Source: Naegleria gruberi
Lineage: Eukaryota
Reading direction: 5' to 3' (one strand)
NCBI GenBank assembly: GCA_000004985.1
Contig: GG738913.1
DNA length: 64,000 nt
In this document: piece after piece, positions 1-64,000 of the stretch
Layout: every line of letters starts with the position of its first letter
How positions within the stretch are numbered: the stretch's first letter is position 1
The notes under the pieces: generated by a model
Databases searched by the model: none
What the model saw: the letters and a program-made list of their open reading frames with translations, nothing else
Told to the model about the DNA's origin: nothing
Translations under genes and position numbers: made by a program

Positions 1-1
1 A

Positions 2-3000
2 GTGATTAGACGAGTTTATCAAGATGTGGTCAATACGGTGGTTGGTTCTGGAAATTCTGGTTTCTCTGCTGATGGATCCTTTGCTACTATTGCACAAATT
101 AACAAACCAAAAAGTATTTGCATTACCAGTGATGAGGATATCATTTTCATTGACAGTGGAAATAACAGAATACGAAAGGTGCTTCACTCCAATGAAACTT
201 TGATAACCATTTCTGGACAGAATACTTCCTTCAAAGCACCTTTCACAACTCCCATTCAATACTCTCAATTATACAATCCAACGAGGATAAAACTATATGA
301 GAACAAGACAATCATCACCGAATCAACAATTGTAAGACAAGTGGTGAATGGAGTAATTTCAATTGTAGCAGGTGTATATGGTAGCTTTGGAGTTGCACAA
401 GAAGGTGCTTTGGCAACAAGCTCCTATTTGAGCTTTCCTAGAAGTGCTGCATTAGATCTTAATGGCAATATTCTCATAGCTGATTTCAATAATGGTAAAA
501 TCAAATTAATTACCAATAGCAAATCGTACACCTTTGCTGGAAGTAAGGCGACCTTTGGTCAAGAAAATGTGATTGGAACGGCCACAAGATTGTATAATGG
601 ATGTGGTTTCTCCTACTATAATGGAGAATTCTATTGGAATGATAGTGGAAATTGCAGAGTTCTCAAATTGGGAACTGATGGAATAGTTAGAAGAATTGCT
701 GGCATAACAGGTATATGTGGCTTTTCAGGGGATGGTGGTTTGGCCACCAATGCTCTAATGGGAGTTTCATGGGGATTGAGTGTCTCACCAAGTGGTGATA
801 TTTATGTTGCTGAATCTATTAATTCTAGAATAAGAAAGATTTCGAATGGTATCATTACAACTGTTGCTGGAACATCAGTGGCTGGATACAATGGAGATGA
901 TATTGCTGCCACAAGTGCAAGCCTTAATGGCCCTCCTGCAGTCTTTGCTACCAGCACTGCATACTATTTGGCTGATGCTGGAAACCGTAGAGTTAGAAAA
1001 GTTTCATACAGCACTGGAATAATTACAACCATTGCTGGAAATGGAGCTAGTGGATCTTCTGAGGAGAATATTAATGCCACAAGTGCAATTATTGGTACAA
1101 GCTCCCCAAGAGCTCTTTGGGTTAGCAATGACGATTCTGTCTATTATGCAGATGTTTCAAATGGAAAGACAAGAGTTGTAACTAATGGAATAGTTTCGAC
1201 CATCGCTGGAACTGGAGTGTTGGGCTATTCAGGAGATGGTGGTTTGGCAACCAATGCCAATTTTAGATGGATATATGGCTTGTGGATGGTTGGTTCTGAC
1301 TTATATATTGCTGACAGTACTAATAATGTTATAAGAAAGCTGTCGAATAATATTGTAACCACAGTGGCAGGAACTGGAAATGCTAACTTCAATGGAGATG
1401 GTATACCAGCTCTCTCTGCAAATATTAACACTGCCAATCAAGTAATTATTCATCCACAAACATCTGAAATGTTCATTCTCTCATCAGATAGAATCAGAAA
1501 GGTCAACACCAATGGCACCATTTCCACAGTGGTTGGAGGTATTGGTGATGGGGCTCAGGCCATATATGCACTCATTAATCCAACAGATATTCATGTCACC
1601 AATAATGGTACAATCTATCTCACAGATTCATTAAATCATTGCATTAGAATGATTACAAGTGATGGAGTTATTTCACTTGTTGCTGGTTCTTACTATGGTG
1701 GTTTTGGAGGTGATAATGGACCTGCTGCTAACGCTGTTTTGAATAGTCCAGAATCTCTATTTGTAAATTCGAAGGGTGAAATTTACGTTTCAGATACAGT
1801 CAACCATCGAGTAAGAAAAATTGATTTGAATGGAACCATTACCACAGTTGCTGGGAGTGGTTTGGCTGGTTTCTATGGAGATGGTGGATTGGCTACAAAT
1901 GCTAAATTGAGTTATCCTATGGGAATTTACGTATCCAAAAATGGTGACATTTATATTGCTGATTATGGCAATCATAGAATTCGAAAGGTTTTCAGTAATG
2001 GAACAATCACCACTATAGCTGGAACTGGAAGCATAAATTATAATGGAGATATTCAGGAGGCAACTTTAACAACTCTTAATTCACCAAGAGGAGTTTACAT
2101 GTCACCAAATGAAGATGAAATTTACATTGCCGATTCGGGAAATAACTTGATTAGAAAAATCAAACTTGATTGTCCATCAGATTATGAATTGGACAAGAGA
2201 TTGGGAGAGTGTGTGCAAATTGTCAAGTGTTTTGGTATTTTGGCCACCGACAACTCAGTTTGTTCTGGAAATGGACAATGTGTCGATGGAAGCTGTATCT
2301 GTAACAACCAAACCTTTACAGGGCCTAACTGCTCTAGTATCACTTGTTTTGGAAAAGTACCTTCAGATTTGATGGTTTGTAGTGGAAATGGTCAATGCGT
2401 TACAGCAAATAATTGCTCATGCCTTTCTGGTTATGTTGGGAATGAATGTCAAGCGAATCTGAATCCATTCTCCATCGAATTGTTGAGAAATGAAACTATT
2501 TCCAATAATTATAGTTATCAGATTAAGGATAATGGATTGAATATGACAAATTATTATTGGACATGCCAGAATTGGGATCCAAATATTTCAATTTCAACAA
2601 GTGGAAGGAATGCATTCGTAACTTTCAGTTCAGCTTACTCTAAAGTGTATCTGTTGTCGGTTTATGCTTCAATTCCCAATTTCAGCCCATATCCTCCAAG
2701 AATTTCGAATACTATCCTGTTCACTATTATTTCCCCTAATGTTACCATTCAGCCAAGTTTCAATCAAACAACCAATGAAACTCTACAAAATAACCAGACA
2801 GTGAACTCAAACCAAACAACAAACAATTCATCCATTCCCGTTCAAAATAATCAAACAATAGCAAACGAAACATCCACTAATTCAAACAGTACTGATACCA
2901 AAAGCGTTAATATTTCAGGAAAGTTGGGAGTTTTTGGTCTTCCCTCGGTTTTGGTTTCAAAACAGATTGACGTTTCAGCAGTAATTTCTAATATTTCACT

Positions 3001-6000
3001 GAACCAAACTTCTATCAATTCGTTCCTATCATGCACTCCTAATTGTACATTAAAAATTTCATATGAATGGAAAATCAATATTGATAACAACCAAGCAGCC
3101 AATCAAACTGGTTTTACCACTTCCATTTCTTTAGGTAATAATTTGATGAGCTTTAATCCACCAATTCAAATCCAATTCAGTACAAGTAATGTAAAAGGAG
3201 AGAAATTCACACTTTCCCTTGCCCTTTTTTCAAACAATGGAAATATTTCATCGAGTACAAGTATGGATATCGTTACCCCAGTCCAACCACCAACAGCATC
3301 TAATTCCACAACTTCAAAATCATCAAATTATTTAATGAGTGTCAATCCAGAGAAGGGAGTTGCCCTGAGTGACTCATTTTCAGTTAGTGTCGCATCATGG
3401 AATGCACCATCACAAATTCTTCCTCTCAAATATGCTATTGGATTTGTTTCTAATGGAAAGGACGTGAGATTTACAGATTATGCACAAACTACTTTGTTCA
3501 ATATTTACCTTCCTTACTTGATCCAACAATCCAGGGGTCAAGTTTCAGAAATTCAACTCTATCTCTATGTTATGGATGCAATTGGAAATGTTGTAACATC
3601 TCCAACTGGACTCTCCATTTCAGTTTCTCCTTTTAATGGAACTTCTAGTGAATTGGTCCAAAAAATCAACGAGCTTGGCACTACTTCACTAGTAGTTGCA
3701 TCCTATGATAAATCCTATACAGTTCTCTCAAGTAGTGGAGGAAATTCAAGTGAGTTAGTGTATGAAATTGTGAAAAATATTCAAATTGATCCAAAGAATC
3801 CAGAAACTGCCCTCACATCCATCACCAGTCTTACATCCACTACGAGTGTAATTAATGAAAATATTGTGAGTGAAGTAGCAAGTAAGATCACCTCGTTTGT
3901 TGATAATGTGAAAGATATCTATGCATACGAAAAGAGAGTATATGGATTTGTCAAAAGCAAGGTTTCACCTGACAATATTCTCTCTACTGTGACTATTACT
4001 TCCAACCTATTAGCAAGTGGAGTTGATAGCGAGAAAACTGTTGGCGTAGTTGATAATGTTGCCTCAATGGTATTGTTAGCAGAAATTCCAAAACTTCTCA
4101 CAAGCTCTGAAAAGCTCCAATACATCTCATTCACAACTGGTATGGTGAATATTACAGTTTCTAGTTTCAAGATGACCTCTCCAATAGAGGGTAATCAACT
4201 AATCGAGGAGGAGAACAATAAGGTATCTGCAAATTTGACAAGTATCATGATGGAATATGGAACCTTAAATAAGGAGTGTGGTCTATCGATGGTCTCCTAC
4301 ACAAAGAACATGAAGTTTGACAATTACACATCAAATACTATTCATGCTTCGAGTATTAACGATTTCAAATTCATTCAAGAGCAAAATATTGTACGACTCG
4401 ATAATCTCGAGCATCCAATTGTGCTATCATTCAAATTATCTCATATTCCACAACAAAACAGTTCAGTAAATTCCACATTCTCCTGCAGATATTGGGATGA
4501 AACTAATAAGATATGGAGCGATAGAGGTTGTCAACTTTCCAATATTGACCTGAATGCTGGCACAGTAGAATGTTCATGCAGCCATACTACAATGTTCACA
4601 ACATTTGTAGAACAAAAGACTACCAGTATTATGATAGCAATGAAAGAAGAAGTTGCAACATTATATTTTGTACAAATAGCTCTTGGTGCTGTTTATACTA
4701 TTGTTGCTTTGGTAATTATTACTGGTTTGATAATATTGAGAAAGGAGCAACCAGTAACAAGTAGACTTATCACCCCATATGTAGGAATGGTGGCTCTCAT
4801 TGCAGAGAGTGTGTTGATTTACATTGTCCAAAGAAGTGTCCTTGTGAGTCAGCTCCTTTCCACAACAGATCCCAAAGTATGGGAAGTTGGTGATAATGCT
4901 GCCAATATTATTGCAAACAGTGTTGCCATTGTTGTGAATACTTTGAATTTGACTGCTACATTGTGCTATGTGATGCAAGTTTCCAGATTCCAATTCCTTA
5001 AACATTTGTACAAGCTCTTGTCCGATAATAGATCAGATATGGCAAAGAATGCCAAGATTTTGAAAGTCCTCAAATTGATAACCTCTCAGAAAATATTCTT
5101 TTCAATTATTGCAATCTTTGCCGTGTTGAATGTTTGTTTCTGGACTCTTTGGGTTGTTCTAGTAAGGACACAAGTCATTGATGCCTCTACCTATACCTAT
5201 ATTGTATCATCTTGTTACATTACTTGTATTCTCTTCTTTGGAGCAGTTATTTGCATTGTAGCCATTGCTGATTGGATTATTTCCACCAAGAAACACGTAA
5301 CAGCAGGTCAGGAAAGAAAGAGAAAGACTGTCAGTTTCACCACTCTCAGCTCTGAACCACGAGAATCCATCAAGAAGCGACTCTTCTCTCCAAAACAACT
5401 CTACGAATGGTTAATTCAAGTTGATGAACCACTCTATTTCCGATTCGAAATGCTCCTCTACATGATTTGCTTTGTCTTCCAAGTGTTAAATCTTGCCATT
5501 GGCTCCTCCAGTCTTTCCTACCGATATGCTGACTTGGATTCATACAAGAAAGCACTTGCTCTCGATGGAATCTCCTTCATCTTTGAAGTACTCTATGTGG
5601 TGAGTTACTTGTTTGTGTTTGGTGGTTTTGCTCTCTTGATTGCCATATTGTACAAGTACAAGAAGAAGAAACAACATGATGAAGCCTCTACTTTTCTCAT
5701 CAACAAATTGAATGGTGGCAACAATAACAAGGTCGACGAAGGAATCATGAGTGAGGAGATGAGGGATGTGCTAGATAAGAACGAAGGCTATCTATTATTC
5801 GAAGCCTTCTGTGAGAAGGAATTCTCTCTAGAAAACCTCTACTTGTACTCTGACTTGAAAGCCAATGAAACCATCACCAAAGGAAGACAATTCACCAACC
5901 TAACAACCTTCATGAGATTCATCTTTAATAACTACATCCGAACAGGAAGCACCACAGAAGTGAATATACCAGCCAAGTGTAGGAATAACTTTTTACTTGT

Positions 6001-6412
6001 CTATAAGAATGTAGCATCAAGTAGTGAACATATGCAACAACAATTGGGAATTGCTGAGAAGGTGAGTAGGAGTGAGGTGGAAAGACTCGATAGGAATCTA
6101 CAGGTGGTTATCAAGAATGATCAAGTAGCTACTTTATCAACTAAAACAACAACTACAACTTCTACTAATGAACAACAACAACAAGAAGGAAATATCAAAT
6201 CTTCATCGCCAGTAGCTGCTGTAGAAAATGTTGATCATGTGGTGGAGGGTGTTGTTTCTGCCTTTGAATTCCTCTACAAGCAAACATTGGTTAATTTGGG
6301 TGATACCTTCTCTCGATTTGTCTTTACGAGTGAATACAAGGAATATTTGGCTTCATTGGAGGCTCAGAAGGTTGTTACGGTGGAAATTATTGCTGCCTAC
6401 GGAGATGTTTAA
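2..6412 (+). CDS. 5'-truncated adhesion-GPCR-like receptor: N-terminal NHL-type beta-propeller repeats, tandem EGF-like modules, Ser/Thr/Asn-rich stalk, GPS/GAIN motif, 7TM core, C-terminal RGS domain
   Basis: Uninterrupted 2136-codon ORF running from the window edge. Repeated ~45-aa units (IAGTG..G.SGDGGLATNA.L..P.GI.VS..GDIYIADS.NHRIRKV) fit NHL repeats. Cys-rich CxxGxC blocks (CSGNGQCVDGSCICN..) fit EGF-like modules. CRYWDETNKIWSDRGC...VECSCSHTTMF fits the GPS consensus (C-x-C-x-H-x-T). Seven hydrophobic helices follow between aa ~1560 and 1890. The tail carries an RGS-like signature (LLFEAFCEKEFSLENLYLYSDL...FIFNNYIRTGS). Stop TAA at 6410-6412. Confidence 0.8.
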   Translation: MIRRVYQDVVNTVVGSGNSGFSADGSFATIAQINKPKSICITSDEDIIFIDSGNNRIRKVLHSNETLITISGQNTSFKAPFTTPIQYSQLYNPTRIKLYENKTIITESTIVRQVVNGVISIVAGVYGSFGVAQEGALATSSYLSFPRSAALDLNGNILIADFNNGKIKLITNSKSYTFAGSKATFGQENVIGTATRLYNGCGFSYYNGEFYWNDSGNCRVLKLGTDGIVRRIAGITGICGFSGDGGLATNALMGVSWGLSVSPSGDIYVAESINSRIRKISNGIITTVAGTSVAGYNGDDIAATSASLNGPPAVFATSTAYYLADAGNRRVRKVSYSTGIITTIAGNGASGSSEENINATSAIIGTSSPRALWVSNDDSVYYADVSNGKTRVVTNGIVSTIAGTGVLGYSGDGGLATNANFRWIYGLWMVGSDLYIADSTNNVIRKLSNNIVTTVAGTGNANFNGDGIPALSANINTANQVIIHPQTSEMFILSSDRIRKVNTNGTISTVVGGIGDGAQAIYALINPTDIHVTNNGTIYLTDSLNHCIRMITSDGVISLVAGSYYGGFGGDNGPAANAVLNSPESLFVNSKGEIYVSDTVNHRVRKIDLNGTITTVAGSGLAGFYGDGGLATNAKLSYPMGIYVSKNGDIYIADYGNHRIRKVFSNGTITTIAGTGSINYNGDIQEATLTTLNSPRGVYMSPNEDEIYIADSGNNLIRKIKLDCPSDYELDKRLGECVQIVKCFGILATDNSVCSGNGQCVDGSCICNNQTFTGPNCSSITCFGKVPSDLMVCSGNGQCVTANNCSCLSGYVGNECQANLNPFSIELLRNETISNNYSYQIKDNGLNMTNYYWTCQNWDPNISISTSGRNAFVTFSSAYSKVYLLSVYASIPNFSPYPPRISNTILFTIISPNVTIQPSFNQTTNETLQNNQTVNSNQTTNNSSIPVQNNQTIANETSTNSNSTDTKSVNISGKLGVFGLPSVLVSKQIDVSAVISNISLNQTSINSFLSCTPNCTLKISYEWKINIDNNQAANQTGFTTSISLGNNLMSFNPPIQIQFSTSNVKGEKFTLSLALFSNNGNISSSTSMDIVTPVQPPTASNSTTSKSSNYLMSVNPEKGVALSDSFSVSVASWNAPSQILPLKYAIGFVSNGKDVRFTDYAQTTLFNIYLPYLIQQSRGQVSEIQLYLYVMDAIGNVVTSPTGLSISVSPFNGTSSELVQKINELGTTSLVVASYDKSYTVLSSSGGNSSELVYEIVKNIQIDPKNPETALTSITSLTSTTSVINENIVSEVASKITSFVDNVKDIYAYEKRVYGFVKSKVSPDNILSTVTITSNLLASGVDSEKTVGVVDNVASMVLLAEIPKLLTSSEKLQYISFTTGMVNITVSSFKMTSPIEGNQLIEEENNKVSANLTSIMMEYGTLNKECGLSMVSYTKNMKFDNYTSNTIHASSINDFKFIQEQNIVRLDNLEHPIVLSFKLSHIPQQNSSVNSTFSCRYWDETNKIWSDRGCQLSNIDLNAGTVECSCSHTTMFTTFVEQKTTSIMIAMKEEVATLYFVQIALGAVYTIVALVIITGLIILRKEQPVTSRLITPYVGMVALIAESVLIYIVQRSVLVSQLLSTTDPKVWEVGDNAANIIANSVAIVVNTLNLTATLCYVMQVSRFQFLKHLYKLLSDNRSDMAKNAKILKVLKLITSQKIFFSIIAIFAVLNVCFWTLWVVLVRTQVIDASTYTYIVSSCYITCILFFGAVICIVAIADWIISTKKHVTAGQERKRKTVSFTTLSSEPRESIKKRLFSPKQLYEWLIQVDEPLYFRFEMLLYMICFVFQVLNLAIGSSSLSYRYADLDSYKKALALDGISFIFEVLYVVSYLFVFGGFALLIAILYKYKKKKQHDEASTFLINKLNGGNNNKVDEGIMSEEMRDVLDKNEGYLLFEAFCEKEFSLENLYLYSDLKANETITKGRQFTNLTTFMRFIFNNYIRTGSTTEVNIPAKCRNNFLLVYKNVASSSEHMQQQLGIAEKVSRSEVERLDRNLQVVIKNDQVATLSTKTTTTTSTNEQQQQEGNIKSSSPVAAVENVDHVVEGVVSAFEFLYKQTLVNLGDTFSRFVFTSEYKEYLASLEAQKVVTVEIIAAYGDV

Positions 6413-6683
6413 TCATGTTGTTTGTCATTATGTGATGAAAAGCCTTGAAAAATTTGAGATGAAGATTTTCAGACCATTTTTTGTGAAAATAAAATTTTTA
6501 TTATTGTTTTAAATTTGATGTAACGGATTAATTAATCTGTATTACAAAATCTTGACAATTTCAAAGCAAGTAGGCCAATTATGTTTCCATTTAGGAAATT
6601 CAAGGAAAATTGTACATTCTAATTTTCCGAAATTAATTCGACGCCATACTAAAGACAAGCTCTAAAATGGTGATGGAAATTTC

Positions 6684-7031
6684 ATGCATTCTATTCAAAT
6701 CATTTGTTTGGCCATATTGAAAAAAATGCATTTAAATCTCTTGAGTGTTTCAGTTCCTTTGATTTGTGGTCTTTTATCGTTTGTTTTATTTCCTGTAACA
6801 TCTGACAGTTTGAAACCCTTCTTGATAATTGGAATATTGCAGTGTTTTGCATTTGTAGCTTTGTTTGTGGTTGATGTAGTAACTTGTTTTTGGAAGGATT
6901 TTGTGTTGGTTGGATTTATTTTTGCAGTGGGACTTGCTTTGTTTTATAGAAATGATATTTGTTTGATGAGTGACAGGAATGCATTGCTTTCGGGATGGTG
7001 TCATATTTGTCTTTCTCAAGGATTTTACTAG
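6684..7031 (+). CDS. possible small hydrophobic (3-4 TM) protein; weak
   Basis: 115-aa ORF in a 700-bp intergenic gap. Hydrophobic segments only, no recognisable domain. Could be UTR or non-coding. Confidence 0.2.
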   Translation: MHSIQIICLAILKKMHLNLLSVSVPLICGLLSFVLFPVTSDSLKPFLIIGILQCFAFVALFVVDVVTCFWKDFVLVGFIFAVGLALFYRNDICLMSDRNALLSGWCHICLSQGFY

Positions 7032-7097
7032 AAATATTTCAATATTCCTTGATGGATTAATTAATGCTAGAAATTATTTATTGAAATATTGAAGAAA

Positions 7098-8571
7098 TTA
7101 TTGAGCTGGTTTATTTGATCTTAGAGGAGACTTGGAAGCTGTAGTTGTCTTTCTAACACCCAAAACTGAGGAAGGTGTTGAACCAGTTGATCTCTTTGTT
7201 GGTGAGCTTGCTTTGGTTGTTGTAGTTGTTGTCGAAGACTTTTTAGTTGGAGAAGAGGATGGTGACCTAGTGACTGATGTTGGTTTCTTTACTCCCAAAC
7301 TTGAGGATGGAGTTGTTGTAGTTCTTGTTTTGGTTGGTGAGACAGATTTGGTGACTGTTTTAGAGACTGTTGGTTGACTTGATACAGTTGTGGTAGGCTT
7401 GGTTGTTGCAGTAGTTGACGAACAAGAGCTACCTTCCTTTGCAATTAAATTCTTAATTGCTGTTTCCAATTCCTTTTGGCTAAATCCTTCAAGACGCTTT
7501 GATTCCTTTCCATGGTGGAAGAGCTTGAACGTTGGTAAGCAGCTAATACGTTCCTTAGAAGTGATAGAGTAGAGTTTTGATGTATCTACTTTGATAAATT
7601 TAACTTTTTGATTACTGAAAGCTAATTTGCTGTATGGAGTTGCACAAGCAACACAAGCTCCACAATTATCTCCATAATAATCTGCAACAACTAGAGAATT
7701 ATCCTTGAGTACGTGATTATATTCCTCCTCACTCTTGACATAGGTAACAAATTCATCACTCGATCCAGCCAACATGTCCTTCTTCAAATATTCCTCAGAT
7801 GGAGAATCAAAGTGTAATAAGCATTCCTCCATTTCATAAGAAGATCCACCAATTACAGTTTCCTTCATTTTTCCATTGTAGAAAAAGACAAATGTTGGCA
7901 TTGCATGAACATCACATTTAGACATGATCTTTCTATGTTCATCCACATTGACTTTCATAAAGGTGACATCTGTATGTTTGGCAGCTAAACTCTCAACATA
8001 TGGAGTGATAGCCTTACAAGGACTATTAAAGGTACATTAATAAAAAGGAAAGTCAAACAGAAACATACCCACACCAATCAGCATAGAAATCAACTACAAC
8101 TTTGGTTTTAGATTTGATTGTATCATCAAAATCTTTTTCCTTAACAATATGAAGGATTCCATTTTCGTAAAATGGTGGTTCAAGTTGCTTTGCTAACATG
8201 TCAGCATTTCTTGATACAATGGATTCACAAAGACCATCCAACTTTTGAACAACTTCTCCTTGGGAAATAAAGAGAAAGGTCGGAAGACACTTGGCTCCAT
8301 ATTCATCAGCAATGCCACTAAAATTATTAATATCCACCTTAGCAAAATTAACCTTTGGTTTTTCAGAGGCCAATCCCTCATAATTAGCATCATAGTCTCT
8401 GCAAACACCACAATAAGGTGATGAAAAGTAAACTACAACTGATGGATTTTTAGCGATCAAACTACGAAACTCTTCTTCGGATTGAATCTTTGTAAAATTG
8501 GTCATTTCTATTGATTTATTACTCTCTATAGATTTTAATATACAACAATGCAGTATTAGAAAAAAGATCAA
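7098..8571 (-). CDS. protein with three thioredoxin-like domains (CGVC, WCGPC, CGAC motifs) and a Ser/Thr/Pro-rich mucin-like C-terminal tail; one 46-nt intron (8023-8068)
   Basis: The two minus-strand ORFs 8053-8571 and 7098-7958 join through GTATGT...TTTAATAG (donor at 8068, acceptor at 8023). Splicing recreates ...DFYADWCG|PCKAITPYVESLAAKHTDVTFMKVNVDE...AMPTFVFFYNGK, a canonical thioredoxin active site and C-terminal motif. Upstream domain has YCGVC...LPTFLF; downstream domain has DNCGACVACA...LPTFKLF. Start may be the Met at 8505 rather than 8571. Confidence 0.8.
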
Positions 8572-8820
8572 AAAATCGTTCCTTCCAATGTCTTGCTATT
8601 TTTTTTGATGATTAAGGGGAGATAAGGCTCAGAGAGAATGAACTTTAAAATTTACAGAAAAAAAAAGTTCATCTCATCATTCGCCATCATCATTAATTTA
8701 TTCATTTATTTTAATTATAAATGATGAAGTAATAATATTAGTTTTTATGATCGGGATGTATTGGAATTTATTTGCTTAATGAGATTATTTACAATAAGAG
8801 TAGTAACTTTTCTCTTGAAT

Positions 8821-9408
8821 TTAAACTTGTTGATTTTGTTGAAGAGTTGGATAATGAACACCAATTGGATTGGTTGTGTTATAAACAACAGGAACTTGAG
8901 TAATGTATTGAGAAGGCATGACTTCTTCCTCTCTCAACATTTGATGAGAGTCTTGCTTTTGAATTGTAATGGAATATCCCTTCTTCTTCAAAATGATAAA
9001 AGTAATTCCAGCTCCACAGGCAAATGTCAAGGAAATCATTGAAATGAGACAACCCAAGAATGTGAAAATCATACCGAATGGGAATCCACGACGACGACCA
9101 CGTTGATTTGATTCTCCATCACGATTGTTGTTATCATTATTTTGGTCTTGAGCTGATTCAGGATGCTTATTTCCTTGTTGTTGACCTTGTTGCTTTCCAT
9201 CTTGTTGTTTCTTTGGTGGTTTGTTTTGATGGTTTGGAGGCATATTCTTATTAGAATCAGAACCAGATTGTTCATCAGGTCTTGGTGGCTTACCACCAGA
9301 AGGCATTGGTGGTCTTGGTTTGTTATTAGAATCTTGATTTTCTTGAGCGAAAGCAAAAGTCAAAATGAGCAAGAATGCAATAGCAAGGAGAAGAAATTGT
9401 CTAGACAT
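8821..9408 (-). CDS. hypothetical secreted/membrane protein: signal peptide, Pro/Gln/Asn-rich low-complexity region, one TM helix
   Basis: 195-aa ORF. N-terminal hydrophobic MSRQFLLLAIAFLLILTFAFA. Central KPPRP/QQ-rich segment. TM segment GMIFTFLGCLISMISLTFACGAGITFIIL. Confidence 0.5.
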   Translation of the reverse strand: MSRQFLLLAIAFLLILTFAFAQENQDSNNKPRPPMPSGGKPPRPDEQSGSDSNKNMPPNHQNKPPKKQQDGKQQGQQQGNKHPESAQDQNNDNNNRDGESNQRGRRRGFPFGMIFTFLGCLISMISLTFACGAGITFIILKKKGYSITIQKQDSHQMLREEEVMPSQYITQVPVVYNTTNPIGVHYPTLQQNQQV

Positions 9409-9732
9409 GTTGTTGATTCTTTTTGTTTTGTTGATTGAAAGATATTACATGTTCAGATTTTGAATTTATAGCTCTGAAATTGGAACTGCTCGTCCGAACT
9501 GTCACCAAATGTCACTTCGTTCCAAATAGATGAAGTACTTTGGATTGCGGATTTAGAGTTCCTGTGAATGTTCCATTCAGTGGAAGATGTTCAGTTGATG
9601 AAATAGTTGTTCCTCCTCCAGATTTCAATAAATTTTATATTTTATTTATTATTTTGATGGATGGCAATAACGAAATAGTTGAATGAAGTAAGGGAATTGT
9701 AAATGGGTTAAAGTTTTATTTTATTATGTACA

Positions 9733-12700
9733 TTATTTATCATTACTTGGACTGACAGGAGTGGCAGCAGTGACACCAATAGAACCAAAGCCACCAACAT
9801 CAATCTTCAAGAAGGATTTACTCTTCTTATCGTCATTTTCCAATCTCTTTTCAATCCATCCAATAATTTCAGTATTATCACTTTGAATGGCAAGTTGTAA
9901 AGCTTGTTCAAGTGAGACAGCTCCAATTTCACACAAATACTTGACAACATTCAATTGAACACGTTTGATGGCCATTTCCAAAGGTGAAACTCCATTCAAT
10001 GTCTTGATAGCACTAATGTCAACTTTCAATGGTGAATCAGCTGCTGGAGCGAATTTACCATGGTAATTTCCATTTTCAACTAATAATTTAACAACGTTTG
10101 GATGTCCATAACCAGCTGCAAAGTGGAGTGGAGTCAATTGTTTGTCTTCTCTTGTGTTGATGACTACTGAACAGTCACAACCCTTTTCAATGAGATATTG
10201 AGCACAGTCAACTCTGCCACTGATAGCACACAAGATAATTGGTCTCATTTGCAAGTCGTGTCTAGATTGATCAACTGAAACATTGTACTTTTCAACAAGC
10301 AACTTGACAGCATCCAAATTACCATTCTTAGTAGCAGCATGAATTGGTGGATAGGAATTTTCAGTGTACGATTCTTCATAACTTCCACAAGGATCCAATT
10401 TAACTTCATCAATCAAATATTCAATAACACTGACATTTCCTCCATAAGCAGCAGCTGAAAGAATTGTTTCGGCTCCCTCTGTAACAGCACCACTGTTAGC
10501 ACCCTTTTCAATGAGCTTCTTGACAAGCTCAACTTGAGAATTTTGAGCAGCAAAATAAAGTAATGATTGACCCAAACTATTGGAGAAGTTCAAAATGTTT
10601 TCCTCAGATGGGTTTTCAAGAGCTGTTTGAACAATCTTGGCACCGACGTGTCCTGGCAAATCCTTACATTGAACAGCAAGGAAAATTGGTAAATCCTTTC
10701 CACCAGAACGCTTTTGACAGTCAACTCCATGGTCAACCAAGAAAGAAGCAGCAGGTGGGCAGTGCAACATGCAATTGTGGAGAGCAGTATATTCTACAGA
10801 GTCAGCAGCACGTTTTTCACTTTCATTGACAAGATTGGTCAATTCTTCACTTGTCAACAAGTTAGCATTCAAAATTAATGGAATGGCATTCATGTTCTTT
10901 GCTCTGATAGCCAAATGCAAGAAGGTTGATGAAGAGTGCATTCCAGAAACAGTGCTACCAATATCGAAACGAGAGAGGGCAAACTTTGGAACTTTGGAGA
11001 AGAGAGTCTTCAAGATGACTTGACATTTTTCCAAACAGAATTCATCATGGAATTGAATTCCAGAAATTACAAATTCAATCAAGAGATTTCTCAAATTTTC
11101 CTTCACTTCACCATCAGAATTATCATCAGATGGTGGAGCAATGAATTCAGAAGCCAATTCTTGTAAGTGGGTTTCAATGGCTTCAGTAGTGACCAATCCA
11201 ATAGATCCTGTTTGAGTATTATCACCAATGATACTCTTTCCAATTGAAAGCCACTTGGTCACGAGTGGATTATTATTAATGGTGAAGAGAACAGATTGAT
11301 TTGCTGTTGAGCTAGTTGGAGCCAATGGATTGGAAGGTGCATTCTTGTAACCTGGAGTGGCTAATCTTTCATTGAAAGAGTTCAACAAGGTAGCATTCAT
11401 CAACTTTCTAGTATTTGAACCAATCAATGAAACCAACATTGCAAATGGACTCATCTTGCCATACTTTTTCAATTCTTCCAATTTAATATTACCATACTTG
11501 GAAGCTTCACTTTCTGTAATCTTGTCAACATTTCGTTTAGTTCTAAAGAACAAATTACCACCTCCTCTCTTGAGCAAAATCTCCAACATTCTTCCATTTT
11601 GATTGTAAATGGCATAGTGCATTGGTGTCCAACCAGCATCATTCTCAACATCAACTTGAGCATCTTCATAAACCAATTTTGTAACCAAATCAAATTCATT
11701 TTCACGAGCACACAAATTCAATGCAGTAAATCCACCATTCTTATCAATTTGATTAATGTTAATCTTACTTTCCTTCTTCTTTTCCAAGATCATACTCAAT
11801 AATTCTTCACGTGGTTTCAATTGACCTCCAGAACGTGGTGAAATGCCACGAGGAGACATTCCTCCAGATCTAGGTGAAATGGATGAACTAAATTCAGCTG
11901 TACCAGAAGTATTTAAACTCAATCCAGGAATATCACTTGCAAGTGTTGAGCTAGCAGTTGCTGTCGAAGAATTTTTACTGTCAGCAAGTGTCAAATCTCT
12001 TGAAATGGCAATGAAATGCAAAGCAGTTTGATCCAAACGATTCTTCTTATTAAAATCAACCCCATTATCCAACAAGAACTTGGTCAATTTCAAATCCTGA
12101 TTCTTCACAGCAATATGCAATAAAGAATCCTTGTCAACATAACCCATTTGTGTCAATTGTCTAATTTCTTCACTTGTCAAATATTGTTCATCTTCTTCAT
12201 CATCTGATAAATCTTCTTCTCTCAATCCAGGAGCAATTGTCATTCCTCTTGATGAAGGAGTTTTTGGAGTATCTTCTTTCGAATAATGTAAATAAGCTAA
12301 TTTCGAATATTCTCCATTACCAATCAAACTACGAACGTCAGTAAAGGAATGTTGTTCGATCAATTTTACAACTTTGAGATGAAGTTGAGTTTGAGAAGAT
12401 TTCAATTCGTCAATTACGTTTTCAATGGCGTTCATCCATTCTTTACGTTGTTCTTGATTTTCGGCTGAGAACCAATAGGTGAAAGTGGTTGGGGAGTCTT
12501 CAGATTGGTTATTTGATCCTTCCTCATTGGAAGGAGCTGTTGTTTTTAAACCAAAGGTGTTTTCTATTGTTATTCGAAAGTAAAATTAATATTCGAAAAA
12601 AGGTAAAATGATCGAATAATGTGATGATTACTTACGGAAACCTTTGTGATTTTCAATATCTACAATAGTAGAAAAACGAGTTAATGGAATCTTTTCTTCA

Positions 12701-12977
12701 TGTTTCTTATCAACTTTCTAAAATCAAATTATTCGAAACTAGACTAAATACAAAAACTTACTTCACTGTCTTTAAAACACAACATCTTCCTACCTGTCAA
12801 GACTACAAATCTTTTATATGATGACTTTTGAAAGAATTTCTTTTTCGAATTTTCCAAAACGAGTTTTCCACTCTTTTTCACACGACCAGCAAATCCAGAA
12901 CTTCCAACAGCTGAAGCAGCAGCAATTCCAGAAGTGCTGATGGATGTGGATGGAGCAAGTAAGTCAATGGTTGACAT
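9733..12977 (-). CDS. PH-domain plus ankyrin-repeat protein; three exons with introns 12718-12761 (44 nt) and 12564-12635 (72 nt)
   Basis: Exon 1 (12977-12762) encodes ...KKSGKLVLENSKKKFFQKSSYKRFVVLTGRKMLCFKDSE, ending at GAA|GTAAGT. Exon 2 (12717-12636) encodes KVDKKHEEKIPLTRFSTIVDIENHKGF, ending at C|GTAAGT. Exon 3 (12563-9733) continues ...TFTYWFSAENQEQRKEWMNAIENV, the PH-domain C-terminal W motif. Multiple ankyrin repeats follow (LHIAVKNQDLKLTKFLLDNGVDFN, GWTPMHYAIYNQNGRMLEILLKRG, TPLHFAAGYGHPNVVKLLVENG). Reading phase is conserved across both splice junctions. Confidence 0.8.
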
Positions 12978-14573
12978 GTTTTTTTTTTATGTTTGATTTT
13001 TGTGTGTTGATGGATGACTGATGGCAATATTGAAAAGTTTTTACATGACAGGAGATGGAAATAGTACATTGTTGGAGGATGAACATCTTTTGCTTGAAGT
13101 GAAAGTTTGAGAATGATAAGGATTTGTGTTATCCTAAAGTGATTATGTATTCGATTCGAATGGTGTGAAATTTCATATGGAGGAAGAACCCATTCAATTT
13201 AAACAAATAATAATTATTAATTTTGTTTTAAGTTTAAACTACTATTTTTGAATGCATCTTCAATTCTCTTCAATTCTTTGCTATGCTTCAATGGTTTGCT
13301 TCTTGCATTTCTTTCAAATTTTAAACAAACATAATAAAAGTAAATTATTTCTGAATTTTGTTGAATTCTGATTGAATATGAGGAATGGACTTTTTTTCGA
13401 TTGTAAATTACAAAATAAAGTGAAAATATTTTGAGTTGCTTAATAAGCGACCTCAATTCCGAGTTGTTAACAATTTTCCATGCTCAAAAAATTATTCAAA
13501 TGTCTGGAAATAACAAGAAAGGAACTCCACAAAGGAAACAACACACTGTATCATCTCCATCTCATCCTAAACAAAGAGTGGACCCACTACTCCCTCCCAA
13601 AAACTGTTGCGCTCATTAATCTTTGGTAAGGGATTAATTTCTGAGTGAGGTTTTTATCAATATTTCGGAAACATTGTAAAATTTTCTTTATTTCACTAAC
13701 ATTTCTTTCTCATATTCGCATTTATCGTTGGTCTGACGTTTTTTTTCTTATCCTTAGGATAATGATATTATCTCAAGACCTGCTCAATAAAGATTTATAT
13801 TCTTCAAAGCAGGTTCCAGACTGTTTCACCATTAAGGTGAACAGTCTCTGAGCTTTAATACCCATTTGTTTTTATTAATTTGCAATGTAACATAAGCTTT
13901 ATGGTGCTTAATGGTTCCTGGCAATTCAGAATAGTCCAACGACAAACCCGTTGCACTTGAATGTTTTGCTGCATACCCTTCTATTAATAAGAAAAGTTAT
14001 GATATTAATACATTGAAACCAGCCATTCAATTCTTTGCAGACGTGGAAGGTTGGCAACTCAATGTAGCTGGTAGTTTTTCAAGAGTTAAGAAAGGTCTTA
14101 CTAAAGCCTACTATATTGTGGATCGTTCTAAACTCAAACGTAATGGTTTCTCTTCTTATGATATTAAATCATATGTTGATTCGATTTCATCACATAATGA
14201 ATATAGTATTGATAATAATCTAATAAATATTCGTAAAGTGATTTGACTGTATTCCTTACTCAAACACATTTTCAAATAATATTATCCAATCCGAGATTTA
14301 TCCAAAAAGCCAAGCCCATAAAAATTCAACCAGATTGCCCTTTTTAATTAAGCCATAATATATCCAAAAAAAGCGGTTTGGATTCTGGATACTAATTCTA
14401 GGAATCAGGATTTTATTTTCAATTATAATAGTCAAGTGAGAACAAGAGGAGCACTATTCTCGATAATACATAATACAAATGCTTCAACTAAGAGTGAATC
14501 AAATGAATGGACATTTAAAAATTGCTTTGAGCAATTTAAATTGAACTGTAAATATATTGAAGAAACGTTAGAT

Positions 14574-17500
14574 CTATTGGAGAACCTTTTTACAAGTTTG
14601 ATATATATTATCCAAACTTTCTGCCATGTGTGATGAATCTGTTGTTCTGGAAATATTGCAAATTTCTCTCAGGGTTTGTTCATATCTCAATAATTGTGCC
14701 CTCATGGACTGATTTTCAAACCTCAAAGCATCCATTGTTGAACTTTTCAATTGTAATAATCCTTTCAATAGATCGACATGTGTAAAATGTTTGGTCGGCT
14801 CCTTTAGAATTTCTAATAGATTATTCATAATTTTGAGATAATGAATACATTCTCCTCTGTGTGTTGAACGAGATTGGATCATTGTAATTAAACACCTTCC
14901 AAGAATATCATTGAATAGCACCTTTTCCAAAAAAGAATTAGGATGGGAGCAAATAACCTCAAGATTTGGATCTATAAACTTGTCAATTTCCTTTCTAATA
15001 GATTGATGAAGCATGGCCTCTCCTTGTGGAGTACTTAATAACTTGAAAAAGTAATTTTTTCCAACTCCAAATAAACAAGATGAACCAGAATCTTCATTCG
15101 TTGATATAATACTCAATGTTCTGTTGCAGATCATTTTCATTAAGACACATCCCATTGAGTAAGTGTCACAATTCTTTGAGATTTTGAAATTTTCCGTTTG
15201 TTTGCCTTCTTCCTCATCATAAACCTCTGGAGCAAGATATTACCATGTCCCTATATTCACTGATATTGAGTGGTTGGATTGAATAACTTTGGAATTGTCA
15301 AAATCAATGAGTTTGGCATGTCCTTCATTGTTGATTATTACATTTGCCAACTTTAAATCTGTACAAAATTTCAGTATTGATTTTGAAAACAATAAACATA
15401 CCTCTGTGTGTGAAATTTAGATTATGCAAACTGATGACACCCTCAAGAACTTCAGTAAAGTACTGTAAAACTTCAATCAAATCTTGAGTGGATAAGCAAT
15501 GCTCCAAATTTAAATAATTTTGGTGCATTTCTGACATTACATGATCCAAAGGAGATCCCATTTCCATAATTAAATAGCTATACTTGCTATTATGCAACTC
15601 ATAAAAATTACATTCAAATGTTTTGACAATACCCTTCAAATTTGGTGTTTTCTGCATTTAAAGTTGTGAGTTAATGGAGTATGAGGTAGGAGACTTTTTA
15701 CGGGCAATTTTTCAACAATTTCTTCAATCCTACCGTCTCTAACATATTGATAGAGTTGAAATAGAAATTGAACATCCTCTCTAAGTTGTTCGGTCTCTAG
15801 GACGTAATTTAAAATCTGTTTGTTCTCATAAAGTTTGTTAATTTTTACACAGTCCAAAATTAGTTCAGTATCCAATTTTTTAGTCGAGTAGAGGATGGCC
15901 AATCCAAAAGTTTTGGTAGCTGTCAAGATAATATTTGAATCGCTTTGTAGGGAATTTGATGCAAATTTCAAAAGTTCACCTTTTTTCTCAATGAGTGGAG
16001 TGATAAGATTCTTTCCATACTTGAATTTTTCAGAGGCGAATTGAATGGAAAGTGGATTTTGAGCAATCGCCATCTGAACTATTTGTAAATCCTCTTTGAA
16101 AATACCTGGAACTATTTCAAGAAGCAATCCGTTCCTTTCTACATATTCCAATATCTTCATTTTGTCGTTTTTCAATTCTCTAGAAGCATATTCGAAAGAA
16201 TAATAGTTTTGAGAAACTGCAAGATCAACTATTGTAGGATTATTCCTCAATCTTTCAGATGCATACTTTAAAGATAGTCCTCTCGATTTTACAGCAATAG
16301 AAACGAGACTTTCATCATCCTGAAAGGAGTTTGGAAGAAATTCCAAAGCATATCCATTAAATTCGAGCAACTCCTTCATTGTTTCAATGCTTACAGTATT
16401 CCAATCTGTAAATTTTTGGAGAAGCATTACATTTCTTTCTGTCAATTCTTTTACAGACATATTTTCCTTCATTTCCAAGTTTAAATAAGAAAATTCCTGT
16501 TTCATCAAGAAATTAATAAACACCTGCAGTGCTGGGCAATCAGTTTTGATTCGAATAAAGTGTTCTAAATAATCCATGCCATGGATTATGTTATTTTTCG
16601 TAACCTTGTTACCAATACCGCCTCTACTAGTTTCACTTTGAGGAAATACCAAAGCCAATAGAAAATAGTATTGAACGGCCATTTCTGATGTTGTTATGGC
16701 TACTGCCTTCATATCATCAATCAACTTTTCAATAATTTCAAAAGTATAACTTTGTGAAAGGTTGTTGATATATCTGAAAACGATATCGACTCCCAAAATT
16801 GTTAGATTTGAAATCATACTTCTTATACTGGAACGATAGTCCATTGCTAGGAACCAGTAATTAATGTTCTTCCAATAAATTTCCTTTAACAATTCCAAAT
16901 TACAACAATTTCTTGATTTCTGTTGAAACATTTTCTTGAAACAAAACTCAATTAATTCAAAATCTTTTTCATCTTGAGTAGTTTCTACAAATTCTCTAAA
17001 AATACTGAAAGATTTGTTAAGGTTACGAATTGACTGATTGTAATATGTTTGTAAGAGCATTGCTTTAAATCTTAAAGTTGCTTCCTTGGATAGTATTTGA
17101 CTAATTACACCATTTTCGTCCAACAACATGCTGCATTCCGTGAGAGAGCAATAGCAATGTAGATCTTTTGATTCTTTAACTAGCATCAATGCATCAAGAA
17201 TATCTAGTTGTGTTACATGGGAAATAAAAATGAAATTGTCAATAGATATTCTTTCGTTAATAGAAATGACCTCTTGCGGTAGGTTTCGAATGCTCTTTTG
17301 TCTAAGATTCAACAATTTAAGCAGACTGGGACCAAAATATTTACCTTCATCATCGTACACAATTCCTGAATCACGAAATTGTTTCTTAGCTGATCCATCA
17401 CTATTAAATAAAATTGAGGAATATTGAGAGTGGACCAAACCTTTAGTCAGCACAATATAATTCTTTTCATCTAACATCATGAGTTCTCTAATGTCATATC

Positions 17501-18614
17501 CAAAATCCAATGGATCTGTATTTGTTTCATAATCCATTAATAAATTGAATGCTTGATGAATTTTATCATCCATGATAAATTGAAAAGCTTTTTGAATTAT
17601 TGAATGATCTTTTTTGGTTGGAATCTTAATATTTGGATGTGTGAATTTCATAACAATTTGAGTAGTAGACTTGTAATTAGTGATTCCTTCGATAGTTACA
17701 AATAGTCCATGAATGGTTTCTTGAATATTAGTGAATTTTGTTTGTTTCAATTTTGAACCTTCTTGGTGTTGGCTCATTAATTCTTCTACAGTCAATGTCT
17801 GAAATAAATCAACACTTTTGTCTTTGTTAATATTGTAAAATTGTAATGTTTTTCCATCATGTGAAATACAGGAAGCTAATATTGGTTGACAAATTGAAAT
17901 TCTCTTAAAAAAATAACCATTAAAAGTGATATCATTCTTTTCAATATTTGAAATCAATTGAGCAACAACTTGAATCTCTGTCTTTCCATTTCTAATATCG
18001 GCTTCATCTCCATTCAACACAATCTCTTTCAAAATTGTTTCGGTTTTGTAATCATACACTACATACACATTCCTAAATCTCAATACCATACTATTTGCGA
18101 GAAAAATCAATGAATCACATCTTTTAGATTCAAATTTCTCCAAATTAAATCTTTTTTCAAAAGATAGAAATAAAAAAGTCACTGGTAATTTTCTGTAAAC
18201 TGTAAATCGAAATTCCTTTCCCCAAACAATACAAAAAGAATCGTCTAAACTTTGTAAAGGAATTCTTCTTGTACAAGAAATCAATTCTCCTGTTTCTTTC
18301 TTTTGGAAAATGGAATTTCTTTCCTTTAGTGTAAAATCCAAATCAGATCCAGTCTTCTGGAATGCGTTACCCTCAAATTTAATTGTCAGCTCTTTTCCTA
18401 AAGCTGAAAAACTGTAAGAAAAGAGTTGTACAATAGAATTCACACCTTCACCTTGTAAACTTTTATCAATTACTGTTGAGTAATGAACAAGCAACATTCC
18501 TTTTTCTTCATGACATTCAATTTTTTGAATGGAACAAGTTTCGGGTGAATTTTCTTGGAATAAATGTTGGTGGTGAAAACTTACCACAAAATAATTCCCA
18601 AATTTGTTCCACAA
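14574..18614 (-). CDS. large protein with DUF4116-like repeats and a C-terminal Ser/Thr protein-kinase domain; 43-nt intron 15359-15401; in-frame TAA at 15240-15242 inside the kinase domain (possible pseudogene or sequence error); possible extra 5' exon 18615-18663
   Basis: 992-aa ORF plus downstream ORFs share one frame after removing GTATGT...TGTACAG (15401-15359). This gives ...LHNLNFTHR|DLKLANVIINNEGHAKLIDFDNS (HRDLK catalytic loop, DFD = DFG). Then ...NIGTW*YLAPEVYDEEE: the APE motif follows an in-frame TAA. The N-terminal half contains repeats of the DUF4116 style (...ALEFLPNSFQDDESLVSIAVKSRGLSLKYASERLRNN...). An upstream ATG at 18663 with a GTAAGT 31-nt candidate intron would add MARLLVQPLIQNISKLFVEQIWELFC. 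Confidence 0.7.
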
Positions 18615-19495
18615 ATAACTTGCTGATATTTTGAATCAAAGGTTGAACAAGTAATCGAGCCATGTTGTGCGGAATCAAAGTGAAAACATTGGCAAGTTTT
18701 CATTAGTGGACCTGATGTCATTTTTTACTAATAATTACAACGCGGTCATGTTTAAAAAATCTTATTTTTGGTTCACAGTTTGGAATTTATTTTTCATGTG
18801 ATGAACACCAAATTGTGAAAGATCTGATTCAGGAAAACAGTCCTTCGAACTGAATTCAATGAACCCAATTCGAGTGAATTCAGATGCCTGCCCAACAGGT
18901 TATGGAATTACAATTGAGGCGACAATGTTACGGCAATTTCCTCTAAAAGGAGAGGTTATGGAGTCGTAAAAGAACTCTCAAATTGCCAGAGACCTCTACA
19001 AGATCTTGATGAGAAGAAAATGGTCGATTTCAAAGGAGAACAATTATGCAGTCGTTTAACATCCCAAGAACTACTTGATTTAGTTCAGACAGAATTTGGA
19101 GAACACTCTATGGACGGATTCGTGAATTAACCACAACAATTCAGTTCAACTCATGGATAGAGAACGACACATTCTTGAATCCTTGGGAACAAAATCTAAC
19201 GAGTTATTGTGTTCCTCCTTTGGGCTAATTTCTCAAGCTCTAGTTCACTGCATAAAGTCAGAACCCCCCGACAGTTCCAACAGTTGTTTCTTTTACAATA
19301 TCTCTATATTAGATATTGCAAAAGAAACAACTATTCCAAACTAATCATTTTGGTCAAGTTTTGCTTCTGATTATTGATGATATTGATTAATAGACCAAAC
19401 TGGAAACCGATTCTGAAACTAATTTCCCTGAACGCCGTAAAATCTGTTATCCGAAACTCACGAATGTCAAGTAACCATTCAACATCCGTTAAAAA

Positions 19496-22031
19496 ATGTC
19501 GCAACTTGATGTCAGCTCACATAATGCAAGAGATTCGTCTATTCCACTCCGTGCTACTACTTCTACCCTTCTAAAACAATCAACACTCGAGCAATCGTGT
19601 GAGAAAGTAAACGAAAGTTCATTAATCATTGAAACATTTCCTTCCCAACATTCTATTGGAAATCAAACACGAAAGGTTCATTCTCCACGTTCAGATCAAA
19701 CTCTTTCCGAAGAAGAAACAAATTCCATCATTTTGGAAATGAAAGAAATGGACGAAATGTTTCGAACAAACAAGAAGAAATCGAAATTTGCACATCTTTA
19801 TCAATCAAATAAGAAACAAGGTTTAAATCAATCGTTTGCCACATCAGAAAAGTTTAGTTCATCATCCCATAATGAAAATTTATGTGCATCTTGTTGTGGA
19901 ACTTTACGTTGGTCAACTGTCATGATTTTGACAGCTGTCTTTTCGATAATGATACTTTTATTTGTTGCAATCATTTCCTCGATTATTGTTACGAGTTATG
20001 ATGAGTTGGAAAGAGGAAATTCCAAAGCAGATATGAAAAGAGTTGTCAAAAGTTTTTATGATGAATTTGTGAATTCATTGGAGGTATGTTTGACTTTTGA
20101 CAATGAGTTTTAATTGAAATTTTGGATAGATTATGCAAGCAGTTGCTGTTTGGGATGAGCCTTATAAATTATTTCAAAGATATTATGATCCATCAGAAAA
20201 TCAAACTGAACTGGCAGTTGACATGCAACTTTTTTTGGAAACTAATATTGATTCAGCTCAAATGTTGTTGGAAAAACACAACTATGCGCTGTTCTATACC
20301 TTGAATGGAACTTTAATTGCAAGTAGAGCTCACAATCTTATAGACGAAAGTCAAGATTTATCCGATTTGTCAAAAATTCCAAAAGAATTATTGGAATTGA
20401 ATGTAAATTCGAATCCTCTTTTCAGAAATGCAGATAAAGCTGGAACTTCGAATGGTGGTTTCCTTAAAGTTTCGAATGGCGTAGTAGAAAATAGCAAAAT
20501 TGTCATGTTAGTGGCGAAACCAGTTTCTCCAAGTAATTTCAATGAAAATAATCCAACTTCTGGATTGATAGTGTATGGTAGACATGTCACTTATCAAACT
20601 AAGGAAAGAAATGTGTTTAGAGCTTCTACATGTGTTAGTTTTTTGAATTTTGACGAAACTTTACAAAAATATTCGAATGTTAATGCTACGAGAGTTTCAG
20701 TAACAAGTAATATTTGGGAGAATGATCAAGTTTTATCCATTGATATGTATGACGACCTCTCTAGTAGAAACTCTCTCGATGATCGTCATTGCTATTCGAA
20801 ATCTGAACTAAACTCAACTTCCCCTCGAGTTGGTTCCATTCAATTCCTTGCCGATCTCAATGGAAACCCAATCCTAGCCATCCGATCCGATACTGAACGA
20901 AACATTTACCTCCTAGGAGTTCGTTCCTTAGCCCTCTCCATTGCCTTACTAGTTTTTTCATGTATTATTGCAGCCATTGTAATCATTGCCTTTGTGGAGA
21001 GGCGAGTATTGAGGAGAATGTTTAAACTTTCAAGGAGAATTCAGGAAATTACAGCATCACATGATCCTAAACAGAGAATTGAAATTGGTCGAGGAGGAAA
21101 CTCAATTAATGCCTCGGAAAGAAATTTGATTTTTGATGAAATTGACACGACGGCGAAATATATTAATGAAATGTTGACTAGTTTGGATATTGTATTGGAA
21201 GAGCAGTTGAAGGAACAGAAAATGTTAAGAAAACTATTGGAAAGAGTGTACACAGCAGAGGAATCAGGAAGTGCCATTATGAATGCTGTGAAAGATGTCG
21301 TGTTTATTGTGAATGGAGATAGTGGACTAGTTCTGAATGCAAATAACAAGTTTTATGAACAGATGGAGAGGAGTGTGATGGAAGTGGAGGCAAAGGATCA
21401 AGTTTATGTTTCGAATTTGTTTTTGGAAATGAAATCACTCGAAGCCAAATTTCAGAATAATTTGAGAACTGCCTTACTCTCCCTTAATGATGGAAAATCG
21501 CATCTTTTCAGAGGAATGACTCCATCTGGTAAAATTATTAGATACAATGTATTCATTTCCAAAACAAAAGTCATGCAAAATAACGAGAAGGTCATTTCAT
21601 TCCTATTTATGGCAAAGAAGGACGATTCACTTTCTTTAGGAATTGACCAAGAAATCATTAATGAAAAATTTGAGAAAATGATTAATAATACGAAAAAGAG
21701 AAGAAAATTCCAGAAATTCTGCTCAGAAAAAGGTCAACTCTACAATTTCAAGTTTATTAGAGAAGTAAGGGATTACAAAACAACGGAACTTCCAATTGAC
21801 CGAGCAAGGAAACAATCTGAAATTTGTTCCAACTTTTTGAGGAAAGATTCTCCATTCCCATTGAATATTGGAGCAATTGATTTGATTAAGGGAGAAATTG
21901 AAAAGATTCTAAAAGAAGAAACACCTCAAATTTCCTTATTTGATGGATTGAATGATATTTTGGAAAGTATTTTGAAATCAGAAGTTTTTACACTTTACAA
22001 AATTCAAAAATCAAATCTTCTCTACACATAA
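19496..22031 (+). CDS. two-TM receptor-like protein with ~330-aa extracytoplasmic domain and C-terminal RGS domain; intron 20084-20129 (46 nt)
   Basis: Exon 1 ends ...SLE at GAG|GTATGT. Acceptor GATAG at 20129. Exon 2 continues in frame (IMQAVAVWDE...). TM1 is VMILTAVFSIMILLFVAIISSIIV and TM2 is IYLLGVRSLALSIALLVFSCIIAAIVIIAFV. The C-terminus has an RGS-like block (FQKFCSEKGQLYNFKFIREVRDYK...FLRKDSPFPLNIGAI...). Confidence 0.75.
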
Positions 22032-22106
22032 CTGTTGCAAATAGATTCAACTTATTAATTTTCCTAGTATTTTATGAACGACAGATGACTTTGATGTTTC
22101 ATTTTA

Positions 22107-24503
22107 TTAGCATTTAAAATTTATATTTGAGATTTCGACTGGAACACAATTAAGACAGGAAAGACTGTTGATTGAATAGTGAAGGGTAGTTCTATAATTC
22201 TTGCAAAGTTCAAAAAGTGCATTATCCGAATCTTTCGAATAATCTAAAAGAAAGTTCAGAACATAGATTATTCTATTGGCAACTAGGGTATCTGAAGGAT
22301 TTTCATCAATATATCTTTGAAAGATTCGTCTACTTTCTCTAACTTTCTCTGAAAAGTTTGCTTCTTCACTTTCCACTTCGAATATTGAAACGAAAGCATT
22401 TTGTAAACTTTTGAATTGAGAATTACAATTCGATTGTTCCAATTCGTACAGCCATTCGTCAGGATTAATCGAATTTTCTCTCAAAATTTCATGAACTGAA
22501 ATTAAATGTTTCGTTTTTGAATTGAAAATTTCCATTTCCAGTCGGTCAACTGGCCTCAACACGTATTGATTGATTATAATGGGAGATACTGAACCACTGT
22601 CCACCAAAATTTTACAATCGAGAGTTTGCCCAAAGGTGGCCAATTTTCTGGCGTTCTGAACTATAGGCCCAACAATCGAATAAGAACGAAGCGAATTGCT
22701 ACCTACATTTCCAACAAATGCCATATCTGTAAAAATTCCTATCGAATAACAAAGTTTTCTTTCAGATTTACCATGAATATTATCTAAAATCTTGCAAATC
22801 TTTAGACTTGCTTCGATTGCACTTGATTCACATTTCTTATTTCCATCGACAAAAGTGAGCTGATATTCGTCCATGCTAAAAATGTGTAAATCCGAAACTT
22901 GCATTGTTTTGCAAAGAGTTGAGAGTCCGTTAGCAATTTTGGAAAAGATATTCGAAAGATCATGGGCTGATGTGTCTTCGTTGAAGCCAAATAATTTTAC
23001 GTTTACAACGCTAATTCTGGAATAGTTTAAACCTAATTTGAATAAACTTCCTGTGGTGATTTTTGAACTATTTTGAGAGGAAGTTGTAGAGTTTCGTAAA
23101 GTGGAGGTCTTGATCATTTTGGAAGTGCCAATTTCTGAGGAAACTTTGATGGATTGTTGATCCTTTTCGAATAAGGAAGGTTTCCACTCAACCTGTTCGA
23201 AATTCTTCAATTGATTAAAAACATTTTCTGGAAGAAAGGATTTAAATTCGTTCAGCCAAGTTACCATGTCAAATAAATGTTCATAAATACTATCCACTTC
23301 TTTGAATTTGCTAGAATTGAAATTACATGACTTCAAGTCAAAAGTTTTGATTTTCAAGAATTGATTTTCCAAGAATCGAAGAGGGTCTGTTACCAAATGA
23401 CCAATGATAAAACTACACACCACTCCAAATACTATCACTACAATAGCAACTCCCACAGAAATGCCAGAATTAATATTTGTAGTTTTTTCGACATCTGACT
23501 TGAAGACAACCATGTAGAGAATCCAGTGCACGTTCAAAAACTTGTAATCAACTTTTGAAATATCATAACCAACCCCCAGGCTATATATCTGAAAGAATGA
23601 AGGAATTTCTTTTAAATTACCATATTGGGAGCGAACATCTTTCATCAGTTGACCAGCATCTTTGTCAGTTAAATCAAATATCGAAACCCTTGATCTCCCT
23701 TCACTTGAAGATGAGTTAATTGATGCTCCAATAACCAAATCATTCAATTCTGCCAGTATAACATATCCATTTCCAATTAAGGTTAATTCTTGTAAAAATT
23801 CTTGAATGGAATTCAACATTAGATTCGATTTTGCAATTCCAATCAGCTGCTTTTGTCTAGTATGTAGATAATGTGAAGAGTTATATATTTTGGTGGAGCA
23901 GTAAATTGCCATTCCAGAGTTGACCACCAAATATGGTTCACCAATGATTACATTTGTTTGTAATTCCTCAAATAGTTGTAAACTCTGATTCCAGTAAGGT
24001 TGTTCTGTAACATGATAGGTAGAAGAATCATTTCTAAAAACACTAGTTGTGCTTCCATCTGTTTCGTTAACATTCCAAAAGATTATTCCCTCGTTTAGTT
24101 TCTCTAAATAGGTCAGTATTGTATTTGGTGGATAACCAGTCAAGGTATAGGTATACAATTGATCAGGATAGAAAACTCCCAATCCAGACGATTTAAAAAT
24201 CTTGTATTTCTCATACAAATAAACAAGTTTCGGTTTTTCTCCAATTACTCCATTATTAATGTCAGCTGCCAAGCTCATTGACAGCTTGATATGTGGTTCT
24301 ATCTCTGAATTGATATAAGAAACTGTTTTATCCCCCACCTTTCCTATCAAATCTTTTGTCATGTTTTGAAGAGCATTCGTAGATCCCACAAATGAAGCCA
24401 ACCAAACAAATATTGAACAAGTTATCAATAGGATAACTATTAGAAAGGTAATAAAAGCTCTCATTGATATGAATCCCATGCATGCGATGGGTTTCTTTTC
24501 CAT
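22107..24503 (-). CDS. receptor-type class III adenylyl/guanylyl cyclase: N-terminal signal-anchor, large extracytoplasmic domain, TM, C-terminal cyclase catalytic domain
   Basis: 798-aa ORF. TM1 FITFLIVILLITCSIFVWLASFV. TM2 ISVGVAIVVIVFGVVCSFIIGHLV. C-terminal region fits the class III cyclase core: ...KLFGFNEDTSA...FSMDEYQLTFVDGN...RKLCYSIGIFTDMAFVGNVGSNSLRSYSIVGPIVQNARKLATFGQ...ILVDS (R.GI..G.v..G.vG...r..Y...G..VN.A.R pattern). Confidence 0.8.
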   Translation of the reverse strand: MEKKPIACMGFISMRAFITFLIVILLITCSIFVWLASFVGSTNALQNMTKDLIGKVGDKTVSYINSEIEPHIKLSMSLAADINNGVIGEKPKLVYLYEKYKIFKSSGLGVFYPDQLYTYTLTGYPPNTILTYLEKLNEGIIFWNVNETDGSTTSVFRNDSSTYHVTEQPYWNQSLQLFEELQTNVIIGEPYLVVNSGMAIYCSTKIYNSSHYLHTRQKQLIGIAKSNLMLNSIQEFLQELTLIGNGYVILAELNDLVIGASINSSSSEGRSRVSIFDLTDKDAGQLMKDVRSQYGNLKEIPSFFQIYSLGVGYDISKVDYKFLNVHWILYMVVFKSDVEKTTNINSGISVGVAIVVIVFGVVCSFIIGHLVTDPLRFLENQFLKIKTFDLKSCNFNSSKFKEVDSIYEHLFDMVTWLNEFKSFLPENVFNQLKNFEQVEWKPSLFEKDQQSIKVSSEIGTSKMIKTSTLRNSTTSSQNSSKITTGSLFKLGLNYSRISVVNVKLFGFNEDTSAHDLSNIFSKIANGLSTLCKTMQVSDLHIFSMDEYQLTFVDGNKKCESSAIEASLKICKILDNIHGKSERKLCYSIGIFTDMAFVGNVGSNSLRSYSIVGPIVQNARKLATFGQTLDCKILVDSGSVSPIIINQYVLRPVDRLEMEIFNSKTKHLISVHEILRENSINPDEWLYELEQSNCNSQFKSLQNAFVSIFEVESEEANFSEKVRESRRIFQRYIDENPSDTLVANRIIYVLNFLLDYSKDSDNALFELCKNYRTTLHYSINSLSCLNCVPVEISNINFKC

Positions 24504-25108
24504 TAGCTTTTCCTTTTCGTCTGTTTCTGAATGATTTGAACTTTCTTCAGAACTTTCGTCTTGTTTCTTTCAAAACATTAGCTACAGAGAGATTTTGAAA
24601 ACTTACTGGTTCATAAGGAATAATTTGAATGGTCATCTTTTTTTAAAGTTATTTTAGCTATTATCATTGCTAATCATCATTACATAACTACCCAAATAAG
24701 GTCAATTGAGTTTTTAGCATGGTACTGAAGTTTTTGCTTGATGGCAGGTGACAGACCTTTGATGTCTTCATTCTTTCATTTATCCATTTACGATTTGAAA
24801 TTTTGTGATTTTCATTTTTTATTGTAAATGTTATTGTAAACTTTGAAAATTAGTTTCGAATCAAAAAATTACATAAATTTAATCTGTTCAATTTTCATAC
24901 AATGAAAAACTTGAAGTATCATTGTAAAAAACAAAGAAAATTAGGAGTATTGAAAAAAAACTCCTCAATTTTCACGCAACTCCCCCGCAATTTCTCCCAC
25001 ATCCACACTCAACCTTTGGGAAGAATCCTGTAATCCAAACATGCATTGCAAAATCTCAACATTTTCACTCCGTTCCAAACCAACTCCGTAATTTGAAAAC
25101 TAAAAAAA

Positions 25109-27017
25109 ATGCAAAAATTCAACGCCGGCGTTCTGTTGATGACCCTAATGGTCGCCATCAGCATGCTCCTGTTATTAACGAGCCAATCAGTGAGAGCCGA
25201 TTTGCCAGTCCATTGCTTGTATAATTCCACAGCTCCTGGAGTTTGGGAATTTGAATTGACTGATCAAAACATGAGTGGAGATGATGTTGCTGCCAAGTGC
25301 GATATTCGTGCTCCAATTCAAGCAACCCGTACAATGAAAGTCTATTTGCAAATGCCAGATATTGCCATTGATGAGAAGGGAAATACTGGATTCTTTACTT
25401 TGGTTTATGATCAAGGCTTTGAAGTTGTTGTTGGTGGAAATAAGTATTGGGCCTTTTTTAATTATACAACTGCTGGAAAGGGTATGTTTTTATTAATATT
25501 CAATGATAACAATAACAAAATTAATATCATCATTTTCATTAATTAATTAATCATGATGATGAAATTTAATAATTAATTTTATGATGATGCAAATAATTTT
25601 GATTGGATGCGGAATGTGGTATGATGGATAATTAAATATCTAATGATTTTTTGCATGATTTTTGTGCAATGCAATGATGTTGATGTGGTGAATATGAACA
25701 TACAGACTCTCAAGGAAATGACATTATCATTTCAAACTGTGATCGTACTTTCACTGGTTGGTATCATGAAGCTAAGGTCAAGGCCAAGTCTTGGGGATGT
25801 TACAGAGCCAGAAGACTCTCATTGCTCCAAGGATCTACTGCTACTCCAAATAAGTTTACTCATACTGTTGCTCCTAGACCAAACTATAAGGGAATGGTTT
25901 TCAAGAATGACATGTCTTTGATTAATGATTTGAATGCTTTGCATGCTAAGGGAGAAATCTCATGGAAGGCCAAGCCAATGCAAGAATGGGAAAATCAACC
26001 ACTTGAAACTGTTGTTCCAAAATTCGGTCAAAGAAGTGAATCTTTCAGATTGAAGCAACGTAGAGAACATACCAAGTTTATGAGAGCTAAATTCGGTGAA
26101 CAAGCCAACAAGAAGGTCTTGCTCGAATTGAGAAGTGAAGATTTCAGCAAGGCTGCTGGTAACTTGACTTTCCATCATTTGAGAGATATTGCTGCTAAGG
26201 GTTTCGTTTCCATTCCAAAAGCTTTTGACTGGAGAAATGTCAATGGTCAAGACTTTGTTTCACCAATTAGATCCCAAGGTCAATGCGGATCTTGCTACAG
26301 GTAAGTTTAGTTTTTGAGAATTTGTTGAAATTTAACGAATTACTTGAACAGTTTTTCAACAACTGCCATGATGGAAGCCAGAAAGAGAGTTTTCACTCAA
26401 AACAAGGAACAACCAGTTTACAGTCCAGAAAATATCATTTCATGCTCTTTCTACTCTCAAGGATGTGATGGTGGTTTTGCCTATCTCAGTAAGTAATATT
26501 ATTTAATATTTCGGTTTGATTAATCAAAAATATAGTTTCCAAATGGGGTGAAGACTTTGGAATTATCGCTGAGCAATGTGATCCATACACTGGAACTCCA
26601 CACAAGTGCAATCTCAATCAAGCTTGTTCAACCAGACAATACTGGACCAATTATAGATATACTGGTGGTTATTATGGTGCTGTCACTGTTGAAAATATGC
26701 AATTGGATGTCTTAAAGTATGGTCCACTTTCTGTCTCTATGGAAGTTTACAATGATCTCTTCAATTATCACAGTGGTATTTATAGACATGTTTCATCATC
26801 AAAGCTTACTTCTCCAGTTCCAAATCCATTCGAACTCACTAACCATGTTGTTTTGATTGTTGGTTGGGGTGAAAATGAAAAGGGCGAAAAATATTGGATT
26901 GTCAAGAACAGTTGGGGAACATCATTTGGAATGGATGGTTATTTCTTGATTGCTAGAGGTGTTGATGAATGTGCTATTGAATCTGAAAATGCTTCTGCTA
27001 TTCCAACTCAACCATAA
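25109..27017 (+). CDS. CTSC: cathepsin C / dipeptidyl peptidase I (papain-family cysteine protease with N-terminal exclusion domain); 4 exons: 25109-25481, 25706-26300, 26352-26488, 26536-27017
   Basis: Exon 1 has a signal peptide and the exclusion-domain signature DLPVHCLYNSTAPGVWEFELTD...YLQMPDIAIDEKGNTGFFTLVYDQGFEVVVGGNKYWAFFNY. Donor AAGG|GTATGT. The 224-nt intron has no AG until the acceptor ATACAG at 25705. Exon 2 gives ...TFTGWYHEAKVKAKSWGCY...DWRNVNGQDFVSPIRSQGQCGSCY (active-site Cys). Exon 3 gives SFSTTAMMEARKRV...CSFYSQGCDGGFAYL. Exon 4 gives ...PNPFELTNHVVLIVGWGENEKGEKYWIVKNSWGTSFGMDGYFLIARGVDECAIES (His and Asn catalytic residues). Phases are consistent at all junctions. Confidence 0.9.
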
Positions 27018-27475
27018 ATTGATCATTTGGAATAAACAATTTAAATTTTTGAATCATATATTGGATTAAGGAAAATCAACTATCTTTGTAATTCTTTCAA
27101 GCGATAAAAAGTTGTGGAAGTGAAAGTGGCTTCGATCCACTGCCTCAGAATCAACAAATGCAGGTGTTCTTTTGTGTTCTCCCTGACTGAACTATTCACC
27201 TCCAACCATCTCTGTAATTTTCTCTCCATGTGAACTTGCATGTACAAGAAAAAACTTCACATTGTGGTTCTCAAATTTTTAATAATTCATATAAACAGTT
27301 AACACAAAATTGTTAATTTTTCCACATTGCCACTCCTAACCGAAATGATAAGGTATATTCTCCATCAAATTTTCTTTAATTTAACCGATTACACATTTTG
27401 CATCCTCATCAAATAATCAAAAAATNNNNNNNNNNNNNNNNNNNNNNNNNNNNNNNNNNNNNNNNNNNNNNNNNN

Positions 27476-28963
27476 TGGAAGCAAGTAGTAGAATTGGAGG
27501 AAGAGTTTGTTCCGATGCCGAGAGAGGAATTGAAATTGGAGGTATGTTCATGATGAAATTGTCCCATATTTAAATATTTAAATATTCGTGTGGGAAATAT
27601 TTAAATATTCATGTGAAAATTATGAAAATTATAATGTCAAATAATGTGTGAAATTGAATTGATGAAAAAATTCCATGACAGGTGAATTTGTTCATGGAGA
27701 AGGAAGCATGTTGTGGGATGTGATGGTGAATCAATTGAAAGTTCCACTCAAATTTACTCATGATCTTTCAAAGGAAACTCCAAAGGAATGTGGATTGGGA
27801 ATGTTGATTGGTAGGTTTTCTTCCAAATGAGTTTAGGATGACATCTATTCGTATAATACTAATAATTATTCAAAACAGATGGTAAAATTGTTGAAATGGA
27901 TAGTCCAATATTCCAAAAGGTTTTGGAAATTCTTGGACAATTGACTGCTGATGATGAATTAAAATCATCTAAGGATATGACTTTGAAGGAATGGCTCATT
28001 TGGAGAGATGTTCCACAACAATATCACTTGTTGATTGATTCAATTCTTGCTCAAACCAATTCAAGCTGTCTCCATACTCACAGTGCTAAGGGAGCTCAAG
28101 AAGAAGATTTGAATGGTGAATCCAATCCTCAAATTGGTTACGGAAATTATCACATTCAAGGAAAGAATACTATGGAACATTCATTAATTCCATACTTGAC
28201 CAAAAATATCAAGAAGAATCAAATCAAATTGAATTATATTGTTCAATCCATTGATTACAGTTCTAAATTAATCAAAATTAATGGAGGAGAAATTACCTGT
28301 GATAAGATTATTCTCACAGTTCCATTGACCACATTGAGAAATCGTTTGATTCAATTCACCCCTGAATTGTCACCATTGAGAAAACACTTGATTCAAAATC
28401 AATTCCACATGCACGGAGGTTGCAAGATTATTCTCGGTTTTAAGAAACCATTCTGGAAGGATCAAATTCCAAATGTGAATGTTGTCTGTGTGGGAGATCA
28501 AGATCCACTCATTTCTCAATTCTGGTTCTCATCCACATCAAAGGAACAAACTGAAAAATATGGACATATCATTACTGGTTTCTCAATGAGTAATAGAGCT
28601 GATAATGGACTGATTTTGGGAGAGGAAGAAATCAAGGATCACTTTAGAAAATTCATTCAAAAGACCTTTGATTTAAATGATAAAAATGATGGATTCATTG
28701 GTGGAAAGATTCGTAATTGGCAAGATGTTCAACACGTTGCAGGCGCCTATTCATTTGCCTACACAAGTGACTCATCGAGAAGAAACTATATTAAAAATCC
28801 AAGAGTTCTCCTCTCTCAACCAATTGATTCCAAGCTTTACTTTGCCGGAGAATTATACTGTGCTCACTCTCCTGCCACTATTCACGGAGCTATGGAAACT
28901 GGAAGAGATGCTGCTTTGAGATTGATTAATGAAAGTTCTCCTCAAAGAGTTAGCAAACTTTAA
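27476..28963 (+). CDS. flavin-containing amine oxidase (polyamine/monoamine-oxidase-like), 5' end lost in the N-gap at 27426-27475; exons 27476-27541, 27682-27810, 27879-28963
   Basis: EASSRIGGRVCSDAERGIEIGG|EFVHGEGSMLWDVM... matches the amine-oxidase motif E...R.GGR...G.......G..W.HG. C-terminal LYFAGELYCAHSPATIHGAMETGRDAALRL is the typical amine-oxidase end. Donors GTATGT and GTAGGT; acceptors GACAG and AAACAG; phases consistent. The FAD GxGxxG N-terminus presumably lies in the gap. Confidence 0.8.
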
Positions 28964-29049
28964 ATTAAACACAATTTTCAAAATCAAAAACCTTAACCAT
29001 TATTCTTCTTAATACTATTAACAGATTACAACATACTGGTGAGAAAAAA

Positions 29050-30330
29050 ATGCAACATTGGTTAGTTGGTGATTTGATATCTGTGATTGCTCCATTCCTC
29101 TCCGTCCGAGAGAGGATAATCTTTACTAGAATCAACAGGACATGGTATCATACAATTCACATGTTGCAAAATATGTGGAAGGATGTTTATTGCAATTTAT
29201 ATCAATTTGATAGGACTGTTGATCCTTTTCCAATAGATGATGACTGTGATGATGAAATGGACAATGAAAATACGGATTGGTTCAAAAAGCTATGCACTTG
29301 TTTCAACAAGTTCCCTAAAAAGATTAAAATTGAAATCAAAATGGAAAACTCGGAACAAATAATATCATCCAAAAAGTTTGATTCTACATGTTATGGAAAT
29401 ATAAATCTAATATTTCCATGGAGTTTGGACATTCTAGAGGGTAAAATTGAAAGATATCAAATGGCATTACAAGATGGCCAAGAAGCTGATCTCTGTGTAT
29501 TCCAAGAATGTTCCACCTATTTCCAATTCAATTTTAATTTGAGAGAATACTATGATGATATCAGATCTATTCATGGTGCCCAGGCAGCACGTTCCAAGCT
29601 AAAGAGCATTTACACTTGTTGTTTGTTCTATGAAATTATGAGTTTGGGACATTATGTTCCCAATCTCTTTCAAGATCAAGCAAGAATACATCCTTGCTCA
29701 CTTTCTTCAGAGAATAGCACTCGAGTACCACTTGCTACTCTACTATTTGCCACTCTCAATGATTGCTATCCTTGGGAGGATCTAGAGGATTTAGATTACT
29801 GTAATATTTCTCCAAACTTTGATGGTCCTGCTTGTTTGTGGTTATCGAGTGATAAATTCATGGAAATTATAGAGTCAATCTATTTCGACTTTGAGGAGAA
29901 GGAATTTAATCAATTAGAGAAGGAAACATTCAAGGCATTTGGTAGAATTGATGGTCAAAGTCCGTCTTTNNNNNNNNNNNNNNNNNNNNNNNNNNNNNNN
30001 NNNNNNNNNNNNNNNNNNNCATTGGTTAGTTGGTGATTTGATATCTGTGATTACTCCATTCCTCTCCGTCCGAGAGAGGATAATCTGTACTAGAATCAAC
30101 AGGAATTTAATCAATTAGAGAAGGAAACATTCAAGGCATTTGGTAGAATTGATGGTCAAAGTCCGTTCTTTTACTTTGATGCCGGAGGAGTAATTGAAGA
30201 GGTTATACACAATGTAAGCTTTGAAATTGTTCAGCCTCAATCTGCTTCTTCTTTATTGGATGCCATCGATGAGGAGGGAAAGAAGAGCATTGTGAAGGTA
30301 ACGAGGCAGGAAGCAAGAAGTTTTTTTTGA
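29050..30330 (+). CDS. hypothetical protein with N-terminal F-box-like segment; interrupted by the gap at 29970-30019 and an assembly-duplicated segment
   Basis: ORF MQHWLVGDLISVIAPFLSVRERIIFTRINRTWYH... (F-box-like L..DL...I..FL). It continues after the gap as ...FGRIDGQSPFFYFDAGGVIEEVIHNVSFEIV...SIVKVTRQEARSFF*, with TGA at 30328-30330. Gene-model continuity across the gap is uncertain. Confidence 0.45.
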
Positions 30331-30723
30331 ATGGAAATTAATAATTGGCGCGGTATGAAATTAACGACAAAACTAGCCGTTACATTTTTAAAATATTAAA
30401 TTTTTTAAATTTTTAGAACAAGAAGCGGAAAAGAAGGACGACAATTAACTGCGCTTTCTAGTAAAGAAGTAAAATGTGTGAAATTATATTGTTACTAGTA
30501 GGAGTCAATTTCGTTTCATTCCGAGGAGCTTGATATTTATTTTCCAACAAGAAAAAACTAACCAGACACTTCTTTCCCATTCAAGCTTACTTTCACCTCA
30601 TACAATTTCATCATGATTCCTTAGCCTTTGATTACCATCATCATCATCATGATCAATTAGATTACGATAATCTTTACAGCTGACTATGATGATGGAAAAG
30701 ATGAAAAAGACAAACAACAAAAA

Positions 30724-32193
30724 ATGACCATAGATTCGACTTGGTCCCAACTCGTTGATATGTTGATCAAGGATTATTATTCAACATCATCATACGGAAC
30801 ATTTTCATCTATACTACACAACAGTGTTGGTGGTCAGAATCATCATACGGATCAAAATATAGAAGAATATGCATCGACAAGAACTTCATGGTTATTATCA
30901 TCACTATTTGGAAGTTTGTCTTTTGATACCAATAATAATAATTATGTAAATTATAATAATGATGGAGAAATGTATAATAATAATGGTGGATATTCTATTT
31001 TACAATCAGTGTCGAATACTACAGCTACACAGACAGTCTCAGCTATTTTGGATCATTTTCCTCCGTGGATGTGTCTTGTTACCTTTACTTTGATTGTTGT
31101 CTTTTTCATTATTTGTTGCATACAAACCTATAGGATGAGTAGAAGGAAGGGAGGATCATTCGTATTGGGTAGAATTTCACTCAAGAATATTAAGAGAATT
31201 CTCTTTTGTTGTTGTTACGATTCACAATCACAAGTTTTATCGTGGAATATTCCTCTTCAATTTTCCTTTCAATTTCTCATTACTTTTGGGATTAGGACAT
31301 TACATGCCTTCTTTTTGCAATACTTTTTCGAGAGTACTTATGAACATACTTGTTTCCAATATCTTGACAGTACTACTGGAAGATTGAGAAGAACTTGTCC
31401 ATTGATTAATGTTGTGGACTCGGCAACTTCTATCATGATTAAATCAACTTACATTTTGTTGGCATTGTTTTGGGCAGAGTTGGCCTATAATGCCTCCTTC
31501 TATTACAAACCAACAAATTGTAAGAGAATGGAAAGAATTACTAGAAGACTATATTGGGCATTCATTGGATTGTACTATTTCTGTGTGAGTTGTGGATTTA
31601 TTGGATTGACATTGACTAGAACTAATCCTTCCTATTTCCTTGTAGCTATTATTCTTGTATTTGATATTAGTATTCCAATATTATTTATTGCATTCACATT
31701 TATATTGAGAGGACTTACACACAAAGTTTCTCTTCCTGTAATTATATCAAGACACTTGAAGAGAGTGTCAATTATCAGTTTAATATTGGGATTGTATCTT
31801 GGAATATTGCCAATTGTGAGAATTATTAACATGGTATTGAAGAATTTTGTTTATGCTTCAAGTGGATACAATGCTACATCCTCCATTTTGGAAGTTATCA
31901 TACAGGCACTCTTCCTCTACTTGCCATCTATTGTAATTTTTGGAATTGTTGTCGCTCCAACAAGTATCAGTTTCCTTCATGCAAATGTTGTTGATAGAAA
32001 TATTAAGGCCAATAATTGGAAATCCAAATGGAAAGCCAAACAAGCTCTAACAAGAGGAGAGGATGGATTCTACACGAGTAATGAAAATGATTATATCAGA
32101 ACAGGACTCGATGGTGTAACGTTGGGTAATTTCGATTACAAGGAAATTAGTTTGGAAGAAGATTCACGAGCTGTTATTGGTGGTGAATACTAA
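30724..32193 (+). CDS. seven-transmembrane protein (putative GPCR-like receptor), long N- and C-terminal tails
   Basis: 489-aa ORF with ~7 hydrophobic helices (WMCLVTFTLIVVFFIICCIQTY; LITFGIRTLHAFFLQYFF; YILLALFWAELAYNASFYY; LYWAFIGLYYFCVSCGFIGLTL; FLVAIILVFDISIPILFIAFTFIL; VSIISLILGLYLGILPIVRIINMVL; VIIQALFLYLPSIVIFGIVVAP). Confidence 0.65.
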   Translation: MTIDSTWSQLVDMLIKDYYSTSSYGTFSSILHNSVGGQNHHTDQNIEEYASTRTSWLLSSLFGSLSFDTNNNNYVNYNNDGEMYNNNGGYSILQSVSNTTATQTVSAILDHFPPWMCLVTFTLIVVFFIICCIQTYRMSRRKGGSFVLGRISLKNIKRILFCCCYDSQSQVLSWNIPLQFSFQFLITFGIRTLHAFFLQYFFESTYEHTCFQYLDSTTGRLRRTCPLINVVDSATSIMIKSTYILLALFWAELAYNASFYYKPTNCKRMERITRRLYWAFIGLYYFCVSCGFIGLTLTRTNPSYFLVAIILVFDISIPILFIAFTFILRGLTHKVSLPVIISRHLKRVSIISLILGLYLGILPIVRIINMVLKNFVYASSGYNATSSILEVIIQALFLYLPSIVIFGIVVAPTSISFLHANVVDRNIKANNWKSKWKAKQALTRGEDGFYTSNENDYIRTGLDGVTLGNFDYKEISLEEDSRAVIGGEY

Positions 32194-32611
32194 AGGTAAT
32201 GAACATCATTAAGGAAAATATCATTGAAACATGCGCCGACCTCGCTCATTAAACAACATGAATATTATCCAAATCTAATCTCTTCGAAACTATTCTATTG
32301 GTTTCATCGACTGTCAATATTCTTTTTTTCTAAAACTAAACCTGTCTAAACCGTATGACTACCTATCAATGGTGGACAATATTTCCAATGAGAGGCCTTC
32401 ACGTCCAGATTAGGATAGAATTAATACCAACCAAGTTGACTAACAAACAAAAAAGAATCAAAGAAAAATTCATCACACCCAAAGCAGAGTATCGTCATGA
32501 CCAAGTCTAATCATCACCAACACATTGAAAATCACACAACAAGGCTTCCACTCACTGCCTTGTTATTTCCCACTACACCTCTGCAGACACTTTCTATTCT
32601 AAACATACCTA

Positions 32612-34933
32612 ATGTCAATAACAACACAACATTTCGAAAATTTTAACAATAACAACCACTCCTCACAAACCAATGTGCAAAACACTGCTTCTAGTACCTC
32701 AACAAGTGGCAGCAGTCCAAGAAATAACTCTCACAGAATTAATAGACAATCATTAGAATCTAGATGGAGACTCCGAGAACGTTCTAGAAGATATTCAGTT
32801 GCCTTGTCAACTAATAGTGGTGGAAGTGCTAGTCCTCCATCAACTTCAACAACTTCAACCTCTGCAGCCAATAATAATAACAATTCGAATAATGATTCGT
32901 TTGTTTCTTCTCAAAGTTTTGGATCCAATGAAGAAACACAGCCACAACAGCAACAACAATCAACACCAAGCTCTAGAAGTTCCTCACTCTTTGATGCTTC
33001 CCAAATTCAGAAAAACATTAAAAAGAGAGGCAGTAGTTTGGGAGCTAATTTCATTTCTGGTCGAGATAACAAGACGAATAGTGTTGATGGAGTGGTTTTT
33101 AATGGAACTCAGAGAGATACCTCTCTGTCACTTGCAGTAATGGATTCCTCATTGGCTAATGGTCCAGTTTCAATGACCTATGGTTCTGTTGATGCATTGA
33201 GAAATAGATTTTTGGACTTTGTGAAATCTTGTGGAAGCCAATCAAAACATTTGAAGAATCCACAATTGGATGAAGAGTTTGAGGTTAAATTATTGTTTAT
33301 GGACTATTTCTATGATGGAAGTACTAGAAAACCATCAAAATTATTGAAAGATGTGCCAACTGTTTTGACCTTGTTGGATGTTTACTGTCATCATTTGGTT
33401 TTTCATTTTGATGATTGGCATTCACTTCCAGAAAGTGAAGATGAATATCCATATTTCAAACATATTGTGGAAACAGTCATTCCTGATAAGGAAAAGTTCA
33501 AATGGATGAATCATTCGAGATTTGAACAATTTTTAATTGAAAAGTATCAAGATGCCATCTCTAAGGATTATCCACCACTTCGTTCTGATGAGATTTTGTT
33601 GAATCAACAAGAAACCAAGGAGAAGGAATCATCTTTTTCAACTACTACTGAGCAAACCAACAATTCATTGGATAATCTCCATGCTAGACCAACCATTAGT
33701 TTATTACCTGAAAATTCTTATCAGGAAACTGAGGAATTGAGAAGAGACAGTGTTGCCAGTGATGATTCAAGCACTTCTGATAGTAATGTAGTCATTACTG
33801 AGAATAGTTCCAACCCAATTCCAAAACCAACGCACAGAGTTGGTGTTTTGGAGGAAATTCACATGTTATGCGACATGTTCTTCTATGAATTGGAAGATTT
33901 ATTTGTTCTCTATCAAGAAAAGAATCAAAACTATGTTCACAAATGGGTTCAACTTGGTTTAAAGAATGGATCGATTCCAACCTATGTCATTGAAGTGTAC
34001 CGTAAGAAATTGGAATATAACGAGAGTACGCAATCTCAATTCACAGTTGATGCCAGTGATTTTGTTTCACAACATGTCATTGATAAGGATTGGAAGTTTT
34101 TGAGATATATGTGTAAGGAATATTCACCAGATTGGTATTGCTCTTACAAGGATATTGGAAATGTTGTGCAGTGGACCACTAAGAGAGATTACACAACCGA
34201 TAATTTGAAATTGAGAAACTCCAAAATTGTTGGTTATATTAATTTGCCAATGGAGGATGTTGTGAAATCCTTCTCATTTGATCATCATTTTTCATATGCC
34301 TTTGAGAATATTGAATTCCACAATTATCATCCAATCAATGCTAGTAATTCATTGCACAAGTATCCCTCTGCAACAGTTTCGGGTACATTCAATTTAAGTT
34401 CAGTCTTCTCAAAGAGAAGTATAGAGCAAGTTATTTCATGTAGATCAGTATTTGTGGGTAACGAATTGACTGAACACATGATATTGTTCAAATCATGTGA
34501 TTTATCACCAAACGAAAGTAGTAACTCCAAGAAGGGAAAGGTTAAATTCATGGGTCTTCGTCTCGTTTCTAAAATTGATAATAACAGAACTAGATATTGT
34601 GAATTGAGGTCGGGAAATCTTGGGGGTGTTTTGAATTCTTCCCTAATTATTAACAATCCAATAATTAATAAGAAAGTTGTAAAAGGAGTTCATGGAGGAT
34701 TAATTAATGTATTGAAACTTTTGAAGAATAATGGATTTCCATTCCCAGATGAGAAGGAGAATCACGTAGCTCGTGTTTGGATTGATTATTGTAAACAGTA
34801 TTGCAATGTTGATGTGAAATCTCTGTATGGACAATCAGCAGTAAGAACCATTGATTTATCACATAGCAAGACCAAGTACAGCAATGATGATTCCTCTTCC
34901 TCAACAACAGAAACAACATCATCCAATAAATAA
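32612..34933 (+). CDS. uncharacterised protein, family member 1 of a tandem triplet (long low-complexity N-terminus; C-terminal ~450 aa homologous to the two downstream genes)
   Basis: 773-aa ORF. The C-terminal region aligns with the ORFs at 35357 and 37173 (ELTEHMILFKSCDLSPNE... vs ELVETTFLYKSCNSDTKN...; ...VARVWIDYCKQYCNVDVKSL vs ...WRTFCEYCREYFKVDPNELE). Confidence 0.7.
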   Translation: MSITTQHFENFNNNNHSSQTNVQNTASSTSTSGSSPRNNSHRINRQSLESRWRLRERSRRYSVALSTNSGGSASPPSTSTTSTSAANNNNNSNNDSFVSSQSFGSNEETQPQQQQQSTPSSRSSSLFDASQIQKNIKKRGSSLGANFISGRDNKTNSVDGVVFNGTQRDTSLSLAVMDSSLANGPVSMTYGSVDALRNRFLDFVKSCGSQSKHLKNPQLDEEFEVKLLFMDYFYDGSTRKPSKLLKDVPTVLTLLDVYCHHLVFHFDDWHSLPESEDEYPYFKHIVETVIPDKEKFKWMNHSRFEQFLIEKYQDAISKDYPPLRSDEILLNQQETKEKESSFSTTTEQTNNSLDNLHARPTISLLPENSYQETEELRRDSVASDDSSTSDSNVVITENSSNPIPKPTHRVGVLEEIHMLCDMFFYELEDLFVLYQEKNQNYVHKWVQLGLKNGSIPTYVIEVYRKKLEYNESTQSQFTVDASDFVSQHVIDKDWKFLRYMCKEYSPDWYCSYKDIGNVVQWTTKRDYTTDNLKLRNSKIVGYINLPMEDVVKSFSFDHHFSYAFENIEFHNYHPINASNSLHKYPSATVSGTFNLSSVFSKRSIEQVISCRSVFVGNELTEHMILFKSCDLSPNESSNSKKGKVKFMGLRLVSKIDNNRTRYCELRSGNLGGVLNSSLIINNPIINKKVVKGVHGGLINVLKLLKNNGFPFPDEKENHVARVWIDYCKQYCNVDVKSLYGQSAVRTIDLSHSKTKYSNDDSSSSTTETTSSNK

Positions 34934-35052
34934 TCGTATAATTAACTATAATATTATTAGTCATTGCCAATATATAGTACGCTGTAGCAATAAACGAGAC
35001 AAATGTGATCACGTAATTTCGTTTTATTCGACTTGATAGATAAAATAGTGTA

Positions 35053-35123
35053 GGGGCGGTGGTGTAATGGTAACATCGCAGCCTCCAAAGCTGTGGCCGG
35101 GGGTTCGATTCCCCCTCGCCCCC
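35053..35123 (+). tRNA. tRNA-Trp (anticodon CCA)
   Basis: Manual cloverleaf. Acceptor GGGGCGG/TCGCCCC (one G-U). D-arm GTGT/ACAT with loop AATGGTA. Anticodon stem GCAGC/GCTGT with loop C-T-CCA-A-A (U33, A37). 4-nt variable loop. T-arm GGGGG/CCCCC with loop TTCGATT. Discriminator C. No encoded CCA. Followed by T-runs. Confidence 0.9.
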
Positions 35124-35127
35124 TACA

Positions 35128-35145
35128 TTTTGCTTTTTTCTTTTT
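35128..35145 (+). terminator. oligo-T Pol III termination signal downstream of tRNA-Trp
   Basis: TTTTGCTTTTTTCTTTTT immediately 3' of the tRNA discriminator base. Confidence 0.6.
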
Positions 35146-35356
35146 AAAATTATTCTATTAAGCTTTTCTCGTACTCTTAATTTTCAATTCCAATTGTCAC
35201 TCTTCAAACTTGAAAAATTAGCAAATTATTTCAAAAATATTTTTCAAAATTTTATCTTTAAAACCAAAAAGTAATGAATCATCTCCAACATCTCCAAATA
35301 TCAACAAACATGTAACGCAAGAACAATATCTCTCCCATCAACACTTATCTTTTTTT

Positions 35357-36955
35357 ATGACAGCAACCGCTATGACAGCTGCTGACCTACAAAAATCCAA
35401 AAAAATGTCATTTAGAAACAAGACGAATCCGCCTAAAGTATGCAAATGTCTTCCTAAAATTCCATTCGAAGTGTTGATTGGTTGTTTTCAAGAGAGTGAA
35501 AGGGTTTCGTTTCAAAGTGCTTCAAGTTTTTATTCGAATGCTTTTGGTCAAGGAAGACGAAACACCTTTTCTGGAAAGAGTTGTCTGTATCGAACTGTAG
35601 ACTTACGAACAAAATTTGAAGAATATCTTTACGATAACTTGCCAATATTCGACAGTGAAGTCATTTGTCAAAAATTACAATTTCTTGACATTTTCTGTGA
35701 GTCAATGAAAATCAAAGGAAAACCTCTCTATCACATTAGAGATGTCTTTTCACTTTGCAATACTTATCTTTATGAACTCATTAAGGGTATTGAACAAGAT
35801 GGTTCTGTCATTATCCACAACAATAGTTTGGAATATTCCTTCCTTAAACAGTTTAGTTGTGTTGTGAGTGAGAATGAAGAGTTGTTGCCAGTTTTTTCCA
35901 GTCATGAATATTTGAAGAGTTGGTTTAGTAAGAAACAGAAAGAATTGTTGGAATGGAAAGTGGACGAAACTTTTCAGCACACAACTGAGGAATATCAAGA
36001 TGATCAACTTGGCATTTTGATCACCATGTTTGTCAATCAAATGCATGGACATTTCTTATATTTCCAAGAAAAGAATTCCAAATATTGCAAAAAATGGATG
36101 CAAGAAAACATTACAGAGCTACCGAAACATTTATTCGAATGTCTAAAAAGTGCTGCAGAAAAAACACAAAAATACAGAGATCATCTTGCCTACAGCCACA
36201 ACGATGGCTTTTCCATTCCCAAAATTATCGATGCAGATTTTGAGATTATCCACCACTTGTCGAATCTCAGAAGTTCCAGTTGGAAAATGCTTTCCATCAG
36301 CAAACTCAATGAAATTCTTTCATTTTCATCAACGGAGAATTTCACATCTTGTCCAAAAGGAAAAATTCACAAATTTGTATATTATGAACCTTACAATATT
36401 CTCCAGTTGACCAAAGCAATGTTATCATACAAATATGATCGTCCTTCTGAATTTTACAAACTTGGTGAGTGTCAAGAATATCAAAAACTAGATGTCAATA
36501 ATTCTTCCAAAAAGTATTCGACAGTTGTCATGCCTGTCAGTTTACAACTCAACTCTATCCTGCCAAAACGTCAAACCACATCAATCTTTGCCACCAAAGC
36601 AAAATTCATCAATACTGAACTAGTCGAAACTACTTTCCTTTACAAATCATGCAATTCAGATACCAAGAATCCATACCTCACACTTGGTGGATTTATCCTA
36701 CAAAAAGACGATACGAATCGAACAAGAATAATCGATTCGAAAATGTATCATTTTGGAGGAATTTTACAAACTGATTTTGCGTTGAGTTTATTTGTGGCAA
36801 AATCAAGGAAAGAGTTGAAACCGAGGGTTGAGTGGATGATGGAGAAGGTGAGGGAGAAAGGTTTCGTATTGGATGAAGAGAAGGAATTGGTGTGGAGAAC
36901 GTTTTGTGAATATTGTAGAGAATATTTTAAGGTGGATCCGAATGAATTGGAATAA
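35357..36955 (+). CDS. uncharacterised protein, family member 2 of tandem triplet
   Basis: 532-aa ORF. Roughly 50% identical to the 37173 ORF along its whole length (KLQFLDIFCES.../KLQLLDWFYDP...; ...ILPKHLFECLK/ILPKHLFEDLK; ...LYKSCNSDT...GGFILQKDDTNRTRIID/GGFIIQKDDVDRCRIID). Confidence 0.8.
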   Translation: MTATAMTAADLQKSKKMSFRNKTNPPKVCKCLPKIPFEVLIGCFQESERVSFQSASSFYSNAFGQGRRNTFSGKSCLYRTVDLRTKFEEYLYDNLPIFDSEVICQKLQFLDIFCESMKIKGKPLYHIRDVFSLCNTYLYELIKGIEQDGSVIIHNNSLEYSFLKQFSCVVSENEELLPVFSSHEYLKSWFSKKQKELLEWKVDETFQHTTEEYQDDQLGILITMFVNQMHGHFLYFQEKNSKYCKKWMQENITELPKHLFECLKSAAEKTQKYRDHLAYSHNDGFSIPKIIDADFEIIHHLSNLRSSSWKMLSISKLNEILSFSSTENFTSCPKGKIHKFVYYEPYNILQLTKAMLSYKYDRPSEFYKLGECQEYQKLDVNNSSKKYSTVVMPVSLQLNSILPKRQTTSIFATKAKFINTELVETTFLYKSCNSDTKNPYLTLGGFILQKDDTNRTRIIDSKMYHFGGILQTDFALSLFVAKSRKELKPRVEWMMEKVREKGFVLDEEKELVWRTFCEYCREYFKVDPNELE

Positions 36956-37172
36956 AGTTGTTGTTTCGAATAAGTTTAGGTTCCGGAAATTTGGTTTCGG
37001 ATTAAAAGTTGATTGTAAATTATTTGGTGATTGTAAACTAATTAACTTTCAACATTATTTGTTTCTTATTAATATTGTCGTTTCCCGAACTAATGTTCAA
37101 GATTTTGAAGTTTAGTTTGTTTGGGCAATTCATGTCTTTTAAGAAATTTGATATTTCACGAAAGTTGACACG

Positions 37173-38807
37173 ATGAAAAACGAAGAGAATCATTTTCAAA
37201 CATTAAAAAAAAATAACTTAACAACCTATTCGAAATCCTATTCGAAAGGTCCATTAGAAATGTCGAGTGATGGTTATGAACTGTTAACGATTCCACTTGA
37301 AGCTGTTATTGGCTTTAAAAACGTTCTCTCCAAGAAATCTTCTTCCCAAACATTAAAATCTAGCCGAAGTGTTTCGTCCGCAGCCAAGACGAAACCTACA
37401 CAATCTAACGTGGAAGAAATTCGATACAAATTCGAAGAATATATTTCTTCAGGTGAATTAGAAGAATCCTCACAAATTTCCCTTCAAAAACTTCAACTTT
37501 TGGATTGGTTTTATGATCCAAAAAGGAAAAGATCAATAACTGTGAAAAATCAAGTGGAATTATTCACAACATGTAATTCGTATCTGTTCGATTTGATTAA
37601 ACAGAGTGATGAGTCAGGATTGATGATTCAGGAAGATCAGAGTGTGGAGTTTCCATTTCTGTCACAATTTGATGTCATTGTGCAGGAAAATCAAAAGATT
37701 TTGCCAATTTTTTCATCACACAAATATTCGAAAGAGTGGTTTTTGAAGAAACAACAAGAATTGAAAGAGTTTCAACAGAAAAGATCATCCACCTCGACAG
37801 GAATTGATCTATCGTCTGAAGATATTGCCAGGGATTATGAGGAATTTCAAGATTATCAATTGGATATTTTGGTTGTAATGATTATCAATCAAATGAAAGA
37901 TTATTTCAGTTATTTCCATAATGAAAATGCAAAATATTGTAAAAAATGGTTGCAAGATAATTTGCCAATTCTACCAAAACACTTGTTTGAAGATTTAAAG
38001 ATCAAACATGACAGAATTCAAAAGTTTAAAGATTTACTTTCGTATAAGGAACAAGATATGGTCTATAGCACGATACTTGATTCAGATTTTGAATTTATTA
38101 AGCATTTATCTGAAAGTACATCCGATTGGAAACTATTCGAAAAATCTAAAATTAACTCAGTTCATGTCTTTACCTCAAAAGAGAATTACACGAGTGTTTC
38201 TGGCACAAAAACCATGAAATATGTCTATTATCATCCGTACGATATTCACAAAGCAAGTAAGGGGTTTCTCTCGTTTGATTTTGCAGAACAAGATGGCATG
38301 TTCACTTGTGGAGAATTTAGAGATTACAAACAATTGGATATTAACAATTCATCCAGAAAGTATTCAAGTGCAGTTCGTTCATGTACAATAGATCTAGGGA
38401 AATTCTTCTCCAAACGTCATAATGAAACTGTTGTGACTTCTAAGGCCAAATTCATTGGTAATGAGCTAGTAGAAACCATTATACTTTACAAATCATGTAA
38501 CAGTGATACTACACAAAAAAACAAATTCCTAACTGTTGGTGGATTTATTATTCAGAAAGATGATGTTGACAGATGCAGAATCATTGATTTGAAAATGTTT
38601 AACATGGGTGGTTTTTTACAGAGCGATTTCATTGTAAACTTTGGAATTAAAAATCATTTGAAACAGATGGGACCCATGGTAAGTCAAATGATGAAAGAAG
38701 TTGAGGAAAGTAATTACAAAATTGATTCAGAAAACAAACCAATTTGGAGAACATTTTGTGATTATTGTAGAGAACATTACAAAATTGATGCTAACCTGCT
38801 TGAATAA
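37173..38807 (+). CDS. uncharacterised protein, family member 3 of tandem triplet
   Basis: 544-aa ORF, paralogous to 35357-36955 (see above). Ends ...IWRTFCDYCREHYKIDANLLE*. Confidence 0.8.
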   Translation: MKNEENHFQTLKKNNLTTYSKSYSKGPLEMSSDGYELLTIPLEAVIGFKNVLSKKSSSQTLKSSRSVSSAAKTKPTQSNVEEIRYKFEEYISSGELEESSQISLQKLQLLDWFYDPKRKRSITVKNQVELFTTCNSYLFDLIKQSDESGLMIQEDQSVEFPFLSQFDVIVQENQKILPIFSSHKYSKEWFLKKQQELKEFQQKRSSTSTGIDLSSEDIARDYEEFQDYQLDILVVMIINQMKDYFSYFHNENAKYCKKWLQDNLPILPKHLFEDLKIKHDRIQKFKDLLSYKEQDMVYSTILDSDFEFIKHLSESTSDWKLFEKSKINSVHVFTSKENYTSVSGTKTMKYVYYHPYDIHKASKGFLSFDFAEQDGMFTCGEFRDYKQLDINNSSRKYSSAVRSCTIDLGKFFSKRHNETVVTSKAKFIGNELVETIILYKSCNSDTTQKNKFLTVGGFIIQKDDVDRCRIIDLKMFNMGGFLQSDFIVNFGIKNHLKQMGPMVSQMMKEVEESNYKIDSENKPIWRTFCDYCREHYKIDANLLE

Positions 38808-39343
38808 ATTGGGTAACCAATTTAATCTTTACTGAAAGCGTGACATGAAAATGATTAGTTTTTATCCTTAATTGGTTGAATAACATTTTCATATAGTAAA
38901 TTGAACATTTTGGTGAAATTGCAAATGTCAGATTTACCCTCATTCTCAATAACATCCTTCAACAATTGAATAATCACATCAAAATTATTAAATTCCTTCA
39001 TTTTCTTATTGAGTTCATTCAATTTTAATTCTTAAATTTCCATTTTCCCATTTAAATATTTCAGAAATTGAAACATTACAAACAATTGCCAAAAATAATT
39101 GTGACAAAAAAGCAATACTATAATAATCATGTTCTTTTGTAAATTGAATTAATTCATTTGTTAAATTGGTGAATCTACTTTTGTGTGAATTGAATTACAT
39201 GATTGATCACACTCCAAGGTATCACATCACTTGTTAATTATCTACCATCATGTCATTCCAAAAGCTATTTTAAAACTGACACAAAGGTCCAAAAAAAAAT
39301 ACAACAACAACATCTTTACACACCATTAACAAAATAGTTTCGA

Positions 39344-40690
39344 ATGTCTTTCAACAGTTTCAACCTACTCACAAGCGATAACGATACCGATCAAGAAATA
39401 GAATCCACTTCTCACAAGCAAGAAAATGCTCCTTCTACTGATGAAGATTTCACTACTTCTGAAGATTATAAAGGTTTCCAAGTTTTAAAAAAGAAAAGTA
39501 AAGGAAGGAAACATCCTTTCCGTGCAGAGAACAAGTCAGAGTCAGCTCTTAAAAACAAACTCAAGAAAGACTCTGATTTGAATATGCATCATTCCCAAAC
39601 AACTGAGAACAAGTCAGCTCTTCAAAACAGTTTACCAGAACAACTCAAGAAAGACTCTCAATTTGTGGTAGTTGACAAGTACCTTGCCAGTGGTAAAGTG
39701 CAGTTACATTCCATTGTTACCAAACCAGAAAATTTTAAAACAATGTATGTGATTTATGATTCTAGTTGTGATCTAGCACTTGGAGACGAGTTACAAATTA
39801 CACAAGATTGCACAAGTTTATCCTCCACTACCTTTACAAAAATTAATACAGAAGATACTCAAGGATGTATTGTTTCCTCTGGTTTGCTTATTATGAAAGA
39901 AGGAAAGGGATTTTTCATGGAGAATAAGTTTTCATATGGAAAAATTACTTTTTCCTACATGATGAAGGAGCTAGACAAGGATTTGACCGAATTACCAGAT
40001 GATATCAAAGAAGAATTTCAGCATTGTGTGAAACAGTTTACCGATGAAGAGATCAAACAACTGAAGGGAGCCATCAATCTCATCAACGAGGATATGCAGA
40101 AATTCATGATACCACATTTGTTCATTGAAAAAATAACTCGATTTTTCACAAGATTTAGTGAAGATTTGCAGAGATTAGATACTGAGCGCGATATAGATGA
40201 AGAAGGATGTGCTTTCAAAAACTTTTCTCCTCCAAAAGGAAAGCTAGAATCTGTAGAAAAACTCATAAGAAAGAAAACAGAGACTTTGGATTATCGTAAA
40301 AATAACAATCTTGATATGAAAATGAGATTTAAAATGTATGACATCTTAAGTGAAGATTACATTAAGGATATGAACGATCTATACCTTTGGAATGCAGTTA
40401 TAGAATGTGTAGAAGAAACCAACTCAATTCCAACCGATCCCAATGACATGCTTTCTGGATTGAACTCAATTGATGTTCCACTCGTAAATCTCAACACAAG
40501 AATCAAAGGCAGACAAAATCGTCTTTTATGTAGACTATTTATTGTTAATGCTGACCATGATTTTAGACTAAACACAAAAATTAGAGACAAAGAGAGGAGG
40601 AAGAGAAGCGAATATAAAACGGAAGAAGTTTGGATGACTAAGGAAAATCTCCCAAAGAGCTTTTCCAAACTAGCAGAATTATTTCCTTAA
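39344..40690 (+). CDS. hypothetical protein (acidic/Ser-rich N-terminus, no recognisable domain)
   Basis: 448-aa ORF with coding-like composition. No identifiable motif. Confidence 0.55.
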   Translation: MSFNSFNLLTSDNDTDQEIESTSHKQENAPSTDEDFTTSEDYKGFQVLKKKSKGRKHPFRAENKSESALKNKLKKDSDLNMHHSQTTENKSALQNSLPEQLKKDSQFVVVDKYLASGKVQLHSIVTKPENFKTMYVIYDSSCDLALGDELQITQDCTSLSSTTFTKINTEDTQGCIVSSGLLIMKEGKGFFMENKFSYGKITFSYMMKELDKDLTELPDDIKEEFQHCVKQFTDEEIKQLKGAINLINEDMQKFMIPHLFIEKITRFFTRFSEDLQRLDTERDIDEEGCAFKNFSPPKGKLESVEKLIRKKTETLDYRKNNNLDMKMRFKMYDILSEDYIKDMNDLYLWNAVIECVEETNSIPTDPNDMLSGLNSIDVPLVNLNTRIKGRQNRLLCRLFIVNADHDFRLNTKIRDKERRKRSEYKTEEVWMTKENLPKSFSKLAELFP

Positions 40691-40829
40691 CATATTAACA
40701 TGGATATTGCATAGATAATTTCCATCATGTGAAGAATAAATTCCACCACACTGCAAAACCTGAAAAGGGCCATATTGCAGATATTGGATGATCATTGGCT
40801 TAATTGTTTGTGTTCCGAAATCATAAAAA

Positions 40830-42511
40830 ATGTCCAAACTTGTCTTCAGCAGCAGCACTGATGTATCACCTCAAGAAATAACAAGAGAAAAGAACAAAGA
40901 ATCCGATGACGAGGAAATAGAAATTGAAGAAAAGTTTCAACGAAAGGAATTGTTGTCTTCATCCAATACATCTAATAGAAAAATGAGAAGAAGAGGCTCT
41001 GTGATGGTTTATGAAAGTTTTTTCTCATCAGAAAATAATATCCTCAATATTTACCCACAAGCGAAAAGTAATATCCAAGAATATTTCAAAAATAGTGAGT
41101 TCAAGTTTGAAGAAGAAATTAGTATTACAAAATCAATTTTTGAAAAAGAAACAATGCATTTAGTTCTTGTCCCCTATTCGAAATTGAATGAATTTGATTT
41201 GAATTCATGTTCCAAAGTAATGGTTCTTGGTTTTTTAGTACTGACCAGTTTGCAAGGTTTTGTTTTCAAAATCAATAGCAAAAAGCTGCAATTTCAAAAA
41301 CAGGATCCAAATACTGAAGAAGAACAAACTGACAATGATGATGAAAGAAATTCATCCAATAAGAGAAAAAGAAATATGAAAGAAAATGGATCAAAGAAAA
41401 GAAAAGTTTCAACAATCACCAAAGAAATTAATTACTCTGATAATTTGAAAGAAATACTTCAAGAATATGAAATTAATGGTAAAATTGCTACGAAAATAAG
41501 AAATGATGATAAGGTAGCTCTCTATTTTAAACTTGATAATGGGTTTTTAAAGATAATTCACTATTTTGATAATAGTTCAGAGAATGTGAAAGGCATGCAA
41601 ATTATCAAATCCATTCAGCATGACAATATTAATCAGATTTTTCAATTTAAGAAACTGTCCATAACTAGCTCACAATTAGATGAATTGTTTTTTGAAAACA
41701 TTTCAGTTACAACCAAATCAGAACCAACAATATTTGATAGAGGATGGATTATCGTTGAGAATAAATTTCAACACTTCCACATAGGTTCCACAACAGTCAA
41801 TCACTCGAACAGTATTCAATAACATTTTCACAATTTGTTGGTGATATTATTACTTTCATTATTTACCTGAACCAAAAAGATTTGAATACCAAATTATTAT
41901 GTTTTATCAAGTTAATGATGGATGCTATTGAAGCAGTTAATATATTACATGAAAATAATATTATTCATTGTGATATTTCAATTAGAAATGTTGGCATGTT
42001 ATTTACAAAACATGTCATGACATCATATGCCAAAGAAAAAAGCTCAATATTGGAAGCATTGCCAAATGTTTCAAACTGTAATTTCATTTTGATTGATTTC
42101 AATCATTGTAAAGTGGAAGGACAAGAACAAGCAACATTGAACATTTTTCCAGAATGTAATTTTAAAAAAGAAAATATTTTCTTTCCATTTATATCAGAGG
42201 CATACTATCCTACAGATGAATTGGTTCAATTTACAAAAGAACATGATTATTATAGTATTGCTTTAGTTTTGTCACAATTATTTTTGGCAATTGTTTGTAA
42301 TGTTTCAATTTCTGAAATATTTAAATGGGAAAATGGAAATTTAAAAGAATCAGTATTGAGCGAACTCAATAAGAAAATGAAGGAATTTAATAATTTTGAT
42401 GTGATTATTCAATTGTTGAAGGATGTTATTGAGAATGAGGGTAAATCTGACATTTGCAATTTCACCAAAACATTCAATTTACTATATGAAAATGTTATTC
42501 AACCCAATTAA
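40830..42511 (+). CDS. divergent protein-kinase-like protein (copy 1); the two ORFs 40830-41822 and 41882-42511 are joined either by a 95-nt intron (41785-41879) or are broken by a frameshift
   Basis: C-terminal part has a kinase-like catalytic-loop/activation-loop region (HENNIIHCDISIRNVGMLF...FILIDFNHCKVEG). GT at 41785 and AG at 41879 give in-frame ...FQHFHI|DLNTKLLCFIK. The paralogue at 48822-50031 reads through this region as one ORF. Confidence 0.6.
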
Positions 42512-42584
42512 GGATAAAAACTAGTAGTAAAGTATACATCATTGTTGCAACAAATTTTGTTATGATATAATGTGTGAGTATTAT

Positions 42585-44673
42585 TTATTGAATGAAACAT
42601 TTCTTCTTTTCATCATCAATTTCCGAATCAAATTGTGAATCTTCATCAGCACCACCACTCTTTGATTGCTTCTTCTTCAATCTCTTTCTATATTTTTCCA
42701 TCTTTTTTTCATATTCCTCAACTTGTTTAAAGTATGAATCTGGTGGCCATTTGTTTTCAGTAACATGTTTCAGATTTTCACCTGTCAAAAGTTCCCATTC
42801 CCTTCTTGCTTTCATTGGACCATAATTTGTAGAGATGAAATGGAGACAAAAGTTGGCCAATTGATTGGCTTCATAAGTTTGAGCTAGTAATAGTAGACCT
42901 ATAATGTCAATGTCAGCTTTTTCAATTCCTTGAGCAACTGATTTGTCAATATTTTTCGAGATGAAAATTTCACACATTGAGGTCAATCCAGACATGCCAT
43001 ATTCGTTGGCCAAGCTCAACAATCCAACAGCATTTCTTTCATTGATGGTAGAGTGAGCAGAGTACAGATATTCGAATAGGGCGTGGAATTCACTTATTCT
43101 ATTCTCATTCTCACCAATTTCACCACTCAAATCTACTTGCCTTGATGAGTGCTCTACGAAATTGCCCTCAAACATTGTTCTGAATACATCACAATTAGCA
43201 GAGAGGAATAGTTTGTGTCCCTGAAAATTCTTGGAAGAATCAGTTGTGGAAAAGACAATTTCGACATCGGAGTGAGTTTTCTTATCAAAGTACTTTTTCT
43301 TAATTTCACTACCCAATAGATCATTAAGATAGGTTTCAATACTTTCATTGAACACATCTTCCTCTCCTCTCTGGTAATTACTGACTATATTGTCAGTGTA
43401 TTCACATTCAAAGATGGTAGATGCAATCTTGACCTTATTGAGAAATTGATCTTTTTTACACCTTTCCAGCATAGTTTCCGATCCTCCATAATATTGGATT
43501 TCCAATAGGGATTTGAAAGCCCTATGATGAATAGTGTTGGAGAGTCTGAATTTCAATATATTCGGCTCATTCTCATCAATAGAGACAGATGAGAAACCAC
43601 TCACTCTACCTCCATTAATTTTGGCACTCAATTTTTCAAATGCTTCATGTGAATAGCTATTCATTCCAGCATCTCTACACACCAATACGTCATCGAATAA
43701 TTTTCTAATAACTTTGGAGGGAACACAAGCCAACACCAATGAATGGGCCTTAATTTCCACATCAATGTCCTTAGTGGAATTGTAAATAACAAACTTGGTA
43801 TCACAGCAAAAATCACTATCCAGAAGGTTTTTAAAACCCTTGCCATAATTTGAGCTTTCCACATAAATCCAAGGAGCTTTACCAGCTGGAGGCATTACAG
43901 GAGGAGTTGGTTCAATATCTTCAGAGTTTCCAATCACTACCTTCTTTCTTCCTTTTTTTGAAGATTTGGACTCGTCAATTGCTTGTGAAATTGCCAAATT
44001 GAAGAGTTTATCAATATTGTACATGGTTCTAGAGCTTGTAACAATGGATCCTGAAGCAGGTGAGTTCTGTACCATTTGCTCAATCATTTCCTGAGTGATT
44101 ATTGAGTCACGATCCGCATCAGAGACAAGATCACTCTTACACCCAACCAATATGATCTATTTGAATAGAAAGGGAATATTAAATGAATACATTGGTATAT
44201 GGAATGGTCAACTTACTGGAATATCAGGACAGTGATGAATCAATTCTGGAATCCATTTTGATTTGACATTTGCAAATGAAGCTCGATTGACCATTGAAAA
44301 ACTGAATCATTTTGTTAGAGAAATAACCACTGAAAAACATACCAAACAAAGAAGACATCAGTTCCTGGATATGAAAGAGGTCTCAATCTGTCATAATCTA
44401 GTCAATTGTCAAATTGTCACAATTATTAACAACAATTTCAACATACCTTCTTGACCAGCAGTATCCCACAATCCAACATTATAATTTCTATTTCCATATG
44501 TCACATTAGCACTCTTCCGAAATCAATTTAACTGTCATCAAATTACTTACGTAATTGTCAAAAACTGTTGGAACATAATCTTCGGGAAATGAATTTGTGG
44601 TGGAGGCAATCAAAAGACAACTCTTTCCGACGGCGCCATCACCAACAACTACCAATTTCAAGCTATTGTCCAT
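42585..44673 (-). CDS. RhoBTB-like protein (N-terminal Rho-family GTPase domain + two BTB/POZ domains), copy 1; multi-exon; GTPase region contains an apparent +1 frameshift and an in-frame TGA around 44290-44340
   Basis: Exon 1 (44673-44551) encodes [41 protein letters not shown], then GTAAGT. Exon 2 (44513-44447) encodes [22 protein letters not shown]. After a 49-nt intron, exon 3 encodes [18 protein letters not shown].., but continuing to ...[40 protein letters not shown] needs a frame shift and crosses a TGA. A 59-nt intron then leads into the intact 521-aa ORF ([13 protein letters not shown]...), with BTB 1 (FCCDTKFVI...[21 protein letters not shown]) and BTB 2 ([10 protein letters not shown]...[21 protein letters not shown]). 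Confidence 0.65.
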
Positions 44674-45299
44674 TATTATGTACACGTTGATGTGAGTTTG
44701 TTATTTTTTTTTGATTTTGTTTTCAAAGTACCATTGAACAAGGAACTCTTACAAAAATTTGATTAATGATTACTTTATTCAGATTTAAGATCATAATTAA
44801 AATTCAAAAACAACTTTATTAGTAGGATAGTTTGTAAACTTCAATTTCTTCAACTTTGCATTTCAACAATCTATAAAAAAAATAGTCAACATTCTTCTAC
44901 TCTAGGAGGACATGATGATTTTCGGAGTGGTTTTACATCATGAAACTACCAAACTTTCACAGCATCATCTCAACATCATCTAAATAGTAGTAATAGTAAT
45001 AATTGTTTTTGGTGGATTATCATCATCATTTTGGAATTTATTTTTCATGATGGAAAATCACACGTTGATGTTTAATCATCCGATCATTCACCTACCATCA
45101 TCAATGTTGTTTTACATTAAAATANNNNNNNNNNNNNNNNNNNNNNNNNNNNNNNNNNNNNNNNNNNNNNNNNNNNNNNNNNNNNNNNNNNNNNNNNNNN
45201 NNNNNNNNNNNNNNNNNNNNNNNNNNNNNNNNNNNNNNNNNNNNNNNNNNNNNNNNNNNNNNNNNNNNNNNNNNNNNNNNNNNNNNNNNNNNNNNNNNN

Positions 45300-46053
45300 C
45301 ATCATTCTGTTTTATGCTTCTCCAATAGGAAAATGGTGGAGTGATAGGGTTTTTATGATTGAGGCATTGAAGAGTGATGTATGTTTAATAAGAAACTGTT
45401 CTGAGGAAATACGGACTGATAGAGAAATTATTGACATGATTATTGACATAGATGCAGCAAGTTCTTTTCAATATATTGGAAAATTCAAGGAAGATGAAGA
45501 TATTGTGAAAAAGGCACTATTTAAATCAAACTTCACGATTCTACATTATATCAATAGTGATTTTCTGCTTAATAATAGAGAACTAGTTCTCACAATATTG
45601 AAAAGTAACGGAAAGTATATTAACGAAATGCCAGAGGCAATCCAAAAGGATAGAGAATGCTTTTTCCTAGCTGCAAGAACGCCTTATTTTACATCCAAAG
45701 TTCAATCTCTTTACAAAATAATAGAGAGTGACAGAGAGGATTTCAAATCAATTCTGCAATTTAATCCGGACCTTTTGGAGAAGACCATTTTCAAAGACGA
45801 CAGAGAGCTTCTTAAAGAGGCTCTTTCACACTGTGGATTTTGTCTCAGATTTGCAAGTGAAGAATTCAAGGCAGATAAGGAACTTGTTTTGACAGCCGTA
45901 ACAAAAAATGGATCTGCCCTTATGTATGCCTCTCCAAAACTCAAAGATTGTGAAGAGATTGTCTTGGCAGCTGTAACGAATGATGGAAAAGCAATTCGAT
46001 TTGCTTCAAAGAGATTATCGAATCAGAAAACTCTAAATTGTAATATTTATTAA
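45300..46053 (+). CDS. DUF4116-like repeat protein, 5' end in gap (45125-45299)
   Basis: ORF is open from the gap edge (...KWWSDRVFMIEALKSDVCLIRNCSEEIRTDREIIDMI...). It contains tandem ~36-aa repeats of the form AL..AS..LK.D+ELVL.AV..NG.AL.YAS (LKEALSHCGFCLRFASEEFKADKELVLTAVTKNGSALMYASPKLKDCEEIVLAAVTNDGKAIRFASKRL). Confidence 0.6.
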
Positions 46054-46679
46054 CGTCTCTGGTCTACAATGAGTATACACATTTTGGCGATCGACGATTG
46101 GCGAAAATTGCCACTTGAATTTTACGAATAGTTTCATTCGCTTAATGAAATTGGAGATCTCCAGATGAAAATTGCGATTGGTTTTTTGAAAAAGACCAAA
46201 ATTCCAACATATGTGGGATATTTGTTATTAAAATTACAAAGAAATTCTTTTAGAAGAGTCAACACCATATTTTCTAGCATCTACATAATCCTTTGGATCT
46301 TGTGAATATCTCAGTATCACAAATGGAATCACTCTCACAGTAGCCATTCCAATAATTCACTTCATCAAGTACATCATACCTCTGTTGATTCTTGGTGTAA
46401 TTTCACATCTATTAACTCCAAGAATTTCACCACATCATCTCATCATGATTTAAATAATTTTATATTGCCACTAAAATCAGATTCACATGATAATTTGGAA
46501 AACTTTCAATCTAGTATTGTTCAGCATGGTCGATCCCATCAGATAAAATCACTTCCGAATATTTTCCTATTGGTTATCATGATGATAGGTACATGTATTC
46601 CATATCATAAACATTCGGAATGAATTCAACATCTTTTCCCTTAAAACCAGCTAATCTTCATTAAGGAACCTTAAAAAAA

Positions 46680-47748
46680 ATGAGATTCGTCAGAGAGCGT
46701 CTTGAAGTCGTTACCTGTTACATTCCTTTCAGTGGTGAGGCGGTTGGTGATAACACTTCTCAAACTTTCCAGAAGACTCCTGGTAAGAACCATTATCCAT
46801 CCAATGCTTGCTTTAACGTTTTTTGGTATCAACAACCAACATGGACACCACCTATCTGCAAGTATCTAATAGAATATTATGATACTCTCAAATCATTACC
46901 AAGTGCTTCGGAAGGTACTAGTGCTGTTGTTAGATTAAGTTCCACAAGAAAAACTGGTAACAACGCTTTTATTAGAAGTTCAGGCTCTGGATTTTACATT
47001 CTTCCCAACACAATTATTACAAATAGTCATGTTGAAGCTGAACTTGAGAGAATTGGTGGTAAAATAACTGCATTCAGCAATGCATGGAACAATAGCAATT
47101 CAACAATTTTGCCTACCAGGATCAGAACCTTGCATTCTGGGAAAACTATCAAAGATTCCCAATTGGGTAATTTATTTCCGGTCACTTATAGTTGGGTTGG
47201 AAGAGATCCTATCACTACCAAAGTAGGAGACTTTGATTACTTTGATGTCACCGCAATGGACTTTACTACTGGTTCTCTTGGTAATAAGGTTTTTTTCATT
47301 CCTTCTCCAAGAATTTTGCAACCTAATGATGAAATTATTTCTCTTTCTTATCCAGGAGACAAGCATCAACAACCTCCTTATTCTAGTAGCCTTACTTATG
47401 TTGATTGGGCTCCAAGTGAATCCTTTTTGAAGGACAATATCTTTAATGGCTACGGAAAGTTATGTGCAAGTGTTGGGACGATTATGCACCCATACAAATT
47501 GTCAGAAAATGGATTTGTAGAAAAAGATGAAAACTTTCGTTACGATTCGTCTAATCAAGAATGTTTGGCAAGCTCTGAATGCTTAATATATGGAAGTTCT
47601 GGTGGTGTTATGATTTCAAAATTCTCACAAGTGTATCAAATTGGAGAGTATACATTAGTTGAGTTTAATGCTATCCACACTGGTGGAGAGTTTGTTCGAT
47701 GTTCAGATTGTTTGAAAGAAAGTTCATCTGCTTACATANNNNNNNNNN
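46680..47748 (+). CDS. trypsin-like (chymotrypsin-fold, Trypsin_2/DegP-type) serine peptidase domain protein, copy 1; 3' end runs into gap at 47749
   Basis: GTSAVVRLSSTRKTGNNAFIRSSGSGFYILPNTIITNSHV (His motif G.G...TN.HV). LIYGSSGGVMI (Ser motif G.SGG). A 60-bp upstream region plus the first ~480 bp are duplicated at 54750-55300. Confidence 0.6.
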
Positions 47749-47829
47749 NNNNNNNNNNNNNNNNNNNNNNNNNNNNNNNNNNNNNNNNTTCTATATCATT
47801 ATAGATCATGTACATCAGGTTGGTAAAGT

Positions 47830-48360
47830 TTCAATAAGTGGTCCTTTTTCAAGATTTCATCCTATTCGTCATAGTTGAAGAAGTGTGATTGAGGGAAGAA
47901 ATCTTTAAATATGAAAGTTAAAATAAATTTGATGTTCGATGTATACTCACCAAATGGAACATTTTCATGTCAGGATTCAATATGTTTTGATGAGAAACTC
48001 AAAAGTTATAGTTGACCTATTTTACTTCACAACTTCCCTTTTCACTTCATACTTTTATATCTACAGACTTGAACTTTTGAAATTTCATATGAAAGTGATT
48101 ATAAATGTTGTTAATGGTGATATAGACTATATAATCTCATTAAAGGATTTTGAAATTATCATTCTTCCTATAGTTTCATTTATGAAATTTTAATCTGACA
48201 TTATTTACAAAGTTAATATTTTATAAATTGAAAAACTAAATATACCACGTTGTTCTACTCATCATTTCCTATCGAATGATATAAAATTTAATGATATTTG
48301 AATAAGTTTATAATTTTGGGCTAGGGTTTGAAGGTTGGGTTTAGAATAATTCTATTTTTA
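47830..48360. repeat. telomere-associated sequence (TAS) copy 1, ~530 bp, immediately proximal to the (GGGTTT)n array
   Basis: Near-identical to 63160-63720 (catcaggttggtaaagtttcaataagtggtcctttttcaagatttcatcct ... gggctagggtttgaaggttgggtttagaa). Both copies are directly followed by GGGTTT hexamers. Confidence 0.85.
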
Positions 48361-48771
48361 GAATTGGGTTTGGGTTTGGGTTTGGGTTTGGGTTTGGGTT
48401 TGGGTTTGGGTTTGGGTTTGGGTTTGGGTTTGGGTTTGGGTTTGGGTTTGGGTTTGGGTTTGGGTTTGGGTTTGGGTTTGGGTTTGGGTTTGGGTTTGGG
48501 TTTGGGTTTGGGTTTGGGTTTGGGTTTGGGTTTGGGTTTGGGTTTGGGTTTGGGTTTGGGTTTGGGTTTGGGTTTGGGTTTGGGTTTGGGTTTGGGTTTG
48601 GGTTTGGGTTTGGGTTTGGGTTTGGGTTTGGGTTTGGGTTTGGGTTTGGGTTTGGGTTTGGGTTTGGGTTTGGGTTTGGGTTTGGGTTTGGGTTTGGGTT
48701 TGGGTTTGGGTTTGGGTTTGGGTTTGGGTTTGGGTTTGGCCCTGGGTTTGGGTTTGGGTTTGGGTTTGGGT
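48361..48771 (+). repeat. internal array of ~68 telomere-like hexamers (GGGTTT)n, G-rich strand on +, ending in an N-gap; one variant unit (GGCCCT) near 48739
   Basis: Perfect tandem GGGTTT from 48361 to 48771, then 50 N. Translation as GLGL.../PKPK... in the ORF track is an artefact. Confidence 0.9.
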
Positions 48772-48821
48772 NNNNNNNNNNNNNNNNNNNNNNNNNNNNN
48801 NNNNNNNNNNNNNNNNNNNNN

Positions 48822-50031
48822 ATATTTATTCACAGTGCCAAGTATCATCAAAGAATATTTCAAAAATAGTGAATTTAGATTTGAAGAAGAAATTAGTATT
48901 ACAAAATCAACATTTGAAACTGAAACAATGCTCTTAACGCTTGTACCTTATTCGAAATTGAATGAATTTGATTTGAATTCATGTACCAAAGTAATGGTTG
49001 TTGGTTTTTTAGTTCTGACCAGTTTACAAGGTTTTATTTTCCAAATCGATAGCAAAAAGCTGCAATTTCAAAAACAGGATCCAAATACTGAAGAACAAAC
49101 TGAAAAGCATGATGAAGAGAATTCATCCAATAAGAGAAAAAGAAATAATAGCAAAGAAACAGGATCAAAGAAAAGAAAAGTTTCAACAATCACCAAAGAA
49201 ATTAATTATTCTGACAATTTGAAAGAAATACTTCAAGAATATGACATTAATGGTAAAACAGCTACGAAAATAAGAAATGATGATAAGGTAGCTCTTTATT
49301 TTAAACTTGATAGTGGGTTTTTAAAGATAGTTCACTATTTTGATAATAGTTCAGAGAATGTGAAAGGCATGCAAAGTATCAAATCCATTCAACATGACAA
49401 TATTAATCAGATTTTTCAATTCAAGAAACTCTCCATAACTATCTCACAATTAGATGAATTGTTTTTTGAAAGAATTTCACTTACAACCAAATCAGAACCA
49501 ACAATATTTGTAACATTTTCACAATTTGTTGGTGATATTATTACTTTCATTATTTACCTGAACCAAAATGATTTGAATACCAAATTATTATGTTTTATCA
49601 AGTTAATGATGGATGCTATTGAAGCAGTTAATATATTACATGAAAATAATATTATTCATTGTGATATTTCAATTAGAAATGTTGGCATGTTATTTACAAA
49701 ACCTGTCATGACATCATATGCCAAAGAAAAAAGCTCAATATTGGAAGCATTGCCAAATGTTTCAAACTTTAATTTCATTTTGATTGATTTCAATCATTGT
49801 AAAGTGGAAGGACAAGAACAAGCTAAATGGAACATTTTTCCAGAATGTANNNNNNNNNNNNNNNNNNNNNNNNNNNNNNNNNNNNNNNNNNNNNNNNNNA
49901 ATTTTGATGTGATTATTCAATTGTTGAAGGATGTTATTGAGAATGAGGGTAAATCTGACATTTGCAATTTCACCAAAACGTTCAATTTACTATATGAAAA
50001 TGTCATTCAACCAATTAAGAATAAAAACTAG
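48822..50031 (+). CDS. protein-kinase-like protein, copy 2 (paralogue of 40830-42511); 5' end in gap 48772-48821; internal gap 49850-49899
   Basis: ~90% nucleotide identity to copy 1 from the shared YPQAKSNIQEYFKNSEF/IIKEYFKNSEF region onward. Reads as one continuous ORF through the region that is intron/frameshift in copy 1 (...TKSEPTIFVTFSQFVGDIITFIIYLNQNDLNTKLLCFIK...). Confidence 0.6.
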
Positions 50032-50057
50032 TAAAGTTTACATCATTGTTTGAATAT

Positions 50058-51022
50058 TTATTGAATGAAACATTTCTTCTTTTCATCATCAATTTCCGAA
50101 TCAAATTGTGAATCTTCATCAGCACCTCCACTCTTTGATTGCTTCTTCTTCAATCTCTTTCTATATTTTTCCATCTTTTTTTCATATTCCTCAACTTGTT
50201 TAAAGTATGAATCTGGTGGCCATTTGTTTTCAGTAACATGTTTCAGATTTTCACCTGTTAAAAGTTCCCATTCCCTTCTTGCTTTCATTGGACCATAATT
50301 TGTAGATATGAAATGGAGACAAAAGTTGGCCAATTGATTGGCTTCATAAGTTTGAGCTAGTAACAGTAGACCTATAATGTCAATGTCAGCTTTTTCAATT
50401 CCTTGAGCTACTGATTTGTCAATATTTTTCGAGATGAAAATTTCACACATTGAGGTCAATCCAGACATGCCATATTCGTTGGCCAAGCTCAACAATCCAA
50501 CAGCATTTCTTTCATTGATGGTAGAGTGAGCAGAGTACAGATATTCGAATAGGGCATGGAATTCACTTATTCTATTCTCATTCTCACCAATTTCACCACT
50601 CAAATCTACTTGCCTTGATGAGTGCTCTACGAAATTGCCCTCAAACATTGTTCTGAATACATCACAATTAGCAGAGAGGAATAGTTTGTGTCCCTGAAAA
50701 TTCTTGGAAGAATCAGTCGTGGAAAAGACAATTTCGACATCGGAGTGAGTTTTCTTATCAAAGTACTTTTTCTTAATTTCACTACCCAATAGATCATTAA
50801 GATAGGTTTCAATACTTTCATTGAACACATCTTCCTCTCCTCTCTGGTAATTACTGACTATATTGTCAGTGTATTCACATTCAAAGATGGTAGATGCAAT
50901 CTTGACCTTATTGAGAAATTGATCTTTTTTACACCTTTCCAGCATAGTTTCCGATCCTCCATAATATTGGATTTCCAATAGGGATTTGAAAGCCCTATGA
51001 TGAATAGTGTTGGAGAGTCTGA
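50058..51022 (-). CDS. RhoBTB-like protein copy 2, C-terminal (BTB) portion only visible; remainder in the 2.8-kb gap 51023-53849
   Basis: ~98% identical to 42585-43555, including BTB domain 2 and the C-terminal acidic tail (...[30 protein letters not shown]). ORFs extending into X runs are gap artefacts. Confidence 0.6.
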
Positions 51023-54013
51023 NNNNNNNNNNNNNNNNNNNNNNNNNNNNNNNNNNNNNNNNNNNNNNNNNNNNNNNNNNNNNNNNNNNNNNNNNNNNNN
51101 NNNNNNNNNNNNNNNNNNNNNNNNNNNNNNNNNNNNNNNNNNNNNNNNNNNNNNNNNNNNNNNNNNNNNNNNNNNNNNNNNNNNNNNNNNNNNNNNNNNN
51201 NNNNNNNNNNNNNNNNNNNNNNNNNNNNNNNNNNNNNNNNNNNNNNNNNNNNNNNNNNNNNNNNNNNNNNNNNNNNNNNNNNNNNNNNNNNNNNNNNNNN
51301 NNNNNNNNNNNNNNNNNNNNNNNNNNNNNNNNNNNNNNNNNNNNNNNNNNNNNNNNNNNNNNNNNNNNNNNNNNNNNNNNNNNNNNNNNNNNNNNNNNNN
51401 NNNNNNNNNNNNNNNNNNNNNNNNNNNNNNNNNNNNNNNNNNNNNNNNNNNNNNNNNNNNNNNNNNNNNNNNNNNNNNNNNNNNNNNNNNNNNNNNNNNN
51501 NNNNNNNNNNNNNNNNNNNNNNNNNNNNNNNNNNNNNNNNNNNNNNNNNNNNNNNNNNNNNNNNNNNNNNNNNNNNNNNNNNNNNNNNNNNNNNNNNNNN
51601 NNNNNNNNNNNNNNNNNNNNNNNNNNNNNNNNNNNNNNNNNNNNNNNNNNNNNNNNNNNNNNNNNNNNNNNNNNNNNNNNNNNNNNNNNNNNNNNNNNNN
51701 NNNNNNNNNNNNNNNNNNNNNNNNNNNNNNNNNNNNNNNNNNNNNNNNNNNNNNNNNNNNNNNNNNNNNNNNNNNNNNNNNNNNNNNNNNNNNNNNNNNN
51801 NNNNNNNNNNNNNNNNNNNNNNNNNNNNNNNNNNNNNNNNNNNNNNNNNNNNNNNNNNNNNNNNNNNNNNNNNNNNNNNNNNNNNNNNNNNNNNNNNNNN
51901 NNNNNNNNNNNNNNNNNNNNNNNNNNNNNNNNNNNNNNNNNNNNNNNNNNNNNNNNNNNNNNNNNNNNNNNNNNNNNNNNNNNNNNNNNNNNNNNNNNNN
52001 NNNNNNNNNNNNNNNNNNNNNNNNNNNNNNNNNNNNNNNNNNNNNNNNNNNNNNNNNNNNNNNNNNNNNNNNNNNNNNNNNNNNNNNNNNNNNNNNNNNN
52101 NNNNNNNNNNNNNNNNNNNNNNNNNNNNNNNNNNNNNNNNNNNNNNNNNNNNNNNNNNNNNNNNNNNNNNNNNNNNNNNNNNNNNNNNNNNNNNNNNNNN
52201 NNNNNNNNNNNNNNNNNNNNNNNNNNNNNNNNNNNNNNNNNNNNNNNNNNNNNNNNNNNNNNNNNNNNNNNNNNNNNNNNNNNNNNNNNNNNNNNNNNNN
52301 NNNNNNNNNNNNNNNNNNNNNNNNNNNNNNNNNNNNNNNNNNNNNNNNNNNNNNNNNNNNNNNNNNNNNNNNNNNNNNNNNNNNNNNNNNNNNNNNNNNN
52401 NNNNNNNNNNNNNNNNNNNNNNNNNNNNNNNNNNNNNNNNNNNNNNNNNNNNNNNNNNNNNNNNNNNNNNNNNNNNNNNNNNNNNNNNNNNNNNNNNNNN
52501 NNNNNNNNNNNNNNNNNNNNNNNNNNNNNNNNNNNNNNNNNNNNNNNNNNNNNNNNNNNNNNNNNNNNNNNNNNNNNNNNNNNNNNNNNNNNNNNNNNNN
52601 NNNNNNNNNNNNNNNNNNNNNNNNNNNNNNNNNNNNNNNNNNNNNNNNNNNNNNNNNNNNNNNNNNNNNNNNNNNNNNNNNNNNNNNNNNNNNNNNNNNN
52701 NNNNNNNNNNNNNNNNNNNNNNNNNNNNNNNNNNNNNNNNNNNNNNNNNNNNNNNNNNNNNNNNNNNNNNNNNNNNNNNNNNNNNNNNNNNNNNNNNNNN
52801 NNNNNNNNNNNNNNNNNNNNNNNNNNNNNNNNNNNNNNNNNNNNNNNNNNNNNNNNNNNNNNNNNNNNNNNNNNNNNNNNNNNNNNNNNNNNNNNNNNNN
52901 NNNNNNNNNNNNNNNNNNNNNNNNNNNNNNNNNNNNNNNNNNNNNNNNNNNNNNNNNNNNNNNNNNNNNNNNNNNNNNNNNNNNNNNNNNNNNNNNNNNN
53001 NNNNNNNNNNNNNNNNNNNNNNNNNNNNNNNNNNNNNNNNNNNNNNNNNNNNNNNNNNNNNNNNNNNNNNNNNNNNNNNNNNNNNNNNNNNNNNNNNNNN
53101 NNNNNNNNNNNNNNNNNNNNNNNNNNNNNNNNNNNNNNNNNNNNNNNNNNNNNNNNNNNNNNNNNNNNNNNNNNNNNNNNNNNNNNNNNNNNNNNNNNNN
53201 NNNNNNNNNNNNNNNNNNNNNNNNNNNNNNNNNNNNNNNNNNNNNNNNNNNNNNNNNNNNNNNNNNNNNNNNNNNNNNNNNNNNNNNNNNNNNNNNNNNN
53301 NNNNNNNNNNNNNNNNNNNNNNNNNNNNNNNNNNNNNNNNNNNNNNNNNNNNNNNNNNNNNNNNNNNNNNNNNNNNNNNNNNNNNNNNNNNNNNNNNNNN
53401 NNNNNNNNNNNNNNNNNNNNNNNNNNNNNNNNNNNNNNNNNNNNNNNNNNNNNNNNNNNNNNNNNNNNNNNNNNNNNNNNNNNNNNNNNNNNNNNNNNNN
53501 NNNNNNNNNNNNNNNNNNNNNNNNNNNNNNNNNNNNNNNNNNNNNNNNNNNNNNNNNNNNNNNNNNNNNNNNNNNNNNNNNNNNNNNNNNNNNNNNNNNN
53601 NNNNNNNNNNNNNNNNNNNNNNNNNNNNNNNNNNNNNNNNNNNNNNNNNNNNNNNNNNNNNNNNNNNNNNNNNNNNNNNNNNNNNNNNNNNNNNNNNNNN
53701 NNNNNNNNNNNNNNNNNNNNNNNNNNNNNNNNNNNNNNNNNNNNNNNNNNNNNNNNNNNNNNNNNNNNNNNNNNNNNNNNNNNNNNNNNNNNNNNNNNNN
53801 NNNNNNNNNNNNNNNNNNNNNNNNNNNNNNNNNNNNNNNNNNNNNNNNNACAGAGGATTTGACTGGGTTTCAATACAAGGTATGTTGAATACTAATCAAT
53901 GGACTCAATTTGAATTCATTGGACAGTTTACCTTTCTATATGTTTACTCATCTTTGAAAATGCGAACCACCTTTTTGTTCCAATATTTATTATTTTGATC
54001 ATTGGAAAGAAGT

Positions 54014-54699
54014 TTAATTTAACACCTTTCCAATAAACCTTCCTAAATCTCTCAATTCTTCCTCATTGGAAGAATGTCCCATTCCTTTATAAGTGTGAAA
54101 TTCAACATGCTCTGAACCTCCTTCTTGATTCAACACTTGATTGACCAAATAATCCTTACTAGAAACTCCATATTTGTATTCCAGAACATTATCAGCATCT
54201 CCGTGAGCTATGAAAATTGGAGTTTTACAATTTTTGAAATCAAATTCTGGATTTTGTAAAAGAGATTGTAATTGTGTACGAAGAGGAAGCCAGGAAGATA
54301 AGATTGCAATTCCTCCAAGTTTGTATTTGCAAGTTAATCCATAATAGAATGCAACTATTCAAGATTTTCAATTAAGTTTACAATAATTATTTACGCTAAG
54401 GTTTAAAATTTTAAAATATTGAACTACTCACCACTTCCTCCTTGAGAAAATCCAGAAATTATAATCCTGCTAGGATCAACTCCAAATTCATTAATTTCTC
54501 TATCAATTAATTGAGTAATCTTTTCAAAACATGCTTCCATACTTGGAACATCTTCATTGACATCTGGACCTTCAACAGCAAGACTTTTGACATTGTACCA
54601 TGATTTAAAACTCATTCCAAATCCAAGAGAAATAGGTTGTGAAGGAGCATTAGGAACTAGAAATTTCAATTTCTTGAATTTTTCATCCGAAAGAAATCT
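54014..54699 (-). CDS. acyl-protein thioesterase / lysophospholipase-like alpha/beta hydrolase (Abhydrolase_2 family), 5' end in gap 54700-54749; intron 54355-54430 (76 nt)
   Basis: Upstream exon: ...LKFLVPNAPSQPISLGFGMSFKSWYNVKSL...GVDPSRIIISGFSQGGS (nucleophile elbow G-F-S-Q-G-G), then G|GTGAGT. Last exon (54354-54014): VAFYYGLTCKYKLGGIAILSSWLPLRTQ...PIFIAHGDADNVLEYKYG...HTYKGMGHSSNEEELRDLGRFIGKVLN* (catalytic Asp and His). Colinear with the APT1/LYPLA1 family. Confidence 0.75.
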
Positions 54700-54814
54700 N
54701 NNNNNNNNNNNNNNNNNNNNNNNNNNNNNNNNNNNNNNNNNNNNNNNNNTTCGGAATGAATTCACATCTTTTCCCTTAAAACCAGCTAATCTTCATTAAG
54801 GAACCTTAAAAAAA

Positions 54815-55390
54815 ATGAGATTCGTCAGAGAGCGTCTTGAAGTCGTTACCTGTTACATTCCTTTCAGTGGTGAGGCGGTTGGTGATAACACTTCTCAAAC
54901 TTTCCAGAAGACTCCTGGTAAGAACCATTATCCATCCAATGCTTGCTTTAACGTTTTTTGGTATCAACAACCAACATGGACACCACCTATCTGCAAGTAT
55001 CTAATAGAATATTATGATACTCTCAAATCATTACCAAGTGCTTCGGAAGGTACTAGTGCTGTTGTTAGATTAAGTTCCACAAGAAAAACTGGTAACAACG
55101 CTTTTATTAGAAGTTCAGGCTCTGGATTTTACATTCTTCCCAACACAATTATTACAAATAGTCATGTTGAAGCTGAACTTGAGAGAATTGGTGGTAAAAT
55201 AACTGCATCCAGCAATGCATGGAGCAATAACAATTCAGCAATTTTGCCTACCAGGATCAGAACCTTGCATTCTGGGAAAACTATCAAAGATTCCCAATTA
55301 GAGTCATTCCAAGCTACAAGCCACCGGTATCTTGATGGGTTAAAAAATAAAATATTCTATTTATTATATAATAATTATATACGTTATTAG
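54815..55390 (+). pseudogene. truncated duplicate of the trypsin-like peptidase gene (N-terminal ~165 codons only); homology ends ~55300 where sequence turns into subtelomeric repeat with a degenerate telomere-like seed
   Basis: 54750-55300 is ~97% identical to 46620-47170, including 60 bp of 5' flank and the His-motif region. After ...KTIKDSQL the reading frame diverges (ESFQATSHRYLDGLKNKIFYLLYNNYIRY*) and the serine-motif half is absent. GGGTTGGGTTTGGTTAGG lies at 55438-55455. Confidence 0.55.
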
Positions 55391-55989
55391 TTTTGACTGA
55401 ATCGTTCTAGAAAAAAAGTTATGTTCAAAAAACTATGGGTTGGGTTTGGTTAGGATTCAGAGTTGATTTATTTGGGTTATTTAAGAGATTACTTAGTGAA
55501 GATTCATATCATTGATTATATTTCTTATCATCTATTAATGATGTAAATTTGATGGTTTCATTTCTTATATTGATAGATATATAAAGGTCAGGTCAGTACT
55601 AACTTTTGTATTATGGACTTTGAGAAGTCAAATGTTTGGGACGTGAATCTACTCATTAGATCGTGTTGGTATTGCTAATAAAGGAACATTTCATTGATTT
55701 ATTGATTATAACGGTCAAATTGAGTTGAATGGAAGTGAATCACATGTTGATTGATCGTGGATGGGTAGTTTCGCCACGAAGAGGTGCAACTACCAACCTT
55801 TGTAGATTGAATCAGGTTGATTTGCATGCAATATGAATAAGTAACATTATCAAGAGTGATTATTCACCAATTCAATAATCAATATTCAATAATCGGTTTG
55901 ATTTCAATCAATAGCTTGCTCATCAAGCTTTGAATCAAGATTCCAGTAATTAACGGCAGTCTATTTTTAAATTTAATCAAAGACCATAT

Positions 55990-57870
55990 ATAGCATCTTG
56001 ACTTTTGTGATCTGGAAACTATCTAGATGTGTTCTATATTGAATAATCTATTTGAAAATGAGAAGAATTGACTCTTTTATTGAGTTTTATTGGTATTGAA
56101 TGGTATTACGATTATAATAATCTTCACAAAAATCACTCTTGAAATATAAACTGTACTACAATGTATGAGAAACATAATGGTGGTGGAATTAATCAATAAA
56201 TCGTTGAAATGACTGAGAGGGAATGTAAACTATGGTCTATTTGTCATGTAATGGTGACTAGACAGTGTCAATTTCATCAAATTATTTCAAACTGATTACA
56301 TTCAATAAAAAACAGTACTATACATCAACCATGTCATATAGAATGAGTTTCAATATTTAATATTGTGAACTGACTCTGTTGGATACCATCTCTATAAATA
56401 TAACTAGTTGAAAAGTGTCAACATTCAATTTCACATGCATGTTACTATGGAGAGTCATCATTATATCATCTAGATAGGTAATATTTCAAGTTTCAGTGGA
56501 ATTGACTGTCTACACATTGAGATGTGTATACTAAGGTTGAAGAAGTGTCACCTTCACTGATTACTGACTTGAGTATAACAATTGAATATATTATTCTTGT
56601 ATAAATAATTCATAATTCAATGATTTTGATATGATGGTAAAATTTAATTTTGGAATTAAGACACTTCCTATTGATTACCTTAGATGTTTCCTTAGTTGAC
56701 TTGAAGATATTGAGCCATGAATATAAAACTTTCTCAGATTGTTCTCCTCATGAAGGGAAGTGTATTAATATTTAATACTTGTATGATATTTTGAAAAATG
56801 AATGAGATAGAGTATATTCTATATGTTGAATTATGACAATTTGACAGATTGTTATTATTATCATATTGAATTCAATTCTAACGGTATAAAATTGGTACCA
56901 GATGTATAATAGTGTGATTAAACGTATTGGGTAAAGTTACAGAATGATTGGATGTACTTTCACTGAGATGGAGTGTTCACTAGGATATATATAGTGTTGA
57001 TATTGAACATTTACTGATTAATTTTATGAAAATAGTTTGAAATGTTTCTAAACTATTTTAGATGTATTTAATTGATATATAGATTATGTATTATCAATTC
57101 TAGACTTGTTATAAGTAAAATGAGTGATTTTTAGTATAATCTATGATATCATGTCAAATGTCTATAGTAAATTGATAGAGTTGACATCTCGACCTCTACT
57201 TAACCAATATATATGAAATTGATACCACATACTAATTAGAGTGTCTACATACCATTATATCAATTTCAGTGAAATTGGAGTTGTTTCTGGACCCTTCAGA
57301 TTTCCATCCATTCTCCTGACAAATCGCCATGTACTATCTACTGGATGCATTTCTTGAAATGAAAACATATAATTTGATGAAAGTCCACTTTATTTGAGAT
57401 GTAGAACACGATATTATCATTTATTATGAGATTGGTAACTTTTCCTATAGTGTCATCCTTGATTGTCTTAATTGACCAAAAGAGTAAAGGAGATAATTCA
57501 AAACATAAAATAATTGATATTTTCGAGATGTACTAATGATTTCCAATCGATTGATATGTATTTTGTAGATTGAGGATGTGGTTTTCTATATTCAAGATTT
57601 CCTGATCTTCCCAAGTCAACCTTGATAAATCACCCTTTACCTTAGTGAAAGATAGAATATTCACCAAAATGTCTGAAAACTGAACCATATGCAGTATTTG
57701 AGATGTTGAACATGATGGTAATGTTTCATAGAGTGGTCATTTTCCAGATTTTCATTCATGTCCATAGTTGACTAGTTGGTATGAAAGGGATGAAATCATG
57801 AATATGAAAGTTAAAATAAACGTGATATTCTATCTCTACTGATCGAATGGAGCATTTTCATATAGGTTTG
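55990..57870. repeat. subtelomeric mosaic repeat, copy A (~1.9 kb, AT-rich, non-coding)
   Basis: Sub-blocks recur at 59440-59940 (vs 55990-56500, ~85%), 60040-60290 and 61540-61900 (vs 56680-57010, ~88%), and 61980-62650 (vs 57120-57800, ~90%). Confidence 0.8.
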
Positions 57871-58251
57871 TGGGTTGGTGGGGTTTGGGTGAGTTTTATA
57901 CACTTTCATACAATAGAGTGATATTGAAATGTACCCTTTGATATTTCTGGATGGGTAGCATGATTTAGTGATGATTCCGACAATAAAAATCATATATTGT
58001 TCATATAATTATCAAGATATTGTATAATTTATTAAATATAAAGTGGGTAATATTGAATATTCTTTGTAGGAGCGGAAGCACTTATTCTTGTCAGTTGGAG
58101 TCAGTATTGTATTAAGGTTCATTTAAGGAATCTTAAAAAAATACAATAACAACTCACCTGCATCAACATCATCAAGTATATCATCTATATTGAATATAAA
58201 GNNNNNNNNNNNNNNNNNNNNNNNNNNNNNNNNNNNNNNNNNNNNNNNNNN

Positions 58252-59233
58252 GGGAAAGACATTCACAGAGCACGAGTTTGATTGGTTCGAAGATATTGAA
58301 ACAAATATTCCAATTCATCTTGGAAATTTTATCAAAGCTGTGTCGGCTGCTGCTTATTTTGATGGAGATAGAAAGCAAAGTATTGATATTTTGGATGAAT
58401 GTATCAAAACTGATCCAAAGAATATTTATATTCACTATTTGAAGGCATCTTGTTTAAACAATCTCACTAGTTCAGAGTCAGACCTTAATATTGTTCGCAA
58501 TAATTACTCAGATGCTATTCATCATTTGGAGAAGGCATTGGCCTATCTTGAAAATATTCCAAAGTTGCCACTTCCTACTCTTGCAAAGACTAATTTTTCA
58601 CACGAAATTGAAGAACCAGAAAAACAGGTTGAAAGAATTAACGATCTCAAATTCACACCAATTTGTTTATTATTGGCCAACGTGTATGCAAGAGCTGCTG
58701 AATCTGGAGTTTCAATAGATTTGCGACACATTTACGGTGCAAAGGGGGTCGATTATGTCAGACAAGTTGAATTATATTCAAGATCACCTAATGAGCCTTA
58801 TTTGTATATGAGTAAGGGAGGTTGCTATTATGCTTGTGGTATGTATGAATTGGCAGTCAATGCCTATTCTTCTGTTGAAAGATTTGAAGCAGTTTTGGAT
58901 CCAAACGCCATCATTGACTCTCTTTGTTATGCTTCGAATGGAATGGTTGCTCTTGGGTATTCTGATAAGTGTTTGGAAGCAATGGAATTTTATATTGAAA
59001 AATATAATAATGATGCGAGATTAGTTTTTCAAAAGATTCTCTGTAAAGAGTACATGTGTAGATCAAAGGATGAATTGAGACAGGTTTTGAAAGAATTCGA
59101 ACAATTAAAGGAGAGCATTCAAGATTTGAAACTCACTCCATGGATTTATTCAAGGGTTAACGAGCAAACCGATGCAAGAATTAACGATATTTTTGCAGCT
59201 ATCAACAATCCACAAATTGCTGAACGTTGGTAA
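58252..59233 (+). CDS. hypothetical protein (5' end in gap 58202-58251), embedded between subtelomeric repeats
   Basis: Long ORF (…GKTFTEHEFDWFEDIETNIPIHLGNFIKAVSAAAYFDGDRKQSIDILDECIKTDPKNIYIHYLKASCLNN…) with coding-like composition, in contrast to flanking repeats. No recognisable domain; possibly helical-repeat (TPR-like). Confidence 0.45.
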
Positions 59234-59439
59234 TAACTAAGCACATGGTCTAAGTTTGAAAAGGTGTTAAATAAACATCTTTTAACTTACCATTGTGATA
59301 TATAATAGTCTGATCTACATGTGTTGCAAACAGGAAGGTGTACCTTCCTATATTTATTGAGATAATCAATAAAGTTTGGAATGTGTCAGAAAAACTTGCC
59401 CTCTCGCCATTTTGCCATATTTGAGATCTGGACTTTTAT

Positions 59440-60290
59440 AGTCTGGAAATAGGGTAGACGTGTTCCATATTCAATAATCTATATGAAAAAAAGAAGAAAT
59501 AAAATTAACTCTTGAATTGAGTATATAACGACTATTGATATTACTATATATATATATATGGTATTTGGATAATAAATTCCACAGAAATCACTCTTGAAAT
59601 ATAAAATGCACTAGAGTATGTGAGAAACATAATGGTGGTGAAACTGACCAATAACTCGCTGAAATGACTGATATGGAATGTAAACTATGGTCTATTATTC
59701 ATGTAAGTGTGACTAGACAGTGTCAATTCCACTATAGTATTTCATACTGGATTGAAATCATCAAATATACTTCTATACATCACATATATCATGTAGAACT
59801 AGTTTCAATATTTAATATTGTGAGATGACTCTGTTGGATACCATCTCTATAAATATAACAAGATGAAAAGTGTCAATATATGTTTTCACATACATGTTAC
59901 TATGAAGAGTCATCATTATATCATCTAAATAGGTAGTATTTATATATAACAATTGAACATATGATTCCTGTATCAATAATTCATTATTCAATGATTTAGA
60001 TATGATGGTAAAATTTAATTTTGGAATTAAGATTCTTCCCTATTGATTACCTTAGATGTTTCCTTAGTTGACTTGAAGTTTTTGAGCCATCAATATGAAA
60101 CTTTCACAGATTGTTCTCCTCACCAAGAGGAGTGTATTCATATTGATACTTGTATGATATTTTGTAAAATGAATGAGATGGAGTATATTTTATATGTTGA
60201 AATGTGACAATTTGACAGATTGTTATTATTATCATACTGAATTCAACTCTAATAGACTTAAATTGATACCATATGTAGGTTGGGTTTGGT
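59440..60290. repeat. subtelomeric mosaic repeat, partial copy B
   Basis: Homologous to 55990-56500 and 56680-57010. Ends at a TAGGTTGGGTTTGGTTA telomere-like seed (60278-60293). Confidence 0.75.
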
Positions 60291-61539
60291 TAACCTGGCG
60301 CCGGACGATTTTGTCCAAAAATCCTGCCTTTCGACCTAAAATTTTTTAGCTATGCCTTCTACACATCTATTTCTATCTACCATATTAATATCTAGTCTTG
60401 TCTTTAAGTAGTTTTCGAGAAAATAGCCTCTGATTAGAGGTCATTTTTCAATAAAATTTTCCCGCGGAAATTTCCCCGCTTTTAGNNNNNNNNNNNNNNN
60501 NNNNNNNNNNNNNNNNNNNNNNNNNNNNNNNNNNNTTAAGCACTGAGAGAAGCGTTTTTAAATTTTATTTTGATGAAATAAATCAAAATTTATTACGCAC
60601 AACACATCAAGAACAAGAACAGCAACATGCTGATACACCATCATCATCACTGGGTGAAGTGGCCATCATTGTTGTATAATTTCTTGGAATTTATTGGATT
60701 AACAGTAAATTTTGGAATTACTCTCCTATTGAAGATGGAACATCAGCAACATCACCAAGATGATCTTCAATTGGATAGTATTGTTTTCAGGAGTGGTTTC
60801 ACGCTTTTTGTGGGCTCTTTCAACATACCATCATCAGAATGGTCATCATCTTGTTGAGGGAAGATGTTCAACCTTGTTTTGGAAGGTAGAATATCTTACC
60901 ACCACTCTATTCTCCTATTTTGATTGGATTGGTGGAGGTGTCACCACCTCTTCATATATTACATCAAGTTGAATCTTCCCTCCATCATTTGATGGGGGAG
61001 CAACTTCTCCCTTCCATATTGTTTAATAAATTATTGTTATTATCATATAATGATACAATTATTGTTGTTGTTTGTTGTTAATTGTTGTTCTTAATAGAAA
61101 CCGACAATTCCCCCTTAATAAGTTATACAACCACTTGGTTATTCGTATGAATTATTTCTAGATAATAATGCTATAGCACTGTTGGTTCAGTGGTTGTATG
61201 TTGGAATGTCAATTAAGGGACGAGTGATCGATTCAAGGTCATTTTACTAACTTATTCAATTTTACCACCTTATTTTTTTAGATCTTCCTTAATACTTAAC
61301 AATTTTAAAAGATATTGATACCACATATACAATACTATGTATAAACAACTGTATGTAATTTTAAATTGATTTAGTCAACTATTCATTGAGAAAGAGTATG
61401 ATCTGTGACATGATGTGTTGACAACTTTACAAATATTAATTTAAACGATATAGTTATTTAGAAGAGTCCTATTAATTTGTAATAAATATACTATATTTCA
61501 ATTTTCAATTGTTGAATTGATGTACTTAATTGACTTGTC

Positions 61540-63010
61540 TATTCTAAGGTTACTTAGTTGACTTGAAGATATTGAGCCATGAATTTGAAACTTTCTCAGA
61601 TTGTTCTCCTCATCAAGAGGAGTCTATTCATATTTGATACTAGTATGATATTTTGTAAACTGACTGAGATGGAGTGTAATCTTTTTATTGAAATGTGTCA
61701 TTTTGAAAGATTGTTATTATTATCATACTGAATTCAATTCTAACTGTATGAAATTGATACCAGATGTATAATAGAGTGATTAAAGGTATATGGTAAAGTT
61801 ACAGGATGATTGGATGTACTTTCACTGATATGGAGTGTTCACTAGGATATATAAAGTGTTGAGATTGAACATTTACTGATTAATTTTATGAAAGTAGTTT
61901 GAAATGTTTCTAAACTATTGTAGATGTATTTAATTGATGTATAGGCTATGTGGTATTAATTCTAGACTGATTATATGTAAAATGAGTGAGTTGGAGCATA
62001 ATCTATGATATCATGTCAAATGTCTATAGTAAATTGATAGAGTTGACATGTCGACATCTACTGAACCAATATTCATGAAATTGATATCATATTCTAATTA
62101 GAGCGTCTACATGTCATGATATTGATTTCAGTGAAAATGGAATTGTTTCTAGACCCTTCAGCCATCAATCCAACCTGACAAATCACCATGTACTATCCAC
62201 TGGATGCATTTCTTGAAATGAAAATATGTAATTTGATGAAAGTCCACTTTATTTGAGATGTAGAACACGATATTATCATTTATTTTGAGATTGGTAACTT
62301 TTCCTATAGTGTCATCCTTAATTGTCTTAATTGACTAAAAGAGGTCAAGGAGAGATTTCAAAACATAAAATAAATTATATTTTCGAGATGTACTATTGAT
62401 TTCCAATCGATTGATATGTATTTTGTAGATTGAGGATGTGGTTCTTTATTTGAAGAGTTCCTCCTTAACTTACCAAGTAAACCCTGATATTTCACCCTTT
62501 ACCTTACTGAATGATGGAATATTCACCAAAATATCTGTAAACTGAACCATATATATTATTAGATGAGTAGAGATAGAATATAAAGTTTATTTTAACATAC
62601 ATATTCATGATTTCATCCCTTTCATACCATCTAGTCAACTATGGACATGGATGAATTTCTGGAAAATGACCACTCAATGAAACATCACCATCATGTTCTA
62701 CATCTCAAATGGAGCATTTTCATGTATATATTGTTGATTGAAGTGATGTATTTGATAGACTTGATCTGACCTGTCAATCCTTAAAGTCAACCTTATAAAG
62801 TCAACCATTATCTTCCTACAGTTCCATTTCTTGTTCTTATGATATGATATTGNNNNNNNNNNNNNNNNNNNNNNNNNNNNNNNNNNNNNNNNNNNNNNNN
62901 NNTACTCAGTTGACTAGATGGTATGATAGAGTTGAAATCATGAACATGAAAGTGAAAATAAACTTAATATTCTATCTCTACTCATCGAATGGAGCATTTT
63001 CATGTATATA
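61540..63010. repeat. subtelomeric mosaic repeat, copy C, including an inverted ~110-bp module (62560-62650) and a direct copy of it (62905-63010)
   Basis: 61540-62560 is colinear with 56680-57730. 62560-62650 is the reverse complement of 57735-57850. The module 'ttgactag(t/a)tggtatga(a/t)ag(g/a)g(a/t)tgaaatcatgaa(t/c)atgaaagt(t/g)aaaataaac' recurs in forward orientation at 62905-63010 and, more diverged, at 47900-47990 and 63240-63330. Confidence 0.75.
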
Positions 63011-63159
63011 TTGTTGATTGAAGTGATATATTTGATAGAGTTGGTCTGACTTGTCTTTCTCTAAAGTCAACCATAATATATCAACATTTACCTTCCCATG
63101 GTACCATTTCTGATTTTTATGATAAGAAAATGAATTCTATATCATTATATATCATCTAC

Positions 63160-63720
63160 ATCATGCTGGTAAAGTTTCAATAGGTGGTCCTTTTTCAAGA
63201 TTTCATCCTTTTCATCAAAGTAGACCATGTGTGATTGAGTGAAGAAATCTCTAAATATGAAAGTTAAAATAAATTTGATATTCGATGTATACTCATCAAA
63301 TGGAACATTTTCATATCAGGATTTAATATGTTTTGATGAGAAACTCAAAAGTTATTGTTGACCTATTGTACCTCACAACTTCCCTTTTTACTTGATACTT
63401 TTATACCTACTGACTTGAACTTTTGAAATTTCATGTGAACCTAATGATGAATACTGTTAATGATGATATAAACTATATAATCTCATTAAAGGATTTTGAA
63501 ATTATCATTCTTCCTATGGTTTCATTTTTGAAATTTTAATCTGACATTATTTACAAAGTTAATATTTTATAAATTGATAAACTAAATATACCACGTTATT
63601 CTACTCATCATTGGCTATCGAATGATATAAAATTTAATGATATTTGAATAAGTTTATAATTTTGGGCTAGGGTTTGAAGGTTGGGTTTAGAAGAATTCTA
63701 TTTTTAGAATTGGTTGTTGT
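63160..63720. repeat. telomere-associated sequence (TAS) copy 2
   Basis: Near-identical to 47830-48360, and likewise directly abuts GGGTTT hexamers. Confidence 0.85.
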
Positions 63721-64000
63721 TGGTTTGGGTTTGGGTTTGGGTTTGGGTTTGGGTTTGGGTTTGGGTTTGGGTTTGGGTTTGGGTTTGGGTTTGGGTTTGG
63801 GTTTGGGTTTGGGTTTGGGTTTGGGTTTGGGTTTGGGTTTGGGTTTGGGTTTGGGTTTGGGTTTGGGTTTGGGTTTGGGTTTGGGTTTGGGTTTGGGTTT
63901 GGGTTTGGGTTTGGGTTTGGGTTTGGGTTTGGGTTTGGGTTTGGGTTTGGGTTTGGGTTTGGGTTTGGGTTTGGGTTTGGGTTTGGGTTTGGGTTGGGTT
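63721..64000 (+). repeat. terminal array of telomere-like hexamers (GGGTTT)n running to the end of the window; G-rich strand 5'->3' toward the end, as expected for a right-hand chromosome end
   Basis: Perfect tandem GGGTTT from 63721 to the last bases (…gggttgggtt). Preceded by the same TAS as the internal array. Confidence 0.85.

What the first reader, a model, noticed from the sequence alone, without database searches (positions are those of the whole stretch)
2..6412. Adhesion-GPCR-type ectodomain (NHL propeller + EGF + GPS) fused to a 7TM core and a C-terminal RGS domain in one ORF
7TM-RGS fusions are known (plant AtRGS1-type). Adhesion-GPCR GAIN/GPS-7TM proteins are known. A single intronless polypeptide combining a large NHL/EGF adhesion ectodomain, a GPS motif (CSCSHTTMF), 7TM and an RGS (GAP for G-alpha) would be a self-regulating receptor-GAP of unusual architecture. 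The RGS assignment rests on the motif LLFEAFCEKEFSLENLYLYSDL and the flanking helical pattern only.
Basis: partly seen in the sequence, partly recalled or inferred. Interest (0 to 1): 0.6.

Follow-up and report, generated by a model that had tools for sequence, protein, structure and literature searches.

The report
Naegleria GAIN–7TM–RGS surface receptor
The ORF is real: it encodes a Naegleria gruberi surface receptor with a large adhesion-type outer part, a self-cleavage (GAIN/GPS) domain, a seven-helix membrane core and an internal G-protein "off-switch" (RGS) domain, but this receptor type was already described in Naegleria fowleri in 2022, so this is a new member of a known family.

Summary
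Pfam places NHL, EGF, GPS and RGS above their curated cut-offs. Seven hydrophobic helices lie between GPS and RGS, and they fold with high confidence as a GPCR bundle (pLDDT 91).

Additions:
- There is a REJ domain and a complete GAIN fold.
- The H-T|T-x-F-x-x-F "Stachel-like" strand is conserved across the family.
- The 306 missing N-terminal residues carry a signal peptide.

The window is Naegleria gruberi NEG-M. The protein is the uncharacterised XP_002670636.1 / D2VZ75 (2442 aa). It belongs to a family with members in N. gruberi, N. fowleri, N. lovaniensis and Willaertia. All 74 representatives with a full GPS+7TM match also carry the RGS tail.

Bosch, Jeck and Siderovski (JBC 2022) already described 28 N. 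fowleri "7TM RGS" proteins. Several have GPS motifs and EGF/lectin ectodomains, and the authors showed GAP activity of their RGS domains on Naegleria G-alpha subunits.

Most likely function: a receptor-GAP that holds (partly self-activating) G-alpha subunits off until the ectodomain is engaged.

Verdict: real, correctly read, new member of a known kind. Interest is modest.

The parts
2..6412 (+). C-terminal 2136 codons plus stop of N. gruberi gene NAEGRDRAFT_74387 (XP_002670636.1, 2442 aa). The 5' 306 codons lie outside the window.
2..2161 (+). NHL beta-propeller blades (aa 1-720). Eleven D-x-x-N-x-(I/V)-(R/K)-K-(I/V)-type blade motifs in the window; at least 14 in the full protein.
   Evidence: Pfam TEN_NHL 1.7e-40 and NHL 1.9e-39; motif count
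2249..2455 (+). Two teneurin-type EGF domains (aa 750-818)
   Evidence: Pfam EGF_2 2e-7, EGF_Teneurin 3.4e-7
2996..3673 (+). REJ domain (aa 999-1224), preceded by an N/S/T-rich, N-glycosylation-sequon-rich linker (aa ~905-965)
   Evidence: Pfam PF02010 34 bits, E 1.7e-8 on the isolated segment. Same domain above cut-off in homologs P0001, P0003 and P0005.
3746..4618 (+). GAIN domain (aa ~1249-1539): helical subdomain A plus beta-sandwich subdomain B. The last strand is the Stachel-like peptide.
   Evidence: AF2 model, pLDDT mostly 80-92. Foldseek to BAI3 4dlo 1.9e-9, BAI2, latrophilin, CELSR1, GPR126, GPR56.
4481..4600 (+). GPS motif (aa 1494-1533) with 4 Cys and 2 Trp: C-RYW-x7-W-x3-GC-x13-C-S-C-S-H-T-T
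   Evidence: Pfam GPS 26.9-29 bits; profile match to the ADGRF1 GPS, E 2.8e-4
4583..4618 (+). Putative autoproteolysis site H1528-T1529 | T1530, followed by the tethered peptide TMFTTFVEQK. T1530, F1532 and F1535 are at least 95% conserved in the family.
   Evidence: Cleavage itself was not tested.
4643..5707 (+). Seven-transmembrane GPCR-fold core (aa ~1548-1902). Conserved cytoplasmic-face residues: QPxxSR 1583-1588, R1662, Y1670, D1757, L-x-F-R-x-E 1811-1816, F-G-G 1873-1875.
5729..6400 (+). RGS domain (aa ~1910-2133), split by a low-confidence insert of about 30-90 aa (T/Q-rich, aa ~2010-2085). G-alpha-contact motifs: S1942/E1944/N1945, N1988, D2101/R2105.
   Evidence: Pfam RGS 31-34 bits; RGS16 6e-9 and RGS4 5e-7 with the family profile; alignments; Foldseek to RGS16/8/4 at prob ~1; residue positions

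Best explanation
This is a plasma-membrane receptor-GAP of the heterolobosean '7TM RGS' family.

Shown:
- The domain order is signal peptide, NHL propellers, 2 EGF, REJ, GAIN/GPS, GPCR-fold 7TM, cytoplasmic RGS.
- The topology is N-out/C-in.
- The RGS box keeps the canonical G-alpha-contact residues.

Shown for N. fowleri relatives by others: recombinant RGS domains of such proteins bind the transition state of Naegleria G-alpha subunits and accelerate their GTP hydrolysis. Some of those G-alpha subunits exchange nucleotide spontaneously.

Inferred mechanism:
1. At rest, the membrane-anchored RGS keeps nearby G-alpha in the GDP state.
2. Engagement of the NHL/EGF/REJ ectodomain by a surface, particle, prey or carbohydrate ligand is passed through the GAIN domain. 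This may involve force-driven exposure of the conserved T-x-F-x-x-F tethered peptide after H-T|T autoproteolysis.
3. The signal reaches the 7TM bundle.
4. The rearranged, highly conserved cytoplasmic face changes the RGS domain's access to G-alpha, or triggers receptor removal as with plant AtRGS1. G-alpha-GTP then accumulates locally.
For: - Domain hits are above curated cut-offs.
- The GAIN, 7TM and RGS folds are confirmed.
- A signal peptide is present in the full-length P0006. Seven TM segments with basic cytoplasmic loops place the RGS inside the cell.
- RGS contact motifs EFSLEN, EVN and DTFSRF align to RGS16 EFSEEN, EVN and DSYPRF.
- The RGS tail is present in all 74 full-length family representatives.
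- Family conservation concentrates on the Stachel-like peptide and the cytoplasmic face, not on the extracellular loops.
- Published biochemistry covers N. fowleri 7TM RGS2/3/4 GAP activity and self-activating G-alpha5/7, with an explicit comparison to adhesion GPCRs and AtRGS1 (PMC9283941).
Against: - No experiment exists on this protein or any N. gruberi member.
- The P-1 residue at the GPS is Thr, or Ala in a few members, rather than the canonical Leu. Autoproteolysis is therefore unproven.
- No coordinates were available to check whether the tethered peptide docks in the 7TM pocket in the CTF model. Only its pLDDT of about 80 is known.
- The RGS box carries a long insert of unknown effect.
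- How a 7TM change would alter GAP activity is unknown even for N. fowleri (PMC9283941 discussion).
Confidence: 0.62

Rival explanations
1. Bifunctional GPCR-GAP. The 7TM is a true guanine-nucleotide exchange factor activated by the tethered peptide. The fused RGS then rapidly terminates or sharpens the same signal, acting as a built-in kinetic scaffold.
Against: There is no sequence similarity to any GPCR family with demonstrated GEF activity. The best-studied 7TM-RGS, AtRGS1, has no demonstrated GEF activity (established knowledge, discussed in PMC9283941). No coupling data exist.
Confidence: 0.2
2. Polycystin-1-like adhesion or mechanosensory protein. Its main output is not G-alpha deactivation. 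The REJ-GAIN module and TM bundle act in adhesion or channel regulation, and the RGS box serves as a scaffold or localisation domain, like RGS-homology domains in GRKs, axin or sorting nexins.
For: A REJ domain immediately before GAIN/GPS is the hallmark of the polycystin-1/PKDREJ family (established knowledge). The RGS box has a large insert.
Against: There is no PLAT domain and no 11-TM or channel-like region; ICL1 is only about 9 residues. The RGS retains the Asn and the Ser/Glu/Asn and Asp/Arg contact residues that RGS-homology scaffolds usually lack. Relatives have measured GAP activity.
Confidence: 0.1
3. Gene-model artefact. Two adjacent genes, an adhesion protein and a TM-RGS protein, are read as one ORF by chance or by assembly error.
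For: In N. lovaniensis the closest relative is annotated as two genes, C9374_004465 and C9374_004464. The window is a gapped draft with 11 N-runs.
Against: - There is no N-run or stop inside nt 2-6409.
- The N. lovaniensis split falls inside the 7TM (TM1/TM3), not at a domain border, so that split is the artefact.
- The Logan contig protein P0001 and more than 70 other representatives are continuous from GPS to RGS.
- The NCBI model is identical to this ORF.
Confidence: 0.03

Closest known systems
Naegleria fowleri '7TM RGS' proteins (Nf 7TM RGS1-4 and 24 others; Bosch, Jeck & Siderovski, J Biol Chem 2022, PMC9283941)
   Same: Same genus-level family: 7 TM helices with a C-terminal RGS box. 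A subset has GPS motifs and EGF-rich or lectin ectodomains. N. fowleri members appear among the profile hits (P0007, P0060).
   Different: This is an N. gruberi paralogue or orthologue with an NHL-propeller-dominated ectodomain. NHL is not mentioned in that paper, and only one (P0013) of four other relatives scanned full-length also had it. The paper does not mention the REJ domain, the full GAIN fold or the conserved tethered peptide. No biochemistry has been done on this protein.
Metazoan adhesion GPCRs (class B2; e.g. latrophilin/ADGRL, BAI/ADGRB, ADGRF1, CD97)
   Same: Large adhesion ectodomain. Complete GAIN fold with a 4-Cys/2-Trp GPS, His at -2 and Thr at +1. A hydrophobic T-x-F-x-x-(F/L) tethered strand directly precedes TM1.
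   Different: The 7TM shows no 7tm_2 or other sequence match and no structural preference for class B. P-1 is Thr rather than Leu. A cytoplasmic RGS (GAP) is fused on. No HormR domain is present.
Polycystin-1 / PKDREJ / sea-urchin REJ family
   Same: REJ domain followed by GAIN/GPS next to the membrane.
   Different: 7 rather than 11 TM helices. No PLAT domain, no polycystin channel-like region, no PKD repeats. It has an RGS tail instead of the coiled-coil tail.
Arabidopsis AtRGS1 and other 7TM-RGS proteins (plants, Trichomonas, chytrids, filastereans; PMC3971589)
   Same: 7TM plus C-terminal RGS topology. Presumed logic: a receptor-regulated GAP for self-activating G-alpha.
   Different: AtRGS1 has only a short N-terminus and no GAIN/GPS. 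Homology of the 7TM cores could not be tested because the AlphaFold DB library was unavailable.

Membership tests
Naegleria 7TM RGS family (PMC9283941) | Seven predicted transmembrane helices | tested here: met
   Hydropathy gives 7 segments, aa 1550-1886. AF2 gives 7 helices, pLDDT 91.
Naegleria 7TM RGS family (PMC9283941) | RGS box C-terminal to the 7TM | tested here: met
   Pfam RGS 31-34 bits against a cut-off of 23.9. Fold match to RGS16/8/4.
Naegleria 7TM RGS family (PMC9283941) | Sequence homology of the 7TM-RGS core to Naegleria members | tested here: met
   Profile hits of 100-690 bits to N. gruberi, N. fowleri, N. lovaniensis and Willaertia proteins. All 74 full-length hits carry the RGS.
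Naegleria 7TM RGS family (PMC9283941) | GAP activity on Naegleria G-alpha | not testable with these tools
   Only the contact residues are conserved.
Adhesion GPCR (class B2) | GAIN domain with GPS motif immediately before TM1 | tested here: met
   Pfam GPS. AF2 plus Foldseek to aGPCR GAIN crystal structures, E 1e-9 to 1e-4.
Adhesion GPCR (class B2) | 7TM of the secretin/adhesion type (Pfam 7tm_2, PF00002) | tested here: not met
   [not shown]
Adhesion GPCR (class B2) | H-L|T/S autoproteolysis consensus and actual cleavage | tested here: inconclusive
   His(-2) and Thr(+1) are conserved in 70 of 74 members, but P-1 is Thr or Ala. Cleavage needs an experiment.
Adhesion GPCR (class B2) | Tethered agonist (T-x-F-x-x-L-M type) that activates the 7TM | tested here: inconclusive
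   T1530, F1532 and F1535 are at least 95% conserved. Activity is not testable here.
Polycystin-1 family | REJ domain upstream of GAIN/GPS | tested here: met
   PF02010 34 bits; also found in three homologs.
Polycystin-1 family | PLAT domain after TM1 and an 11-TM architecture with a channel-like C-terminal half | tested here: not met
   No PLAT or PKD_channel hit. 7 TM helices and a 9-residue ICL1.
AtRGS1-type 7TM-RGS | 7TM + C-terminal RGS topology | tested here: met
AtRGS1-type 7TM-RGS | Homology of the 7TM core to AtRGS1 | not tested
   The AlphaFold DB libraries were unavailable and no plant protein appeared among the listed profile hits.
Canonical (GAP-competent) RGS box | G-alpha switch-contact residues (RGS4 S85/E87/N88, N128, D163/R167 equivalents) | tested here: met
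   S1942/E1944/N1945, N1988 and D2101/R2105 align with the RGS16 EFSEEN, EVN and DSYPRF motifs. The RGS4 numbering is from established knowledge (Tesmer et al. 1997).

The most novel reading that the evidence does not exclude
The GAIN/tethered-peptide switch known from animal adhesion GPCRs and polycystin-1 operates here, in a discoban amoeba, on a 7TM bundle that is not class B. Its output is a fused GAP rather than a GEF. That would make the REJ-GAIN-Stachel module an ancient, portable mechanosensory or adhesion trigger that has been plugged into different membrane cores. It would also make this family the first 'tethered-agonist-controlled receptor-GAP'.
Probability: 0.3. Interest if true: 0.65.

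Novelty: new member of a known kind. Interest (0 to 1): 0.35.

Why it matters
- Naegleria relies heavily on 7TM-RGS receptors and partly self-activating G-alpha subunits, and it has few conventional GPCRs. These proteins are therefore probably its main way of sensing surfaces, prey and hosts. In N. fowleri they have been proposed as drug targets.
- This N. gruberi member comes from a non-pathogenic, tractable species. It offers a clean test of whether GAIN autoproteolysis and a tethered peptide can regulate a GAP.
- It also bears on how old the GAIN-7TM partnership is outside animals.
- As a genome-scan finding it is correct but not new in kind.

Tried and rejected
1. A profile search with the long alignment A1 in the word-indexed database returned only 2 hits, fewer than the 5 of the single-sequence search. 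This used one of three searches. The exhaustive HMMER search replaced it.

2. The full-length Pfam scan missed REJ. Scanning aa 951-1233 alone recovered it.

3. No Pfam 7TM family (7tm_1/2/3, Dicty_CAR, Frizzled and others) matched at E<=10 in four members. Class B2 membership of the core is rejected.

5. The AlphaFold DB fold search needed to compare with AtRGS1 and polycystin-1 was unavailable.

6. My first guess of a dictyostelid origin, based on base composition, was rejected once the homologs were named Naegleria and the exact protein was found.

7. Synteny with the closest Logan contig (L001) was not seen: different neighbours appear downstream. P0001 and N. lovaniensis 004465/004464 are probably paralogues or rearranged orthologues with an EGF-array ectodomain in place of NHL.

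8. Literature searches for the locus tag and accessions, and for 'GAIN domain' plus Naegleria, found nothing.
Full report
**1. What is in the sequence**

The + strand carries an ORF that is open at the window's 5' edge and ends at the TAA at nt 6410-6412. It spans 2136 codons. No N-run interrupts it; the window's 11 assembly gaps all lie beyond nt 27,000.

- NHL/TEN_NHL: 132-140 bits, six separately scored stretches.
- EGF_2/EGF_Teneurin: 31-32 bits, two domains, aa 750-818.
- GPS: 26.9-29 bits against a cut-off of 22.5, aa 1494-1533.
- RGS: 31-34 bits against a cut-off of 23.9, aa 1921-2003.

Hydropathy finds exactly seven strongly hydrophobic segments, all between the GPS and the RGS (aa 1550-1886).

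**2. Identity of the gene**

An exhaustive profile search returned a 2442-aa protein, P0006. It is identical to the window ORF at 2135 of 2136 positions without gaps; the only difference is the artificial first codon. P0006 is Naegleria gruberi NEG-M XP_002670636.1 / EFC37892.1 / UniProt D2VZ75, annotated as 'predicted protein NAEGRDRAFT_74387'.

The window is therefore N. gruberi. The public model is a single uninterrupted coding region over the whole ORF.

The 306 residues missing from the window begin with a signal-peptide-like sequence (MSALKQVKIAALLLNLLIISWCLNVFGA) and add further NHL blades. A motif count finds at least 14 blades across the full-length protein, 11 of them in the window, enough for more than one propeller.

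No paper in the searchable library mentions this locus.

**3.

*REJ domain.* Pfam PF02010 is significant when aa 951-1233 are scanned alone: 34 bits, E 1.7e-8, aa 999-1224. The homologous region of three relatives also passes the cut-off. An N/S/T-rich, sequon-rich linker precedes it.

*Complete GAIN domain.* An AlphaFold2 model of aa 1201-2136 was built with 30 aligned family members (mean pLDDT 78). It shows a helical subdomain followed by a beta-sandwich. The last strand of the sandwich is the peptide that follows the GPS His-Thr-Thr.

Foldseek against the PDB gives these matches:
- GAIN domains of BAI3 (1.9e-9), BAI2, latrophilin-1 and -3, CELSR1, GPR126 and GPR56.
- Inactive full-length CD97 (4.4e-9 over 762 columns).

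The GPS has all four cysteines and both tryptophans. Its profile aligns with the ADGRF1 GPS (E 2.8e-4)...C-S-C-S-H-T-T-M-F-T-T-F against ...C-Q-C-T-H-L-T-S-F-S-I-L.

*7TM core.* A model of the putative C-terminal fragment (aa 1530-1905) was built with 50 aligned sequences. It is very confident (pLDDT 91.4, pTM 0.88) and contains seven long helices.

*RGS domain.*
- The tail folds as an RGS box. Foldseek matches RGS16, RGS8 and RGS4 at probability about 1.
- The box is interrupted by a low-confidence T/Q-rich insert.
- With a four-sequence family profile, RGS16 scores 6e-9 and RGS4 scores 5e-7.
- The G-alpha-contact motifs are kept. EFSLEN (S1942/E1944/N1945), EVN (N1988) and DTFSRF (D2101/R2105) align to EFSEEN, EVN and DSYPRF of RGS16. 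The correspondence with RGS4 S85/E87/N88, N128 and D163/R167 rests on established knowledge of the RGS4-Gi-alpha1 complex.

**4. What kind of 7TM it is**

By sequence it belongs to no described family:
- There is no Pfam 7TM hit at E<=10 in four members.
- A PDB profile search matches adhesion GPCRs only through the GPS.

- 18.9: GABA-B2
- 18.1: GPR156
- 17.9: several class A receptors
- 17.2: Frizzled-1
- 16.7: GIPR

No adhesion GPCR is among the best 60. Foldseek gives the same mixture, with all E > 0.05.

In the multi-domain run the 7TM-region matches that appeared were class B1 receptors, but this did not survive the clean test. So 'adhesion-GPCR-type' is right for the GAIN/GPS module and not demonstrated for the membrane core.

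REJ followed by GAIN is the juxtamembrane signature of polycystin-1/PKDREJ. However, there is no PLAT domain and no 11-TM architecture.

**5. The family**

The profile of GPS+7TM found 352 representatives at 50% clustering with E<1e-3, and 77 with E<1e-30. Named members come from N. gruberi, N. fowleri, N. lovaniensis and Willaertia magna. Many lower-scoring ones are unlabelled metagenome contigs.

Of the 151 sequences retrieved:
- 74 match nearly the whole GPS+7TM profile, and all 74 carry the RGS tail, detected with a local HMM.
- 70 of those 74 have C-x-C-x-H-(T/A)-T-x-F-x-x-(F/M).

In a 50-sequence alignment, combined with helix positions, the best-conserved positions are:
- the tethered-peptide residues T1530, F1532 and F1535 (at least 95%);
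- residues on the cytoplasmic face: QPxxSR in ICL1, R1662/Y1670 at the end of TM3, D1757 in TM5, invariant F1813-R1814 at the start of TM6, and F-G-G in TM7.

Extracellular loops are variable.

Ectodomains are shuffled. Four relatives scanned full-length (P0007, P0008, P0010, P0013) all carry long EGF arrays. One of them (P0013) has NHL plus EGF, like this protein.

Weak hits that match only the GPS plus TM1 are animal and amoebozoan proteins. Short 7TM-RGS proteins without a GPS also match the TM1-TM4 part of the profile (P0111, P0137).

**6. What is already known**

Bosch, Jeck and Siderovski (J Biol Chem 2022, PMC9283941) reported the following for N. fowleri:
- The genome encodes 28 expressed '7TM RGS' proteins.
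- Nf 7TM RGS1-4 have EGF-like repeats and lectin or carbohydrate-binding domains.

De Mendoza et al. 2014 (PMC3971589) showed that 7TM-RGS architectures are widespread in bikonts, chytrids, filastereans and ichthyosporeans.

The architecture is therefore published. The 2022 paper does not mention N. gruberi members, NHL, REJ, polycystin or a tethered peptide. No paper in the library combines 'GAIN domain' with Naegleria.

**7. Mechanism**

*Shown:* the domain order, the topology (signal peptide outside, basic loops and RGS inside) and intact RGS contact residues.

*Shown for relatives:* GAP activity.

*Inferred:* the protein is a receptor-GAP.
- At rest, its RGS domain holds nearby G-alpha in the GDP form.
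- Engagement of the NHL/EGF/REJ ectodomain is relayed through the GAIN domain and the conserved T-x-F-x-x-F peptide to the 7TM bundle.
- The 7TM's conserved cytoplasmic face then changes RGS access to G-alpha, or triggers internalisation as with AtRGS1.
- This allows local accumulation of G-alpha-GTP.

I rate this at about 0.6. The rivals are:
- a polycystin-like adhesion or mechanosensory protein with a scaffolding RGS (about 0.1);
- a fused gene model (about 0.03).

The last rival is weak. The only split annotation, N. lovaniensis C9374_004465/004464, breaks inside the 7TM between TM1 and TM3 rather than at a domain border. An independent Logan contig encodes the continuous protein.

**8. 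Verdict**

Its novelty claim is not. This is a new, uncharacterised N. gruberi member of the published Naegleria GPS-bearing 7TM-RGS family.

The parts that appear undescribed are:
- the REJ plus full GAIN module;
- the family-wide H-T|T-x-F-x-x-F strand;
- the obligatory RGS in every GPS-7TM member;
- a 7TM core that is a GPCR fold but not class B.

These support a testable hypothesis (a tethered-peptide-controlled receptor-GAP), not a new category.

Interest 0.35. Novelty: new member of a known kind.

Noticed in passing
window 19493-22031 (+): A second receptor-like RGS gene lies 13 kb downstream. The 632-aa ORF at 20133-22031 has a Pfam CHASE4 sensor domain (28.8 bits, aa 2-153), one TM helix (LALSIALLVFSCIIAAIVIIAFV) and a C-terminal RGS (37.7 bits). 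An upstream ORF fragment (19493-20110, a different frame) ends with a TM helix and looks like exon 1, separated by a short intron. CHASE4 is mainly a bacterial extracellular sensor domain, so CHASE4-TM-RGS is an unusual pairing.
   Followed up: partly
P0005 + P0002 (N. lovaniensis C9374_004465 / C9374_004464, same 663-kb contig): The closest named relative is annotated as two adjacent genes. The break falls inside the 7TM: P0005 ends in TM1 and P0002 starts before TM3. This is probably a mis-annotation, a missed intron or a frameshift rather than a real split. The N. fowleri cluster P0060/P0156 shows a similar pair of adjacent models (FDP41_008291/008292).
   Followed up: partly
window 27426-62902 (11 N-runs; largest 51023-53849): The window is a gapped draft scaffold. 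The long 'ORFs' listed at 50058-53873 (-), 50997-53888 (+) and 51007-53862 (+) run through the 2.8-kb N-run and are artefacts.
   Followed up: yes
window 7098-7958 (-), 9733-12435 (-), 15636-18614 (-), 42585-44150 (-): Neighbouring ORFs encode a double-thioredoxin protein, an ankyrin-repeat protein, a DUF4116-repeat protein and a BTB-domain protein. Five other ORFs of 532-798 aa (22107-24503, 32612-34933, 35357-36955, 37173-38807, 48328-50031) have no Pfam match at E<=1e-3.
   Followed up: no
P0082 (Tachysurus vachellii XP_060742127.1, 2020 aa): This catfish protein matched the GPS part of the profile in 8 separate stretches, meaning a tandem array of GPS-like motifs in one protein.
   Followed up: no
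window 2852-3700 (+) vs full ORF: Methodological point: the REJ domain was invisible when the 2136-aa or 700-aa query was scanned, but scored 34 bits when a 283-aa segment was scanned alone. Domain calls on long, compositionally biased protist proteins can be missed in whole-protein scans.
   Followed up: yes
[not shown]
   Followed up: no

What the first reader, a model, noticed from the sequence alone, without database searches (positions are those of the whole stretch)
19496..24503. Convergent pair of two-TM 'sensor' receptors with different outputs: RGS (19496-22031, +) and class III nucleotidyl cyclase (22107-24503, -)
Both proteins share a bacterial-sensor-like topology: TM, ~330-aa extracytoplasmic domain, TM, then cytoplasmic output. 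They sit tail-to-tail with 3' ends 75 bp apart. One output makes cyclic nucleotide and the other terminates G-alpha signalling. The extracellular domains are not obviously homologous to each other. Their fold (Cache/CHASE-like?) is unknown from inspection.
Basis: partly seen in the sequence, partly recalled or inferred. Interest (0 to 1): 0.5.

Follow-up and report, generated by a model that had tools for sequence, protein, structure and literature searches.

The report
Neighbouring sensor receptors: RGS and dead cyclase
Two adjacent Naegleria gruberi genes encode bacterial-style two-helix membrane sensors: one ends in a G-protein "off-switch" (RGS) domain, the other in a cyclase-like domain that lacks the catalytic residues, and their being neighbours looks coincidental.

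Summary
Two convergent genes, with stop codons 75 bp apart, each encode TM / ~310-aa ectodomain / TM / cytoplasmic output. The window is Naegleria gruberi.

It belongs to a family of at least 50 proteins in Heterolobosea (Naegleria, Willaertia, Acrasis). This copy appears absent from public protein sets.

That domain fails Pfam's cut-off and lacks the canonical catalytic set in all 8 family members. Metal Asp 1 is K/H/Q/E, the substrate Lys is an invariant Ile, and the Asn and Arg positions are out of register or replaced. It is still conserved (52% mean identity), so it is most likely a pseudo-cyclase or regulatory output.

The two ectodomains share only the Cache-superfamily fold. The pairing is absent from the four related loci examined, and both families are large, so adjacency is probably chance. 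The RGS and sensor-topology reading is supported. "Makes cyclic nucleotide" and a coupled pair are not.

The parts
19496..20083 (+). RGS-receptor gene, exon 1: cytoplasmic low-complexity N-terminus (aa 1-141), TM1 (aa 142-160, nt 19919-19975), start of ectodomain
   Evidence: ORF and hydropathy. This segment aligns with family members, TM1 included.
20084..20129 (+). 46-nt intron (GTATGT...TAG), phase 0
   Evidence: Sequence read. Splicing restores the frame, extends the CHASE4 match and gives continuous alignment with homologues.
20130..22031 (+). RGS-receptor gene, exon 2 (stop included)
   Evidence: ORF. phmmer finds 270 relatives, 50 of them with E<=1e-10.
19976..20939 (+). Ectodomain aa 161-466 (spans the intron): CHASE4 domain with a conserved Cys pair (C364/C417)
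   Evidence: Pfam CHASE4 scores 32.8 and 30.2 bits against a cut-off of 26.2. 40 of 57 relatives carry CHASE4. The family profile hits PDB 9p50 at E 8.8e-9. The Cys pair is nearly invariant.
20940..20996 (+). TM2 (aa 467-485)
   Evidence: Hydropathy. Seven K/R lie in the 15 aa after it.
20997..21185 (+). HAMP-like segment (aa ~486-548)
   Evidence: Pfam HAMP scores only 13.6-15.8 bits here, below the cut-off of 25. 29 of 57 relatives match HAMP at E<=1e-3 at the same position.
21219..21611 (+). PAS-like region (aa ~560-690)
   Evidence: No Pfam hit in this copy. Relatives carry PAS, PAS_9 or PAS_8. The family profile hits PAS structures 3mjq and 4hh2.
21666..21998 (+). RGS domain (aa 709-819)
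   Evidence: Pfam RGS scores 35-37.7 bits against a cut-off of 23.9. The family profile hits RGS18/2/10/16/4 at about E 1e-14. Equivalents of RGS4 N88 and N128 are kept; those of S85, E87, D163 and R167 are not.
22032..22106 (.). 75-bp interval between the two stop codons
22107..24503 (-). Cyclase-like receptor gene, 798 aa, single ORF. The public model (P0001) starts at M48 and lacks TM1.
   Evidence: Paralogues keep the N-terminal TM.
24399..24455 (-). TM1 (aa 17-35)
   Evidence: Hydropathy. Aligned with paralogues.
23457..24398 (-). Ectodomain aa 36-349: double-Cache (dCache) fold
23400..23456 (-). TM2 (aa 350-368)
   Evidence: Hydropathy.
23205..23399 (-). HAMP-like segment (aa 369-415) plus the invariant motif WLNEFKSFLPENVFNQL (aa 416-432), which resembles the LP-x6-LK element that directly precedes canonical cyclase domains
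   Evidence: No Pfam HAMP hit was obtained, so 'HAMP-like' rests on the PLR..L start and the position after TM2. Mean pairwise identity is 67% (HAMP-like) and 90% (motif), the highest in the protein. Canonical cyclases carry LLLNILPSAIVDRLK at the corresponding place.
23049..23204 (-). Low-complexity S/T/N/Q-rich linker (aa 434-485), not conserved
   Evidence: 23% mean identity and no invariant column. Length varies among paralogues.
22479..23048 (-). Degenerate class III cyclase-homology domain (aa 486-675)
   Evidence: AF2 model has pLDDT 78.6 and pTM 0.81. Foldseek against PDB puts 5o5k, Rv1625c, CyaB and RhGC on top at E 4e-10. hhalign against 40 canonical domains gives probability 90.6% and E 1.6e-7. 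Catalytic positions are K503, I541, D545, S609, Q616 and K620.
22194..22478 (-). C-terminal helical domain (aa 676-770) with the invariant DEW.YEL.Q motif; function unknown
   Evidence: Four helices in the AF2 model. Invariant residues are listed. No Pfam family matches.

Best explanation
These are two independent members of two lineage-expanded heterolobosean receptor families. Both are built on a bacterial sensor chassis: TM, Cache-superfamily ectodomain, TM, then a HAMP-type segment. They happen to lie tail-to-tail in a compact genome.

**Gene 1** is a CHASE4-HAMP-PAS-RGS protein. The inferred mechanism is that ligand binding to the CHASE4 ectodomain is relayed through TM2, HAMP and PAS to alter the availability or activity of the C-terminal RGS domain. 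That would tune GTP hydrolysis on Naegleria's self-activating G-alpha subunits. It would then be a two-TM analogue of the seven-TM RGS receptors of plants and Naegleria.

**Gene 2** is a dCache-HAMP-like receptor derived from a receptor-type class III cyclase. Its cyclase-homology domain keeps the fold and is conserved, but has lost the canonical catalytic residues. It most likely does not make cAMP or cGMP as a homodimer. It probably acts as a ligand-regulated non-catalytic output, such as a scaffold or a partner or decoy for active cyclases.

Shown here: gene structures, topology, domain identities, residue substitutions, family distribution, and lack of conserved linkage. Inferred: ligand gating, GAP activity, and the non-catalytic role.
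For: **Gene structure and source**
- Gene structures and topology.
- The organism is N. gruberi.

**RGS receptor**
- CHASE4 and RGS are above Pfam cut-offs.
- phmmer finds 270 relatives. Among the 57 aligned sequences (this protein plus the top 56 relatives), 42 carry RGS, 40 CHASE4 and 29 HAMP, and PAS is present in many.
- Members come from Naegleria, Willaertia and Acrasis.
- The family profile hits solved RGS domains at about 1e-14 and a diguanylate-cyclase periplasmic domain at 8.8e-9.
- N. fowleri G-alpha subunits are self-activating and are regulated by membrane RGS proteins (PMC9283941).

**Cyclase-like receptor**
- dCache fold. Cyclase fold.
- It is below the Pfam cut-off.
- A canonical cyclase HMM scores this family 18-30 bits, and only over the second half of the domain. 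CHASE4-linked canonical cyclases score 92-140 bits and keep FxDIxGFT, KIKTIGD and WGDTVNxASRMES.
- The residue table shows K/H/Q/E at Asp 1 and invariant Ile at the Lys position in all 8 members.
- The domain has 52% mean identity and 22% invariant columns, against 23% and 0% for the linker.

**No conserved linkage**
-.
- A second, unrelated RGS receptor gene lies in the same 64 kb.
Against: - There are no functional data for either protein.
- The structure models rest on shallow alignments of 7-8 sequences, with pLDDT 71 and 79.
- The first half of the cyclase domain aligns to canonical domains only with low confidence. hhalign and HMMER disagree on whether D545 matches metal Asp 2. The model's hairpin favours the HMMER version.
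- N617 is invariant and one residue off the catalytic Asn. K620 sits at the Arg position in 6 of 8 members. S609 resembles the Thr I recall at this position in class IIIb cyclases. A C2-like role in a heterodimer is therefore not excluded.
- The window's RGS domain has lost several G-alpha contact residues that the family consensus keeps.
- The linkage test used paralogues and distant homologues, not strict orthologues. N. gruberi paralogue loci could not be fetched.
Confidence: 0.6

Rival explanations
1. One reading: an active receptor cyclase and a receptor RGS form a functionally coupled convergent pair, one producing cyclic nucleotide and the other terminating G-alpha signalling.
For: The two genes have the same overall topology and lie 75 bp apart. 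The cyclase fold is real. In animals G-alpha regulates cyclases (general knowledge; PMC9283941).
Against: The catalytic residues are missing in all 8 family members and the domain is below the Pfam cut-off. Adjacency is absent at four related loci. N. fowleri has about 108 RGS-domain and 80 cyclase genes (PMC9283941). With a gene count of roughly 11,000-16,000, which I give from memory, about one adjacent RGS-cyclase pair is expected by chance (my rough estimate).
Confidence: 0.07
2. The cyclase-like domain is the 'C2-like' half of a heterodimeric cyclase. It supplies transition-state residues (N617, K620, S609) to a partner that supplies the two metal Asp residues, so that ligand binding to the dCache domain controls a shared single active site.
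For: N617, S609, R606 and G612 are invariant, and K620 is present in 6 of 8 members. Loss of the metal Asp residues alongside a retained helix-4 region is, from my recall, the pattern of mammalian C2 and sGC beta domains. Heterodimeric rhodopsin-cyclases are reported in fungi (PMC10622942, title and abstract seen); I recall that one subunit there is degenerate, but did not read that in the paper.
Against: The purine-binding Lys/Glu is an invariant Ile. N617 is one residue out of register in every alignment. The Arg position is I or N in two members. No partner has been identified. A disordered linker of about 50-100 aa separates the conserved LP-x6-LK motif from the domain.
Confidence: 0.15
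3. The domain is an active homodimeric cyclase, or another nucleotidyl transferase, that uses a non-canonical metal site such as the adjacent acidic pair D/E545-E546 at the beta2-beta3 turn.
For: [DE]-E-[FY] at the hairpin turn is conserved in 7 of 8 members and sits at the turn in the model. From my own knowledge, this is where GGDEF domains place their metal-binding acidic pair.
Against: No conserved acidic residue lies at or near the end of beta1. There is no purine-specifying residue. No Pfam GGDEF hit was found. The top structural matches are all cyclases.
Confidence: 0.05
4. The RGS gene in the window is a decaying or non-functional paralogue rather than a working receptor.
For: No protein at least 50% identical exists in a 15-billion-protein collection, so it is apparently unannotated. 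Its RGS domain has lost the S85, E87, D163 and R167 equivalents that the family keeps. HAMP and PAS score below threshold in this copy.
Against: The reading frame is intact for 829 aa, with a clean phase-0 intron. CHASE4 and RGS are both above Pfam cut-offs. The conserved ectodomain Cys pair and both TM segments are kept.
Confidence: 0.1

Closest known systems
Seven-transmembrane RGS proteins (Arabidopsis AtRGS1; the 28 N. fowleri 7TM-RGS proteins, PMC9283941)
   Same: A membrane receptor-like protein with a C-terminal RGS domain, in an organism whose G-alpha subunits self-activate, so that the GAP step is the regulated step. One such giant NHL/EGF/GPS-RGS gene lies in this same window at 2-6412.
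   Different: It has two TM helices rather than seven. Sensing is by a bacterial CHASE4 ectodomain relayed through HAMP and PAS. There is no sequence relationship outside the RGS domain.
Bacterial CHASE4-(HAMP)-(PAS)-GGDEF/EAL sensors (P. aeruginosa IsmP, PA0847 and PA2072; PMC10904736, PMC12625894)
   Same: The same TM-CHASE4-TM sensor module. The family profile matches a solved diguanylate-cyclase periplasmic domain at E 8.8e-9. CHASE4 has two subdomains and belongs to the Cache clan (PMC10904736, PMC4822843).
   Different: The output is a eukaryotic RGS domain instead of c-di-GMP enzymes. The ligand is unknown (known CHASE4 ligands are iron and extracellular ATP).
Receptor-type class III adenylyl/guanylyl cyclases with Cache/CHASE-HAMP sensors (e.g. 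Acrasis kona P0052; metagenomic P0046, P0055 and P0084; the Naegleria 'bacterial-type adenylate cyclase' with Cache noted in PMC4822843)
   Same: TM, Cache-type ectodomain, TM, HAMP-type segment, LP-x6-LK motif, then a cyclase-fold domain.
   Different: The canonical catalytic residues are replaced in all 8 members. A variable low-complexity linker is inserted between the motif and the domain. There is an extra conserved C-terminal helical domain. The family was found only in Naegleria.
Degenerate cyclase-homology domains that work as non-catalytic halves (mammalian adenylyl cyclase C2, soluble guanylyl cyclase beta1, both from my own knowledge; heterodimeric fungal rhodopsin cyclases, PMC10622942, abstract only)
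   Same: The cyclase fold is retained, the metal-binding Asp residues are lost, and the domain stays conserved.
   Different: As I recall them, those domains keep the complementary Lys/Asp or Glu/Cys and the Asn/Arg set. Here that set is also largely missing or out of register, so neither half-site is canonical.
dCache_1 ligand-binding domains of bacterial chemoreceptors and kinases (PctA/B/C, Mlp24, McpX, DctB)
   Different: About 12-15% identity. There is no Pfam dCache_1 hit for this protein. It occurs in a eukaryote. The ligand pocket was not analysed.

Membership tests
RGS domain (Pfam PF00615) | Profile match at or above the curated gathering score | tested here: met
   37.7 bits (exon-2 ORF) and 35.0 bits (spliced protein) against a cut-off of 23.9. 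The family profile hits solved RGS domains at about E 1e-14.
RGS domain (Pfam PF00615) | G-alpha contact residues (RGS4 S85, E87, N88, N128, D163, R167; list recalled from the RGS4-Gi-alpha1 structure) | tested here: inconclusive
   The N88 and N128 equivalents are kept ('YNFKF', 'PLNIG'). S85 is Q, E87 is Y, and the D163 and R167 equivalents are lost. The family consensus keeps E.S.EN, LN.S and F.RF.
RGS domain (Pfam PF00615) | GTPase-accelerating activity on a G-alpha subunit | not testable with these tools
   Needs a biochemical assay.
Seven-transmembrane RGS receptors (AtRGS1 type) | Seven TM helices N-terminal to the RGS domain | tested here: not met
   Only two hydrophobic segments, at 142-160 and 467-485. 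Relatives also have two.
CHASE4 (Pfam PF05228, Cache clan) | Profile match at or above the gathering score | tested here: met
   32.8 and 30.2 bits against a cut-off of 26.2. 40 of 57 relatives match.
CHASE4 (Pfam PF05228, Cache clan) | Extracytoplasmic position between two TM helices, upstream of a signalling output | tested here: met
   Residues 161-466 lie between TM1 and TM2. HAMP, PAS and RGS lie downstream.
CHASE4 (Pfam PF05228, Cache clan) | Two-subdomain PAS-like fold as in the IsmP CHASE4 crystal structure | not tested
Indirect support only: the family profile hits 9p50 at E 8.8e-9, while the single sequence finds nothing in PDB.
HAMP (Pfam PF00672), RGS protein | Profile match at or above the gathering score, directly after TM2 | tested here: inconclusive
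   13.6-15.8 bits against a cut-off of 25 in this copy. 29 of 57 relatives match at E<=1e-3 at the homologous position.
Class III nucleotidyl cyclase catalytic domain (Pfam PF00211) | Profile match at or above the gathering score | tested here: not met
   The whole protein has no hit at E<=1. The isolated domain scores 16.6 bits against 21.9. 4 of 8 relatives match only weakly, best E 4.5e-4.
Class III nucleotidyl cyclase catalytic domain (Pfam PF00211) | Cyclase-homology fold | tested here: met
   AF2 pLDDT 78.6. The top 50 Foldseek PDB hits are all class III cyclases, with E down to 4e-10 and target TM-score 0.64-0.77 for most single-domain chains. hhalign probability is 90.6%.
Class III nucleotidyl cyclase catalytic domain (Pfam PF00211) | Two metal-binding Asp residues (end of beta1; beta2-beta3 turn) | tested here: not met
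   Asp 1 is K503, and K,K,H,Q,E,K,H,K across the family. Asp 2 is D545, and D or E across the family. Canonical controls keep both.
Class III nucleotidyl cyclase catalytic domain (Pfam PF00211) | Substrate-specifying pair (Lys/Asp or Thr for ATP; Glu/Cys for GTP) | tested here: not met
   The Lys/Glu position is an invariant I541. The second position is an invariant S609.
Class III nucleotidyl cyclase catalytic domain (Pfam PF00211) | Transition-state Asn and Arg on helix 4 (GDxVNxASR) | tested here: inconclusive
   In register these are Q616 (Q/D/S/T in the family) and K620 (K/I/N). An invariant N617 lies one residue downstream.
Class III nucleotidyl cyclase catalytic domain (Pfam PF00211) | cAMP or cGMP synthesis | not testable with these tools
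   Needs an enzyme assay.
Double Cache (dCache_1, Pfam PF02743) | Profile match at or above the gathering score | tested here: not met
   No hit for the window protein, even at E<=10 on the isolated ectodomain. 2 of 8 relatives match weakly, best E 0.0031.
Double Cache (dCache_1, Pfam PF02743) | Long N-terminal helix plus two PAS-like modules, located between two TM helices | tested here: met

The most novel reading that the evidence does not exclude
Heterolobosean amoebae have wired bacterial Cache/HAMP sensor modules directly into eukaryotic G-protein signalling as ligand-gated GAPs (CHASE4-HAMP-PAS-RGS). This would be a GPCR-independent, two-TM route for extracellular cues to control self-activating G-alpha subunits. 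The same chassis also drives real cyclases in relatives, and a Naegleria-specific ligand-regulated pseudo-cyclase that modulates cyclic-nucleotide signalling without catalysis.
Probability: 0.3. Interest if true: 0.65.

Novelty: new variant of a known kind. Interest (0 to 1): 0.4.

Why it matters
Naegleria G-alpha subunits self-activate, so the GAP step is the regulated step (PMC9283941). A family of two-TM, Cache-type receptor-RGS proteins would then be a second, bacterial-derived way of coupling extracellular ligands to G proteins, alongside seven-TM RGS proteins.

It also shows that Cache-superfamily sensors are more common in Naegleria than the single protein counted in 2016 (PMC4822843).

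The degenerate cyclase family adds a receptor-type pseudo-enzyme to a genus credited with about 80 cyclases in N. fowleri, and warns against counting every cyclase-fold gene as an enzyme.

Two annotation corrections follow. The RGS gene appears to be missing from public protein sets. The cyclase-like gene model lacks its first 47 residues, including TM1.

The gene pair itself is probably not a functional unit.

Tried and rejected
- **Word-indexed homology search with the spliced RGS protein** found nothing. The exhaustive phmmer search was needed instead.
- **N. gruberi paralogue loci.** The look-up of encoding contigs has no record for the N. gruberi proteins P0001 and P0002, so these loci could not be inspected.
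- **Homology between the two ectodomains.** hhalign gave no similarity (probability 0.1%), so the idea of a duplicated sensor was rejected.
- **RGS ectodomain against PDB.** Single-sequence phmmer found no hit.
- **Canonical cyclase motif scan.** A six-frame scan of the window and the loci held at that point (L001, L002) found none. Reference cyclases were therefore obtained by querying with a hand-written consensus and using only the real hits.
- **afdb50 fold library** was unavailable.
- **Literature.** Anantharaman et al. 2011 (Gene 475:63), which may describe RGS architectures in Naegleria, is not held. Searches found no description of a CHASE4-RGS or HAMP-RGS receptor, or of this pseudo-cyclase family.
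- **The very low GC at 50-54 kb** is an assembly gap of N, not biology.
- **A GGDEF-like reading** of the [DE]-E-[FY] hairpin was considered. It was rejected as the primary call because all top structural and profile matches are cyclases.

Full report
**Source and observation**

The window is Naegleria gruberi. The minus-strand ORF is 100% identical to an N. gruberi 'predicted protein'. ORFs lie at the stated coordinates.

The plus-strand gene is not one ORF. Frame is lost at 20113 and regained at 20133. The sequence shows a GTATGT...TAG intron of 46 nt (20084-20129, phase 0). Splicing gives an 829-aa protein.

Three results support the splice. The CHASE4 match rises from 28.8 to 32.8 bits and extends N-terminally. 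The exon-1 part, including TM1, aligns with 18 homologues. That alignment continues without a break across the junction.

The minus-strand gene is a single 798-aa ORF (22107-24503). The two stop codons are 75 bp apart.

Hydropathy gives exactly two TM segments in each protein. They are 142-160 and 467-485 in the RGS protein, and 17-35 and 350-368 in the other. The loops are 306 and 314 aa.

**The RGS gene**

Pfam places RGS at aa 709-819 (35-37.7 bits, cut-off 23.9). It places CHASE4 in the loop between the TM helices (30.2-32.8 bits, cut-off 26.2). HAMP scores below threshold in this copy (13.6-15.8 bits), and PAS is not detected.

An exhaustive phmmer search found 270 relatives, 50 of them at E<=1e-10. 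Among the 57 aligned sequences (this protein plus its top 56 relatives), 42 carry RGS, 40 CHASE4 and 29 HAMP. PAS families appear in 7-14 of them. Most full-length members have two TM helices about 310-340 aa apart.

Named members come from N. gruberi, N. lovaniensis, Willaertia magna and Acrasis kona. The rest are metagenomic.

The family profile hits solved RGS domains (RGS18, 2, 10, 16, 4) at about E 1e-14. It hits PAS structures at about 1e-5. Its ectodomain part hits a diguanylate-cyclase periplasmic domain (9p50) at 8.8e-9.

CHASE4 belongs to the Cache clan (PMC4822843). It has a membrane-distal and a membrane-proximal subdomain (PMC10904736). Known ligands are iron and extracellular ATP (PMC10904736; PMC12625894).

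The architecture is therefore TM-CHASE4-TM-HAMP-PAS-RGS.

Two caveats apply to this copy.
- The best database relative is only 35% identical, and the word-indexed search found nothing. The gene therefore appears to be missing from public protein sets.
- Its RGS domain keeps the equivalents of RGS4 N88 and N128. It has lost those of S85, E87, D163 and R167, which the family consensus retains.

**The 'cyclase' gene: ectodomain**

The public model starts at M48 and lacks TM1. The longer ORF is supported by paralogues.

Only eight relatives were found, all in Naegleria.

Both ectodomains therefore belong to the Cache structural superfamily. They are not detectably related by profile (hhalign probability 0.1%).

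**The 'cyclase' gene: cytoplasmic part**

After TM2 comes a HAMP-like segment and an invariant motif, WLNEFKSFLPENVFNQL. At 90% mean identity this motif is the most conserved stretch of the protein. It has the same LP-x6-LK spacing as the LLLNILPSAIVDRLK element that directly precedes canonical cyclase domains. I recall this as the 'cyclase transducer element', but could not retrieve the paper.

A variable, low-complexity linker follows (23% identity).

The C-terminal 313 aa model well (pLDDT 78.6, pTM 0.81). The top 50 Foldseek PDB hits are all class III cyclases, with E down to 4e-10. hhalign against 40 real bacterial cyclase domains gives 90.6% probability. The fold assignment is therefore sound.

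**Catalytic residues**

Membership as an enzyme fails on several counts. The whole protein has no Pfam hit. The isolated domain scores 16.6 bits against a cut-off of 21.9.

An HMM of canonical domains scores this family 18-30 bits, and only over the second half of the domain. The same HMM scores CHASE4-linked cyclases found among the RGS relatives 92-140 bits. Those proteins keep FxDIxGFT, KIKTIGD and WGDTVNxASRMES.

| Canonical role | Residue in this protein | Across the 8 family members |
|---|---|---|
| Metal Asp 1 | K503, at the end of beta1 in the model | K, K, H, Q, E, K, H, K |
| Substrate Lys/Glu | I541 | invariant Ile |
| Metal Asp 2 | D545, at the beta2-beta3 turn | D or E |
| Asp/Thr/Cys | S609 | invariant Ser |
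| Asn | Q616 | Q/D/S/T; an invariant N617 lies one residue on |
| Arg | K620 | K/I/N |

The domain is nevertheless conserved. It has 52% mean identity and 22% invariant columns, similar to the ectodomain. It is followed by a conserved four-helix domain of unknown function. This points to a retained, non-canonical role.

**Is the pair a unit?**

Cyclase-like homologues in N. fowleri (two loci) and N. lovaniensis (one locus) have no RGS domain within 8 kb. A Willaertia RGS homologue has no cyclase-fold domain nearby. Both results hold for the called genes and for six-frame HMM searches.

Both families are large. N. fowleri has 28 seven-TM RGS proteins, 79 other RGS proteins, one RGS-RhoGEF and 80 cyclases (PMC9283941). 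A second RGS receptor, a 2136-aa NHL/EGF/GPS-RGS protein, lies in this same window.

With roughly 11,000-16,000 genes (a figure from memory), about 2 x 108 x 80 / N, or about one adjacent RGS-cyclase pair, is expected by chance. I therefore regard the adjacency as coincidental. Strict orthologues could not be tested.

**Mechanism (inferred)**

- **RGS protein.** Ligand binding to CHASE4 is relayed through TM2, HAMP and PAS to the RGS domain. That controls GTP hydrolysis on self-activating G-alpha subunits. This works like AtRGS1 and the Nf 7TM-RGS proteins, but on a bacterial two-TM chassis.
- **Cyclase-like protein.** A dCache-gated, non-catalytic output, acting as a scaffold or decoy. Less likely, it is a C2-like half-site partner of an active cyclase, given the invariant N617, S609 and R606.

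Among relatives of the CHASE4-HAMP module there are canonical cyclases. The same chassis is therefore combined with different outputs in these organisms.

**Novelty**

No paper in the searchable library describes a CHASE4/HAMP-RGS receptor or this degenerate cyclase family. One possibly relevant survey, Anantharaman et al. 2011, is not held. A 2016 census reported Cache in a single Naegleria protein (PMC4822843).

Family members exist in databases only under automatic names. I rate this a new variant of known kinds, of moderate interest. The gene-pair idea rates low.

Noticed in passing
window 2-6412 (+), ORF runs off the 5' end: A 2136-aa ORF with NHL/teneurin-like repeats, EGF-like domains, a GPS motif and an RGS domain. 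It looks like one of the giant seven-TM RGS receptors with complex N-termini described for N. fowleri (PMC9283941). It is a second RGS receptor gene within the same 64 kb.
   Followed up: partly
window 19496-22031 (+): The RGS-receptor gene has no protein at least 50% identical in a 15-billion-protein collection, and the word-indexed search returned nothing. It appears to be unannotated in the public N. gruberi gene set.
   Followed up: partly
window 24363-24503 (-): The public N. gruberi model of the cyclase-like gene (P0001, 751 aa) starts at M48 and omits the first 47 residues, including TM1. All full-length paralogues (all but the truncated P0008) align through this segment.
   Followed up: yes
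window 15636-18614 (-): A 992-aa ORF with four DUF4116 repeats at its C-terminus (E 4e-37). Function unknown.
   Followed up: no
window 51023-53849, plus ten shorter runs (27426, 29970, 45125, 47739, 48772, 49850, 54700, 58202, 60486, 62853): Runs of N (assembly gaps). They explain the GC of 0.02 at 52-54 kb, and the long 'ORFs' at 50058-53888 are artefacts.
   Followed up: yes
relatives P0037, P0046, P0052 (Acrasis kona), P0055, P0081, P0084, P0122: Proteins that share the CHASE4-TM-HAMP module with the RGS family but end in fully canonical class III cyclase domains (92-140 bits, all catalytic motifs present). This is the same sensor chassis with a different output.
   Followed up: partly
RGS protein aa 364 and 417 (window ~20631-20633 and ~20790-20792): Two Cys residues in the membrane-proximal half of the CHASE4 ectodomain are nearly invariant across 57 family members. 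This suggests a disulfide, consistent with an extracellular location.
   Followed up: no
cyclase-like protein aa 544-547 (window ~22863-22874, - strand): The beta2-beta3 hairpin turn reads S-[MVI]-[DE]-E-[YF] in 7 of 8 family members. It superficially recalls the GG[DE]EF motif that occupies the equivalent hairpin in diguanylate cyclases. No GGDEF profile hit was found.
   Followed up: partly
window 25822-26304 (+) and neighbours: A papain-family cysteine protease fragment, probably part of a multi-exon gene starting near 25109. Other neighbours are a thioredoxin-domain gene at 7098-7958, an ankyrin-repeat gene at 9733-12435 and an amine oxidase at 27896-28963. Apart from the RGS gene at 2-6412, none of the neighbouring ORFs that gave a Pfam hit is related to G-protein or cyclic-nucleotide signalling; five others had no hit.
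   Followed up: no

What the first reader, a model, noticed from the sequence alone, without database searches (positions are those of the whole stretch)
32612..38807. Tandem triplet of paralogous genes of unknown function with a tRNA-Trp gene inserted between members 1 and 2
Three same-strand genes (773, 532, 544 aa) share a ~450-aa C-terminal region (~50% identity between members 2 and 3; member 1 more diverged with a long low-complexity N-terminus). Conserved blocks include ILPKHLFE.LK, LYKSCNSDT, GGFI.QKDD..R.RIID and a C-terminal WRTFC.YCRE. I could not place the family in a named domain. A Pol III tRNA gene within a tandem Pol II array is a possible boundary/insulator element.
Basis: seen in the sequence. 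Interest (0 to 1): 0.5.

Follow-up and report, generated by a model that had tools for sequence, protein, structure and literature searches.

The report
Three Naegleria START-domain paralogs plus tRNA-Trp
Three neighbouring genes of the amoeba Naegleria gruberi are real paralogs, and their "unknown" conserved C-terminal half is a divergent START lipid-binding domain; the tRNA-Trp gene between them looks like an ordinary tRNA gene in a compact genome.

Summary
Three same-strand intronless ORFs (773, 532 and 544 aa) are paralogs, and a genuine tRNA-Trp(CCA) gene lies between the first two. The window is Naegleria gruberi: members 1 and 2 are identical to annotated "predicted proteins".

The family was found only in Naegleria and Willaertia and in unnamed metagenome contigs, with several deep subfamilies. 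Members 2 and 3 are a young tandem pair. Member 1 belongs to an old, different subfamily with an orthologue in N. lovaniensis.

The insulator idea has no support. N. gruberi is reported to carry ~924 tDNAs, roughly one per 44 kb, and none of six related loci has a tRNA.

Verdict: a divergent member of a known domain family. Interest is low to moderate.

The parts
32612..34933 (+). Member 1, 773 aa (NAEGRDRAFT_74399). It has a low-complexity N-terminus of about 190 aa, then a helical domain, then a START domain, then a Ser/Thr-rich tail.
   Evidence: ORF. Exact match to XP_002670642.1. 50% identical over 587 aa to N. lovaniensis C9374_002784. It falls in a separate clade of the family tree.
33185..34021 (+). 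Member 1 helical domain (aa 192-470, including a low-complexity insert).
   Evidence: Mapped through alignment A3 onto residues 79-282 of the member 3 model.
34022..34810 (+). Member 1 START domain (aa 471-733).
   Evidence: Mapped through alignment A3 onto residues 283-538 of the member 3 model.
35053..35123 (+). Nuclear tRNA-Trp(CCA) gene, 71 nt, with no intron. Its B-box is GGTTCGATTCC, and a T-run terminator (TTTTGCTTTTTT) begins 5 nt downstream.
   Evidence: ARAGORN. Rfam RF00005 at 57.5 bits, E 9e-10. Sequence.
35357..36955 (+). Member 2, 532-aa ORF. The public model P0002 starts at the second Met (35372) and is 527 aa.
35591..36166 (+). Member 2 helical domain (aa 79-270).
   Evidence: mapping onto the model.
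36167..36934 (+). Member 2 START domain (aa 271-526).
   Evidence: mapping. hhalign.
37173..38807 (+). Member 3, 544 aa. It is an intact ORF with no matching entry in the public protein collections, so it is probably unannotated.
   Evidence: ORF. No self-hit. The exact sequence is absent. It was the sequence modelled.
37407..38018 (+). Member 3 all-helical domain (aa 79-282, about 9 helices, pLDDT mostly above 90). No known relative was found.
   Evidence: AF2 model. No Pfam or PDB sequence hit. hhalign against RGS gives 0.4% probability.
38019..38786 (+). Member 3 START domain (aa 283-538). The order of elements is alpha1, beta1-3, alpha2/3, beta4-9, a long alpha4, and one extra C-terminal helix that carries WRTFCDYCRE.

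Best explanation
The three genes encode soluble proteins of a family found here only in Naegleria and Willaertia (both Heterolobosea) and in unnamed metagenome contigs. Each protein has a disordered or low-complexity N-terminus, a family-specific all-helical domain of about 200 aa, and a canonical C-terminal START domain. By analogy with every characterised long START domain, the START module most likely encloses one hydrophobic ligand (a sterol, phospholipid or sphingolipid) in its helix-grip tunnel, gated by the long C-terminal helix. The protein would then act as a non-vesicular lipid carrier or lipid sensor, with the helical domain providing targeting or partner binding. The gene cluster arose by local duplication. 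Members 2 and 3 are a relatively recent tandem pair, and member 1 is a much older paralog that has stayed or landed next to them. The tRNA-Trp gene is an ordinary Pol III gene sitting in one of the short intergenic spacers of a compact, tRNA-rich genome. What is shown: the paralogy, the fold, the homology to START, the taxonomic distribution among the named hits, and the authenticity of the tRNA. What is inferred: ligand binding, lipid transfer or sensing, and the role of the helical domain.
Against: No member of the family reaches even E=1 against Pfam START, and a profile search of PDB sequences finds nothing. The START assignment therefore rests on a predicted structure plus a transitive profile link. 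Some helix-grip proteins are enzymes or receptors for non-lipid small molecules. Nothing here bears on expression or localisation. The helical domain packs confidently against START (pTM 0.87), which might indicate a function other than simple targeting.
Confidence: 0.7

Rival explanations
1. The tRNA-Trp gene acts as a chromatin boundary or insulator that separates member 1 from members 2 and 3, through TFIIIC/Pol III occupancy as described for tDNAs in yeasts and mammals.
For: The tRNA is genuine, with a canonical B-box and terminator. It sits 119 bp from the stop of member 1 and 233 bp from the ATG of member 2. It coincides with the border between the old paralog and the young pair.
Against: N. 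gruberi is reported to have 924 tDNAs (PMC2888827). In a genome of about 41 Mb (my own knowledge) that is about one per 44 kb, so one in a 64-kb window is expected. The window has exactly one. The 423-bp spacer is within the range of neighbouring spacers, which run from 59 to 687 bp. None of six related loci carrying family members, about 85 kb in total, has any tRNA. These are from N. lovaniensis, N. fowleri, Willaertia magna and three metagenome contigs. No tDNA insulator activity has been tested here for Heterolobosea.
Confidence: 0.05
2. The helix-grip domain is not a lipid carrier. It could be a receptor or enzyme for a non-lipid small molecule, as in PYR/PYL, polyketide cyclases or Bet v 1, or a pure protein-interaction scaffold.
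Confidence: 0.15
3. The family is a degenerate offshoot of RGS+START signalling proteins. On this view the N-terminal helical domain is a highly diverged RGS domain, and the proteins regulate G-alpha subunits in response to a lipid.
For: The nearest sequence relatives of the family's START domain are RGS+START proteins with the same domain order, including N. gruberi NAEGRDRAFT_59499. The N-terminal domain is all-helical, like RGS.
Against: No family member hits Pfam RGS at E up to 1. hhalign of the family's helical domain against the RGS regions of those relatives gives 0.4% probability. The domain is about 200 aa, against about 120 aa for RGS.
Confidence: 0.1

Closest known systems
StAR-related lipid-transfer (START) domains of STARD10, STARD4/5, StAR/STARD1, STARD3/MLN64, CERT/STARD11 and PCTP/STARD2 (Pfam PF01852; Bet v1-like/SRPBCC clan)
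   Different: Sequence identity is only 7-15%. Pfam's START model detects no member. There is an extra conserved C-terminal helix (WRTFCDYCRE / DYC motif) after alpha4. The domain is fused to a family-specific helical domain, not to PH, FFAT, MENTAL, RhoGAP or thioesterase modules. The ligand is unknown.
RGS+START proteins of Naegleria and relatives (for example N. gruberi NAEGRDRAFT_59499 = P0060, and the metagenomic P0050, P0061 and P0067)
   Same: Their START domains are clearly homologous to the family's (hhalign 99.9%, E 5e-34). They share the motifs D-F..K..ID.D..F, DW, KYP, KR, KSC, K.D.NRTR and N.GG. They also have the same layout, with a helical N-terminal module followed by START.
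   Different: Their N-terminal module is a recognisable RGS domain (PF00615, E down to 2e-17). The family studied here has a longer helical domain with no detectable RGS signal.
tDNA chromatin boundary elements (yeast HMR tRNA-Thr barrier, S. pombe centromeric tDNAs, mammalian tDNA insulators)
   Same: In both cases a Pol III tRNA gene with an intact B-box lies between two Pol II genes.
   Different: There is no evidence here of heterochromatin, differential regulation, tDNA clustering or positional conservation. The position is not conserved in related genomes.

Membership tests
START domain (StAR-related lipid transfer, PF01852) | Helix-grip fold of about 210 aa: a nine-stranded antiparallel sheet wrapped around a long C-terminal helix, plus N-terminal alpha1 and the alpha2/alpha3 insert. 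| tested here: met
START domain (StAR-related lipid transfer, PF01852) | A direct match to the Pfam START profile at or above the gathering score. | tested here: not met
   None of the 43 family members hits PF01852 at E up to 1. The PDB sequence profile search also finds no START chain.
START domain (StAR-related lipid transfer, PF01852) | Sequence homology to bona fide START domains, established through intermediates. | tested here: met
   The family profile hits RGS+START proteins at E 1e-9 to 1e-4. P0067 scores 25.6 bits on PF01852 against a cut-off of 22. P0064 gives a sub-threshold START hit. hhalign gives 99.9% probability and E 5e-34 over 246 columns.
START domain (StAR-related lipid transfer, PF01852) | An enclosed hydrophobic tunnel that binds one lipid molecule, with lipid-transfer or lipid-sensing activity. 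| not testable with these tools
   Model coordinates could not be inspected, and biochemical tests are outside the scope of these tools.
RGS domain (PF00615), considered for the N-terminal helical domain | A match to the RGS profile, or profile-profile similarity to RGS domains of the nearest relatives. | tested here: not met
   There is no PF00615 hit at E up to 1 in any of the 43 members. hhalign against the RGS regions of 9 RGS+START proteins gives 0.4% probability. A fold-level test of the isolated domain was not possible.
Eukaryotic nuclear tRNA gene (tRNA-Trp) | Cloverleaf structure, CCA anticodon, internal A and B boxes, and a downstream oligo-T terminator. | tested here: met
   ARAGORN. 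Rfam tRNA at 57.5 bits, full-length match 1-71. GGTTCGATTCC and TTTTGCTTTTTT are visible.
tDNA insulator / boundary element | Positional conservation, or non-random association of the tDNA with the gene array. | tested here: not met
   There is no tRNA in the six related loci L001-L006. The observed density of one tRNA per 64 kb matches the genome-wide expectation.
tDNA insulator / boundary element | Demonstrated barrier or enhancer-blocking activity that depends on TFIIIC. | not testable with these tools
   This needs chromatin and expression experiments.
Tandem gene duplicates | Adjacent, same-strand genes with significant full-length similarity that are each other's closest relatives. | tested here: met
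   This is met for members 2 and 3 (42% identity, E 2e-128; sisters in the tree). Member 1 is adjacent and homologous but belongs to another subfamily, so the feature is only partly met for the 'triplet'.

The most novel reading that the evidence does not exclude
The ~200-aa helical domain is a new fold, or an unrecognisably diverged RGS-like module, that is rigidly coupled to a START lipid sensor. On that reading, this expanded amoeboflagellate family would be a previously undescribed class of lipid-gated signalling or targeting proteins, evolutionarily derived from RGS+START proteins.
Probability: 0.12. Interest if true: 0.45.

Novelty: new member of a known kind. Interest (0 to 1): 0.25.

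Why it matters
The result turns three N. gruberi genes (two annotated only as 'predicted protein', one without a public protein entry) and about 40 representative relatives in Naegleria and Willaertia into candidate lipid-binding proteins. The relatives include proteins of the pathogen N. fowleri. It shows that Pfam's START model misses a whole expanded subfamily, and it reveals an evolutionary link to RGS+START proteins. This is useful for annotation and for anyone studying sterol or lipid trafficking in Naegleria, where sterol metabolism is regarded as a drug target (my own knowledge, not checked here). It does not overturn anything. The tRNA-insulator idea, which was the more unusual part of the finding, has no support.

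Tried and rejected
(1) Pfam scans of the three proteins and of all 43 family members gave no meaningful hit.

(2) Profile searches of PDB sequences with A2 and A3 gave only low-complexity Ser-run matches and non-significant CBL hits at E 0.56.

(3) AF2 with only 5 sequences gave pLDDT 44, which is unusable for fold search. This was solved by using the 65-sequence alignment.

(4) The search for homologous proteins with the full family alignment (A3) was swamped by low-complexity words and returned only the two N. gruberi proteins. With the trimmed START alignment (A5) it returned nothing. Per-species counts of paralogs could therefore not be obtained.

(5) The metagenome scan with back-translated motifs gave no confirmed locus.

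(6) The afdb50 fold library was unavailable. As a result, neither full-length architectural matches nor the N-terminal domain could be compared with AlphaFold DB.

(7) hhalign of the N-terminal helical domain against RGS gave 0.4% probability, so this was rejected at the sequence level.

(8) Synteny between the window and the N. lovaniensis locus of the member 1 orthologue was absent.

(9) The look-up of encoding contigs for the N. gruberi proteins P0001 and P0002 found nothing on record. Other N. gruberi family loci and other tRNA-Trp copies could therefore not be inspected.

(10) Literature searches for Naegleria plus START or lipid transfer found nothing relevant.
Full report
**What is there.** The stretch 32612-38807 holds three uninterrupted + strand ORFs of 773, 532 and 544 aa. 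A 71-nt tRNA-Trp(CCA) gene lies at 35053-35123 on the same strand (ARAGORN; Rfam tRNA 57.5 bits against a gathering score of 29). It has a canonical B-box and a T-run just downstream. It is the only tRNA in the 64-kb window.

The three proteins are homologous well beyond chance. Members 2 and 3 share 42% identity over 517 aa (E 2e-128). Member 1 matches members 3 and 2 at 28% and 23% over about 330 aa (E 1e-31 and 2e-22) (alignment). Its '~50% identity' is a little high: the figure is 42-43% overall and 47% in the C-terminal 317 columns.

**Source organism.** Member 2 is 100% identical to a Naegleria gruberi 'predicted protein' on a 236,320-bp scaffold. Member 1 is exactly NAEGRDRAFT_74399 / XP_002670642.1. 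Member 3 has no exact entry and gave no self-hit in the 5.8-billion-protein search. It therefore appears to lack a public gene model, although it is an intact and conserved ORF. The window otherwise looks like ordinary gene-dense N. gruberi sequence with assembly gaps.

**The family.**
- A profile of the paralogs searched against 1.84 billion representative proteins found 73 hits, 42 of them at E<1e-30.
- Every named strong hit is a hypothetical protein from N. fowleri, N. lovaniensis, N. gruberi or Willaertia magna. The rest come from unnamed metagenome contigs. On the data available, the family was found only in Naegleria and Willaertia.
- A neighbour-joining tree on the conserved region shows several deep subfamilies.
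- Members 2 and 3 are sisters. They sit in a clade with two other N. gruberi proteins from other scaffolds (P0001, and P0033 = NAEGRDRAFT_79813) and two metagenomic sequences.
- Member 1 sits in a different clade with N. lovaniensis C9374_002784 (50% identity over 587 aa) and two metagenomic orthologues.
- The 'triplet' is therefore a young tandem pair next to an anciently diverged paralog.
- In N. lovaniensis and in one metagenomic relative, the member 1 orthologue instead lies beside a succinyl-CoA ligase beta gene, with a further homologous gene nearby. The flanking genes show no synteny with the window.
- In N. fowleri and Willaertia, the members I looked at are singletons within 10 kb on either side.

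**What the conserved region is.**
- Pfam finds nothing for any of the 43 members, even at E=1. Profile searches of PDB sequences are also empty.
- A 5-sequence AlphaFold run was poor (pLDDT 44). With a 65-sequence alignment (A4) the model of member 3 reached pLDDT 87.1 and pTM 0.87.
- The model shows a disordered N-terminus (about residues 1-75), an all-helical domain (about 79-282), and a C-terminal alpha/beta domain (about 283-538).
- The C-terminal domain has the order alpha1, beta1-3, alpha2/3, beta4-9 and a long alpha4. An extra helix after alpha4 carries the WRTFCDYCRE motif.
- In Foldseek against the PDB, the 33 best hits are all START domains: STARD10 at E 4e-8, then CERT, STARD13, STARD5, STARD4 (TM 0.73), PCTP and a bacterial START.
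- Giant-virus START proteins top the viral library.

**Independent sequence evidence.** The weak tail of the profile search (E 1e-9 to 1e-4, matching only the C-terminal 250 positions) consists almost entirely of proteins with an N-terminal RGS domain followed by this region. One of them, P0067, passes Pfam's START gathering score. Another is N. gruberi NAEGRDRAFT_59499. hhalign between the family's C-terminal alignment and the corresponding region of these RGS+START proteins gives 99.9% probability and E 5e-34 over 246 columns.

**The N-terminal helical domain.** It remains unassigned. It occupies the position that RGS holds in the nearest relatives. However, hhalign against those RGS regions gives 0.4% probability, and no member hits Pfam RGS.

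**The tRNA.** It is genuine, but there is no reason to treat it as special.
- A published survey counts 924 tDNAs in N. gruberi (PMC2888827). For a genome of about 41 Mb (my own knowledge) that is about one per 44 kb, so one in this window is expected.
- The spacer that holds it is 423 bp, within the range of neighbouring spacers of 59-687 bp.
- None of six related loci with family members, about 85 kb in total, carries a tRNA.
- An insulator function cannot be excluded by sequence analysis, but nothing found here points to one.

**Verdict.** The 'unknown family' is resolved as a divergent START-domain family found only in Naegleria and Willaertia among named hits, with a novel helical partner domain. 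The insulator idea is unsupported. This is a new member of a known kind and useful for annotation. It includes an apparently unannotated gene and N. fowleri homologues. Its general interest is modest.

Noticed in passing
window 37173-38807 (+): Member 3 is an intact 544-aa ORF that is 42-52% identical to its paralogs. It has no exact or near-identical entry in the protein collections, whereas members 1 and 2 do. It probably lacks a gene model in the public N. gruberi annotation.
   Followed up: partly
window 2-6412 (+): A 2136-aa ORF runs off the window start. It has NHL/teneurin-NHL repeats, EGF-like domains, a GPS motif and a C-terminal RGS domain. This is a receptor-like protein with a built-in RGS.
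   Followed up: no
window 20133-22031 (+): A 632-aa ORF combines a CHASE4 sensor domain with a C-terminal RGS domain. It is another unusual RGS architecture in the same window as the relatives of RGS+START proteins.
   Followed up: no
window 51023-53849 and ten shorter N runs (27426, 29970, 45125, 47739, 48772, 49850, 54700, 58202, 60486, 62853): These are assembly gaps. The long ORFs listed at 50058-53873 (-), 50997-53888 (+) and 51007-53862 (+) are artefacts of the large gap. The ORF at 29050-30036 also crosses a 50-N gap.
   Followed up: yes
L001 4283-12346 (N. lovaniensis) and L003 1115-7834 (metagenome contig): The member 1 orthologue lies next to a succinyl-CoA ligase beta gene. On the far side of that gene is a family member (P0016) in L001, and a gene with weak similarity to the member 1 N-terminal part in L003. 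N. gruberi does not share this arrangement, and there is no flank synteny.
   Followed up: partly
window 37290-37346 (member 3 aa 40-58) and the equivalent in member 2 (aa 34-45): A short conserved N-terminal motif (LLTIPLEAVIG / LPKIPFEVLIG) is shared by members 2 and 3 and by P0001. It lies ahead of the helical domain and is modelled as a helix with pLDDT of about 70-88. It may be a docking motif. Member 1 lacks it.
   Followed up: no
Willaertia magna contig JBEGDK010000144.1 (L006 and elsewhere): Two family members that are more than 90% identical (ABK040_012420 and ABK040_012374) lie on the same 269-kb contig. This indicates recent duplication of the family in Willaertia as well.
   Followed up: no

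Follow-up and report, generated by a model that had tools for sequence, protein, structure and literature searches.

Two telomere-capped blocks sharing a kinase-like/RhoBTB gene pair on one Naegleria gruberi scaffold, probably two chromosome termini joined by scaffolding

The 64,000-bp stretch of DNA analysed here (the window) is the telomere-bearing end of a 236,320-bp scaffold of the Naegleria gruberi NEG-M draft, and it holds two versions of a kinase-like/RhoBTB gene pair. We regard it as probable that the two versions belong to two separate chromosome termini that have a mosaic subtelomeric block in common and were set head-to-tail by the scaffolder. Because each gene-pair version lies in its own telomere-capped block and the join was most likely made by the assembler, the second version is most likely an ordinary chromosome-end duplicate or an unmerged haplotype; the distal block (block B) may be a paralogous chromosome end that diverged recently, or else the same end in its other haplotype. 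A preliminary description had presented the arrangement as a subtelomeric gene-family duplication across an internal telomere array. The region is indeed subtelomeric, with two distinct versions of the gene pair whose differences are patterned by selection; the internal position of the array is the part that was not supported. Coordinates are collected in Table 1.

Table 1. Features of the duplicated region (window coordinates)
Feature	Position	Strand	Remarks
Kinase-like 3'-end fragment, third copy	38856-39161	-	pseudogene piece; inverted; inside a 15-kb contig
Kinase-like gene, copy 1	40830-42511	+	frame broken by 83-bp and 1-bp insertions
RhoBTB/RacA-type gene, copy 1	42585-44673	-	intact, 5 exons, 633 aa = XP_002670692.1
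RhoBTB copy 1 exons	44673-44551, 44513-44447, 44397-44343, 44301-44217, 44156-42585	-	4 GT-AG introns
Trypsin-like-peptidase-like gene start, block A	46614-47164	+	ORF 46680-47738 and onward; duplicated at 54750-55299
Telomere-adjacent element, block A	47789-48363	+	~575 bp; ~93% identical to 63135-63721
Telomere array, block A	48364-48771	+	(TTTGGG)68, TRF 98% matches; stops at contig end
50-N placeholder gap	48772-48821		sole link from first telomere array to copy 2
Kinase-like gene, copy 2	48822-50031	+	5' end lost at gap; internal 50-N gap 49850-49899
RhoBTB gene, copy 2	50058-51022	-	last 320 codons only; cut by 2,827-N gap 51023-53849
Abhydrolase_2 (phospholipase/carboxylesterase) fragment, 850-bp contig	53850-54699	-	Pfam PF02230, 3e-14
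Peptidase-like gene start, block B	54750-55299	+	cut by breakpoint 55299/55300
Telomere-adjacent element and terminal array, block B	63135-63721 and 63722-64000	+	(TTTGGG)n, window end

Self-BLAST of the window revealed a direct repeat of high identity, far above chance (E = 0), between 41047-43549 and 48822-51022. Its segments are 41047-41736 versus 48822-49510 (90.9% identity), 41820-42158 versus 49511-49849 (98.2%), and 42392-43549 versus 49900-51022 (95.9% overall and 99.3% in the RhoBTB coding part), in agreement with the ~90-98% first reported. The match is smaller than the 40830-44150 originally paired with 48822-51022: 40830-41046 and 43550-44150 have no counterpart in copy 2, because N runs border it on both sides (48772-48821 and 51023-53849). 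The convergent arrangement of the two genes is kept in both copies, while the 73 bp given for the distance between their 3' ends holds from stop to stop in copy 1, the spacer in copy 2 being 26 bp. Homology resumes further on, at 46614-47164 versus 54750-55299 (99.1%) and at 47789-48771 versus 63135-64000 (telomere-adjacent element plus (TTTGGG)n), so that the proximal block (block A) and block B have five collinear segments in common, in the same orientation and with the same end structure. This extended homology, in which 47789-48652 pairs with 63135-64000, the 83 bp at 41737-41819 that occur in copy 1 only, and the third, inverted kinase-like fragment had been missed in the preliminary description.

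Block A, which extends from at least 41047 to 48771, carries the kinase-like gene, RhoBTB, a DUF4116 gene, the peptidase-like gene (a weak Pfam Trypsin_2 match), the telomere-adjacent element and (TTTGGG)68. Block B (48822-64000) opens with the kinase-like gene, the 3' half of RhoBTB, a gap, the Abhydrolase_2 fragment and a truncated peptidase-like gene, and continues through ~7.8 kb of B-specific, repetitive, mostly non-coding DNA to its own telomere-adjacent element and (TTTGGG)n. The middle of block B (2,827-N gap, 850-bp contig and 50-N gap) amounts to 3,727 bp, against 3,064 bp for its equivalent in block A (43550-46613), which fits a collinear block B whose middle was collapsed into A and which has an insertion of roughly 0.85 kb. 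The 850-bp contig had no BLAST match elsewhere in the window and no block A counterpart. A-B homology stops abruptly at 47164/55299, soon after which the ORF in B ends (54815-55390); the peptidase-like gene is intact in the proximal block and truncated in the distal one, the opposite of what a simple tandem duplication predicts.

Divergence along the repeat is mosaic (dS 0.009-0.17), with A-B indels that include 83 bp and 35 bp, and an outgroup comparison placed 27 derived changes on copy 1 and 23 on copy 2. The RhoBTB copies differ at 7 positions in 965 bp, all 7 of them synonymous (P ~1e-5) with zero amino-acid changes, and the N-terminal part of the kinase-like gene has a dN/dS of 0.34 (Fisher P = 9e-4) with in-frame indels of 3 bp. 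Because substitutions and indels follow these patterns, the differences between the copies are biological rather than sequencing errors.

The identification of the minus-strand gene as RhoBTB proved correct, and the gene is already known, annotated as a 'rho family small GTPase' (XP_002670692.1). Copy 1 encodes a Rho-type GTPase domain at the N-terminus (Pfam Ras, 4.4e-41, residues 6-168; motifs after splicing, a 15-residue set and CKSD), a proline-rich linker (a 13-residue stretch) between the GTPase and BTB regions, two BTB stretches (Pfam BTB, 4.4e-22, best at 398-512), and a C-terminal region with sub-threshold matches to BACK (16.9 bits, cut-off 20.9) and BACK_BPM_SPOP (18.8 bits, cut-off 27.4). 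It aligns over its full length with an annotated protein (P0063) likewise of 633 aa, and is 52-53% identical to proteins of Naegleria fowleri and N. lovaniensis and 33-38% identical to RacA-type proteins of dictyostelids and to invertebrate 'rho-related protein racA-like' proteins, in alignments covering ~93% of the query; E-values for the RacA/RhoBTB homologues ranged from ~1e-81 (best hit, unnamed) to ~1e-65. Copy 1 shares with RhoBTB and Dictyostelium RacA the GTPase domain, the proline-rich linker and both BTB regions, as well as an apparently conserved tail at the C-terminus, and nothing in it is unusual. Copy 2, as had been noted, is cut by a 2.8-kb gap, confirmed here as 2,827 N; it keeps the second BTB and the tail at 100% protein identity, and its GTPase half falls inside the gap. 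The family also proved to be multi-copy in the genome, as shown by the inverted kinase-like fragment and by a RhoBTB paralogue, XP_002672175.1 (495 aa), which lies on another scaffold (312,004 bp), has ~90% protein identity to copy 1 and differs at several sites from copy 2.

For the other gene, the label 'kinase-like' is plausible, and the matches that suggest it are all below threshold: PK_Tyr_Ser-Thr at 18.4 bits (curated Pfam cut-off 23.1), Pkinase_fungal at 19.7 and 17.0 bits (cut-off 24.1), and PDB kinases at E = 0.06-0.6. Protein kinases account for nearly all of these weak PDB and Pfam matches, with the catalytic loop as the aligned part. Both copies have catalytic-loop HxD...N and DFG-type motifs in the right order and spacing (IIHCDISIRN and LIDFNH; IIHIDFNILN and LIDFNS in the remote relative P0062), where HCDISIRN forms the HxD...N loop, DFN stands for the usual DFG, and a 'DYYS' helix motif follows further on. 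The protein resembles divergent eukaryotic kinase-like domains (Pkinase_fungal/FunK1, PK_Tyr_Ser-Thr) in its catalytic-loop and DFN-type motifs but differs in that every match is sub-threshold and no glycine-rich GxGxxG loop was recognised in its sequence. The searches brought up two relatives only, a metagenome protein and a remote Logan protein, and an AlphaFold2 model computed from an alignment of 3 sequences had a mean pLDDT of 32.5.

The two kinase-like copies differ in their state of preservation. In copy 1 the ORFs 40830-41822 and 41882-42511 do not share a reading frame; the 83-bp insertion is derived, since copy 2 and the metagenome relative (L003) are both without it at the same junction, and neither copy 2 nor the inverted fragment has the 1-bp insertion near 42505. 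In copy 2 the frame is open throughout the assembled parts (342 codons in 48823-49849 and, in 49900-50031, another 43 up to the stop), and identity to copy 1 climbs from ~85% at the left edge to 99%. The contig with which copy 2 starts opens inside the kinase-like coding sequence and shows no telomere repeat; as the N-terminal part has been under long-term purifying selection, the gene must have, or must once have had, an intact 5' end. The inverted third copy contains frame-breaking indels and a 21-bp tandem repeat; its identity is 94.9% with 42212-42523 and 97.7% with 49900-50030.

TTTGGG is the candidate N. gruberi telomere repeat (PMC3622300). Both arrays in the window are (TTTGGG)n on the plus strand, with the 3' end of the G-strand outward, and run to a contig end or the window end; the repeats begin at the same point after both telomere-adjacent elements. 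The terminal array comprises 46.7 units within the window (99% matches), as compared with 68 units (98%) in the first array, and the telomere contig 47789-48771 is 94.6% identical to the terminal contig 62903-64000. Both arrays thus have the pattern of a terminus: an outward G-strand, a common telomere-adjacent element, and an array at the end of sequence. Compared with terminal arrays, interstitial telomeric tracts are usually short and degenerate, a pattern unlike that of the first array (408 bp, near-perfect), which is likewise unlike the window's only degenerate relic, ~30 bp of G/T telomere-like sequence at 57863-57893 adjoining a piece of the telomere-adjacent element at 73% identity. 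We take the first array as probably terminal because its 68 near-perfect units lie within a 983-bp contig that breaks off at a 50-N gap. The array reported in the preliminary description is real, but the sequence stops exactly at that gap: no continuous sequence with non-telomeric DNA on both sides of the array was found, position 48771 abutting the gap, and no contig bridges telomere repeats and copy 2. Nor is a duplication 'across' the array supported, since the array lies in a contig that ends at a placeholder gap and follows the element that also comes before the terminal array, and the next block has its own telomere.

The structure of the assembly points the same way. Within the window there are 11 N runs, 9 of them exactly 50 N long (placeholders). 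The contigs of block B measure 850-3,452 bp, several of them about the length of one Sanger read, and the telomere contig 47789-48771, also about one read long, is attached on both sides by 50-N gaps only. At gap 29970-30019 the right contig opens with a variant of the left contig that is without 759 bp, in frame; therefore redundant variant sequence was set in tandem there too, in the same scaffold. Elsewhere in the window, the ORFs 30724-32190 and 32612-34930 correspond exactly to XP_002670641.1 and XP_002670642.1. Naegleria has been described as a heterozygous diploid (PMC9928731).

A misjoin is favoured because of the read-sized contigs of block B, the placeholder gaps and the precedent at 29970-30019, and two termini are favoured because blocks A and B are collinear and both carry the ~575-bp element and a telomere, and because the relic at 57863-57893 shows what an old internal telomere looks like, which the 408-bp array does not resemble. 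Two ends or haplotypes joined by the scaffolder is also the simpler account, given an array at a gap, the same adjacent element, and a block B with its own telomere. We infer that the join is artificial and that the copy came from a second end or haplotype, the apparent internal telomere being most likely an assembler join. The block would have been copied by ectopic or allelic recombination between chromosome ends, and later gene conversion may have homogenised parts of it, giving the mosaic divergence, while selection would have kept both RhoBTB copies unchanged in protein, kinase-like copy 1 being in decay. The join may be the result of linking by mate pairs that crossed near-identical sequence, which the assembler had collapsed into block A; the 2.8-kb gap could mark one such stretch. 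Against two termini, the scaffolder did link block B here, and one B-internal gap is size-estimated, which implies some clone evidence; the 983-bp telomere contig, tied to block A through a 50-N gap only, is possibly misplaced. Long internal telomere tracts between tandem subtelomeric units, moreover, occur in other organisms, as between yeast Y' elements.

As to the source of block B, a different haplotype would have to accommodate a left edge that diverges by 9-15%, a telomere-adjacent element that diverges by ~7% and a structural difference of ~8 kb, all large for alleles, whereas a paralogous end must accommodate RhoBTB copies that are 99.3% identical without amino-acid change, which is allele-like, the known paralogue on the other scaffold being ~90% identical (protein). 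The region resembles the subtelomeric duplicon mosaics of human chromosomes, yeast X/Y' elements and protist gene families in its gene blocks common to chromosome ends, its conserved telomere-adjacent element by the repeats, its truncated genes and pseudogene fragments, and its patchy identity, as gene conversion would give. It differs in that only two ends are visible here, from different chromosomes or haplotypes, and in that the genes belong to ordinary cytoplasmic signalling rather than to surface antigens or niche adaptation. It likewise resembles haplotigs and false duplications in drafts of heterozygous diploids, with read-sized contigs and placeholder gaps, ~99% identical RhoBTB copies with synonymous changes only, a second redundant variant at 29970-30019 and an organism reported to be heterozygous, but the left-edge identity (~85-91%) and the ~8-kb structural difference exceed typical allelic divergence.

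An unlikely alternative is a true intrachromosomal duplication, in which blocks A and B are direct repeats at one end and the contig 47789-48771 is a stray allelic or other-end version of 62903-64000, put in by loose mate-pair links. The one-read length of this contig, its flanking 50-N gaps and its 94.6% identity to the terminal contig fit such a misplacement, and real local duplication is seen here in the in-contig inverted kinase-like fragment; however, the intact peptidase-like gene in A and the breakpoint in B reverse the order expected after simple tandem duplication; the insertion would have to be a dispersed one, its two junctions both concealed by gaps, and one more misplacement event is needed. 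Somewhat less probable still is a real interstitial tract, with the end of block A and its telomere extended by a second copy of the subtelomeric unit through break-induced replication or unequal recombination, as in tandem yeast Y' elements. The scaffold order as given supports it, both units end in the same element and repeats in the same orientation, and the relic suggests earlier terminal extensions in block B. As scaffolded, the unit-repeats-unit-repeats order in direct orientation is that of Y' elements with internal TG1-3 tracts, but the tract here is no shorter and no less perfect than what the window contains of the terminal array, in contrast to the 57.9-kb relic and to typical internal tracts, and contiguity across it is only scaffolded, the junction being spanned by no contig; moreover, copy 2 opens inside coding sequence, at a contig end and without telomere repeats, and selection on its N-terminal part requires that an intact 5' end exist or once have existed. 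That copy 2 is merely copy 1 DNA assembled twice through sequencing errors is very improbable: read-sized contigs would fit, as would the low-quality look of the opening ~30 bases in the 48822 contig and of the last telomere-array units, but the substitution pattern contradicts it, with synonymous RhoBTB differences, kinase-like indels in multiples of 3, large indels (83 and 35 bp), derived changes in both copies and ~8 kb of unique sequence in block B.

Two joined termini, the reading we prefer, would mean that the 2010 N. gruberi scaffold probably strings together two telomere-bearing ends, and that gene counts and calls of 'tandem duplicate' or 'interstitial telomere' in this region are not safe at face value. 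The analysis describes a Naegleria chromosome end, in which a ~575-bp telomere-adjacent element is followed by (TTTGGG)n, and places a RhoBTB gene at a distance of ~4 kb from a telomere, within a block of which a second, very similar version exists. A true interstitial tract would represent Y'-like tandem terminal amplification in a heterolobosean and recombination-based end extension in Naegleria, with functional RhoBTB and kinase-like copies on either side. Paralogous ends would represent simple subtelomeric exchange and gene conversion in a heterolobosean, and haplotypes would represent strong structural heterozygosity at a chromosome end; neither would surprise a specialist.

The window is AT-rich (GC ~33%), uses the standard genetic code and holds long ORFs with few and short introns. 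Two of the ORFs are exact copies of annotated N. gruberi proteins (see the table), and the window is closed by a (TTTGGG)n array, a repeat proposed as that of N. gruberi telomeres by Fulneckova et al. 2013 (PMC3622300); on these two grounds the window is identified as the telomere-bearing end of a Sanger draft scaffold of about 2010. A ciliate source, which the G3T3 repeat had suggested, was rejected in view of the long ORFs in the standard code and the letter-perfect protein matches to N. gruberi. A long-read (nanopore-based) N. gruberi assembly also exists (PMC12695648). The sequence is interrupted by 11 runs of N, nine of exactly 50 N, one of 175 N and one of 2,827 N. To the right of the gap 29970-30019, the contig opens with 85 bp identical to 29056-29140 that run straight into 70 bp identical to 29900-29969. 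They represent a second version of ORF 29050-30036, shortened in frame by 759 bp and set in tandem with the first. The redundant variant in this region (29056-30171) probably stems from an allele left unmerged or from a chimeric read, and it shows at small scale the kind of artefact proposed below for the telomere-capped blocks. Further along lie two diverged tandem paralogues, ORFs 35357-36955 (532 aa) and 37173-38807 (544 aa), which are 67-72% identical in patches of their DNA and gave no match in a Pfam search; a tRNA-Trp gene (35053-35123) stands just upstream of them.

Features and repeat segments of the window, with coordinates
Feature	Position	Counterpart	Strand	Remarks
ORF	30724-32190			letter-for-letter XP_002670641.1, N. 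gruberi NEG-M, 236,320 bp scaffold
ORF	32612-34930			letter-for-letter XP_002670642.1, N. gruberi NEG-M, 236,320 bp scaffold
Third kinase-like fragment, inverted	38856-39161		-	last ~100 codons; 49 bp past the stop of ORF 37173-38807
Repeat segment	41047-41736	48822-49510		90.9% identity, self-BLAST
Repeat segment	41820-42158	49511-49849		98.2% identity, self-BLAST
Repeat segment	42392-43549	49900-51022		95.9% identity, self-BLAST
RhoBTB gene, copy 1	42585-44673		-	5 exons, 4 GT-AG introns (37-60 nt), 633 aa
Abhydrolase_2 (phospholipase/carboxylesterase) fragment	53850-54699		-	3e-14; 850-bp contig; cut by gap at 54700; block B only

The repeat is real, with corrected coordinates. Self-BLAST confirmed the direct repeat of a kinase-like/RhoBTB gene pair claimed in the preliminary description, within limits narrower than those first set. 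Runs of N, 48772-48821 and 51023-53849, close off copy 2 at its two ends, and within it a 50-N gap takes the place of 233 bp in copy 1. The convergent arrangement is kept in both copies, as had been described, with a stop-to-stop spacer of 73 bp in copy 1 vs 26 bp in copy 2, a difference due to a 35-bp intergenic indel together with a frameshift of 1 bp close to where the kinase-like gene of copy 1 ends. Homology also extends past the gene pair, which had been missed: the first part of a peptidase-like gene (46614-47164) recurs at 54750-55299 with 99.1% identity, and 47789-48652 matches 63135-64000 at 94.6%, the latter pair consisting of a telomere-adjacent element (~575 bp) and then (TTTGGG)n, which begins at the same point after the element in both. 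These further matches define two collinear blocks, A from at least 41047 to 48771 and B at 48822-64000, which share one type of terminal structure, its G-rich strand directed outward in each. A metagenome scan with the telomere-adjacent motif returned no matches. Between the RhoBTB and peptidase-like genes, block A holds a gene for a DUF4116-repeat protein (45355-46053; Pfam 4.8e-44, five repeats), any block-B counterpart of which would be hidden in the 2.8-kb gap.

The label 'kinase-like' is plausible in view of the HCDISIRN and DFN motifs present in the plus-strand gene, but it is unproven, as comparison of the protein with kinase profiles and PDB kinases gave sub-threshold scores only. The AlphaFold2 model of the protein had a mean pLDDT of 32.5, too low for use. 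HMMER and word-based searches across large protein collections found only two relatives, a metagenome protein (P0061; 83% identity over the aligned part) and a remote Logan protein (P0062; E = 1.3e-5), and the collections searched held no annotated N. gruberi counterpart of the gene (40830-42511, 48822-50031). That it is coding is indicated by the selection acting on it (dN/dS 0.34) and by the length of its open frame in DNA so rich in AT, and the 2010 gene set probably lacks it.

By comparison with its relatives, the copy-1 kinase-like gene carries two derived lesions. The first is a frame-breaking 83-bp insertion (41737-41819) without GT-AG borders. Neither copy 2 nor L003, a 1,128-bp metagenome locus whose kinase-like gene is ~80% identical and has a 10-bp frameshift of its own, has it at that very junction. 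The insertion is located exactly where copy-to-copy identity jumps from ~93% to 99%, and no other copies of the segment were found in the window and loci. An intron was ruled out, since the borders are AT...AA with no sliding to GT-AG and the segment is absent from copy 2 and L003. The second lesion, near 42505, is one inserted base that both copy 2 and the inverted fragment at 38856-39161 lack; the ancestral C-terminus QPIKDKN is common to that fragment and copy 2, and not to copy 1. Indels break the frame of the fragment, which also contains a 21-bp tandem repeat (38985-39038). The copy-2 frame is open in all assembled sequence.

The preliminary label 'RhoBTB-like' was correct. Pfam placed a Ras-family GTPase domain (4.4e-41) and a BTB domain in two stretches (4.4e-22) in the copy-1 protein, with weak BACK matches, and the model aligns full-length with the annotated 'rho family small GTPase' XP_002670692.1, also of 633 aa. 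Its relatives include N. fowleri and N. lovaniensis proteins (52-53% identity) and dictyostelid and invertebrate RacA/RhoBTB proteins (33-38% identity over ~93% of the length); in a synteny comparison with N. lovaniensis around the orthologue, only RhoBTB itself matched. A second annotated RhoBTB-type protein, XP_002672175.1 (P0064), encoded on a 312,004 bp N. gruberi scaffold, is ~90% identical to copy 1, but its G1 motif is altered (GDSKVGKS), G3 (AGQE) is missing and the C-terminus is truncated, features that may reflect either a paralogue in decay or a faulty gene model. In the metagenome locus L001 (ENA ERZ929261, 4,520 bp), the DNA of the RhoBTB gene is 93% identical to that of copy 1, but the small kinase-like pieces after it form another patchwork. 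L001 and L003 come from a sample that contains an organism similar to Naegleria gruberi.

The two versions are biologically distinct. In the N-terminal part of the kinase-like gene dS was 0.17 at the dN/dS already given (Fisher P = 9e-4), with two in-frame 3-bp indels, and with L003 as outgroup 27 derived changes fell in copy 1 and 23 in copy 2. All 7 differences in the 965-bp RhoBTB coding overlap, at 42654, 42786, 42834, 42891, 42936, 43083 and 43245 of copy 1, are synonymous, for which the chance, given the proportion of synonymous sites, is ~1e-5. Identity climbs from ~85% at the left edge to 99%, and dS falls from its value in the kinase-like N-part to 0.016 in the catalytic part, 0.038 in RhoBTB and 0.009 in the peptidase-like gene, a mosaic that suggests recombination or gene conversion between the versions.

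The explanation that we favor, though with real room for doubt, is that two separate chromosome termini with a common mosaic subtelomeric block were joined head-to-tail by the scaffolder via links in collapsed, near-identical sequence. The near-identical middle of B would have been collapsed into A, and links through the collapsed sequence would then have led the scaffolder to set one terminus behind the other. The 2,827-N gap, the 850-bp contig and the following 50-N gap together span 3,727 bp in B vs 3,064 bp in A, a sum compatible with a collinear B and the merging of its near-identical middle into A; the contigs of block B are 850-3,452 bp long, several of them about one Sanger read. Block B may then be either the other haplotype or a paralogous chromosome end. 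Consistent with a haplotype are the 99.3% identity of RhoBTB without protein change and the 99% identity of the peptidase-like gene, set against only ~90% protein identity for XP_002672175.1, a known paralogue on another scaffold, as well as the report of Naegleria as a heterozygous diploid (PMC9928731). A paralogous end is favored by 9-15% divergence at the left edge and ~7% in the telomere-adjacent element, by identity that drops rather than rises toward the proximal edge of B, and by a structural difference of ~8 kb. Homology is lost abruptly at 47164/55299, where the peptidase-like ORF is truncated in B, and the B-specific sequence that follows (~7.8 kb) is internally repetitive and largely ORF-free. 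Its repeats (55984-57701, 59415-60277 and 61550-62563) are 78-90% identical between copies and almost ORF-free, with inverted pieces near 57696-57848 and 62558-62710.

A real intrachromosomal duplication into which the 983-bp telomere contig was misplaced is unlikely, and somewhat less likely still is that the array which the preliminary description called internal is a genuine interstitial tract separating tandem units of the Y' type. The 408-bp array at 48364-48771 (68 units, 98% matches) lies in that 983-bp contig and ends exactly where the 50-N gap starts, and the contig after the gap begins inside kinase-like coding sequence without a repeat unit, so that duplication across an internal telomere finds no support in continuous sequence. 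After a simple tandem duplication, moreover, one would expect the original continuity with downstream sequence to persist in the distal copy; in this case the intact peptidase-like gene belongs to the proximal copy and the breakpoint to the distal one, a reversal that argues against an internal array. Telomere-like sequence that is clearly internal occurs in the window only as ~30 bp of degenerate G/T at 57863-57893 (GGTTTGTGGGTTGGTGGGGTTTGGGTG), which bears no resemblance to the array; it adjoins a 73%-identical fragment of the telomere-adjacent element, and the two together (57703-57893) may be the relic of an older chromosome end within block B. Pure assembly duplication of one locus from sequencing errors is contradicted by the substitution pattern and is very improbable.

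The tandem, across-telomere layout is probably artefactual. Duplication of gene families near telomeres, the broader idea of the preliminary description, is supported by the RhoBTB paralogue on the 312-kb scaffold, by the inverted kinase-like fragment, which lies within a contig, and by the patchwork in L001. Blocks A and B give the familiar picture of subtelomeric duplicon mosaics, or else that of unmerged haplotypes in the draft assembly of a heterozygous diploid; the biology is ordinary.
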